From NCBI GenBank assembly GCA_002780135.1, contig PEWA01000052.1, forward strand, positions 1 through 31,780: DNA of 31,780 bases, given 5' to 3'. This DNA comes from Candidatus Shapirobacteria bacterium CG06_land_8_20_14_3_00_40_12. GTDB lineage: Bacteria > Patescibacteriota > Microgenomatia > UBA12405. Below, in pieces: positions 1 to 31,780 of the stretch; position 1 is the stretch's first letter; every line of letters starts with the position of its first letter. The notes beneath the pieces were generated by a model that did not search any database, was not told the DNA's origin, and worked only from the letters and a program-made list of their open reading frames with translations. Both the position numbers and the translations under genes were made by a program.

Positions 1-3
1 GAT

Positions 4-1137
4 TTATTGGTTTTTGCGCAAAAAGGCGGGGATGTCGAACTCATCATCAATATCGACTCCTTCGGGAATGGTTTGGTCCTTTAAAAGATTTTGAAATTCT
101 ACCGATAAAGGTTTGGCTTTTTCTTCTAAAAGATCAGGCACAATAGTGGTTTTTTTATAGCTTTGGTAAGATGATTTAGACGAATCAAAACCAGTAGCAA
201 TGACGGAAATTTTGATTTTACCGGCTAGATTTTCGTCAATCGAGGCGCCAAAAATAATATTAGCATCAGGGGCAACATGGGAGGTGATAGCTTTGGCAGC
301 TTCCTCGATTTCAGCCATGGTGATATCTGGACCACCAGTGATATTAATTAAAGCGCCGCGGGCGCCATCAATATTAACTTCGATTAGAGGGGAAGAAATT
401 GCATCTTCGACGGCTTTCATGGCTCTGCCTTCCCCTTCTGCCTCCCCCACCCCCATGAGAGCTGAGCCGGCATTGCTCATAACTGATTTTATATCGGCAA
501 AATCAAGATTAATTAGTCCCGGAACAGTAATTAAGTCAGCGATAGCTTTGGTGCCTTTATTTAAAACCGAATCAGCAATTCTGAAAGCTTCAAGGAGGGT
601 GGCTTGAGTATTGACCACCTCCAATACTTTTTGGTTGGGAATAACAATAAGTGTGTCAACAAAGAGCCGAAGACGGGCAATGCCTTCTTCAGCCCGACTC
701 ATCCGACGGGTACCCTCAAAAAGGAAGGGTTTGGTAACTACAGCTATAGTTAAGATTCCAAGTTCCTTTTTGGCAATTTCAGCAATGACAGGAGCAGCGC
801 CGGTGCAGGTGCCTCCACCCATACCGCCAGTAATAAAAAGCATATCAGTGTCTTCAATGACCTCCTTAATCCTTTCACGAGACTCTTCGGCGGCTTGTTG
901 ACCGATTTGGGGATCGCCACCGGCACCAAGACCTTTGGTTAATTTTTCACCAATTTGAATTTTAATGGGGGCCTTGGAATTGAGAAGAGCTTGAGAATCG
1001 GTATTGACAGAAATAAAATCGACACCCTTGATATTATCTTCAGTAATCATTGAATTAATGGCGTTATTACCACCTCCGCCAATTCCTAGGACTTTTATTT
1101 TGGCAAATTGACCGGTTAGTGTTTTTACTAAACCCAT
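4..1137 (-). CDS. ftsZ: Cell division GTPase FtsZ
   Basis: KIKVLGIGGGGNNA N-terminus, VNTDSQAL, GLGAGGDP, signature loop GGMGGGTCTG (variant), T7 loop NLDFAD, C-terminal DIPAFLR peptide; directly downstream of ftsA. Confidence 0.97.
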   Translation of the reverse strand: MGLVKTLTGQFAKIKVLGIGGGGNNAINSMITEDNIKGVDFISVNTDSQALLNSKAPIKIQIGEKLTKGLGAGGDPQIGQQAAEESRERIKEVIEDTDMLFITGGMGGGTCTGAAPVIAEIAKKELGILTIAVVTKPFLFEGTRRMSRAEEGIARLRLFVDTLIVIPNQKVLEVVNTQATLLEAFRIADSVLNKGTKAIADLITVPGLINLDFADIKSVMSNAGSALMGVGEAEGEGRAMKAVEDAISSPLIEVNIDGARGALINITGGPDITMAEIEEAAKAITSHVAPDANIIFGASIDENLAGKIKISVIATGFDSSKSSYQSYKKTTIVPDLLEEKAKPLSVEFQNLLKDQTIPEGVDIDDEFDIPAFLRKNQ

Positions 1138-1140
1138 AGG

Positions 1141-2385
1141 TTAAGGTAAAAGGGGTTCTAAAAATGTCTTAATTTTTTTATAAATTCCCAAGGACGAAAA
1201 ATTTATTTTACGCGAAGAACTTTTAGGAGATAATTTTGAATCAGCGAAAAAGAGGAGGGTGCCGATGGCGCTGCTGAAACTGGGATTGGTAATGTCATCG
1301 ACAATGCCGCCAAGTTTTGGAGGTTCTCCGATTCGAATTGACAATGGAATCAAATCGCTGGCGATTTTTTTTATTTCTAAAGTTTCCGCACCTCCACCAG
1401 TAAGAACTATGCCGGCCGGAATTTGATTTTGAAATCCGTGGGAACAAATTTCGTTCCAAATAAGTCCAATAATTTCGTTTAGGCGGGGTTTAATAATTCC
1501 GTTTAGGGTAGTGGAGAAGGAAATTTTGTTGTGGTCGCCGATTATTCCAAATTGTTCTAAATCGATTTCGTCTTCAAATCCCCTTTTTTCAGAAAAATGA
1601 CTAAGCCGGATTTTAATTTTTTCGGAGTCAGATAGGGGTAGCCGAAGTCCAATGGCTAAATCGGCGGTGATGTTATTGGCCCCGATGGGAATACAAGAGG
1701 AAAACAGGGGCGAATTTTCAGAAAAAAGAGTGATGGTGGTATTGCTGCCGCCGATATCGATTAAAGCTACACCCAATTCAGTTTCAGTGTCGGTGAGACA
1801 GGCCTTGGCGGCAGTAAGGCCTGAGTAGGCCAATGAAATAGTTTTGATACCAATGTCTTCCAAGCATTTATTTAGATTTCTTAGGGCTGGGGTAGAAGCT
1901 AGAATCAAATGGGTTTCAACTTCAAGGCGGACACCGTTCATACCGATAGGATCAATCACTCCTTCTTGGCCGTCGACCGTGAAAACCCGGGGGATGACGT
2001 GAACAATTTCTTTATTGGCTGGAAGAGTGACGGCTTTGGCTGCTTCAACGGCACGGTTAATATCATCATTGCTTATTTCACCGTTTTGGTTGCCAATAGC
2101 GGTGATTCCGTGGGAATTTAAGGATTCAAAATGAGGGGCAGTTAAAGAAACAAAGGCGGAGTTTATTTCTACCCCGGCCATTCTTTCGGCTGATTCGACC
2201 GATTCGGTGATAGTACGGGAGGCAGTTTCCAGATTGATGATCTGACCCTTTTTAAAACCGACTGCTGGAATTGAGGCGGAACCAATGATGTTAATTTTGT
2301 GATCTGATTCGAAATATTGCCCAACGATAGTGGTAATTTTAAAAGTTCCGATGTCGATGGCAGAGATAACTTTAGAATGTTGCAT
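1141..2385 (-). CDS. ftsA: Cell division protein FtsA
   Basis: AIDIGTFKI, ESAERMAG, DPIGMNGVRLEV, IDIGGSNT, GIVLTGGGA, IRIGEP actin-like motifs; adjacent to ftsZ. Confidence 0.95.
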   Translation of the reverse strand: MQHSKVISAIDIGTFKITTIVGQYFESDHKINIIGSASIPAVGFKKGQIINLETASRTITESVESAERMAGVEINSAFVSLTAPHFESLNSHGITAIGNQNGEISNDDINRAVEAAKAVTLPANKEIVHVIPRVFTVDGQEGVIDPIGMNGVRLEVETHLILASTPALRNLNKCLEDIGIKTISLAYSGLTAAKACLTDTETELGVALIDIGGSNTTITLFSENSPLFSSCIPIGANNITADLAIGLRLPLSDSEKIKIRLSHFSEKRGFEDEIDLEQFGIIGDHNKISFSTTLNGIIKPRLNEIIGLIWNEICSHGFQNQIPAGIVLTGGGAETLEIKKIASDLIPLSIRIGEPPKLGGIVDDITNPSFSSAIGTLLFFADSKLSPKSSSRKINFSSLGIYKKIKTFLEPLLP

Positions 2386-2391
2386 GAGTTA

Positions 2392-2397
2392 ATTTTA
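2392..2397 (-). promoter_or_regulatory. Putative -10 hexamer TAAAAT, 6 nt upstream of ftsA ATG (leaderless-type)
   Basis: - strand reads TAAAAT-TAACTC-ATG; same spacing recurs at other genes. Confidence 0.4.
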
Positions 2398-3462
2398 GAT
2401 GGTTTTAATGAGTTTGAGTAGTCTTAGATTTGATTTTGGTTTGAAGACACCGCGATAATATTCTATCCGGATAAGTTTTTCGATGCTGGAAAGGAGTAAT
2501 GGTGGGTTAAGTTTGGATTCTGGAATAACAGTAGTGATATCCGGAAGTTGCGCTTTAACAAAAGCAGCGTTCTTTATCTGCTCGTTCTGTTGGCTAACTT
2601 TTAGGGGTATTAAAATCGATTTAATTTTTAGGACGACAATTTCCTGACAAGTATTGGCCCCGGCACGGCTAATTATTAGAGAAGCGTGGTTTAAAATCCA
2701 ACCAATATCTTGATTGTCGATATAGGCAAGAGGTAAATAATTGGAGGAAGAATGAGATTTAAGTTTTTGGCCGCACTGATGAATAATAAAAAATTTTTTC
2801 GAAAGGAGAGGGAGAGATAATTTTGTTAGATTATTTATAAAAAATGATCCCTGATTGCCGCCAGTAATATATATCAGGGGATAATTTTTAATTTTTAATT
2901 TAAAATTTTTAAACTTTTTTGAATTAGTAGAAAATATTTCCCGACGGAGAAGGTTACCCGTAACAATAAATTTTTTTTTAAAAAATTTTATTGTTATTGG
3001 GAAAGATAGGGCAACCTTGTTGCAAAAGAGACTATTTATTTTAGTGGAGAGACTTAAAGTGAAGGTTTGCTCATGAGTAATGGATTTAACCTTATTAAAA
3101 TAACCAGCCACAATGACGGGAACGGAAACATAGCCACCAAAAGAGACTATAAATTCTGGTTTTAGAGATTTAATTAAATTAAGGGCAGAAAAAAAACCTT
3201 TCAGGATTTCCGGGAGACCTTTTAAGGTGTTAGGGAACCAACGTCGATCAAGTTTGCCACAGTTAATTCCAAAATACTTTATCCCCGCTTTGGGAATTAC
3301 CCTTGACTCGATGGCTGGAGTGGTGTTAACACTGGAGTTATAAATTCGGCCGATATAATATATTTCCCAAAGAATGTCCGGGTCAGATTGGAGTTGACGA
3401 ATAAATTCAATGGCGGGAGTGAGGTGAGTGCCGGTTAAAACGATTTTTTTTGAGATTGGCAT
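2395..3462 (-). CDS. murG: UDP-GlcNAc:lipid I GlcNAc transferase MurG (GT28)
   Basis: LTGTHLTP (degenerate GGTGGH motif), SFGGYVSVP, HEQT, TGN, ITGGNQGS, HQCG, ISRAGANT, ILIPL; follows ftsW. Confidence 0.9.
   Translation of the reverse strand: MPISKKIVLTGTHLTPAIEFIRQLQSDPDILWEIYYIGRIYNSSVNTTPAIESRVIPKAGIKYFGINCGKLDRRWFPNTLKGLPEILKGFFSALNLIKSLKPEFIVSFGGYVSVPVIVAGYFNKVKSITHEQTFTLSLSTKINSLFCNKVALSFPITIKFFKKKFIVTGNLLRREIFSTNSKKFKNFKLKIKNYPLIYITGGNQGSFFINNLTKLSLPLLSKKFFIIHQCGQKLKSHSSSNYLPLAYIDNQDIGWILNHASLIISRAGANTCQEIVVLKIKSILIPLKVSQQNEQIKNAAFVKAQLPDITTVIPESKLNPPLLLSSIEKLIRIEYYRGVFKPKSNLRLLKLIKTI
2882..2912. repeat. Tandem heptamer (AATTTTT)n tract, copy 1
   Basis: t-aattttt-aattttt-aatttaa-aattttt-aa; 30/31 identical to 9524-9554; encodes NFKLKIKN in MurG. 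Confidence 0.7.
2961..2996. repeat. Near-perfect 36-nt inverted repeat inside murG
   Basis: taacaataaa (2961-2970) pairs with tttattgtta (2987-2996); inner T/A runs also pair with one mismatch. Confidence 0.6.
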
Positions 3463-4549
3463 TAGGTGAGTATAACAAGGAGAGGTGTCGTTTTTCTATG
3501 TTTCTGACCAATCCAGCGGCAATAAAAAGAGTTAATAGGGATGAGCCACCGTAGGAAATAAAAGGGAAAGGGATGCCTGTTAGGGGAATTAGGGAGACAA
3601 TGGCGGAAAAATTTATTAGGGCCTGATATGAAAGCCAACAGGCAAATCCGGAAACTAATAGTTTTTCGAAGGGTTTGATGACAACTTTGGCCAACTTAAA
3701 AAGATAAACAACCAGGGATATGAAAAGGAAAATAAGACCACTTAGGCCTATAAATCCGGTTTCTTCTCCAACAATAGCCAAAATTGAGTCGGTACTGATC
3801 TTGGGTAAAAACTTATATTTTTGGTCGGAATTAGCAATTCCTTTTCCAGACCAACCGCCGGAGGCCAGAGAGATGATTATTTGTTGACGGTGATAGTTTT
3901 GGTTGGGATTTTCTTCCTGATTAAGAAGAGTTTTAAATCTGGCCAGTCGATAAGGTGAGAAAATAACCAGACCAATTCCTAAAACAAAAAATATAAGAAA
4001 AGTTAAAAAAAGGGGAAAGTTGGGACCACCTGAAAGATAATAGATAGAAAAAACAATGGCACCGATAAGAATGGCAGTGCTAAGATTAGGCTCAAAAACA
4101 ATTAGGGTAAAGGCAGGAATAAGAAAAAGAAAAAGGTTTTTGAAGGTTGATTGTTTGGGGTCGGCAAAAAGAGCGGAAAAAAATATAACCGAGATGAGTT
4201 TAAATATCTCAGACGGCTGAATATTTATGGGTCCAAGATCAAACCATCGTCTGGCACCAAGAACTTTTACTCCTAAACCAGGAATAAGAACTGCAATTAA
4301 TAATATGATCGAAAAAAGGTAGAAGTAAAATGAATATTTACGGAAAAATTCGAGATTTAAAACCGATGAGATTAGAAATAAAAGAAAGCCGATACCAACC
4401 CATAAGGCTTGTTTACGAAGGAAGAAAAAGGGGTCACCCTGACTGGCCTGGGCTTCGAAAAGCGATGAAACAGAAATAAAAAGTAACCCGATTATTACCA
4501 GTGAAGAAATGTAAAATAGAAGGGGAGAGCCGGGTTTAATCTTGCTCAT
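3407..4549 (-). CDS. ftsW: SEDS peptidoglycan glycosyltransferase FtsW
   Basis: Multi-TM; GARRWFDLG, IQPSEIFK, EPNLST, YRLARF, QIIISLASGGWSGKG, TDSILAIVGEETG, GIPFPFISYGGSSL. Start moved to ATG 4549 (MSKIKP), which overlaps the ATP-grasp stop; dcw position before murG favours FtsW over RodA. Confidence 0.9.
   Translation of the reverse strand: MSKIKPGSPLLFYISSLVIIGLLFISVSSLFEAQASQGDPFFFLRKQALWVGIGFLLFLISSVLNLEFFRKYSFYFYLFSIILLIAVLIPGLGVKVLGARRWFDLGPINIQPSEIFKLISVIFFSALFADPKQSTFKNLFLFLIPAFTLIVFEPNLSTAILIGAIVFSIYYLSGGPNFPLFLTFLIFFVLGIGLVIFSPYRLARFKTLLNQEENPNQNYHRQQIIISLASGGWSGKGIANSDQKYKFLPKISTDSILAIVGEETGFIGLSGLIFLFISLVVYLFKLAKVVIKPFEKLLVSGFACWLSYQALINFSAIVSLIPLTGIPFPFISYGGSSLLTLFIAAGLVRNIEKRHLSLLYSPNANLKKNRFNRHSPHSRH
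3469..3477 (-). promoter_or_regulatory. Putative extended -10 promoter TGTTATACT, 6 nt upstream of murG ATG, inside the ftsW 3' end
   Basis: - strand reads TG-T-TATACT-CACCTA-ATG. Confidence 0.55.
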
Positions 4550-5648
4550 TATGGAGATGTTTAAATATGGATGAATTAATTGATAGTGAAGATAATTGAT
4601 GACAAAAGATTTTAAAGTCATGATACTTTTTGGTGGTGACACAGAGATGGTTTTTTTGAGTAATTTCAGAACCGATTAAATGAGGATTACTGAAGCGATC
4701 TTCATCTGTTAGGTCGTTGATTTTGTCTGGGGCACAAAATTCCAAAAGGTGATAGAAAAAAAGTGGATTAAGATTGTTTTTAGTTTCAATGTCGGTGTAA
4801 AAGGCAAATGATGCAGTCAGGCGGGGATTACATTCCAAAAGGTACGCCTTATTTGAAGAGACCAAAAAGTCCAGTCCGAAAAAACCACGATAATTATAAG
4901 ATTTTAGGATTTTGGCAAAGTCGGAAGTGATTTTTTTAACCTTAGAAATGATTTTTGGAGAAGCTAAGGAGGGCCATTGGCGGCCAACGGTGGAAAAGGG
5001 ATTATCAGTTAAGGAGGGAATGCCGGTGTATTGAAGGGCCGGAGGGCTTTGAAGGAGGCCGCGGGTAGTCAAGCAACAGTTATTAAGCAGGGTGTAACCT
5101 TTTAGATTGGGAGAGATTTTAACCGGTGTGTGGCGGGGAATGATATTAAAAATAGTTTTTAAATCTTTGATCAAGTGAGTGCTGTTGCCGGCCCACCCAT
5201 GATGAGTTTGGATGACAAAAGGAAGGCTAAATTTTTTTGAGGCAACTGAGAGAAGTTTGGGTTCAAGTTGTCCGATGATAAAAGGAACCAAGGGTATGGA
5301 ATGTTTGGCAACGAGGGGAGAGAATTTAATTTTGTCTTCAAAAAGTCGATTAAGCGATGACAGATTACTAACCCTTATCCAGTTGTTTTTTTTACACATA
5401 AGATCGATTTTTGGTAGAGGTTTGAAGGGTATAATAGCCGCCCGATGGCCGGATTTAGTAGTGGTTTTTCGAATAAAATCGAGGGTTTCCGGTTGTGATA
5501 ACAAATAGCCACTATTTTTTACAGAGAGTTGGGGATTAAAAATGGGATAAAAATTAGAAAGACGGGGAAGATTGATATTTAAATACTTATCGACAACCAA
5601 AAAGAAAAAGTCGACTGGCAATTCCGACAAAGTTTTTTCTAAATTCAT
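4536..5648 (-). CDS. ATP-grasp amino-acid/peptide ligase, substrate unknown
   Basis: FEDKIKF, PFVIQTHHGWAGNST (Gly-rich loop), YRGFFGLDFL, YLLECNPRLTAS (E-x-N-x-R). ATGA overlap with upstream PLP gene; 14-nt overlap with ftsW start. Not Ddl-like in overall motif set. Confidence 0.8.
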   Translation of the reverse strand: MNLEKTLSELPVDFFFLVVDKYLNINLPRLSNFYPIFNPQLSVKNSGYLLSQPETLDFIRKTTTKSGHRAAIIPFKPLPKIDLMCKKNNWIRVSNLSSLNRLFEDKIKFSPLVAKHSIPLVPFIIGQLEPKLLSVASKKFSLPFVIQTHHGWAGNSTHLIKDLKTIFNIIPRHTPVKISPNLKGYTLLNNCCLTTRGLLQSPPALQYTGIPSLTDNPFSTVGRQWPSLASPKIISKVKKITSDFAKILKSYNYRGFFGLDFLVSSNKAYLLECNPRLTASFAFYTDIETKNNLNPLFFYHLLEFCAPDKINDLTDEDRFSNPHLIGSEITQKNHLCVTTKKYHDFKIFCHQLSSLSINSSIFKHLHNEQD

Positions 5649-6445
5649 CTTTTGGCTCCGGTCAATAAAATAACCGGGAAAGCACCAAGATTTTGAGTAT
5701 TGGCTATTTTTTGGTAACCGGCCAAAGTCAGGGCGCCCTCAAGGGAAGTTATTATTTGATTTTTATCAAGATAGTTCTGGGCGTTTAAAACGGCCTGATT
5801 CTGAACGACGACTCCCCCACCCCCACTTTGATTAATAGCCAGAAGAACTTGATTTTTCAGGGGTAAATATTTAACACCCAAAGCGTCAGTCAGATTATCG
5901 GTTTCAGGGATGAAATTTTGGTCGAAGGATGAGGCAATGGGGCAGAAACTGGCCGGCTGAACGGCATAGATTTTAACGTTTGAAGGCAGGCCCTGAGAGA
6001 TTCCCAAAAGGGTAGTACCACTGCCAACCGGAATGAATAGACTAGTGATTTCCGACAGCTGTTTTAATAATTCAAAACCGATTTGTTGATAGCCTAAAAG
6101 GGCAATGGGATCAGTAGATTGTCTAAGAAAATAAGCGTGGTTGGTTTTGGAAAATTTAATGGCGTCACTAATCGGTCGAGAGGATACAGTGAACGGATAA
6201 AGAAGTTTTAGTTTGGCTTTGGAGACATGGGGGGAAACAAAGATGTTTAAAGGGATTTTTGAAAGTTGGCAGTAATGTTGGGCAGAAATGGCGGCATTAC
6301 CGGTTGAGGAGATAACCGCGGATTTGAAGTTTTTAGTAATCAAATTTTGAATTTGAAGCGAAATAGCTCTGTCTTTGGCGGAACCGGTGGGATTTTGATC
6401 TTCCCTTTTAAAATAGACTGAATTGTTTTTTAGAAGAGGTGTCAT
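5645..6445 (-). CDS. PLP-dependent fold-type II enzyme (threonine synthase/cysteine synthase/serine racemase-like)
   Basis: KREDQNPTGSAKDR (PLP lysine), SSTGNAAIS, IPVGSGTTL phosphate loop, ILLTG. Short (266 aa); no thrA/thrB in the window. Confidence 0.85.
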   Translation of the reverse strand: MTPLLKNNSVYFKREDQNPTGSAKDRAISLQIQNLITKNFKSAVISSTGNAAISAQHYCQLSKIPLNIFVSPHVSKAKLKLLYPFTVSSRPISDAIKFSKTNHAYFLRQSTDPIALLGYQQIGFELLKQLSEITSLFIPVGSGTTLLGISQGLPSNVKIYAVQPASFCPIASSFDQNFIPETDNLTDALGVKYLPLKNQVLLAINQSGGGGVVVQNQAVLNAQNYLDKNQIITSLEGALTLAGYQKIANTQNLGAFPVILLTGAKR

Positions 6446-6476
6446 ATAATAGACTATTACATTTTAATATATAAAG
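6446..6476. promoter_or_regulatory. 31-bp divergent intergenic region with back-to-back putative -10 elements and a 13-bp palindrome
   Basis: + strand TAATAT (6465-6470) 6 nt before ATG 6477; - strand TAGTCT (6451-6456) 5 nt before ATG 6445; TAATAG-A-CTATTA palindrome 6447-6459. Confidence 0.45.
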
Positions 6477-6632
6477 ATGGAAAAAGTAATTTGTCCTGAT
6501 TGTCAGGTAGAAATAATAAGCAGTAATCCAATGGTGGTTGGAGACATTTTAGAATGTAGTGAATGCGGAACAGAAGTGGAAATTATTTCTTTGACTCCAC
6601 TGAAGTACCAGGTATTGATTGAAGAGAAGTAA
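6477..6632 (+). CDS. LysW-like Cys4 zinc-ribbon small protein (51 aa), not in the ORF track
   Basis: Hand translation: MEKVICPDCQVEIISSNPMVVGDILECSECGTEVEIISLTPLKYQVLIEEK*. CPxC...GxIxxCxxCGxExEIxSLxPL matches the LysW pattern but ends in EEK, not EDWGE. -10-like hexamer 6 nt upstream. Confidence 0.8.
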   Translation: MEKVICPDCQVEIISSNPMVVGDILECSECGTEVEIISLTPLKYQVLIEEK

Positions 6633-7167
6633 GTCGGTAGACACCATCAATTTTAATGTTTGGTTGGGAAAGGAAAAAGGTAGATATTTTAACCCCATGG
6701 CCATCACGGCGACTGTCAACGAAGGTAACAGTATCACCGAGTCGATTAATTATAAAGAGGATATGGCGACCGTTTTTTTGTCGAATGAGATCACCGGTAC
6801 GAATATTGTCGAGCTTAATAGCGGTTGAGAGAGGCGAAGAAGTTAGGTGGTTGGCAGAGGTTTTTCGGGGATCAAGCGAGAGTGAGAAGTAGAAATTCAA
6901 TAACTGACAAGCCAGGCCAGAACAGTCAATACCAATATGATGTTTTTTTTGGAAGTTATAGATTTGGACAGTGGTCAAATTAGGTAATTTAATGTTTTCC
7001 TGATTGGCAATTTCAAGAGTGGTTTGAGCGATGTCGTGGGCGGAACCTTTACCTACCAGAGCATTATTGGTAGAAATGTTTTTATGTATTCCTTGGTTGC
7101 AGAAATAAGGAAGATTTTGATATTTATTAACTTCCTTAATAAGAAGATCTAATTTAGTCCCAGCCAT
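6583..7167 (-). CDS. NlpC/P60-family cysteine peptidase (no obvious signal peptide)
   Basis: GIDCSGL catalytic Cys motif (6917-6928), TGDLI, GRHILFI (His), FVDS (possible Asp). Start set to ATG 7167, which overlaps the mraY stop; the 3' end overlaps the antisense LysW-like gene by 50 nt. Confidence 0.75.
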   Translation of the reverse strand: MAGTKLDLLIKEVNKYQNLPYFCNQGIHKNISTNNALVGKGSAHDIAQTTLEIANQENIKLPNLTTVQIYNFQKKHHIGIDCSGLACQLLNFYFSLSLDPRKTSANHLTSSPLSTAIKLDNIRTGDLIRQKNGRHILFIINRLGDTVTFVDSRRDGHGVKISTFFLSQPNIKIDGVYRLTSLQSIPGTSVESKK

Positions 7168-8183
7168 AGGCCAAAGATTGCTAATATAATAGTAGCTAGC
7201 CAAGCCCGGAAGACGATCTTTGGTTCTTCCCAACCAATTTTTTGCAGAGTGAGATGTATCGGAGCTGCAGGGAAAACTCTTTTCTTAAAATAAATTTTGG
7301 AAACCATTTGAATAGCGCTGCTTAGGCCTTCAACAATAAAAGGAAGACCAACAATGATAAGAGGTACAATTTTACCTAAAAGCAGAGCGATAACAGCAAA
7401 AGTGGCCCCAAAGGAAAGTGAGCCGACATCACCCAACCAGATGCGGGCAGGAAAGATATTAAAATAAAGGAAGGCAATTAAGGCTCCAATCCAGAGTGAA
7501 ATAAAAAGAGAGATGGGGGTGTCCATAGAAGAACCAGCTAGAATCCAAAAAGCAAAAAGGGAAATCATGAGGATGCCACCGGACAGACCATCGAGACCAT
7601 CACTAATATTAAAGAAATTGGCAAACGAGGTGATAATGACGGCGGAAATGGGAATAAAAAAAAGTCCAAGATTGATGGCACCAATAAATGGCAAGTAAAT
7701 AAAATTAATCCCCAAACGGAAAAACATTAAGGAAGAAGCGATAACGGCTAATAGTATTTGAAGAAATAATTTGTATTTTAAACGTAGGCCGAAGAATCCG
7801 GATTTTTTAAAACCAAAAAATTTAAAAATATCATCATAGAGTCCAAGGATGCCGAAACTAATAAAAGTAAAAAAGATGACTTCAATTTCGTGATTGAGCC
7901 GGAAATTGCTGGAAATAAATATTCGGGAGAATGTTAAAATAGGAAAAAGGAAGGAAAAAAGAATAACCACGGATAAGATAATTAACAATCCCCCGCCGAC
8001 AGGAGTACCGGATTTATCATGGTGAAATTTATCAAAAATAGGGGTCCGGTGATTTTGAAAATCAAGAGTTTTTTGGCAACGTCGTTGAAATTTTAGGCGG
8101 TAAAGAATATTGATAAAGGGAATGACTAAAATACTGGTAGTAAAAAAGGAGAATAGGAGAAGGCCGAGGTAAAGATGTGCCAT
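7149..8183 (-). CDS. mraY: Phospho-MurNAc-peptide translocase MraY
   Basis: KSGTPVGGG, GLYDD, NISDGLDGL, NIFPARIWLGDVGS, APIHLTLQKIGWEEPKIVFRAW. ATG 8183 chosen; TTG 8192 is an alternative start. Confidence 0.92.
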   Translation of the reverse strand: MAHLYLGLLLFSFFTTSILVIPFINILYRLKFQRRCQKTLDFQNHRTPIFDKFHHDKSGTPVGGGLLIILSVVILFSFLFPILTFSRIFISSNFRLNHEIEVIFFTFISFGILGLYDDIFKFFGFKKSGFFGLRLKYKLFLQILLAVIASSLMFFRLGINFIYLPFIGAINLGLFFIPISAVIITSFANFFNISDGLDGLSGGILMISLFAFWILAGSSMDTPISLFISLWIGALIAFLYFNIFPARIWLGDVGSLSFGATFAVIALLLGKIVPLIIVGLPFIVEGLSSAIQMVSKIYFKKRVFPAAPIHLTLQKIGWEEPKIVFRAWLATIILAIFGLWLGLN

Positions 8184-8188
8184 GGTTT

Positions 8189-9517
8189 TCAAGTTTTAAT
8201 ATACTCTATTTGGGCTCCTAATGATTTAAGACGGTCAGCTAATTTTTCATAACCCCGTTCGATGTATTCAACATTGTCAACAATTGAGATACCGGTGGCA
8301 GTTAAGGCAGCCAGGGTGGTTGAGGCGCCGGCCCGCAGATCATTGATGACAAATTTGGCTGGTTTAAGTTTTACCGGACCGTAGATTTTAACCCCATGGA
8401 AATATTGAGGGCTATCGTTTTGAGGGTTGAATTCATAGTAAGATTTTGGATTAGTAACGATTGGATTAAAATATTTGACCTTTAGGCCCATTTTTTCCAG
8501 GTTGGTAATATGTTGGAAGCGGGAGGGATAAACCCGTTCGATAATTGAGCTGACACCAACAGCCTGGGTTAGGAGAACGGAAAATACGGTTTGCCAGTCA
8601 GTCATAAAGAAGGGTTCCGGACCGGTTTCAATGTTGATAGATTTTAAAGGTTTATCCCAAGATACAGTAACTTCGTCCTTGCCGGAAACAATTTTTGCTC
8701 CCATAGTAGAAAGAGTTTCTAAAAATGTCGTAATAATTTTAGGGTCGGTACGAAGAATGTTAATTGAGCCTTTAGTTAGTAGGGCGGCGCAGGCAAAAGT
8801 GACGGTTTCATTGCGGTCGGCGATAACCTGATGAGTGGTTCCTCTCAAGCTATCAACACCGTCAATGATAATGGTTTGAGAAAGTTTGGGATCACGATAA
8901 ATCCTGGCTCCCATGGAGTTAAGCATGACAATCAGATCGTCGATTTCAGGTTCAAGGGAAGAATTGTTTAGGATAGTTTGTCCTTTGACAAGAGTAGAGA
9001 TCATTATTAGTACTTCGGTGACAGTGTGGGAAGGTTTTGGAAAAGAAAAAACAGTTGGTTTGATTTTTGAGGCGGAAAAATGAATAGTGTCATCAGTAAT
9101 TTTGGTGGTGATTCCCATTTTATGGAAACATTCAAAAAGACGATCCAAAGGGCGGGCTCCGAGTTTGTCGCCACCGGGAGTGGGTATAGTGGCCACACCT
9201 GTTCGTAAAAGTAAAGGGGCGGCAAACATAAATGAAGCCCTGGATTTTTCACCGGTGCCATGGGGTACGGTGGAGGAAAAAAGTTTTTTGGTAGTAATTT
9301 CCAGGGAATGTTCGCCGATAGGTGAAATTTGACTACCGAGACTTTCAGCAATACTTTGGGTAATTTTTACATCTGATATTTGGGGTATATTTGAAAGCTG
9401 GGTTGTTTTATCGCTTAACATGGAAGCAATAATTTGTTTAAAACTGGCATTTTTGGCACCACGAATAGATACTTCTCCACAAAGAGTTTTGCCGCCGGTT
9501 ATGATGTAACGGGACAT
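8189..9517 (-). CDS. murA: UDP-GlcNAc 1-carboxyvinyltransferase MurA (Cys-to-Asp active-site variant)
   Basis: GAKNA, SRAS, PGGDKLGARP, EPEIDDL, DRNE, TDWQ, IERVYPSRF, DLRAGA, IERGYE. Confidence 0.95.
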   Translation of the reverse strand: MSRYIITGGKTLCGEVSIRGAKNASFKQIIASMLSDKTTQLSNIPQISDVKITQSIAESLGSQISPIGEHSLEITTKKLFSSTVPHGTGEKSRASFMFAAPLLLRTGVATIPTPGGDKLGARPLDRLFECFHKMGITTKITDDTIHFSASKIKPTVFSFPKPSHTVTEVLIMISTLVKGQTILNNSSLEPEIDDLIVMLNSMGARIYRDPKLSQTIIIDGVDSLRGTTHQVIADRNETVTFACAALLTKGSINILRTDPKIITTFLETLSTMGAKIVSGKDEVTVSWDKPLKSINIETGPEPFFMTDWQTVFSVLLTQAVGVSSIIERVYPSRFQHITNLEKMGLKVKYFNPIVTNPKSYYEFNPQNDSPQYFHGVKIYGPVKLKPAKFVINDLRAGASTTLAALTATGISIVDNVEYIERGYEKLADRLKSLGAQIEYIKT

Positions 9518-9522
9518 AGTAG

Positions 9523-10833
9523 TTAATTTTTAATTTTTAATTTATAATTTTTAATTATTTGTTTGAAGGTTTTTAAACCGGTTAAACCTCCGGAACTAAA
9601 GTGAACCAAAACATGGCCGGGGTTAAGAGACGACAAAACTGAATTTTTAAGATCGGAGTAAATGGGCAGATAATTAAGTTTAGCACCAAGATGGAATTTG
9701 TAATCGAAGGAGGTGGTTCGGACTGATTTGGGGAGATTGGAAGTAAAAGAAAGTTTACCTAGAAACACCTTAGCGGCCGGCCCAAAAGAGTCAGCAACTT
9801 TCCCCAGCGAGGATTTATATTGAAGGAAACTAGCTTGGGCTTCAAAAATTACCAGAATAGTTTTTCCGGGATGAAGTTTTTCGAGAGCCAAAAGACTTAC
9901 TTTAATACGGTGAGGTGACTGGGCAAAATCATCGTAGAAATAAGTATTTTTTACGATTGATGTTAATTCAAGCCGGCGTTTGATTCCTTTAAAACTTTGC
10001 AGGTTAGTTTTAAAAAATTTTTGACTTATTCCTAAATTAGTACAAAGAGTATGACAGGCAGCCAAATTGTTTTGATTATGGTGGCCAAAGAGAAAGGGAT
10101 GTTGGTGGTGGTATAGGGAGTAGTCAACACACTTACATTGAGCATATTTAATCAGAGATTTTATTGAGGGATCCTCTGAGTTGTAAATCAGGAGACCTTC
10201 AGGGGGGAGACGTTTAATTAAATTAATAAAACTGAGTCGATTTTCAGATTCACTTTTGTATGAGTCGCGATGCTCCCAGGAGGACGAGGTAAGAACTAAA
10301 TATTTTATTGGGTAGTAAAGGAATTTAGCCTGAGTGTCTAAACCGTTTATAGATTCATCAGCCTCAACTATCGACCAATCGGATTGAGCAAACTTAAGCG
10401 AGGGGAAATGATTCAAACATTGGCCGCCAATAAAATAGGAAGGATTGAGCTTGCTTTTGGTTAAAATCCAGGCCAGAACAGCGGAAATGGTAGTTTTACC
10501 GTAGCTTCCGGCAACCAGGATGCTATTTTTATTAATTAATTTAGTAGCGAGATATTGAGTGGCAGAGATGTAAGGAATTTTCTGGCTTTGGAAAAAACGA
10601 AACTCAACTTGTGTATTTTTGAATTTTTTATAGGCAGAGCCAACGATAACCAGATCGGGAGAGATAGAATCAAGTTTGGGGTTAATCGAAATATGAGCTC
10701 GGTGAAGAATTTGGCTAAAAGGAGGATAAATATGGTTTTGATCGCTGCCGGTAACGGTGTGTCCACTTTTTTTTAAAGCTAGAGCCAGAGGAGTGGTCAT
10801 AGTGCCGCTAATTGCCAAAATATGAATTTTCAT
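9523..10833 (-). CDS. Mur ligase of MurC/Mpl type, closer to Mpl (murein peptide ligase) by motif recall
   Basis: MKIHILAISGT, GSDQNHIYPPFS, PDLVIVG, VAGSYGKTT, FIGG, VEADE, KFLYY, GIKRRLE, YDDFAQSP, SSGG all parallel E. coli Mpl segments. Start set to ATG 10833 (ATGA overlap, GGAGG 5 nt upstream). Confidence 0.8.
   Translation of the reverse strand: MKIHILAISGTMTTPLALALKKSGHTVTGSDQNHIYPPFSQILHRAHISINPKLDSISPDLVIVGSAYKKFKNTQVEFRFFQSQKIPYISATQYLATKLINKNSILVAGSYGKTTISAVLAWILTKSKLNPSYFIGGQCLNHFPSLKFAQSDWSIVEADESINGLDTQAKFLYYPIKYLVLTSSSWEHRDSYKSESENRLSFINLIKRLPPEGLLIYNSEDPSIKSLIKYAQCKCVDYSLYHHQHPFLFGHHNQNNLAACHTLCTNLGISQKFFKTNLQSFKGIKRRLELTSIVKNTYFYDDFAQSPHRIKVSLLALEKLHPGKTILVIFEAQASFLQYKSSLGKVADSFGPAAKVFLGKLSFTSNLPKSVRTTSFDYKFHLGAKLNYLPIYSDLKNSVLSSLNPGHVLVHFSSGGLTGLKTFKQIIKNYKLKIKN
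9524..9559. repeat. Tandem heptamer (AATTTTT)n tract, copy 2 (5 units)
   Basis: aattttt-aattttt-aatttat-aattttt-aattatt from 9525; encodes the C-terminal NYKLKIKN of the Mpl-like ligase. Confidence 0.7.
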
Positions 10834-11423
10834 AATTGCCTCCATTGATTTTGGGAAAAATATTCGAATCCAGGCATGTTCCTTTTATAGTATCCAATAC
10901 CCCGAACCTTTGCCTCGAAGCGGCCAAGATAACAATATTGTAATTTTTGTTGGTGGCTGTCAATGATTACCTGAAGGGTGAGGCGAATAGGGAGATTTGT
11001 TTTTGAAAGGGAGGGATTATAAAAGACATAAGCAATATGGGAAATGGTCTTTGAAAAATAACAGATAGAGTAAGCTACGACTTGGTTTTGATTATCCCTC
11101 CAAATATAGAGACGATTAAAGATGTGAGTTGAAAATACATATTTAACTGATGACACAGGAAAACTCCATCCAAGTTTCTTGATCCAATTAAAAATGGTTT
11201 TTTGAACATCAAGAGAAAAAGAAAAATTATTAAGAGGAATAACTTCTGAAAAATATTCTGTGGTTTTATTAAGAATCCGACGGTTTTCTGAACTTAGGTT
11301 AAATACAGACAAGTTGGAACGGCAACTGGTTTGAAAATAAAAAAGTTTTTTGGAATTCCGTTGAGGTAACAACCCATTTTGATAGTATTCTTTGATGGTG
11401 GAAAAATTATTTAAATTAAACAT
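10830..11423 (-). CDS. Aminoacyl-tRNA-dependent transferase of ATE1/Bpt type (GNAT-like), 197 aa
   Basis: YYQNG, SCR..L..F.LSSENRRIL.K, then AYVFYNP...TNLPIRLTLQVI...QKLQYCYLG...YYK...FEYF....W, resembling ATE_N/ATE_C segments. Start set to ATG 11423, an 8-nt overlap with the murE stop. Confidence 0.65.
   Translation of the reverse strand: MFNLNNFSTIKEYYQNGLLPQRNSKKLFYFQTSCRSNLSVFNLSSENRRILNKTTEYFSEVIPLNNFSFSLDVQKTIFNWIKKLGWSFPVSSVKYVFSTHIFNRLYIWRDNQNQVVAYSICYFSKTISHIAYVFYNPSLSKTNLPIRLTLQVIIDSHQQKLQYCYLGRFEAKVRGIGYYKRNMPGFEYFSQNQWRQL
10839..10843 (-). promoter_or_regulatory. Shine-Dalgarno-like GGAGG before the Mpl-like gene
   Basis: - strand TGGAGG-CAATT-ATG; the only clear SD I noticed among the starts inspected. 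Confidence 0.4.
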
Positions 11424-12642
11424 TTTGACTATGAGCCCTAAAAGCAGAATTAAAGGCTTCAGTTTCTGACCAGGGGTATTCGGTTTTGCCGTGAAGAATG
11501 GAGGTTTCGTGTCCTTTACCACAGGCGACAATGGTATCACCGGGATTGGCAATTTTAACTGCCAGACTAAAGGCATCTTGGCGGTTAAAAATGTTGTGAT
11601 AAAAAAACTTTTTTTGTTTGAGTTTGAGAGGGCTAAATCCGGAGATTATTTGTTGATTAATATCCTCAACCGATTCAGTGCGAGTATCATCAGCGGTAAC
11701 AATGGCGATATCGCAGTTTTCAGAAACAATTTTTCCCATTATGGGTCGTTTACTTTTATCGCGGCCTCCGGTGGCACCAAAGAGACAAATTAATTTACCG
11801 TGAGAATAAATGTTTTTAAGAGAGGTTAAAGTTTCATAGAGAGCATTGGGGGTGTGGGCAAAGTCAACAATGCAATTTAGCCGTAGATTATTTTTGACTG
11901 TCTCACGTCGTCCTTTGGTTTCAGGGAAATGGCGGACGGAGGCGATAATGGTGTCGGGATTTATTTTTAATTTTTGAGTCAGAGAAATCGCGGCGAGTAA
12001 ATTATATATTTGGTATTTATAAGGAGAGTCAGAGGTGTAAAGTTGCTTATTTAGAACAAAAGATAGAGAATCGGGGGTGATGGTTATATTTTTTGCCTGA
12101 AAATCTGATGGGTTTTTAATGGAATAGGTTGACAGATTTCCTTTTAAAAGTTTTTTTAGTTCCGAAAAATATGAATCATCAGCGTTGAGGATTTTGTACT
12201 TTGATTGGGAAAAGAGACGTGATTTAGCCAGAACGTAATTAGTCATGGAGTGATGATAGTCGAGATGTTCATGTGAAATATTGGTAATAACACCGACCTC
12301 AAAATGACAGCCAAAATAGCGAAATTGATCAAGAGCATGGGAAGTAACTTCGCAAATAACATGAGTGATCCCCTCTTTTTGGTATTGCCTTAGAAGTTGA
12401 AAAAAAGTTTTCGAACTAAAATTACTGGTGGTGTGAAGTCCGGGGCTATTAAGGGTGGTAATTGATTTGGTTTTAAGATGTGCCTCAGTTAAAATCTGAT
12501 ATATAAGATTGCAGGTACTGGTTTTACCGTCAGTTCCGGTTACCCCGATTAAAGTAAGGGATTTTTGGGGAAAACAATAAAAAGATTGCCAAAAAACGGT
12601 TCTCGGCAGATGCCAAAGATAGTTTTTAAGTTTTTGGAACAT
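11416..12642 (-). CDS. murE: MurE-type UDP-MurNAc-peptide ligase (short N-terminus)
   Basis: IGVTGTDGKTST, EVTSHALDQ, TNISHEHLDYH, GRRE, VDFAHTPNAL, FGATGGRDKSKRPIMG, TADDTR, ACGKGHE. Start set to ATG 12642. Confidence 0.88.
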   Translation of the reverse strand: MFQKLKNYLWHLPRTVFWQSFYCFPQKSLTLIGVTGTDGKTSTCNLIYQILTEAHLKTKSITTLNSPGLHTTSNFSSKTFFQLLRQYQKEGITHVICEVTSHALDQFRYFGCHFEVGVITNISHEHLDYHHSMTNYVLAKSRLFSQSKYKILNADDSYFSELKKLLKGNLSTYSIKNPSDFQAKNITITPDSLSFVLNKQLYTSDSPYKYQIYNLLAAISLTQKLKINPDTIIASVRHFPETKGRRETVKNNLRLNCIVDFAHTPNALYETLTSLKNIYSHGKLICLFGATGGRDKSKRPIMGKIVSENCDIAIVTADDTRTESVEDINQQIISGFSPLKLKQKKFFYHNIFNRQDAFSLAVKIANPGDTIVACGKGHETSILHGKTEYPWSETEAFNSAFRAHSQNV

Positions 12643-12673
12643 AAGGGGTGATTTATTATAACAAAGGGGTGAT
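12643..12673 (-). promoter_or_regulatory. Putative internal promoter for murE: extended -10 TGTTATAAT flanked by two 10-bp direct repeats
   Basis: - strand ATCACCCCTT-TGTTATAAT-AA-ATCACCCCTT-ATG; repeats at 12643-12652 and 12664-12673 (21-bp period). Confidence 0.55.
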
Positions 12674-14221
12674 CTTGGAAGCGATTTCAAACCAAACTGG
12701 GGCGGCGGTGGACGAACCCCAAGTTGAGAGTTGGGGCTTATTAAAAATAATAATCATGGAGAATTTGGGATTCTGGCAGGGGGAAAATCCAACATAAGAG
12801 GCGATGGTATCAGTGTCGGCATACTGGCCACTTTTAGCAATTTGAGCAGTGCCGCTTTTGGCACAAACTTCAATATTTTTTGGTTTTAAACTGCTAACAG
12901 CACCAGTTTCGACAGCATATTTGAGAATATTAACTACTTTATCGACGGTATCAGGGGCAAACACCGTACTTTCAGATAAGGGATTATTGAGATTAAAATG
13001 GGGAGAAACTAATTTTCCACCATTACCGAGAGTGTTGAAAGCCCGAAGCATTTGTAGTTCGTTGACAGCAAAACCCTGGCCAAAAGATGCGGTCGCCAAA
13101 TCAATATCAGACCAATATTTTTTTAAGGAAGAAGTTGATTCACCCAGTAGATCGACATTGGTTTTTTGATTAAGTCCCAAGAGGTGAAAATAACGCTGAA
13201 AGGAAGTTAAACCAAGTTTTTCAATAATATAACTCATAGCAATGTTGTCAGAGTTTTTGATGACATCAGGGAGATTTGAATTAGGGTGGGTTTTTTCGTT
13301 CCAATTATTTATAGTATATTGGCCATAGGTACGAGGTTTACCACAAACCGGACAAACAAAATCGAGTCCAATGCTATTTTCGTTTAAAGCCATAGATAGA
13401 ACCAGGGGTTTAAAAATTGAACCAGGTTCAAATAGGTAAGATATGGGTCGAAGAGATGAGCTTTGGGTAGAATTTTGAGGGACAGAGCTGATGGCGATTA
13501 TTTCACCACTTTGAGGATTAATTATAATGCCGGTAGCATTTTCAGCTTGAAAACGTTTTAGGCCAAGTTCAAGAGATGAGGCTAATATAGATTGAACTTG
13601 TCGGTTAAGACTGAGGGGAATGTCGGTACCATCGACTTCACTTTTGTGCCAGTTTTTGCGACTTAATATTAATTGTCCGGTAGCATCGACCGGGGCGACA
13701 GAAAAACCCACCTTTCCCGAAAGAGTTCGTTTATAAAAACTTTCGAGATTTAATAAAACATCTTTGGCTAAATTACCTTCCGGGTAATATCTTGACGAAA
13801 CCTCTTCGAAACTGACACCGGCTAAATCTATTTTTTTTACGTCTTGGCTGTAAAACTTGGTGGGTAGGGTGACCCACTTGATATTGGGTTTAAGAAAGAA
13901 TCCAATTTGTTTTTCGGATTCCAATTTAAGACCAGGTTTTATTTTTTCCAGATAGAGAAGAACATCCTCAAGTTTTCGATCAAGATTGGGTTTATAAAGT
14001 GACAAAAGATAAAAACGGGAATCAAGACTTAAGGGAAATGAGTCAGAAGCGAGAAGGTGGCCCAGATTAGGTAAAATTTTTGTTTGTTGATATATTTGGT
14101 TTAAACTACGGTTTCGGACTGTTTGCCCCAGATATATTTGCCAGTAAAAGAGGCGGAGAACGACAATTACAAAAGAAAAAATAATTGTAGTTTTTAGTAT
14201 AGATATTCGGTTGTTACTCAT
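12656..14221 (-). CDS. ftsI: Class B penicillin-binding protein (FtsI/PBP3-like)
   Basis: N-terminal TM anchor with LRLFYWQI, RYYPEG, transpeptidase motifs EPGSIFK (SxxK), SDN (SxN), KSGTAQ. Start set to ATG 14221, overlapping the ftsL stop. Confidence 0.88.
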   Translation of the reverse strand: MSNNRISILKTTIIFSFVIVVLRLFYWQIYLGQTVRNRSLNQIYQQTKILPNLGHLLASDSFPLSLDSRFYLLSLYKPNLDRKLEDVLLYLEKIKPGLKLESEKQIGFFLKPNIKWVTLPTKFYSQDVKKIDLAGVSFEEVSSRYYPEGNLAKDVLLNLESFYKRTLSGKVGFSVAPVDATGQLILSRKNWHKSEVDGTDIPLSLNRQVQSILASSLELGLKRFQAENATGIIINPQSGEIIAISSVPQNSTQSSSLRPISYLFEPGSIFKPLVLSMALNENSIGLDFVCPVCGKPRTYGQYTINNWNEKTHPNSNLPDVIKNSDNIAMSYIIEKLGLTSFQRYFHLLGLNQKTNVDLLGESTSSLKKYWSDIDLATASFGQGFAVNELQMLRAFNTLGNGGKLVSPHFNLNNPLSESTVFAPDTVDKVVNILKYAVETGAVSSLKPKNIEVCAKSGTAQIAKSGQYADTDTIASYVGFSPCQNPKFSMIIIFNKPQLSTWGSSTAAPVWFEIASKITPLL

Positions 14222-14411
14222 GAAATAAAGTGAATTTTTGGACATATTTTTGTTCCAGATTTTGGTTTAGATCTAGAAATTCCCGATATTTTTTTTGAAG
14301 CGCGGAAAAGTCGTGACTGAGTTTGACAATTTGACTGGAGTAGAAAAAAGAAAATAATAGTTGAAAGATGACTAGACTGATAGTGGCTGATAAAAGCAAT
14401 TGAGCGGGCAT
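14214..14411 (-). CDS. ftsL: FtsL-like small membrane/coiled-coil protein (65 aa)
   Basis: Single TM followed by heptad-like segment, located between rsmH and ftsI and coupled to both; call rests mostly on position. Confidence 0.55.
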   Translation of the reverse strand: MPAQLLLSATISLVIFQLLFSFFYSSQIVKLSHDFSALQKKYREFLDLNQNLEQKYVQKFTLFHE

Positions 14412-15277
14412 CAGTTAATAGTATAAGACCTTAGGTGGGCTGACCGGGAAAGGGGGTTTGTTGATACTTCATCCATTGAAGGGGACAGCCTTTGGGATTT
14501 TAGGCCAGAATTTCGTAAAAAGTTTTTTACCAAACGATCTTCTCCGGAGTGAAAGGTAATGACTATAACCCGTCCTTTGGGTTTAACTATTTTGAGGGAA
14601 ATCTCGAGGGCTTTATTTAAATTTTTTAATTCATTATTAACGGTAATTCGGAGGGCTAAAAATATTTTTGTAGCCGGGTCGTGGGGGCAAGTTACTTTTC
14701 TATCTTTATAGAAAGAACGAATAATTTCGGCCAATCTTAATCCTGATTTGATAGGTTCCTGTTGCCGGCGATTAATAATTTTTTGAGCCAGGGGTCGGCT
14801 ATATCTTTCCTGAGAGATTTTGGAAAAAATATCAAACAAGTCCTCTTCGGAAGCCGTGTTTATTATATTTTCGGCAGTAAGGTGTTGATGAATCGGATCA
14901 AGTCTCATGTCCAGGGAAAATTGATCGTTGAAAGAAAAACCACGATTTTGGGAAAGCTGTTGGGAATTACTTAAACCCAAATCAAAGAGAAGACCGTCGA
15001 GAGGTTGATTGATGTTTTTTTTCCAGATACTTTTTAATCGGGAGAAGTTTCCTTTTAAGGGGTGAAAATTGGTAGATAAATTAAGATCAGTAATTCTTTT
15101 GGTGGCTAAAACCAAGTTATTGCTATCAGCGTCAAGACCAAAAACGGTAGCTCCCGATTTGAGGAGTGGAATAGTGTGACCACCGTGACCAAGGGTGGCA
15201 TCGAAGTAAACTTGATTTTTTTGGGGGTCAAAAAGCCTGATCACTTCATCAAGAAGAATGGGCTGGTGATACTTCAT
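14411..15277 (-). CDS. rsmH: 16S rRNA m4C1402 methyltransferase RsmH (MraW)
   Basis: YHQPILLDE, DATLGHGGHT, FDLGLS, RGFSF, LDMRLD, HDPATKIFLALRI, ITFHSGEDRLVK, NPLSRSAHLR. Confidence 0.96.
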   Translation of the reverse strand: MKYHQPILLDEVIRLFDPQKNQVYFDATLGHGGHTIPLLKSGATVFGLDADSNNLVLATKRITDLNLSTNFHPLKGNFSRLKSIWKKNINQPLDGLLFDLGLSNSQQLSQNRGFSFNDQFSLDMRLDPIHQHLTAENIINTASEEDLFDIFSKISQERYSRPLAQKIINRRQQEPIKSGLRLAEIIRSFYKDRKVTCPHDPATKIFLALRITVNNELKNLNKALEISLKIVKPKGRVIVITFHSGEDRLVKNFLRNSGLKSQRLSPSMDEVSTNPLSRSAHLRSYTIN

Positions 15278-15774
15278 TGTTTCCAGGTGATGGTGAAGCC
15301 TTTAGACTTGATTAGAGTAAGGGTAAAGGGCATCGTCAGAGCCGCCACCTGGTCGTTTTGGGTGTTTAGGGTGAGATTGAGAGTACCGCCGTTGACCCCG
15401 GCGTCATATTTGTATTTACAACCACTGGTGCAGCTTTCAGTTCCTAAAAGTATCTTGCGTTCAAAACCACCATTGGTAATGTCCTTTGATTCGGCGGTGC
15501 CGCTAACCCCTTTTTCAATTTCCAGTCCGGAATCACTAGCAGTGTAAACAAGTTCATATTCAATTTTTTTAAAGATTGGTTTTATGCCTGTAATTTTGAG
15601 AGTTAGTTCGTGACCATCGCTTCGGGGGGTGAGAGTGATTTTGGGTTTGTCGGTTTCAGTTAAGACATATTCACGGGGTACCGGAGTTGGGGTGGGTGAA
15701 ACCGGGGATTTGGACTGACTGCAGGCAGAGAGAAATATGGAGGAAAGAATAATTAAAGAAAGAAATTTTTTCAT
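15274..15774 (-). CDS. Lipoprotein of unknown function
   Basis: MKKFL + hydrophobic stretch + lipobox LSAC; Pro/Thr linker SPVSPTPTPVP; Cys pair ESCTSGCKY; ATGA overlap with rsmH. Confidence 0.75.
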   Translation of the reverse strand: MKKFLSLIILSSIFLSACSQSKSPVSPTPTPVPREYVLTETDKPKITLTPRSDGHELTLKITGIKPIFKKIEYELVYTASDSGLEIEKGVSGTAESKDITNGGFERKILLGTESCTSGCKYKYDAGVNGGTLNLTLNTQNDQVAALTMPFTLTLIKSKGFTITWKQ

Positions 15775-15777
15775 AAA

Positions 15778-17097
15778 TTAGTTTAACTTTTTTTGTAACC
15801 AGGAGTCAATTTTATTAATGTTTATCCGGATTTGAGTCATCGTATCGCGGTCACGAACAGTAACGGTATTATCCTCCAGACTTTGAAAATCAACCACCAG
15901 ACACCAAGGGGTACCGATTTCATCATGGCGGCGGTATTTTTTACCGATATTGCTACTATCGTCGAAATCTACCGAATATTTTTGTTGAAGTTTTTGATAA
16001 ATAGCTTTGGCTTTATCAACCAGTTGAGGTTTATTACTGGCCAGCGGGAAAACAGCCATTTTGTAAGCAGAAATTTGAGGGTTAATTTTAAGCCAGATTC
16101 GGGTATCGCCAGCGGCAGTTTTTTCTTCACGATAAGCGTCGAGGAGTAAAAAGAAAAAAGAACGGTCAACTCCACCGGAAGTTTCGACAATATTGGGAAT
16201 ATATTTTTGGGAAGTAGTCGGATCCCGATAGGAAAGATCTTGACCGCTGAAGAGGGAATGTTGAGTTAAATCATAATCGCTGCGCCAGTGAATCCCTTCC
16301 ATTTCAGTCCAACCCCAAGAAGAGTTAAATTCAATATCGAAGGCTTTTTTGGCGTAAAAAACCAATTCATCTTTTTGGTGTTGGCGCAGGCGGAGATTAT
16401 CTTGGCTATTGAATAGATTTTGATACCAAGAAAGACGTTTTTCTTTCCAATATTCGTACCACTTATCCATATCCTGCGGATGAACGAAGTATTGGATGTC
16501 CCATTGTTCAAATTCGCGGGTACGATAGAGAAAATTTTTAGGTGTAATTTCGTTTCGAAAAGCTTTACCGATTTGGGCAATACCGAAAGGAATTGTGACC
16601 CGGGTGGAGTCAACGATGTTTTTAAAATTAAGGTAAATGTTTTGACAGGCTTCACCCCGAAGATATGCCGGAATTTTCTCGCCTTCGATAACGCCGATTT
16701 CGGTGTGAAACAGAATATTAAATTTTTTTGGATCAGTGAGTTCACCACCACATTCGGGACATTTTAGAGAGTTGTTAATTAGGTCGGGGCGGAAACGTTT
16801 ATTACATTTTTTGCATTCGACTAATTCATCACTAAAATTTTTGACATGACCGGAGGCTTCCCAGACTTTGGGATGAGTGATAATTGATCCGTCGATTAAG
16901 ACTACATCACTGCGCCTAGTAACATTATCCCGAATCCATAAGTTTTTCCAATTGTATTTCATTAAGGAACCAATTGGACCATAGTCATAAAAACCCTGAA
17001 TACCACCGTATATATCGCTATTTTGAAAGACTATTCCCCTTCTCTTACAGAGGGCGACAATTTTAGCAACGAGATCGGATTGGGTGTCGGAAATCAT
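15778..17097 (-). CDS. glyQS: Glycine--tRNA ligase, alpha2 (eukaryote/archaea-like) type
   Basis: LCKRRG, IYGG..GFYDYGP.G, YLRGEACQ, IAQIGKAFRNEI, RTREFEQ, VETSGGVDR, YRRHDEIGTP, TVTVRDRD. Confidence 0.95.
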   Translation of the reverse strand: MISDTQSDLVAKIVALCKRRGIVFQNSDIYGGIQGFYDYGPIGSLMKYNWKNLWIRDNVTRRSDVVLIDGSIITHPKVWEASGHVKNFSDELVECKKCNKRFRPDLINNSLKCPECGGELTDPKKFNILFHTEIGVIEGEKIPAYLRGEACQNIYLNFKNIVDSTRVTIPFGIAQIGKAFRNEITPKNFLYRTREFEQWDIQYFVHPQDMDKWYEYWKEKRLSWYQNLFNSQDNLRLRQHQKDELVFYAKKAFDIEFNSSWGWTEMEGIHWRSDYDLTQHSLFSGQDLSYRDPTTSQKYIPNIVETSGGVDRSFFFLLLDAYREEKTAAGDTRIWLKINPQISAYKMAVFPLASNKPQLVDKAKAIYQKLQQKYSVDFDDSSNIGKKYRRHDEIGTPWCLVVDFQSLEDNTVTVRDRDTMTQIRININKIDSWLQKKLN

Positions 17098-17102
17098 AAG
17101 TG

Positions 17103-17108
17103 ATTATA
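17103..17108 (-). promoter_or_regulatory. Putative -10 TATAAT, 5 nt upstream of glyQS ATG
   Basis: - strand TATAAT-CACTT-ATG. Confidence 0.5.
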
Positions 17109-17676
17109 TATTATTAGTTAGGAGCCGACTACTTTGAAGAGGTTTTTCGAGAATGCTTTCAAAATAGGAAATAAGATCTTTTTGAACTAAGTGATATTTT
17201 TTGGCCAACAGATTTTGGCGAATATTGTCAGGAATGCCAAAACCTAGAGTTTCCAGAAAGTCGATTTGTCGGGAAATAAAGGGAACCAGATGATTTTGGG
17301 AAAGTTCGAGTATTATTTCTTTGGCTAAAAAAAAGATTTTAGGTGAACTCTCATTTTCAGAAGTTATGTTTTTAACAATTTCCAAAAAATAAAACAGGAG
17401 GTTTAATTGAATTAGTTTTTTTTGTTCAAACATGAATGAATTAGTAGCCAAACATTCCGACAACCAATAGATACCATTGTTTTGGCGAAGACTGATGTTG
17501 GTGATATTTCCTAACTGGAGATTGGCTCCACGGGAACTTTTTATTGATTTTACTCCGGCAGCTTTAACAATAATTTTGCCATGATTTGGAGTTAAAAAAG
17601 TAACCAAAATATCTTTCTCACCCCGGTTTTGAAGGTTGACAACTATGGCTTCAGTGCTGAATGATTGACCTATCAC
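17104..17676 (-). CDS. recO: DNA repair protein RecO
   Basis: STEAIV...GEKDILVTFLT..HGKI.V.A.GV.SIKSSR N-terminal OB-fold pattern; classic recO-glyS adjacency; GTG start overlapping the upstream TGA. Confidence 0.85.
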   Translation of the reverse strand: MIGQSFSTEAIVVNLQNRGEKDILVTFLTPNHGKIIVKAAGVKSIKSSRGANLQLGNITNISLRQNNGIYWLSECLATNSFMFEQKKLIQLNLLFYFLEIVKNITSENESSPKIFFLAKEIILELSQNHLVPFISRQIDFLETLGFGIPDNIRQNLLAKKYHLVQKDLISYFESILEKPLQSSRLLTNNI

Positions 17677-19607
17677 AGGGATAACTTGATGGTTTTATCG
17701 CTGACCCAATTGAAGGTTTCGGTACTTTTACCGTTGATGAAGATTTCGTATTCGACTCCTTTGGTGCCAGGTTGTTTTTGAAGGTAAAGAGTATAGTTTT
17801 TTGAAGCTTTGACACTACTTAAATATTGGAGGGTAACTTTGGAACTGGATTTAGCGTATAAGGGATACTTATTACCATAAAATCCCTCAAAAACCTGTTT
17901 ACCTAATTCTTCGTAGGAAAGAGTGTCAACCTCAGAGCCGGTCATCTTAATTAAACGACTACCGAGCGGGACATAAAAACGGAAAAGATCACGATATTTG
18001 GGGGCATTAAGACAGAGATCTCCCTTTTCTAAATTACAGTTTGAGGCCGGATTGGGGTTGGAATAGGTAATAGAGATTTTATGTTCAACACGGCCATCAG
18101 TTACAGAGATTTCATGTTTTATTTTTTGAGTGATAAAAATATTACTTTTGGCACTGGCAAAATTGGCGTCGTTGAGGTGAAAATAATCAGTATCGGAATT
18201 GGTGGAAACTATGTTTCCGGTAATATTGGCTAAAACAGCGGCTGTTTGCAAATCAGCGTCAGGAAAGAAAAAGAGAATGTGTTTTTCAAGAATATTTTTA
18301 ACAAAGGCGTCGGCCAGGAGTGGGATTTTAGTTTTTTCCGAACCCATAGCATTAGCCAGGAGAGCCTGCATTACCGGTGCCAAAAAGTCTTTACGGTTAT
18401 TTTCAATAAAGTTTCGGGGGCGACCGGAAATCCACTCCAGGTCGTAAATAATTTTGGGACAACCGTCACAACGCTTGTCGGGGTTGATAGTAAAAGTACC
18501 AACCCGGGTGTCAAGTTTACCCAGAACCCCGACTAAATCAACTAAAACATTAGTATCAAGGGCGACAACGGCGTCAAACTTGGTTCCTTTACCTATAGCT
18601 TTGTAATAGGCGTCAAGAAAAATCTGGGCATCGGTAGGAAAATCAGGGGAAAGATTGCTGTCGCGAAGGTTAAGATAAGGAACGTTAAGATGATAAGATT
18701 TGATTAGACGGGGGGCCGGAGTAACACTTTGGAGCTTGTCATCGAGGTCATAAATATTACTGGCAATTCCCGGGGTAACCTTGCCATTGTTCATTTTGAC
18801 GGTGGAATAGGCGGTCCAAAAACCGCCACTGGGTCTGAGTTCACCGTCGTTTTGAAAAATAACCAGATAGTTTCGGGGTTTATCTTTACCCAATAGCCAC
18901 GAAGTTTTGGTTAGAATCGGCTTACCGTCGGTAATTAATTTGTTGATTTGAGCTACGGTTTCCTTAAGTTGGTTGAAATTTTGATGAAGAGGCAAACCTT
19001 GGTAAATTTCCGGGTAACGGTTGATATCAATAGAATTTAAAGAATTTTCAATGTTCTTGATTTTATTTTCGACCAAATTAAGGTTGGGAAGCAGGCCTTC
19101 AATTGATCTGGTAAGAAAGGTAATTCGGTCTTCGGTAGTTTTGGCACTACTAGTGGCGGCTCCTTTTAATCCCAAAAAATCTTGGTAAGGTTTGACGGCT
19201 TCAATTACTATTAACCCAGTATCTAAACTATCATTGGCGATGGAAATTAGTTCCTGACCGTCCTGGTAATAATCTTTAATAAAGGGCAGAGGTTTTAGAT
19301 AGGACAAATCCGAATATTTATCGTCAATAGTTTTGATTTGACCTTTTAGATTATTAATAATGGTTTGAGTAAGTACTAGATCTTTATCAGAGACTGATGT
19401 TTTTAGCGATTCCAATTCGGTCTTTGCAACGACAACTAAAGACAATAAATTTTTACCCGGAAGATAAATAAAAAAGAAGCCGGAGAGGAAAACGATGATA
19501 AGAAAAAACAATATACTAAAGGGTATTAATAAGAACTTTTTTCTCTTGGATTTGACTTTAGGGGTTTTAGGTGTCGGAGCCGGAGTGATGGAGGAGGGCA
19601 TTTCCAT
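17673..19607 (-). CDS. DUF4012-domain membrane-anchored protein
   Basis: N-terminal TM, long helical region, RNYLVIFQNDGELRPSGGF, LRDSNLSPDFP, C-terminal beta-rich region with LQKQPG. Confidence 0.8.
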   Translation of the reverse strand: MEMPSSITPAPTPKTPKVKSKRKKFLLIPFSILFFLIIVFLSGFFFIYLPGKNLLSLVVVAKTELESLKTSVSDKDLVLTQTIINNLKGQIKTIDDKYSDLSYLKPLPFIKDYYQDGQELISIANDSLDTGLIVIEAVKPYQDFLGLKGAATSSAKTTEDRITFLTRSIEGLLPNLNLVENKIKNIENSLNSIDINRYPEIYQGLPLHQNFNQLKETVAQINKLITDGKPILTKTSWLLGKDKPRNYLVIFQNDGELRPSGGFWTAYSTVKMNNGKVTPGIASNIYDLDDKLQSVTPAPRLIKSYHLNVPYLNLRDSNLSPDFPTDAQIFLDAYYKAIGKGTKFDAVVALDTNVLVDLVGVLGKLDTRVGTFTINPDKRCDGCPKIIYDLEWISGRPRNFIENNRKDFLAPVMQALLANAMGSEKTKIPLLADAFVKNILEKHILFFFPDADLQTAAVLANITGNIVSTNSDTDYFHLNDANFASAKSNIFITQKIKHEISVTDGRVEHKISITYSNPNPASNCNLEKGDLCLNAPKYRDLFRFYVPLGSRLIKMTGSEVDTLSYEELGKQVFEGFYGNKYPLYAKSSSKVTLQYLSSVKASKNYTLYLQKQPGTKGVEYEIFINGKSTETFNWVSDKTIKLSL

Positions 19608-19612
19608 AAATC

Positions 19613-19621
19613 AGTCTAACA
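19613..19621 (-). promoter_or_regulatory. Putative extended -10 TGTTAGACT, 5 nt upstream of the DUF4012 ATG
   Basis: - strand TG-T-TAGACT-GATTT-ATG. Confidence 0.45.
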
Positions 19622-19624
19622 TGT

Positions 19625-20305
19625 TTACCAAATTGAAAACATGACAAAGGGAGTTTTGAGAATTATTTGTAACTCTTGTCGAAGAGATCGATTTTTGATG
19701 TATCTGGCGTCAAGTTCGGCCCGTTGTTTAAAACTCATATCGTTTCGTCCCGAGGTTTGCCAGAGACCGGTAATACCGGGTTTGGCGGTTTTGATAATGT
19801 CCACATATTTTTTGGATTCGGGATATTTTTTTTCATATTCAGCCAACTCTTCATTTCGGTAGGCGCGGGGGCCAACTAAACTCATTTCACCTTTGAGTAC
19901 ATTAATAAACTGAGCCATTTCATCGATTGAAGTTTTACGAATAAATTTACCAATCGGAGTGATTCGAGGATCTTCGTTCATTGGAAGTTTCCAACCATTT
20001 TTAACAAATTTCTTCCATAGGTGAGGATACTTGTCCCGAAGGAAGGCATCCATATCATTGGGATAATCTTTACCGTTATACATCGAACGAAATTTATACA
20101 TGATGAATTCCCCATTTTTACCGACGCGTTTCTGACGTAGAAGGACCGGGCCATCTGAGGTGAGCTTAATGAGCAAAGAAATAAAAACCAGTGCAGGAGA
20201 AAAAATAATCAAGAGTAAGACAGAGGAAATAATATCAATTAAACGCTTAACAAGTGGAAACATAAAAACCCTTAAGTTGTTAATAGAACTAATGTTTTTA
20301 ATCAT
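19625..20305 (-). CDS. Polyprenyl-phosphate phosphoglycosyl transferase (bacterial sugar transferase, WcaJ/PglC-like, small form)
   Basis: KRLIDI, SDGPV...Q.RVGKNG..F.MYKFRSM, DPRITPIGKFIRKTSIDE, GEMSLVGPR, KPGITGLWQ. Start uncertain (20305 or 20263). Confidence 0.9.
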   Translation of the reverse strand: MIKNISSINNLRVFMFPLVKRLIDIISSVLLLIIFSPALVFISLLIKLTSDGPVLLRQKRVGKNGEFIMYKFRSMYNGKDYPNDMDAFLRDKYPHLWKKFVKNGWKLPMNEDPRITPIGKFIRKTSIDEMAQFINVLKGEMSLVGPRAYRNEELAEYEKKYPESKKYVDIIKTAKPGITGLWQTSGRNDMSFKQRAELDARYIKNRSLRQELQIILKTPFVMFSIW

Positions 20306-21305
20306 CAACAAAAAACCTTTTTAATTTTGGGGTGTTGACAATCTTGGTGACTAATTCACGAACTTGATAACTTTGATCCAACGATGAAACTAATAAGGCA
20401 TTGGGGGTATCGATTATGGCTAAATTATTGACACCGACAACCCCGATTAATTTATCCGGACTTTCAGATGATAATAAACAGCGATGACTGTTCTGGGAGA
20501 GATACTTGGTTTGGGAATTGACGGTGGCAATTTTTTGGTGATCAAAGGCGGACTTGGCAAAAATTGATCCCCATTCCCCAACATCACTCCAATCAAATGA
20601 GGCCTTAAGACAACTGATATTTTTACTTTTTTCGGAGATGGCTTTATCAAAAGAGAGTGATGGGGATTTTTGATAGGTGGGGTGAGGGAAGTGTTGGTTG
20701 AATTCTGAGAGATAGGTGCCGAGAGTGGCCGTATAAATACCCGAATTCCAAAGGGCATCATTAATGATATATTTTAGGGCCCTGATTTTATCCGGTTTTT
20801 CGATAAATCTTTTATTTTTGAGAATGTAGCCGTAGGAAGTATTGGGAGACGAAGGGTGAATGCCGATGGTAACCAGCGACAAAGATTCTCTGGCGATATG
20901 GGCAACCAAAAATAAGTCCTTTTTGAATTTGTCGACCGGATGAATAAAGTGATCGGAGGGTAAAAAGGAAATCACCGTATTCGGATCTAAGTCCTTGAAT
21001 TGATTTAGGGTGTAATAAATAGCGAGGGCGGTATTTTTTTTATCCGGTTCAATAATAACCTGATTTTGGGGGATAAAATTATTAGCGATTTTTTTTATGT
21101 GATTAATGTTTCGATTACTAGTAACGATATAAATATTTTCCCTGGGGGCAACGTGAAGCAGGCGACGGAGAGTTTGTTCAAGGAGACTTTTGTCGGATAA
21201 AATAGACAGAAATTGTTTAGGGTTCGAGGTAGTGGATAAGGGCCAGAGTCTCGGGCCGGTACCACCGCAAAGGATTACTAAGAGATGATTTTTTTGGTTT
21301 GACAT
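20298..21305 (-). CDS. manC: Mannose-1-phosphate guanylyltransferase (no cupin domain)
   Basis: VILCGGTGPRLWPLS...PKQF, SLLEQT, IEP..KNTA, PSDH, YGYI, RFIEKP, WNSG, SFDKAISEK, WSDVGEW. Confidence 0.9.
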   Translation of the reverse strand: MSNQKNHLLVILCGGTGPRLWPLSTTSNPKQFLSILSDKSLLEQTLRRLLHVAPRENIYIVTSNRNINHIKKIANNFIPQNQVIIEPDKKNTALAIYYTLNQFKDLDPNTVISFLPSDHFIHPVDKFKKDLFLVAHIARESLSLVTIGIHPSSPNTSYGYILKNKRFIEKPDKIRALKYIINDALWNSGIYTATLGTYLSEFNQHFPHPTYQKSPSLSFDKAISEKSKNISCLKASFDWSDVGEWGSIFAKSAFDHQKIATVNSQTKYLSQNSHRCLLSSESPDKLIGVVGVNNLAIIDTPNALLVSSLDQSYQVRELVTKIVNTPKLKRFFVDD

Positions 21306-22354
21306 AGGGATAAAATCTCTTTTTTAAAGTTTAGCATAAAGGTAGACCGGCTAAACTTTTCCGAATTTTGGCGACAGTCGGCGGATTTTATATTTGAAGA
21401 AAAGAAGAGTTTAATAGCCTGAGCAAGAGAAGAACATGATTGGTGGGGATAAAGAATTCCGCTTTTACCGTCAACTACTGTTTCGGAGTTTCCACCAAGA
21501 CCAAAACCTATAACCGGTCGGCCACAGGCCTGGGCTTCCAGCGAAGTCAGACCAAAATCTTCCAGTTGGGGTGAGATTAAGCCCAGGCTTTGCTGATAAA
21601 GTTGACGAAGTGAATCGTTTGACACCAGACCTAAGAGTTCTATGTTTTTGAAAGGATATGCTTGTCTTTTTAACCTGGGGAGGTCACGGCCGACACCGAC
21701 AATCTTTAAGGTGTACGGAAGAGTTTGGAATGTTTCGATAACATAATCAATATTTTTGTAGGGAACCAGGCGATTGACAATTAGAAAATAATTTTTCTGT
21801 TTTGAAGTGATGGGGGTGAAGTATTGAATATCGATACCCGGATAAATAACTTTAGCGAGTATGTCAAAAGTATCACTCAGTCTTTTTTGGACAGTTTCCG
21901 AATTGCAAAAAGAATAATCGGGGCGACGCGAGTAGATGTGATCAATTTTTTGATAAAGACCAAGAAGTAGCGATAAATATTTATTTTGGTTCTGATAAAG
22001 ATGGCGATTGAAATTGTGATAATAACAAACAAAAAGACTTTCAGGCGAGGTTAAAAGGGAATGGCCAACATTGGTGGTGGTAGCGATAACTAAATCGTAT
22101 GCGGTTAGATCAAAACTTTCAGTGGCGATATCATAAAAAGGTGAAAAAATCGGCGACGGGTTTTTAATAAAACTAGAATGAATTTTTATACCTTTGGGAA
22201 ACCAGGGTGTATTTTGGGGATCACAAAAGAGTGTAAAAAGTTGGGCTTGAGGGAAAAGTGACAAAATATCAAGAAGAACCCTCTCAGCTCCCCCCCATTG
22301 GTTTAGCCAGTCGTAATAAATAGCAACCTTAAGATCTTTCCAAGATTTCTTCAT
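21278..22354 (-). CDS. GT4 glycosyltransferase
   Basis: YDWLNQWGGAERVL, RLVPYKNID, EDFGLTSLEAQACGRPVI. Confidence 0.9.
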   Translation of the reverse strand: MKKSWKDLKVAIYYDWLNQWGGAERVLLDILSLFPQAQLFTLFCDPQNTPWFPKGIKIHSSFIKNPSPIFSPFYDIATESFDLTAYDLVIATTTNVGHSLLTSPESLFVCYYHNFNRHLYQNQNKYLSLLLGLYQKIDHIYSRRPDYSFCNSETVQKRLSDTFDILAKVIYPGIDIQYFTPITSKQKNYFLIVNRLVPYKNIDYVIETFQTLPYTLKIVGVGRDLPRLKRQAYPFKNIELLGLVSNDSLRQLYQQSLGLISPQLEDFGLTSLEAQACGRPVIGFGLGGNSETVVDGKSGILYPHQSCSSLAQAIKLFFSSNIKSADCRQNSEKFSRSTFMLNFKKEILSLCQTKKIIS

Positions 22355-23453
22355 AAATTTTTAGGGTGGAGGAAGCGGTTTTGGTCCAGGAATATTTAGT
22401 TATTTGTTTATGGCCAAGCTTAATTAGGCGGGAACGAAGTGTCGAATCTTTAAGAAGAAGGGTGATTTGGTTAACTAAATCGTTTTTGTTGTGTGGGTCA
22501 AAATAGAGAACGGAGGAACCGTAGATTTCAGGTAGACAGCTGGAAGACGCAGCAATGACGGGGCAATTTAGACTCATGGCTTCGAGACCGGTCAGACTAA
22601 AACCTTCCATAAAAGAGGGATGAACTAAACATAAGGCTTGGGAATAAAGTTTGGGGAAATCAGAGTCTTTGACAAAACCAAGAAAAGTTACTTGGGAATC
22701 AACTCCTAGTTTTTGGGACAAAACCTCGGCCTCCTTTTGGAAAACGCTTCGGGCACAGATTATTTTTAATTGAATCCCGGGTAATTTTTGCAGAGCCTCA
22801 AAAACTACTTTGATATTTTTATGGGGATAGAGGTTACCAGTGTATAGAATATAGTTTTTAGGAGGACAGACATAAGACGATAAATTGAGAAATTTAGGAT
22901 CAACAGCTTCATAAATAGTAGTGATTTTTGTAGAAGATAGCCCGAAACGATTTAAAAGAATGTTTCGCCAGAAATTACTCGGAACGATAATATAATTATT
23001 TTTGATATTAACTTTGGTGGCTAACCGATAGGCTAGGTATTTTGGCCAATAGGTAAAAACAGATTTGGTGGTGGTACTTTTCCCTCTGAAATAATGTTTG
23101 ATTAAATCGTGAATAGTGATAATTGATAGTCCGGTATAAAAAAGAGGCTTATTAAAGTGGGTAAAATGAACTAGGTTGGGTTTACGTTTGGAAATATAAG
23201 AGGGTAGTAGGATCTGTTCAGAAAAGGAATAGTGGGAGATATCGGTGGGAAAATATCGATATGAAATGCCCAAGTCTTGTTTAACAGTGTCAAGGTCTTC
23301 TTGTTTGACGATTAAACCGAACTGATATTTATTAAAGTTTTTTTGCTGGGGTAGAGCCAAAAGGAGATTTTGAGTGTAGCGGCCGATACCGGTTTTGGTC
23401 GGACCATAAAGCCGGGCGTCGATAATGATATGGGGTTTGACTTTATTTGACAT
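22329..23453 (-). CDS. GT4 glycosyltransferase (MtfB-like)
   Basis: IDARLYG..TGIGRY, TIHDLI, YTGNLYPHKN, PSFMEGFSLTGLEAM, YSWTKTA. Confidence 0.9.
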   Translation of the reverse strand: MSNKVKPHIIIDARLYGPTKTGIGRYTQNLLLALPQQKNFNKYQFGLIVKQEDLDTVKQDLGISYRYFPTDISHYSFSEQILLPSYISKRKPNLVHFTHFNKPLFYTGLSIITIHDLIKHYFRGKSTTTKSVFTYWPKYLAYRLATKVNIKNNYIIVPSNFWRNILLNRFGLSSTKITTIYEAVDPKFLNLSSYVCPPKNYILYTGNLYPHKNIKVVFEALQKLPGIQLKIICARSVFQKEAEVLSQKLGVDSQVTFLGFVKDSDFPKLYSQALCLVHPSFMEGFSLTGLEAMSLNCPVIAASSSCLPEIYGSSVLYFDPHNKNDLVNQITLLLKDSTLRSRLIKLGHKQITKYSWTKTASSTLKIYEEILERS

Positions 23454-23469
23454 TTTTTATACAATTACT

Positions 23470-24042
23470 TTAATCATCAGGGAGAACACGACCCTTAGAC
23501 TTTGTGTCTATGTGCGACGCCTCCCGATTTTTTTGCTTGTATTCTAACTTATATTTTTCTCGGTATAAAAAGATTTTAAAGCCTTGGAATTCTTTAAGAA
23601 GACTTGATTCGGAGTATTTGTTGGGGATAATTATTTTTAGCAGTTTGTGGTTTTTATTTAGAAAATGGTGAAGGCAATAGAAATCACCATCTCCGGAAAC
23701 GATAATAGCTTGATCGTAGTTTTGGTACTCAATAGCAGCTGAATGTAATACTAATTCGGCATCAACATTTCCTTTAACGATACCTTGGTGATTTTTGATT
23801 GAGGGTTTATATACTAACTTGTATCCGAAGGACTTTAAGGAAGAGTAGAGTTTTTGATTTTCTTTAACATATCCAATAAAAAGAATAGCTTTGTTAATTT
23901 TGAATTTATCTTTCAAATAAATGAAGAACTTTTTAAAATCTAGTTTCCACCCCCGATAAACCGTTTTTTTGTCTCGAAGAATGTCGTTGCCGGTACCAAG
24001 ATTCAGGTTTTGACTATCAATAAAAGCGTAGATTTTGGTCAT
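23470..24042 (-). CDS. NYN (LabA/DUF88, PIN-like) domain protein, putative ribonuclease
   Basis: AFIDSQNL, KGNVDAELV, IVSGDGDF acidic PIN-fold motifs; ATGA overlap with upstream GT2. Confidence 0.85.
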   Translation of the reverse strand: MTKIYAFIDSQNLNLGTGNDILRDKKTVYRGWKLDFKKFFIYLKDKFKINKAILFIGYVKENQKLYSSLKSFGYKLVYKPSIKNHQGIVKGNVDAELVLHSAAIEYQNYDQAIIVSGDGDFYCLHHFLNKNHKLLKIIIPNKYSESSLLKEFQGFKIFLYREKYKLEYKQKNREASHIDTKSKGRVLPDD

Positions 24043-24995
24043 AAATATTTGGCTTTAAAGATACGGTAGAATTCAAGAAGATCGACACCCAGCCAAACAA
24101 TCCACCGAAGATAGACAGGATAATGGTGGATGAGATTTTCTTGATAAAAAATTCGCATGGCAGTAGTTGAAGCTTGGGCGACCTTAACCTTGGTGACCCG
24201 GGAGGCGGCAGACAGTTTTTGTTTTTGGTTGATTCCACCAGAAGAGACTCCCTGATAGTGAATAGTTTGGGTACCGGGAAAAAAGAATAGAGAAAAACCA
24301 TGCTGTTTTAATTGCCAGCAGAAGTCTAAATCTTCACCGTAGAAAAAATATTTTTCATTCCACCAACCGACACTATTCCCGACCGATCTTTTGAGCATAA
24401 AAAATGCACCGACACAAGCGTCGATGGGTTGGGTTTGGGAATAGTCAAGATTCCCTAAAAAGTAGCCGTTTAATATTTTTGATTGGGGGAAGAGTTTAGG
24501 TAACCCAAATCCAAAAAAGTGACAAAAAGCATTCCAGGGTGTGGGAAAACCGCGGTGACTTTCGAGCTGGGTCAAACCAGTTAGGGCCAAGATTAGATCG
24601 CAGGTAGCAGCGTCAACCCGGGGATTATCTTCAAAAAATTTTATCATTTGATAAAAAGTATCCGTTTTAACGGTGGTGTCGGGATTTAAAAATAAAACGT
24701 ACTTGGAATTATTGTCGGTAACAGTTAAACCCTGATTGTTGCCGGCGGCAAAACCAACATTACCGGAGTTCCGACGAAAGATATATTTTATTTGAGGATT
24801 TTTTTGGCAAGTAGCTTTGGCCAGTGAAAAACTATTATCAGTCGAGGCATTGTCGGCAATGATTATTTCAATAAAAAACCGGCCAAGCTTAGAGCGATCA
24901 ATACTATTGATTAAATTTTTCAAGAAGTCCTTGGCGTTATAGTTTAATATAACGACGGAAAGTATGGGGTTATTTCTTGGAGATGATTTTTTCAT
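24039..24995 (-). CDS. GT2 glycosyltransferase (WbbL/rhamnosyltransferase-like)
   Basis: SVVILNYN, IADNASTD, GFAAGNN, FLNPDT, GAFFM, FFYGEDLDFC. Confidence 0.9.
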   Translation of the reverse strand: MKKSSPRNNPILSVVILNYNAKDFLKNLINSIDRSKLGRFFIEIIIADNASTDNSFSLAKATCQKNPQIKYIFRRNSGNVGFAAGNNQGLTVTDNNSKYVLFLNPDTTVKTDTFYQMIKFFEDNPRVDAATCDLILALTGLTQLESHRGFPTPWNAFCHFFGFGLPKLFPQSKILNGYFLGNLDYSQTQPIDACVGAFFMLKRSVGNSVGWWNEKYFFYGEDLDFCWQLKQHGFSLFFFPGTQTIHYQGVSSGGINQKQKLSAASRVTKVKVAQASTTAMRIFYQENLIHHYPVYLRWIVWLGVDLLEFYRIFKAKYL

Positions 24996-26181
24996 AGAGA
25001 TTATTTAAGTCTAGCACGCATTTTTCATAGGAAAAATTTTTGGTGATTAAGGTGCGGGCGTTTTTTCCAATCTCTAGCATTTTTGATTTATTTTTTAGGA
25101 GTTTAATGGTTTCGGTGGCAACGCGGGGCAGCGAACAGACAATGGAGTGAACCTGATTTATTATTTTAATTCCCCCCATACCCTCCGGTGTAGTAATAAC
25201 CGGTAAGCCGCAGGCCATGGCTTCTAAAAATTTATTTCTAGTGCCGCCACCGCTGCCCATAGGAGCAACCAGGGCCCAACAGTGGTAAAGATAATAAAAG
25301 CGGTCAAAGATACCGCCGTCAATATCAGCTTCGTCAACGATGATATGGCTGTTTCCCAGGTGTCCGTAAAACTCTTTAGCAAAACGGCCGATAATGTAAA
25401 GCTTACAATCAGGAATAGCCCGAATAATCTGGGGCCAAACATGATCTAAAATCAGATCAACCGATTCACGGTTTTGCATCCATTTCATATTAGAGAACCC
25501 AAATAACAGGGCAGGAGTGGGGCTTTTGGGAACCTTGGGGGTGGAGAGATAAAAAGTTTTATCAACCCCGTTTTGAAATAATTCAATATCGGCACGTCCG
25601 GTGGTTTTGGTGATTAACTTTTGATCTTCAAGGGCAAAGGCGACCACAGTGTGAATGGTTTTCCAATAATGGATTTCCCAATATTTAAGTTTCAGGACGT
25701 CAATCCATAAAAGCGGGGCAATCATTTTTTTCCAACCCCGGAGACTTTCAACATAATGTTGGTAAACCAGATATTCAATAGTCAAATCAACCAGAACAAT
25801 GGGAACCGACGTGAGGGGAATGTTGGGAATGGGGTAGAAACTATCGCAATGGATTAGATCAAATTGATTATGGTCGAGTTCATTTTTGATAGCTTCACTT
25901 AAGGCCGTGGAAATGTAATTGATGACCAGAAAAGGGTATTTACTGAAACCGGCCAAAAGAATGTTTTTTAAGTTCCAGGTTTTACCCCGTTTAACTACAA
26001 TTATCTGACGACAGTATTTTTGAATTTCCAGGAGACCCTCTTCGTTGTGGCTGAAACAAATAAGAGTAATGTCGTTTCGGGAAGACAGATATTTAATGGA
26101 GTAATAGGAACTATTTTGACCGCCAGACTGATAAAGACGAGGAATGTAGGGAGTAATCATTAGTATTTTTCGCTTAGTCAT
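24970..26181 (-). CDS. GT4 glycosyltransferase
   Basis: ILMITPYIP, FQNGVD, IIGR, VAPMGSGGGTRNKFLEAMACGLPVITT. Confidence 0.88.
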   Translation of the reverse strand: MTKRKILMITPYIPRLYQSGGQNSSYYSIKYLSSRNDITLICFSHNEEGLLEIQKYCRQIIVVKRGKTWNLKNILLAGFSKYPFLVINYISTALSEAIKNELDHNQFDLIHCDSFYPIPNIPLTSVPIVLVDLTIEYLVYQHYVESLRGWKKMIAPLLWIDVLKLKYWEIHYWKTIHTVVAFALEDQKLITKTTGRADIELFQNGVDKTFYLSTPKVPKSPTPALLFGFSNMKWMQNRESVDLILDHVWPQIIRAIPDCKLYIIGRFAKEFYGHLGNSHIIVDEADIDGGIFDRFYYLYHCWALVAPMGSGGGTRNKFLEAMACGLPVITTPEGMGGIKIINQVHSIVCSLPRVATETIKLLKNKSKMLEIGKNARTLITKNFSYEKCVLDLNNLYEKIISKK

Positions 26182-27640
26182 TTTGGAGGTCTAAAATAAT
26201 AAACTGGTCGGATTTAAAAAGAGCAGGATAAAGTTTTATTAATTGATTGGTGTAAGAGTCAAAATTGACTGATACCAGATAAAGAGGTTGGTTGGGAAAT
26301 AATTTTTTTGTCTTAGCAATATCATAAATTTCAATGGGAAAGCCCGGGCGATTACATTGATAGAGAAGGGCGGTATCACCAAGATATGGGGCGATAATAA
26401 TACTGTTTTTAGGAGTAAGCTCATCCACTTTTTTTCCAGCTGATACGATTTCCGGACGATTGATTTGGTAGTAGGGAAGAATTTTTTCTGCCGAGAAAAA
26501 TAAGGAAAAAGCGGAGATTATTAATATCAGACAGAGAGATAGGAACTTTGCGGGGAGAGTAAAGTAGAGGAGGTAGTAGAAGCCACAGCCAAGACTGATA
26601 GAAATAAATGGGATAATCAAGATTTGATAATAATCATGCTGGATGTTACCACCGGGAACAAAGACAAAATATAAAAATATTCCGATAAACCCCAGAAAGT
26701 TTATAACATTAATGTTAAATTTTTGATAAAATAAACCCAGGGTAACCGGAATAAGGCCAAAGGCACCCAAAATAAGTAAACTTATCCTTTCCAGAATTAA
26801 CCAACGCCACCAGTAGGGGCGAAGGATAAGAATTTGATTTAAAAAATCAACATGATAACCCCGATACCATTCAGGAAAAATTCTTTTGTCGGAAAAATTA
26901 AGAAGCCAGGCGGAGGCGGGGATACCTTCCGGGAAAGCCTGAATCCAGTGACGCCAAAGGAATAGTGGAACAAGAGAGATAAGAGAAAATACGATTATTT
27001 TTAATAATTTATTAATATTTTTTGTTTTTTTAAATCGAAAAAAAAGAAAAATAAAAATAGGTAAAGTCAGAAGGAGGGTGAAGGGTTTACAGAGAGCGGA
27101 AAGTGACAAAAAAATACTACTTAGTATCGGATGGAAACGGAATAAAACCAAGGATAAAGTCATAAAAAAGACGGCCGCATTTTCCGGAAGAATGGTTCGG
27201 GAATAATAGATATTAAAGGGCAATAGAAGAAAGGAGAGCATGGCTAAAAAGGCCGGAGTAAATTTCGAGGTCAAGGAAAAGACAAAAATGAAAATGAAAA
27301 GAGACGAAAAAAGACTCAGAACAATTGAGGTTAGTCTGGAAGCAATATCAACAGAAAGACCGGTAAGTTTGATAGTAAACCAGGACATTAGATTGTAGAG
27401 AGGAAATTCCACCATCCGAAGACCTTGAGGGTTATCGAGCCCGGATTGGTCAGGCGAGAGGTTGTGATAGGTTGGAATTAACAGATTAACGCCGTTGTTT
27501 AAAAAATTTTTGGTAACCGAAGCGGTATCGACTTGTCGATATGAATGCCAATCGGCCACCGGAGCGGAGAGATGATAGAGCCGGAGCAGTAGCCCAGTAC
27601 ATAGAGATAAAAATAGAAGTAGGTAATGGTATTTCTTCAC
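26174..27640 (-). CDS. GT-C fold membrane glycosyltransferase (ArnT/PMT-like, GT39/GT83)
   Basis: Multi-TM; external loop DWHSYRQVDTA..., EFPLYN, YYSRTILPE, KP, HDYYQ. Confidence 0.7.
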   Translation of the reverse strand: MKKYHYLLLFLSLCTGLLLRLYHLSAPVADWHSYRQVDTASVTKNFLNNGVNLLIPTYHNLSPDQSGLDNPQGLRMVEFPLYNLMSWFTIKLTGLSVDIASRLTSIVLSLFSSLFIFIFVFSLTSKFTPAFLAMLSFLLLPFNIYYSRTILPENAAVFFMTLSLVLFRFHPILSSIFLSLSALCKPFTLLLTLPIFIFLFFRFKKTKNINKLLKIIVFSLISLVPLFLWRHWIQAFPEGIPASAWLLNFSDKRIFPEWYRGYHVDFLNQILILRPYWWRWLILERISLLILGAFGLIPVTLGLFYQKFNINVINFLGFIGIFLYFVFVPGGNIQHDYYQILIIPFISISLGCGFYYLLYFTLPAKFLSLCLILIISAFSLFFSAEKILPYYQINRPEIVSAGKKVDELTPKNSIIIAPYLGDTALLYQCNRPGFPIEIYDIAKTKKLFPNQPLYLVSVNFDSYTNQLIKLYPALFKSDQFIILDLQND

Positions 27641-29031
27641 TGAGACTTTTGGTTAAATTTCGAAAGCTGATGGTAGATTCCGAAAATAATCCAAAAAGCA
27701 TAAGCCACCTTGGAGGCTTCAAAAATATCGATAAAAATAGCATTGGTCAGGGTAGAAAAGACAACACCAACAAAGACCAGTTCAAGGCGGACGGTAGAAT
27801 TAGGCCTTTTTGTTTTTATAAGTCGGAAACTACGGAAAATAAGATAAAAAACCGGGAAAAGAAAAGTAAATAAACCTAATAGACCACTTTCCCCCAAAAG
27901 CCGGAGATAATCGTTGTCGGTGGCCAGGGAAATAGACCCCAACCCTGTGCCCCACACAGGATTTTTACGGAAGGCAGTAATGGCCCGAGGCCATTCAACA
28001 TTAAAGCGGATTTCACCGGAACGGGCAACACCGGCATCAATGTCGATAGGAATAAGCTCATCAATTGGTCCGTGGCGGATAATAGTCGGGATTGGTTTTA
28101 CGGTTGGCAGGGGGATGGGGGTAGGAGTGGGTTTGATGGAAATGGTAGGAAGAGGAGCCGGGGTATTGGTGGGAACAATTATAATAGTTGGAGTTGGTTT
28201 TGGTTTAAAAAAAGGCAGGGTGGCTAAAAGACGTTTATTTAAATCAACTGACTGAAGCATGCCGGAGATGACCAGAACAGAGACGGGAATAACCCAGAGA
28301 TATTTGCGAATTAATATTAGGGCTAAAACACTACCGCCCCAAAAAGCAAAAAAGGAAATTCGGGAAGCAGTCAAAGTTAGTAAATGAAAGGAGACCATAA
28401 AAAGAATAAAGGAAAGAAGCCGAATAAATATGTTTTTGTAAATTAACATCACTCCCAGAAGGACGATTAAGACCAAACTTAAATAAGCCGCCAAATCGTA
28501 ATGGCCGGCAAAAGTGGAACTAATTCTGGTCCAGACATTCATTTGCAGAAGTTGACCCTTGGAAAACTCTTCGTTCATAGTGGAGATGACCGGAAACTGA
28601 AGATATTTTTGACCATAACCATAGACAGCGATACCGGTGACAGATAAGAGCAGAAAAAAGTAAAAATATAGGAGATCTTTTTTGGAATTTATGGCTCTGA
28701 GAGTGATAAAGAAAAGAGAAACATATTCGAAACGACGGATTAAATGAAGAAGAAGGATGTTTACCGGTTCGGTTTGATAAATAAAGATGGCAACTAGAGT
28801 GGTGCTACTGATGGCCAGAAAGTAAGCCAGAAAAAACCAGGTAAATTTTTCTTTGAGGATGGGGAAACGGGATTTTATTTGAAGTAGAAGCCAGATGGCA
28901 AATATAAGAGCAATAACAATATCGTCGAGACGGAGGGCAACGTAAGTGTTGGAGAAATTTAACAACGGAAATTTAGGGTATAGGGGGATAAATAATATTA
29001 AGACAGCTAAAAGTGGTCGAAATATGTTCAT
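27637..29031 (-). CDS. O-antigen ligase/Wzy_C-like membrane protein with Pro/Thr-rich insertion
   Basis: Multi-TM; RISSTFAGHYDLAAYL, LTASRIS, R...WPRAITAFRKNPVWGTG, TDNDYLRLLGESGLLG. Confidence 0.8.
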   Translation of the reverse strand: MNIFRPLLAVLILFIPLYPKFPLLNFSNTYVALRLDDIVIALIFAIWLLLQIKSRFPILKEKFTWFFLAYFLAISSTTLVAIFIYQTEPVNILLLHLIRRFEYVSLFFITLRAINSKKDLLYFYFFLLLSVTGIAVYGYGQKYLQFPVISTMNEEFSKGQLLQMNVWTRISSTFAGHYDLAAYLSLVLIVLLGVMLIYKNIFIRLLSFILFMVSFHLLTLTASRISFFAFWGGSVLALILIRKYLWVIPVSVLVISGMLQSVDLNKRLLATLPFFKPKPTPTIIIVPTNTPAPLPTISIKPTPTPIPLPTVKPIPTIIRHGPIDELIPIDIDAGVARSGEIRFNVEWPRAITAFRKNPVWGTGLGSISLATDNDYLRLLGESGLLGLFTFLFPVFYLIFRSFRLIKTKRPNSTVRLELVFVGVVFSTLTNAIFIDIFEASKVAYAFWIIFGIYHQLSKFNQKSQ

Positions 29032-29960
29032 AGTTCTTTTTGGGCTTGACGATAAATTGGGTTAATAAAACTTCTCAAAAAACAGCTGGTTTGGAAAAAT
29101 ATTTTAACAAAGAAAATTTGCCAAAGGGGGCGGTGTTTTTTAAAAAAAGAAAGAGCTCCCTGATACTCCCGGACAATTGGGTCACTGCGTTTAAGAGCCG
29201 AAGCGCCGCCGAGGTGAATAATTTGGGGGCTGACCAGATACCAACACTGAGATTGGGGAAACTTTAGATGCATTCGGTAGCTCCACTCAACTTCTTCACC
29301 GTACATAAAATATTTTTCATCAAAGCCACCGACACTTTCATAAATTGAACGTCTTAAAAGCATGAAGGCACCGGTGACCCAATCTTGACGATGATCTTTT
29401 AGAAAAAAATTATCATGGGTATAAAAAGAGGGAGTATGGGGGTGAAAAGGTTTTATAAGGTAATTGAATAAGGGAAGATCATCAAGACCCAGAGACCAAG
29501 CAAAAACATTTAGTAAATTTGGGAAAAAACCACCAGAAGCCTGAATAGACTTGTTGGCATTTAAAAGTTGAGCGGTACAGATATGCGCCTCCGGATGAGC
29601 CGAGAGCCAAATGAGGGACTGACTGACAGCCGAATGCAGAATTAGAGTGTCCGAATTTAATAGTAAAAAATATTGTCCCCGAGCAATTTTTAGGGCCCGG
29701 TTGTTGGCTTTACCAAAACCTGAATTTTGAGAATTTTTAATTAATTTTATCCAGTTGATATTTTGGAGTTTGGCAACACTGTCATCGTGAGAATTATTGT
29801 CGACCACAATAACCTCGGTGGGAATTTTGGAAGAGGTAGAAGTTTTGGTTAGGTCAAACTCTAGTCCTTTATCAGCTTTTAAAGATTTAAGGCAATCCAG
29901 GGTGATTTGACAGGTATTAAAGGAAATGATGATTATGGAAAGAAGAGGATTAGTTTTCAT
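29028..29960 (-). CDS. GT2 glycosyltransferase
   Basis: SIIIISFN, VVDNNS.DDS, GFGKANN, LLNSDT, GAFML, FDEKYFMYGEEVEW. Confidence 0.9.
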   Translation of the reverse strand: MKTNPLLSIIIISFNTCQITLDCLKSLKADKGLEFDLTKTSTSSKIPTEVIVVDNNSHDDSVAKLQNINWIKLIKNSQNSGFGKANNRALKIARGQYFLLLNSDTLILHSAVSQSLIWLSAHPEAHICTAQLLNANKSIQASGGFFPNLLNVFAWSLGLDDLPLFNYLIKPFHPHTPSFYTHDNFFLKDHRQDWVTGAFMLLRRSIYESVGGFDEKYFMYGEEVEWSYRMHLKFPQSQCWYLVSPQIIHLGGASALKRSDPIVREYQGALSFFKKHRPLWQIFFVKIFFQTSCFLRSFINPIYRQAQKEL

Positions 29961-30492
29961 GTTTTAGGGCATGATGATAAATAAGAAAAATTAGAATTAA
30001 GGATGCCTGAGAAAACCCAAAAATCAGTAAACGGTTGAAAATCGAGACCGGAAAGGTTTTTAGGGTAATTTTGGCGGAGTAGGAAACACCGTTGTATGTT
30101 AGTTTATTGGCAATGCGTTTTTCGGGTTTAGTAAAAACATCATTTTCCCATTCGTAACCATTAATAAAAAGTGATTCCTTAAAAGGGAGAACCAGCTCCT
30201 CGAGATAATAGCTTTGCATAGTATCACGAAAGATGGTTTTTGATTTTTCCGGAGGGTGGTTTAGATGGATAAGAAGCGGGTGGTTGTAAAAGGATAAATA
30301 GTGATTAATAACCTCACGGCGGGTTAAATTGGTGAAGTAGCCGGAAACATTTTTGAGCTGAACGGTATCGCCGGGTAGGGTAGATCTGACACTGTTGGGA
30401 AGATCCCTAAGTAAAGGCGGAGGGGTGACAAGGTAAATCAGAGCAATAATATTAAAAACTACCCAGGTAATAATAAGGGCTGTTTTGATCAT
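29950..30492 (-). CDS. Hypothetical protein with N- and C-terminal hydrophobic segments
   Basis: Clean ORF overlapping both neighbours; start set to ATG 30492 (ATGA overlap); no family recognised. Confidence 0.7.
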   Translation of the reverse strand: MIKTALIITWVVFNIIALIYLVTPPPLLRDLPNSVRSTLPGDTVQLKNVSGYFTNLTRREVINHYLSFYNHPLLIHLNHPPEKSKTIFRDTMQSYYLEELVLPFKESLFINGYEWENDVFTKPEKRIANKLTYNGVSYSAKITLKTFPVSIFNRLLIFGFSQASLILIFLIYHHALKHEN

Positions 30493-31052
30493 TGAAACCA
30501 CATGGCCCGACCAAGTAAGTAGTCGGGATTAGTAACCCGGCGAAGACTGATCTTTTTGGCCGGAACACCACCCCAAATTTCGAAATCGGGAATGCTTTTG
30601 GTAACCACGGCACCGGCAGCAACTACTGCTCCCCTACCAATAGTGACGCCGGGTAAAATAATAGCCCGAGGGCCAATGAAAACATAATCGCTAATTTTTA
30701 CCGGAGCGAAACTATTACCAAAATCAGCTGAATTAACATTGTGTTCATCAGTGTAAATTAAGACTTCGGAAGCAATATCGACGTGGGAACCGATGGCGAG
30801 TTTTCCCCGTCCATCTAAAAAAGACCGGTAGCCAATAATGGTGTCGTGGCCGATAGTAATTCCAGAGGGTTTAAAGAAGTTGGCTTCTAAGTGAATGGTG
30901 GAATCAAAAGGAAGATTAATACCGGATAAAATGTAAAATATTTTACGAATGGTGTGAATGGGGATAAAGCCTACAATTCGCAATATAAGTAGCCAAAATT
31001 CTTCAAGAATTGTTTTTAGGCGATTGAGGACTTTGGGAAGAAGTTTTAACAT
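30489..31052 (-). CDS. Hexapeptide-repeat (left-handed beta-helix) O-acyltransferase
   Basis: ITIGHDTIIG, IGSHVDIASEV, VKISDYVFIGPRAIILPGVTIGRGAVVAAGAVVTK, GGVPAK. Start set to ATG 31052. Confidence 0.9.
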   Translation of the reverse strand: MLKLLPKVLNRLKTILEEFWLLILRIVGFIPIHTIRKIFYILSGINLPFDSTIHLEANFFKPSGITIGHDTIIGYRSFLDGRGKLAIGSHVDIASEVLIYTDEHNVNSADFGNSFAPVKISDYVFIGPRAIILPGVTIGRGAVVAAGAVVTKSIPDFEIWGGVPAKKISLRRVTNPDYLLGRAMWFQ

Positions 31053-31058
31053 GGATGA

Positions 31059-31064
31059 ATTATA
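31059..31064 (-). promoter_or_regulatory. Putative -10 TATAAT, 6 nt upstream of the acyltransferase ATG
   Basis: - strand TATAAT-TCATCC-ATG. Confidence 0.5.
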
Positions 31065-31779
31065 CCCCAGATAGATGATCAAAAAGCCTTAAAAGTTGGT
31101 GGCCACTTTTGATCCAAGTGAAGCGACGACTGTTTTTTGTTCCCAGATGGCGGAATTTAAATCGGGTGTCAATATTGGTTATTTTTTTAAGAGCAGCGAC
31201 TAGGGATGAAGAATTTCTAGGATTGATATAGAGGGCACTGTCATCAAGAATTTCTTTTAATGAGTCGATATTGCTCGCTATTACCGGGGTACCCAGGCGC
31301 TGACTTTCCAGAACCGGAATGCCAAAACCCTCATAAAGACTGGGAATGACGGTAGCAACGGCCTGTTTGTACAAAACCCACTTCTCTTTTTCGGTGATAA
31401 AATCAGTAAAAATCACTTGATTTTGAAGATTATATTTAATAACAGTGGCAAAAATATCGTCATAGAGCCAACCCTTTTTACCAGCGATAACCAGAGAATA
31501 TTTTAGATGAGAAGATGAGGAGATAAGTAGAAATTTGGCGAAAGCTTTAATTAGGAAAGAATAATTTTTGTTGGGTTTGAGAGTGCCGACAGTCAAAAAA
31601 TAGGGCAAAGATATGTGGTATTTGTTAAGAACCGACAACTCGTCGTTCGGGGAAATGACGGGAATTTTACCAACCCCGTTTCTAATAACAGAAATAGAAT
31701 CCGGTGAAACTTTAAATGTTTTTATTATTTCATTTTTAGTAAATTCAGATACAGCGATAATATGGTGGGCGTGTTTAAT
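31060..31779 (-). CDS. GT4 glycosyltransferase, 5'-truncated by the window edge
   Basis: Frame is open to the edge (IKHAHHIIAVSEFTKNEI...), so the TTG at 31638 is not the true start; VGTLKPNKN, IAGKKGW, PSLYEGFGIPVLE, FTW. Confidence 0.9.
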   Translation of the reverse strand: MKHAHHIIAVSEFTKNEIIKTFKVSPDSISVIRNGVGKIPVISPNDELSVLNKYHISLPYFLTVGTLKPNKNYSFLIKAFAKFLLISSSSHLKYSLVIAGKKGWLYDDIFATVIKYNLQNQVIFTDFITEKEKWVLYKQAVATVIPSLYEGFGIPVLESQRLGTPVIASNIDSLKEILDDSALYINPRNSSSLVAALKKITNIDTRFKFRHLGTKNSRRFTWIKSGHQLLRLFDHLSGV

Positions 31780-31780
31780 G

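Follow-up and report, generated by a model that had tools for sequence, protein, structure and literature searches.

The window analysed here, a 31,780-nucleotide stretch from the ultra-small uncultured bacterium Candidatus Shapirobacteria bacterium CG06_land_8_20_14_3_00_40_12, carries a cell-wall cluster with the usual dcw frame (mraW, ftsL, ftsI, murE, mraY, ftsW, murG, ftsA, ftsZ). On the minus strand the order is PBP, MurE, ATE-like transferase, Mpl-like ligase, MurA, MraY, NlpC/P60-like peptidase, fold-type II PLP enzyme, ATP-grasp ligase, FtsW, MurG, FtsA, and FtsZ; a LysW-like zinc-ribbon protein is the sole plus-strand gene. After the PBP (12656-14245, minus), MurE (11416-12690, minus) matches NCBIfam TIGR01085 with 323 bits against a cut-off of 257. 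It is a short form whose match begins at profile position 94, so that the N-terminal UDP-binding domain is largely missing, and its C-terminal motif is DDTR in place of DNPR. MurA (8189-9517, minus) is above the cut-off of TIGR01072 with 394.5 bits, while MraY (7149-8192, minus) has 99 bits for PF00953 and 158 bits for TIGR00445, under the cut-off of 192. FtsW (3407-4642, minus; TIGR02614, 304 bits) and MurG (2395-3462, minus; PF03033 and PF04101) are the canonical downstream dcw genes.

Six genes are inserted into this frame. The ATE/Bpt-like transferase (10830-11423, minus, with the longest ORF reaching 11576; 197 aa) has 22.9 bits for PF04377 against a cut-off of 25, and the NlpC/P60-like cysteine peptidase (6583-7167, minus, ORF to 7233) has 21 bits for PF00877 against a cut-off of 23; despite these slightly low scores, both folds are borne out by relatives and by structure prediction, and for the peptidase family a relative reaches 60 bits. 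The remaining four are a divergent MurC/Mpl-family ligase (9523-10845, minus), the LysW-like carrier (6477-6632, plus; 51 aa; PF21344, 36 bits against a cut-off of 27), the PLP enzyme (5645-6445, minus; 266 aa; PF00291, 140 bits), and the ATP-grasp ligase (4536-5648, minus; PF02655, 25 bits; PRK06524, 7e-22). The families named in the original prediction are correct. An antisense LysW-like gene is indeed present, but it is the short gene given above; the long antisense ORF at 6656-6892 (plus) matches no family and was rejected. From the coordinates there are stop/start overlaps at MurE/ATE-like, ATE-like/Mpl-like (16 nt), MurA/MraY (4 nt), MraY/NlpC, PLP/ATP-grasp (4 nt), and ATP-grasp/FtsW; every junction except MurA/MraY had been noted in the original prediction. 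The identical gene order recurs in at least 13 relatives at genus, family, and order level, and further families of the phylum have it too, with the inserted genes conserved alongside the dcw cluster. The arrangement, conserved well outside its own genome, is not due to chance. No paper describing the system was found. The earlier claim that a conserved system for making peptidoglycan precursors, linked to the dcw cluster, has so far gone undescribed is supported, and such a gene set points to an unknown start of the stem peptide.

The genome (762 kb, 93% complete) has MurA, MurB, MurE, MurF, Ddl, Alr, MraY, and MurG. The statement that only two Mur ligases are present holds within the window, but the genome has a third, MurF, adjoining Ddl and Alr on contig C17; MurB is on contig C21. 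MurD, canonical MurC, MurI, and a class IV aminotransferase were not found in the 93%-complete genome, nor was any source of D-Glu; MurC and MurD normally attach the first two residues of the stem peptide, and MurI normally produces D-glutamate. The murD and murF slots had both been said to be occupied by replacement genes. The absence of MurD agrees with this for the former, but sister families have murF where it normally lies, between murA and mraY, which shows that the inserted genes do not hold its slot, and because MurF, Ddl, and Alr are encoded on another contig the murF step is not replaced.

The inserted genes form two separable modules, a point missed by the original prediction. Module 1 is the ATE-like/Mpl-like pair. 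The predicted model of the ATE-like protein (pLDDT 92.5) has as its top PDB fold matches ATE1 (TMq 0.69-0.76), MprF and other aminoacyl-PG synthases, FemX, and Sba18, all of its matches being aminoacyl-tRNA transferases, and the motifs YLG...YK...F.G.E..W are conserved (alignment A4). The ligase had been called Mpl-type; it fails the curated cut-offs for both MurC (TIGR01082, 176 against 335 bits) and Mpl (TIGR01081, 174 against 389 bits), but among PDB sequences it matches 3hn7 best (127 bits; the highest-scoring MurC has 94). In a tree with long branches and a single Mpl reference, the ATE-associated ligases are monophyletic (92/89), sister to E. coli Mpl (98/98), and separate from MurC. In one relative (G030) the two genes of the module are fused and encode a 645-aa protein. 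Among 301 genomes of the phylum, MurD occurs in none of the 15 with the ATE-like gene and in 233 of the 286 without it. In that survey, five genomes checked from other families have no MurC over cut-off. Among 41 close relatives, only one family (f2, three genomes) has MurD above cut-off; in its genomes every inserted gene is missing and MurC is canonical (358 bits).

Module 2 consists of the carrier, the PLP enzyme, and the ATP-grasp ligase, usually with the NlpC/P60 peptidase. The carrier gene overlaps the 3' end of the peptidase gene by 50 nt and is kept on the opposite strand in all relatives. The encoded protein has an acidic tail ending in EEK; neither this ending nor the two CxxC pairs vary among the order-level relatives (14 of 14), and across the phylum the C-terminal Lys is invariant (12/12) while the two preceding residues vary. 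The ATP-grasp ligase belongs to an uncharacterised family and has an invariant ExN Mg motif. Its model (pLDDT 92) has only generic matches to biotin-carboxylase/PurT/PurK folds (TM 0.55-0.62), and by sequence and fold comparison it is not of the LysX/RimK type. In a predicted complex the carrier tail lies on invariant ATP-grasp residues with a score of 0.53 (best control 0.00), a level that 58 of 80 solved complexes but also 2 of 110 mismatched pairs attain; scores up to 0.60 are rated weak, and the predicted contact is weak accordingly. The PLP enzyme, the only PALP enzyme of the genome, is a minimal, threonine-synthase-like protein without the N-terminal domain, in which the PLP Lys (GSxKDR), SSTGN, and GSGTT motifs are invariant. 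Its best NCBIfam matches are threonine synthase models, with scores far under their cut-offs; it is nearest to threonine synthases, which are not racemases, and its similarity to serine racemase is no more than comparable. A housekeeping threonine synthase is ruled out because neither thrB nor hom was found in the genome. The peptidase has an invariant Cys (GxDCSG) and an almost invariant His, and is probably cytoplasmic, with no hydrophobic N-terminus in alignment A6. It is the least conserved of the inserted genes, and in families f5 and f6 the cluster lacks it; conservation is strictest for the ATE-like gene, carrier, PLP enzyme, and ATP-grasp ligase.

Across the phylum, module 2 is found with module 1 or next to a remodelled MurD. 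The carrier-PLP-ATP-grasp trio directly adjoins MurD in 14 genomes without the ATE-like gene, and it coexists with a full MurC/MurD set in some other lineages. One genome has the ATE-like/Mpl-like pair without the trio (G096), and another has the trio and the Mpl-like ligase with no detectable ATE-like gene (G093). MurI is present in 0 of 29 trio genomes and in 114 of 272 others, a comparison that ignores phylogeny and covers about a dozen families, so that the count could be partly due to shared ancestry. In at least 20 sampled genomes murI directly adjoins murD, and module 2 occupies the position where murI is often found. Within one family (f56), murI adjoins murD and the trio is missing in one genome (G182), whereas in four relatives the trio stands by murD and murI is missing. 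The absence of MurI is nevertheless common in the phylum, since it is not recognisable in 113 of 219 MurD-containing genomes without the trio, nor in sister family f2. To judge from sequence, the trio tracks the absence of MurI and not that of MurD. The trio-adjacent MurD retains T321 and K348, which bind the D-Glu alpha-carboxylate, but has lost S415 and the F422 segment, which bind the gamma-carboxylate (PMC3527612).

We consider it somewhat more probable than its negation, on sequence and model evidence, that the cluster encodes two modules standing in for MurC, MurD, and MurI in the making of peptidoglycan precursors. Gene content, synteny, mutual exclusions, the fusion, the folds, and a weak predicted contact between carrier and ATP-grasp ligase are what the analysis shows; from these we infer all substrates, the attachment atom, tRNA identity, and order of steps. 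Module 2 would provide or present D-Glu, or a closely related compound, as the second residue of the stem where glutamate racemase is missing. The ATP-grasp ligase may couple the gamma-carboxyl of L-Glu to the epsilon-amino group of the C-terminal Lys of the carrier, and the PLP enzyme may epimerise the free alpha-amino-acid end of the bound Glu or, alternatively, modify the side chain of the second residue. The peptidase, from a family that cuts gamma-D-Glu-diamino-acid bonds, would later free the product from the carrier. In module 1, the ATE-like transferase would take L-Ala from Ala-tRNA and attach it to the alpha-amino group of this Glu; ATE and Bpt naturally use Asp or Glu at the N-terminus as acceptors. 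The Mpl-like ligase could then attach the dipeptide to UDP-MurNAc through the free L-Ala amine, much as Mpl joins L-Ala-gamma-D-Glu-mDAP to UDP-MurNAc, and MurE from the cluster, followed by MurF with Ddl and Alr from the other contig, would finish the pentapeptide.

Some of the same observations could be read differently. As one option of the original prediction had it, the inserted genes might add a cross-bridge, branch, or unusual extra residue, with the ATE-like protein acting like FemX or MurM, the PLP enzyme supplying a D-amino acid that the ATP-grasp ligase adds in the manner of Asl, and the stem core made in another, unseen way. The genes do sit within the dcw cluster, the fold matches of the ATE-like protein include FemX (ranks 34-49), and an ATP-grasp ligase beside an amino-acid-modifying enzyme resembles, by analogy, the D-Asp ligase Asl, an ATP-grasp enzyme paired with aspartate racemase. 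Such tailoring is quite improbable, however, because with MurD and canonical MurC not found it has no route left to UDP-MurNAc-L-Ala-D-Glu. It also leaves unexplained why both are lost exactly where the ATE-like/Mpl-like pair occurs, the strict exclusion between the ATE-like gene and MurD, the fusion with a UDP-MurNAc-type ligase, the requirement for a carrier, and the altered gamma-carboxylate pocket of trio-linked MurD. The other option, a scavenging route bypassing MurC, MurD, and MurF, is not supported, as it conflicts with the retained MurA, MurB, MurE, MurF, Ddl, and Alr and gives four of the six genes nothing to do. In a narrower form, imported host or environmental muropeptides would be cut by the peptidase to L-Ala-D-Glu and reattached to UDP-MurNAc by the Mpl-like ligase, bypassing MurC, MurD, and MurI, with the other genes editing or proofreading. 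This too is very improbable: the same six Mur-pathway enzymes are all kept, family profile searches found no peptide transporter within the cluster, the trio accompanies a full MurC/MurD set in other lineages, the peptidase is the gene missing from the cluster in two families, and the four most strictly conserved genes are left without a role. The grouping of the ligase with Mpl, a recycling enzyme, is consistent with salvage, as are the small genome in which no D-Glu source was found and, by analogy, the YkfC-type cytoplasmic NlpC/P60 enzymes, which cut L-Ala-gamma-D-Glu-diamino-acid peptides.

It is unlikely, though with more in its favour, that the carrier module makes a wall amino acid other than D-Glu, either a non-canonical second residue or a position-3 diamino acid (for example DAP-like, by beta- or gamma-replacement). 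The module is placed at murD or next to it and not at murE, and it does not occur together with murI; the cluster has no LysW-pathway kinase, reductase, or aminotransferase, and no homoserine/phosphohomoserine route was found in the genome. A similarly short MurE also occurs in a MurD-containing sister family without the module. The closeness of the PLP enzyme to threonine synthase and other beta/gamma-replacement enzymes, the altered side-chain pocket of trio-linked MurD, and the DDTR motif of MurE argue for this reading, and known LysW systems offer an analogy, since their products Lys and Orn both serve at position 3.

Under the two-module reading, the system resembles several known ones in part. 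It shares with the canonical Mur pathway the dcw frame, the genes from MurA to MurG listed above, and probably the end product, but MurC, MurD, and MurI were not found in this genome and six other genes hold conserved positions; the place of murD in E. coli, the mraY-ftsW interval, is here held by three of the six. In Xanthomonas MurD2/MurL, a MurD-type ligase adds L-Glu and a dedicated epimerase acts on the UDP-bound dipeptide (PMC8788868). That is likewise an alternative installation of D-Glu at position 2 without glutamate racemase, but the present genome, without a MurD-type ligase, would use a carrier, PLP enzyme, ATP-grasp ligase, and tRNA-dependent transferase. The LysW/ArgW systems (Thermus, Sulfolobus, Thermococcus, and AmCP of Streptomyces) have a similar small zinc-ribbon protein with an acidic tail, an adjoining ATP-grasp gene, and possibly, given the weak predicted contact, a similar tail-in-ligase arrangement. 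Their carriers end in Glu, whereas this one ends in an invariant Lys; the ATP-grasp type differs, homologues of LysZ, LysY, LysJ, and LysK are lacking, and the carrier is instead accompanied by a fold-II PLP enzyme and an NlpC/P60 peptidase in a cell-wall setting.

The ATE-like transferase shares its fold and motifs with ATE1/Bpt of the N-degron pathway and with FemX/MurM; the Asp/Glu acceptor of ATE and Bpt fits Glu, and Fem enzymes link tRNA to peptidoglycan. It differs in its size of about 200 aa without the ATE_N cysteine cluster, in its strict co-occurrence with MurD loss, and in its proposed role in the core L-Ala-D-Glu bond and not in a branch or degron. Mpl (E. coli b4233; PDB 3hn7, PMC3060825) is likewise a three-domain Mur ligase, is sister to this ligase in the tree and its best PDB sequence match, and has the same proposed reaction type, a preformed peptide joined to UDP-MurNAc. 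The ligase described here, however, scores far under the Mpl equivalog cut-off, is encoded in a biosynthetic cluster, and is paired, and once fused, with an aminoacyl-tRNA transferase; it would act on a free or carrier-bound dipeptide, whereas Mpl uses a recycled tripeptide.

The genes of the cluster lie on the minus strand, with a single exception. In order of transcription they encode mraW, a 65-aa ORF, PBP/FtsI, MurE (11416-12690), an ATE-like protein (10830-11423), a MurC/Mpl-family ligase (9523-10845), MurA, MraY, an NlpC/P60-like protein (6583-7167), a fold-II PLP enzyme (5645-6445), an ATP-grasp ligase (4536-5648), FtsW, MurG, FtsA, and FtsZ. The sole plus-strand gene (6477-6632) encodes a LysW-type zinc-ribbon carrier of 51 amino acids. 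A long plus-strand ORF at 6656-6892 was considered as the antisense LysW-like gene, but this ORF has no family match and was dropped in favor of 6477-6632. A scan for promoters and terminators near the carrier gene found nothing above chance. Named homologues come from Candidatus Shapirobacteria, Woesebacteria, and Patescibacteria sources. A DUF4012 protein is encoded at 17673-19607, and upstream of the dcw genes is a polysaccharide cluster (19625-29960) containing a Bac_transf sugar transferase, a nucleotidyl transferase, five glycosyltransferases, an NYN-domain protein, and a Wzy_C-like membrane protein.

The genome (762 kb in 65 contigs, 93% complete, with the window as contig C16) has only three Mur-ligase domains: MurE, the MurC/Mpl-family ligase, and a MurF on contig C17 that adjoins a clear Ddl (TIGR01205, 260 bits) and an alanine racemase. 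The earlier count of two Mur ligases is thus right for the window and wrong for the genome, and because MurF, Ddl, and alanine racemase stand together on C17, the murF step has not been replaced as had been supposed. MurB is on contig C21, and two more Ddl-like ATP-grasp genes are found at C57:7215-7802 and C37:4891-5499 (PF07478, 60 and 45 bits). No MurD, glutamate racemase (MurI), class IV aminotransferase, homoserine kinase (thrB), or homoserine dehydrogenase (hom) was found in this 93% complete genome. The steps missing from the genome are MurC, MurD, and MurI.

For synteny, 17 genus-, family-, and order-level relatives were compared over 20-kb stretches, with ORFs mapped to the window's proteins. 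The common order is mraW, ftsL, PBP, MurE, ATE-like, ligase, MurA, MurF (families f5 and f6 only), and MraY, followed by NlpC/P60 (families f1, f3, and f7), the opposite-strand carrier, PLP enzyme, ATP-grasp, FtsW, MurG, FtsA, and FtsZ. The expectation that the inserted genes would be syntenic with dcw among relatives is borne out outside family f2, and the carrier is antisense to the cluster wherever it occurs among them. The sister family f2 lacks all of the inserted genes and instead encodes canonical MurC and MurD, at 358 and 343-353 bits. MurD exceeded the cut-off in only three of 41 genomes searched, all from f2, and the ATP-grasp was found in 36 of the remaining genomes. Throughout the order, including the MurD-bearing f2, MurE is only 400-440 amino acids long (also at loci L048:4926-6173 and L049:8289-9494); the N-terminal UDP-binding domain is mostly missing, with the profile match beginning at position 94 of 486, and the DNPR specificity motif is DDTR. 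The short MurE was considered as a mark of a carrier-bound substrate and rejected, because f2, with canonical MurC and MurD, has an equally short MurE.

For a broader sample, 301 genomes of the phylum were searched for the ATP-grasp, PLP enzyme, ATE-like protein, MurD (called at E <= 1e-45), MurI (called at E <= 1e-25), and class IV aminotransferase, and 24 further loci were inspected. Type A, the arrangement of the window, has MurE, ATE-like, ligase, NlpC/P60, MraY, carrier, PLP enzyme, and ATP-grasp in varying order. Type B has NlpC/P60, MurD, antisense carrier, PLP enzyme, ATP-grasp, FtsW, MurG, and a canonical MurC (425 bits), and lacks the ATE-like gene. Type C consists of lone ATP-grasp paralogues elsewhere in genomes. 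The anticorrelation with murD in the original prediction was recovered: none of the 15 genomes carrying the ATE-like gene has MurD, compared to 233 of the 286 without it. The trio of carrier, PLP enzyme, and ATP-grasp is present in 29 genomes (types A and B), 14 with MurD (all type B) and none with MurI, while the 272 genomes without the trio include 219 with MurD and 114 with MurI. Fisher tests give p = 5e-11 for the exclusion between the ATE-like gene and MurD and p = 7e-7 for that between the trio and MurI, both overstating the significance because they ignore shared ancestry among genomes that fall into about a dozen families. One unpublished genome among the 301 (G194, with MurD and MurI but no trio) shifts each tally by one if removed, and no claim hangs on it.

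Direct checks of five ATE-carrying genomes of other families found no MurC above the cut-off. One genome (G096) has the ATE-like/ligase pair without the trio, and another (G093) has the trio and an Mpl-like ligase with no ATE-like gene detected, so the two modules are separable. The ATP-grasp was initially considered as a replacement for MurD, prompted by the perfect exclusion within the order; this was rejected as stated because the trio adjoins MurD in other lineages. The exclusion of MurD belongs to the ATE-like/Mpl-like pair, not to the ATP-grasp. The gene murI directly adjoins murD in at least 20 sampled genomes (e.g., G146, G240, G255, G270, G045, G049, G077, G182, and G208), and the type B trio occupies the place beside murD where murI often stands. 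Within family f56, the murI-murD pair of G182 comes with no trio, whereas G091, G116, G140, and G162 lack murI and have the trio next to murD. In G091 (L057:3772-6098, type B), mraY is separated from the NlpC/P60-murD-carrier-PLP-ATP-grasp block by genes for an amidohydrolase (PRK09061 family, 162 bits) and a PgeF peptidoglycan editing factor; the amidohydrolase could be a further release or deacylation enzyme. A class IV aminotransferase was rejected as a hidden source of D-Glu, being present in only 2 of the 29 trio genomes and absent from the window's genome. Among the MurD-bearing genomes without the trio, 113 of 219 have no recognizable glutamate racemase and few have a class IV aminotransferase.

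The ATE-like protein was modeled with a pLDDT of 92.5, and all 50 of its best PDB matches are aminoacyl-tRNA transferases, including ATE1 (TMq up to 0.76), MprF and alanyl/lysyl-PG synthases, FemX, and Sba18, placing its fold in the aminoacyl-tRNA transferase superfamily. The Pfam ATE_C score of the window protein is 22.9, below the cut-off of 25; two family members exceed it (30.0 in G096 and 33.3 for P0185). The alignment has ATE/Bpt-type motifs (GFLPxR, LSSENRR, Y-YLG, YK, and GFE-F...W). The family comprises 383 cluster representatives (50% identity) at E <= 1e-10 among 1.84 billion. In G030, the ATE-like protein and the ligase form a single 645-aa fusion. A different architecture occurs in P0187 (L076:8001-10430), an 809-aa protein from a metagenome contig with an ATE-like domain, PPDK_N (ATP-grasp-type), and a PEP-utilizers swivel domain; a Mur ligase gene is 5 kb upstream, yet the locus is not a dcw cluster.

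The partner ligase scores 173.9 bits against the Mpl equivalog TIGR01081 (cut-off 388.7) and 176 bits against the MurC equivalog TIGR01082 (cut-off 335.1), the latter compared to 358 and 425 bits for canonical MurC of relatives. Ten other ATE-associated ligases are likewise below both cut-offs, at 150-262 bits for TIGR01081. In a maximum-likelihood tree with a single Mpl reference and long branches, the ATE-associated ligases group as a single clade (92/89), with E. coli Mpl as its sister (98/98) and E. coli MurC and four Patescibacteria MurC outside. The best PDB sequence match is 3hn7 (127 bits, versus 94 for the best MurC), labelled MurC in the search output, which we take to be Psychrobacter Mpl. 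The ATE-associated ligase of G128 (L054:13386-15473) is 695 amino acids long and has about 250 residues without a Pfam match past the three Mur ligase domains.

The carrier matches the zinc-ribbon family PF21344 (36 bits, cut-off 27) with two invariant CxxC pairs, but scores 31.6 against TIGR01206, under the cut-off of 53.2. In LysW and ArgW, the gamma-carboxyl of a C-terminal Glu carries the amino acid; the carrier lacks this Glu (EDWGE-type tail) and ends in EEK in 14 of 14 relatives. Across types A and B the terminal Lys is invariant while the two preceding residues vary (EEK, IQK, VQK, IEK, EGK), so Lys, not Glu as in LysW, is likely the business end of the carrier. None of the LysX/ArgX RimK-type ATP-grasp, LysZ, LysY, LysJ, and LysK partners was found in the cluster, which has no kinase, reductase, or aminotransferase. 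A specific structural relative was sought for the ATP-grasp (model pLDDT 92), but the fold search gave only generic neighbors of biotin-carboxylase/PurT/PurK type; it matches PRK06524, and searches of homologues and the protein atlas returned only the name "ATP-grasp domain-containing protein." A predicted complex of the ATP-grasp, ATP, and carrier scored 0.53, compared to 0.00 for the best of three controls, with passes up to 0.60 rated weak; in calibration, 58 of 80 solved complexes passed, as did 2 of 110 mismatched pairs. In the predicted complex, the carrier tail (46-51) contacts F75 and K76 (both invariant), K80 (nearly so), and residues 148-150 and 171-175 of the ATP-grasp.

The PLP enzyme (PF00291, 140 bits) has the PLP lysine, Asn loop, and Gly-rich phosphate loop of a fold-II enzyme, with K24 in GSxKDR, SSTGN, and GSGTT invariant in 14 sequences, and is the only PALP-family protein in the genome. 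It is about equidistant from threonine synthase, threonine deaminase, and serine racemase. An ordinary threonine synthase was rejected, since the best such model gives 100 bits against a cut-off of 358, the N-terminal domain is absent, and thrB and hom were not found. In G113 (C36:7102-9156, L052), the PLP enzyme and ATP-grasp share one open frame of about 650-680 amino acids, which may be a fusion; the contig ends inside it. The NlpC/P60-like protein scores 21 in the window (cut-off 23) and 60 in a relative; it has the Pfam domain and catalytic Cys/His, with the Cys of DCSG invariant and the His nearly so, and no export signal was seen.

D-Glu mimetics bound to MurD contact Lys348 and Thr321 through one carboxylate and Ser415 and Phe422 through the other (PMC3527612). 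Aligned to E. coli MurD, type B MurD keeps T321 and K348, but S415 is Gly or aromatic and the F422/R425 segment is lost. Presumably Lys348/Thr321 hold the alpha-carboxylate and Ser415/Phe422 the gamma-carboxylate of D-Glu. This pattern would be compatible with a substrate altered or blocked at its side-chain end, for example Glu tethered through its gamma-carboxyl. A different second residue would fit as well, and the most serious rival is that the carrier module makes a different wall amino acid, because the PLP enzyme resembles a replacement enzyme more than a racemase; with the trio standing where murI often does, this reading is nevertheless considered unlikely. It is quite improbable that the cluster is explained by branch tailoring, for all that FemX is among the structural matches of the ATE-like protein. 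Lower still is the likelihood of salvage of L-Ala-D-Glu.

The reading preferred here, which we hold to be somewhat probable, is that module 2 (the trio) supplies or presents the second residue in MurI-less genomes, and that module 1 (the ATE-like protein and ligase) uses Ala-tRNA to form the bond between L-Ala and residue 2 and then loads the dipeptide onto UDP-MurNAc. The peptide would be completed by MurE, MurF, Ddl, and Alr. A fuller scheme, in which the first two stem residues are assembled on the protein carrier in five steps, is offered tentatively and is itself rather doubtful. The ATP-grasp would tie the gamma-carboxyl of L-Glu to the epsilon-amine of the carrier's C-terminal Lys, leaving the alpha-amino-acid end open to PLP chemistry, and the PLP enzyme would epimerize the tethered Glu in place. 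The ATE-like protein would N-acylate it with L-Ala from Ala-tRNA, the carrier-bound dipeptide would be joined to UDP-MurNAc, with the Lys-linked dipeptide mimicking the tripeptide substrate of Mpl, and a cytoplasmic NlpC/P60 would free UDP-MurNAc-L-Ala-D-Glu from the carrier. By analogy with known enzymes, the proposed chemistry is coherent: since the carboxyl of aminoacyl-tRNA is already activated, only an amine can serve as its acceptor; ATE/Bpt enzymes act on N-terminal Asp or Glu; Mpl couples a preformed peptide to UDP-MurNAc through the free amine of its L-Ala; and NlpC/P60 enzymes cleave gamma-D-Glu-diamino-acid bonds. Because all six proteins are small and soluble, the hypothesis is directly testable in vitro.

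MurC, MurD, and MurI are regarded as near-universal, essential wall steps and as antibiotic targets. If the proposal is true, a large uncultured group would reach the same intermediate otherwise, with a tRNA-dependent transferase, an Mpl-type ligase, and a lysine-ended carrier, and apparent "gaps" in predicted Patescibacteria peptidoglycan pathways would be explained. The textbook pathway would gain a new biosynthetic logic, and the LysW carrier fold would take on a chemistry new to it, in which Lys bears the load. It would be the second case, after the Fem enzymes, of translation machinery feeding wall synthesis, here for the core peptide, and the tethered scheme, if true, would be the first carrier-protein- and tRNA-dependent synthesis of the core stem peptide. 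Literature searches on LysW with peptidoglycan, CPR with MurC/MurD, and carrier protein with threonine synthase found no description of such a system. The nearest published alternative is the MurD2/MurL route, which is built differently from the cluster described here (PMC8788868).

Follow-up and report, generated by a model that had tools for sequence, protein, structure and literature searches.

A lysine-tailed LysW-family protein encoded with a PLP enzyme and an ATP-grasp ligase in the cell-wall gene cluster of CPR bacteria

The carrier gene and its surroundings

The window, by which we mean the whole 31,780-nt stretch of DNA analysed here, contains part of a dcw cluster. On its plus strand, positions 6477–6632 form an open reading frame of 51 codons without internal stop, whose translated product has two CxxC pairs and ends in Glu-Glu-Lys. 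We refer to this LysW-family product as the carrier and to its gene as the carrier gene. The features of the locus are as follows.

4536–5648, minus strand: ATP-grasp ligase, 370 aa, overlapping the stop of the PLP gene and the start of ftsW; assigned from profile matches and a model
5645–6445, minus strand: fold-type II PLP enzyme, 266 aa, threonine-synthase-like without the N-terminal domain, the obligate neighbour of the carrier (Pfam PALP, 1e-40)
6446–6476, no strand: 31-nt spacer between the divergent starts of the carrier and PLP genes, presumably a shared control region; this divergent adjacency occurs in every locus examined
6477–6632, plus strand: LysW-family carrier gene (51 aa, Lys-ended; stop codon 6630–6632), assigned from the ORF, Pfam PF21344, the alignment with 3WWL, conservation and purifying selection
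6492–6503, plus strand: zinc-ribbon CxxC pair 1 (Cys6, Cys9), invariant across the 39-sequence alignment A1
6555–6566, plus strand: zinc-ribbon CxxC pair 2 (Cys27, Cys30), invariant across the same alignment
6621–6629, plus strand: tail Glu49-Glu50-Lys51, with Lys51 the proposed functional handle; distant lineages keep the terminal Lys alone
6583–7233, minus strand: NlpC/P60-like cysteine peptidase whose gene converges on the carrier gene; it matches Pfam NLPC_P60 weakly (21 bits, cut-off 23) and is, in this lineage, a candidate for the release step
7149–12690, minus strand: context genes for MraY, MurA, a MurC/Mpl-like ligase, an ATE_C-like transferase and MurE, assigned from profile matches

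The coordinates bear out the arrangement given in the original prediction, in which the 51-aa ORF diverges from the PLP gene and shares its final 50 nt with the 3′ end of the NlpC/P60-like ORF (stop at 6583); the true start of the latter is probably the ATG at 7167. The same prediction had described the carrier gene as hidden, as the sole plus-strand gene and as embedded antisense in the cluster. The full-length ORF is real, but a 33-aa record that begins at Met19 exists for the source genome (P0112), so the gene has probably been called short rather than missed. The first CPDC motif lies upstream of Met19 and is conserved, which places the true start at or near 6477. Every plus-strand ORF of at least 90 aa in the window sits inside a minus-strand gene and there are no tRNAs, consistent with a single plus-strand gene. 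To call it embedded antisense, on the other hand, is an overstatement: the gene fills its own gap, and its convergent overlap with the downstream gene varies among 77 relatives (median 18 nt, mostly from none to ~50 nt; apparent values in a few loci reach up to 146 nt). That the overlap serves antisense control, as was also suggested at the time, has little in its favour, as the length of the overlap is not conserved and the downstream gene in other lineages is MurD or MraY.

A word-indexed search returned 125 homologues at E ≤ 0.01; the 120 matches listed were ~59–90% identical to the carrier, and nearly all were 50–55 aa long and ended in [IV]EEK. Overall, the homologues number in the hundreds. 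A one-genome-per-species scan yielded 80 loci, labelled mostly as Shapirobacteria, Woesebacteria or Microgenomates. In these 80 species-level genomes the order ATP-grasp (minus), PLP enzyme (minus), carrier (plus), NlpC-like (minus), MraY (minus) was kept wherever the contig was long enough. The tail was EEK in 77 of 79 carriers from these close species, and the NlpC-like gene adjoined the carrier gene in 77 of the 80. Across the 80 loci the carrier was also the best conserved of the products, with a median identity of 67% compared with 57% for the PLP enzyme and 49% for both the ATP-grasp and the NlpC-like protein. Over the last 30 codons we observed 0.08–0.17 non-synonymous differences per site and 0.66–1.0 synonymous differences per site, the latter saturated. 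Judged by this pattern of substitution, the carrier ORF is a real gene under strong purifying selection.

A LysW relative with a lysine tail

The carrier matched the Pfam family Zn_ribbon_LysW (PF21344) with 36 bits against a cut-off of 27. Thermus LysW (PDB 3WWL) aligned to carrier residues 5–50 with E = 4.3e-7, and a further match was obtained to 5K2M (E = 3e-4). The NCBIfam LysW equivalog cut-offs were not reached (TIGR01206, 31.6 vs 53.2; NF041070, 23.9 vs 75). The alignment with 3WWL stops at Glu47-Glu48 of Thermus LysW, and the EDWGE motif is absent from the carrier, which ends in LIEEK. These results agree with the earlier assignment of the protein to the LysW family with a non-canonical tail.

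In LysW, the gamma-carboxyl group of the terminal Glu of the EDWGE tail takes the amino group of the cargo. The amino-group carrier proteins LysW and ArgW of Thermus, Sulfolobus and Thermococcus (3WWL, 5K2M) share with the present carrier a zinc-ribbon domain, small size, a very acidic composition and genes for an ATP-grasp ligase and a PLP enzyme alongside. The pairing of an acidic carrier with basic enzymes is likewise the same as in LysW systems, the predicted pI being 4.05 for the carrier and 9.5–9.6 for both partner enzymes. They differ in the tail, which here is five residues shorter and ends in Lys whereas theirs is EDWGE and ends in Glu, and in the partners, which here are a BC/PurK-like ATP-grasp and a fold-type II ThrC-like enzyme whereas those of LysW are LysX (RimK-type) and LysJ (fold type I). 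They also differ in location, the present gene lying in the dcw cluster and those for LysW and ArgW in a Lys or Arg operon. Since the EDWGE tail with its terminal Glu is missing and so, for the LysX, LysZ and LysJ types sought, are the LysX/Z/Y/J/K partners, we do not class the protein as LysW, despite its membership of the superfamily by fold and sequence. The sulfur carriers CysO and ThiS are a different matter again, being beta-grasp proteins with a C-terminal Gly-Gly where the present protein is a zinc ribbon with a Glu-Glu-Lys end.

Short relatives in a representative library clustered at 50% identity included 31 with an EEK or EEEK end and 10 with a WGE end. In the phylum sample described below, the tails of the subfamily were EEK, EEEK, NEEK, DEEK, LVEK, MIEK, YVQK, MIQK, MVQK, NLGK and DEGK. 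Across divergent relatives, the sole constant of the tail is the terminal Lys. In the VQK, IQK and LGK lineages the final three residues do not include Glu, which makes a Glu side chain, one of the tethers first proposed, an unlikely handle. The pattern points instead to the terminal Lys, which may act through its epsilon-amine or be recognised together with its free carboxylate. On these sequence grounds we treat the Lys-ended LysW-family proteins as a distinct subfamily. An EEEK end is not always found in the context described here: P0202, a LysW-like protein with this tail, adjoins a MarR gene on a short contig. An internal control is provided by genome G047, in which an EDWG-type LysW is flanked by RimK-type ligases and not by the present set of genes.

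Distribution of the module and its enzymes

We searched a sample of 251 genomes of the phylum with the 39-member carrier alignment A1. The carrier was found in ~31 of these genomes, comprising 25 genomes of 11 GTDB families with good matches and weaker variants in families f27 and f102 and in one more genome of f66. The module of carrier, PLP enzyme and ATP-grasp was always located in the dcw cluster, upstream of ftsW-murG, and two types of cluster could be distinguished. In type I (f48, f29, f28 and L010), the carrier gene has a true MurD gene as an immediate neighbour (260 bits, cut-off 212). Type II clusters (the window, f66, f42, f27 and f102) encode an ATE_C-like transferase, a MurC/Mpl-like ligase that scores alike as MurC (176 bits) and as Mpl (174 bits), and the NlpC/P60-like protein, and we did not detect a MurD match in them. 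In the type I lineages no NlpC-like gene was found within ~±8 kb of the module, save for a weak match in L010; in lineages other than that of the window, the gene either occupies another place in the cluster or gave no match in the regions fetched.

A search for glutamate racemase (MurI) detected it in 1 of the 31 genomes with the carrier, compared with 102 of the other 220 (103 of 251 overall), and when only clear carrier cases are counted the figure is 1 of 25 (Fisher p = 2e-5, uncorrected for relatedness). The background tallies include genome G154 as a single count. Module and MurI do occur together in one genome (G122). In family f48 the sole member without the module, G142, carries MurI together with a MurD of high score, and the MurD of the four module-bearing members is divergent. 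Because ~45% of the sampled MurD-positive, module-less genomes are also without MurI, and because relatives are not independent, we consider the anticorrelation between module and MurI suggestive only. The source genome (762 kb, 93% complete) encodes Alr, Ddl and three Mur ligases, namely MurE, the MurC/Mpl-like ligase and one on contig C17 beside Ddl and Alr; MurI, MurD and a D-amino-acid aminotransferase were not found in it at this completeness. Within carrier lineages, MurD is missing only in the window's sub-type, type II. A role for the module as a general replacement of MurD is ruled out by the type I clusters, with their true MurD beside the carrier gene.

The tightest partner of the carrier is the PLP enzyme, rather than the ATP-grasp. 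A search of the 251 genomes with alignment A3 gave PLP enzyme matches of at least ~87 bits solely in the ~30 genomes that have a Lys-tailed carrier. The two genes were adjacent and divergent in all fetched loci where the contig allowed this to be seen, including loci in which carrier identity had fallen to 43–48%, and the divergent pair is retained in the f27/f102 arrangement, where the ATP-grasp gene is five genes away. Co-occurrence of the pair spans at least 12 GTDB families and three gene orders. It is extremely unlikely, in our estimate, that the protein is a small zinc ribbon with an unrelated role, such as nucleic-acid binding or regulation of the dcw operon, whose position is kept by the bidirectional promoter alone. 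Zinc ribbons are common among regulators and the carrier gene does diverge from the head of an operon, but an unrelated role would account neither for exclusive co-occurrence with one PLP subfamily over this range of families and gene orders, nor for the invariant C-terminal residue, nor for homology that is specific to LysW and not to generic ribbons.

The ATP-grasp was in the carrier's cluster in all carrier genomes where the contig allowed, except G025, in which the sole match lies on another contig. Homologous ATP-grasps also occur without the carrier module (f17, G013, G133 and G057). Its model had a pLDDT of 94, and the nearest structures were PurK, biotin carboxylase, PurD and PurT (Z 23–25); LysX and RimK were absent from the best 50 structural neighbours. 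The profile search likewise gave no RimK or LysX match, the best NCBIfam entry being PRK06524 'biotin carboxylase' with 77 bits. In this family of ATP-grasps the usual ATP-binding Lys is an invariant Gln. D-Ala-D-Ala ligase was rejected as an identity for the enzyme, since a canonical Ddl (189 bits) is encoded on contig C17 with Alr and the third Mur ligase.

The original prediction had envisaged a variant carrier serving the adjacent ligase and had noted that a lysX/Y/Z/J/K-like set was missing. For the LysZ and LysJ types the latter holds in the source genome, in which a profile search gave no match to AA_kinase (LysZ-type) or Aminotran_3 (LysJ-type). The former stands in part: the trio of carrier, PLP enzyme and ATP-grasp is conserved in the ~31 of 251 sampled genomes and in the 80 further species, but the ATP-grasp is not LysX-like and the PLP enzyme is the tighter partner. 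A RimK/LysX-type ligase elsewhere in the genome had been named as the alternative partner. Such ligases occurred in 9 of 31 carrier genomes and in 56 of 220 others, a distribution without association that rules this partner out; the source genome itself has three tandem RimK-family genes on contig C48.

These results bear on whether the protein could still be an amino-group carrier of a variant kind, with its cargo on the gamma-carboxyl of a tail Glu or on the terminal alpha-carboxyl and with the neighbouring ATP-grasp loading it in the manner of LysX or ArgX. We consider this improbable. Homology to LysW, the two or three Glu residues that precede the Lys in most members and the presence of an ATP-grasp in the cluster (with the exception of G025) would fit such a carrier. 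The tails without a nearby Glu would not, nor would the BC/PurK-like rather than RimK/LysX-like nature of the ATP-grasp, and the pairing of LysW with RimK-type ligases was seen in the phylum only for the EDWG-type LysW of G047. In addition, a fold-type II PLP enzyme needs a free alpha-amino group, so LysW-style cargo, being N-acylated and thus without a free alpha-amine, would be unsuited to the obligate PLP partner.

Possible roles of the terminal lysine

With a high degree of confidence, we conclude that the carrier gene is a real LysW-family gene that is functionally coupled to the PLP enzyme and the ATP-grasp in cell-wall precursor metabolism. In the PLP enzyme, the PLP lysine lies within a TGSAKDR motif and the STGN carboxylate loop is intact. 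In the ThrC equivalog test its best score was 100 bits where the cut-off is 358, it fell far short of the other equivalog cut-offs as well, and ~65 positions at the start of the profile are missing. The nearest folds to its model (pLDDT 93) were ThrC (Z 31.8), serine racemase (31.2) and the PLP-dependent aspartate racemase (31.1), with threonine deaminases and O-acetylserine sulfhydrylases (OASS) about equally near. Also among the structural neighbours were two OASS complexes with partner tails, 5J43, the CdiA-CT-CysK complex, and 5XOQ. The absence of the ThrC N-terminal domain makes an open active site plausible. It is established for fold-type II PLP enzymes that the active site can take up the C-terminal tail of a partner protein, as in CysO-CysM, CysE-CysK and CdiA-CT-CysK. 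In the mycobacterial CysO-CysM-Mec system, the C-terminus of a small protein enters such an active site and the adduct is then freed by a peptidase. CysO, however, is a beta-grasp protein that carries a Gly-Gly thiocarboxylate, the tails of CysE and CdiA end in Ile and are inhibitory, and none of these systems has the zinc ribbon, the terminal Lys or the ATP-grasp that are all present here.

One reading of these likenesses is that the carrier docks its tail non-covalently, so that the Lys-carboxylate end would plug the amino-acid site of the PLP enzyme, as CysE does in CysK and as CdiA-CT does, and would switch the enzyme or scaffold the ATP-grasp. We rate this as rather unlikely. The PLP enzyme is the tightest and sole exclusive partner, partner-tail complexes stand among the fold neighbours of its model, and in CysE-CysK the established hallmark of docking is a final residue that is invariant and has its carboxylate free. 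Docking would nevertheless leave unexplained why a LysW-type fold and an ATP-grasp have been retained together, in parallel with LysW and LysX, and Ile, rather than Lys, is the last residue of the docking tails known. A predicted complex of ATP-grasp, PLP enzyme and carrier, computed with custom alignments, scored 0.01 against a mark of 0.32, a value that weighs on neither side of the question of binding.

A second reading takes the tail as a nucleophile in the manner of CysO. The epsilon-amine of Lys51 would attack an aminoacrylate (or vinylglycine-type) intermediate that the PLP enzyme forms from Ser, phospho-Ser or phospho-homoserine. A diamino-dicarboxylic unit would then be built on the protein (compare SbnA, with its Dap-type product), processed by the ATP-grasp and freed as a cell-wall diamino acid or cross-bridge. 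The PLP enzyme is indeed ThrC/SbnA/OASS-like, and the fold is established to work with nucleophiles that are amines (SbnA) or protein tails (CysO); CPR bacteria, to our knowledge, are generally without Lys/DAP synthesis. We think this reading very unlikely all the same, as no oxidase or lyase that would free the product is conserved in the module, the MurI anticorrelation would go unexplained and we know of no lysinoalanine-type product in peptidoglycan.

The reading that we prefer, and hold tentatively as a possibility, is that the protein is a reusable carrier that acts through its terminal Lys, the amine of which would be loaded by the ATP-grasp with an amino acid via the side-chain carboxyl group. 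The polarity would then be reversed with respect to LysW, the carrier offering the epsilon-amine of a Lys and not the gamma-carboxyl of a Glu. ATP-grasp enzymes form an acyl phosphate and pass it to an amine, so the side-chain carboxyl of Glu (or Asp) could be joined to Lys51 by the chemistry of the superfamily. A free amino acid, most likely L-Glu, would be activated by the ATP-grasp at its side-chain carboxyl (the gamma-carboxyl in the case of L-Glu) and joined to Lys51 as an amide, and the tethered cargo would retain a free alpha-amino acid head for the PLP enzyme. This enzyme would convert the tethered cargo, most likely by racemisation to D-Glu. With MurI lacking, the most economical proposal for the cargo is Glu that is racemised to D-Glu on its tether; that the cargo is in fact Glu and is converted to D-Glu we regard as doubtful. 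The product would supply position 2 of the peptidoglycan stem peptide, either used while still tethered or freed by a peptidase specific for gamma-D-glutamyl bonds, for which the NlpC/P60-like neighbour would be a candidate in this lineage. NlpC/P60 family members typically cleave gamma-D-Glu-diamino-acid bonds, and this preference makes a cytoplasmic NlpC/P60-like protein a plausible release enzyme here.

Several considerations count against the Lys-carrier reading. Its logic is not forced, because PLP-dependent racemases work without ATP and without a carrier. The nearest folds to the ATP-grasp model are carboxylases and not peptide ligases, and an invariant Gln takes the place of the Lys that binds ATP in most ATP-grasps. 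Finally, the type I lineages have no NlpC-like gene nearby, which leaves the release step in those lineages unexplained.

Two known systems resemble parts of the Lys-carrier scheme. In Xanthomonas, which belongs to the bacteria that manage without MurI, MurD2 and MurL provide for epimerisation of Glu on UDP-MurNAc-L-Ala. This too is an ATP-consuming alternative route to D-Glu at stem position 2 in which Glu is epimerised while tethered, but Glu is tethered to UDP-MurNAc-L-Ala, epimerisation does not depend on PLP and a carrier protein is lacking. Aslfm of Enterococcus faecium is an ATP-grasp D-aspartate ligase encoded with an aspartate racemase. Here the likeness is that an ATP-grasp links a D-amino acid, through its side-chain carboxyl, to the epsilon-amine of a Lys during synthesis of a cell-wall precursor, with a racemase alongside; the differences are that the acceptor is the Lys of UDP-MurNAc-pentapeptide, that the racemase is PLP-independent and that a carrier protein is again absent.

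The scheme can be extended to a 'carboxyl-group carrier protein' that prepares stem position 2 and so forms a protein-templated substitute for MurI plus MurC/MurD, a version we offer as a long shot. The first step would attach L-Glu, through its gamma-carboxyl, to the terminal Lys at the epsilon-amine; a C-terminal Lys bearing Glu in this manner would be isosteric with gamma-D-Glu-meso-DAP minus one carboxylate. The PLP enzyme would then racemise the tethered Glu, and in MurD-less lineages, including that of the window, the ATE_C-like aminoacyl-tRNA transferase would add L-Ala. The Mpl-like ligase would couple this mimic of a 'tripeptide' to UDP-MurNAc, and the cytoplasmic NlpC/P60-like gamma-D-Glu endopeptidase would release UDP-MurNAc-L-Ala-D-Glu for MurE and allow the carrier to be recycled.

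Taken together, the findings suggest that CPR bacteria with the module make cell-wall precursors by way of a hitherto undescribed step on a carrier protein. A literature search found no account of a Lys-tailed LysW subfamily or of a carrier-dependent route to D-Glu, and a Protein Atlas look-up returned LysW-named clusters only. In the databases some homologues are labelled 'lysine biosynthesis protein LysW'; the carrier gene is thus annotated under this name, or truncated or missed, in organisms without a lysine pathway, and metabolic reconstructions are misled by the label. The carrier, the PLP enzyme and the ATP-grasp are all small, soluble proteins, which makes the question directly testable. 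LysW-type carriers are known to us only from lysine, arginine and a few natural-product pathways, always with the cargo on the terminal Glu. The Lys-tailed branch would have the opposite chemical handle, tied to a PLP enzyme and an ATP-grasp in the cell-wall cluster. If true as proposed, carrier-protein chemistry would be extended to peptidoglycan precursor synthesis. It may then explain how many CPR/Patescibacteria, mainly Microgenomates (Shapirobacteria, Woesebacteria), obtain D-glutamate without MurI, and in some of these lineages may also explain life without MurD.

Module genes: active-site residues and reading frames

At residue 147 of the ATP-grasp (window 4536-5648), a position normally occupied in this enzyme superfamily by the Lys that binds ATP, we found an invariant Gln within the motif V-x-Q-T-H-x-G-W-A-G-N-S. 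The Mg-binding E-x-N motif is intact. The carrier is on record from the same genome as a 33-aa form that begins at Met19 (P0112, window 6531-6632), and the recorded gene call probably uses an internal start. In three genomes of family f66, the match to the threonine-synthase-like PLP gene crosses one in-frame stop each (TGA or TAA), which may reflect a frameshift, recoding or bridging by the alignment.

PLP-gene matches with one in-frame stop (genome:contig:position)
G110:C32:18442-19281, PLP-gene match with one in-frame stop
G088:C46:16226-17071, PLP-gene match with one in-frame stop
G219:C13:4171-5007, PLP-gene match with one in-frame stop

Mur ligases and the type II cell-wall cluster

Only three Mur ligases were found in the genome of the window: MurE, a MurC/Mpl-like ligase that scores equally as both, and one encoded on contig C17. 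Neither MurD nor MurI was detected in the whole genome. The genes for MurE and the MurC/Mpl-like ligase flank that of the ATE_C-like transferase.

Window 7149-12690, Mur-ligase/ATE_C-like gene region

This type II cluster was found again in families f66, f42, f27 and f102. A single module-bearing genome, G122, has a MurI match (C58:2548-3198, 149 bits). Its assembly is 78%-complete and in 140 contigs, so this match could stem from contamination or from recent transfer, or the two routes could genuinely overlap there. The Shapirobacteria-type dcw cluster was also seen in many records titled "uncultured Gammaproteobacteria bacterium" (L073, L076, L077 and ~40 other loci), and this batch of submissions appears to be mislabelled as to organism.

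LysW-like ribbons and RimK-family ligases outside the module

P0202 (locus L153), a LysW-like protein with an EEEEK end, comes from a short contig where its neighbour is a MarR-type regulator and not a dcw cluster; EEK-tailed ribbons are not all part of the module. Two or more LysW-like ribbons occur in tandem in P0130, P0128, P0133 and similar proteins, among them a 103-aa example with two ribbons and an EEEK end.

The genome of the window carries a tandem set of RimK-family genes on another contig.

C48:3263-6844 (L155:1264-4845), three tandem RimK-family ATP-grasp genes

One is alpha-L-glutamate-ligase-like (TIGR02291, 248 bits), the other two are RimK-family members, and two unannotated, membrane-looking ORFs follow. 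The distribution of RimK-family genes of this type is unrelated to that of the carrier. One CPR genome (G047), whose dcw ATP-grasp (L069) lies on a separate contig from its LysW, encodes a canonical-type LysW ending in AEDWGQ (L062, contig C63, genome coordinates 8370-8483) with RimK-type ligases around it (6569-7132, 7496-8020 and 14116-14679). An ordinary AmCP system is therefore also present in the phylum.
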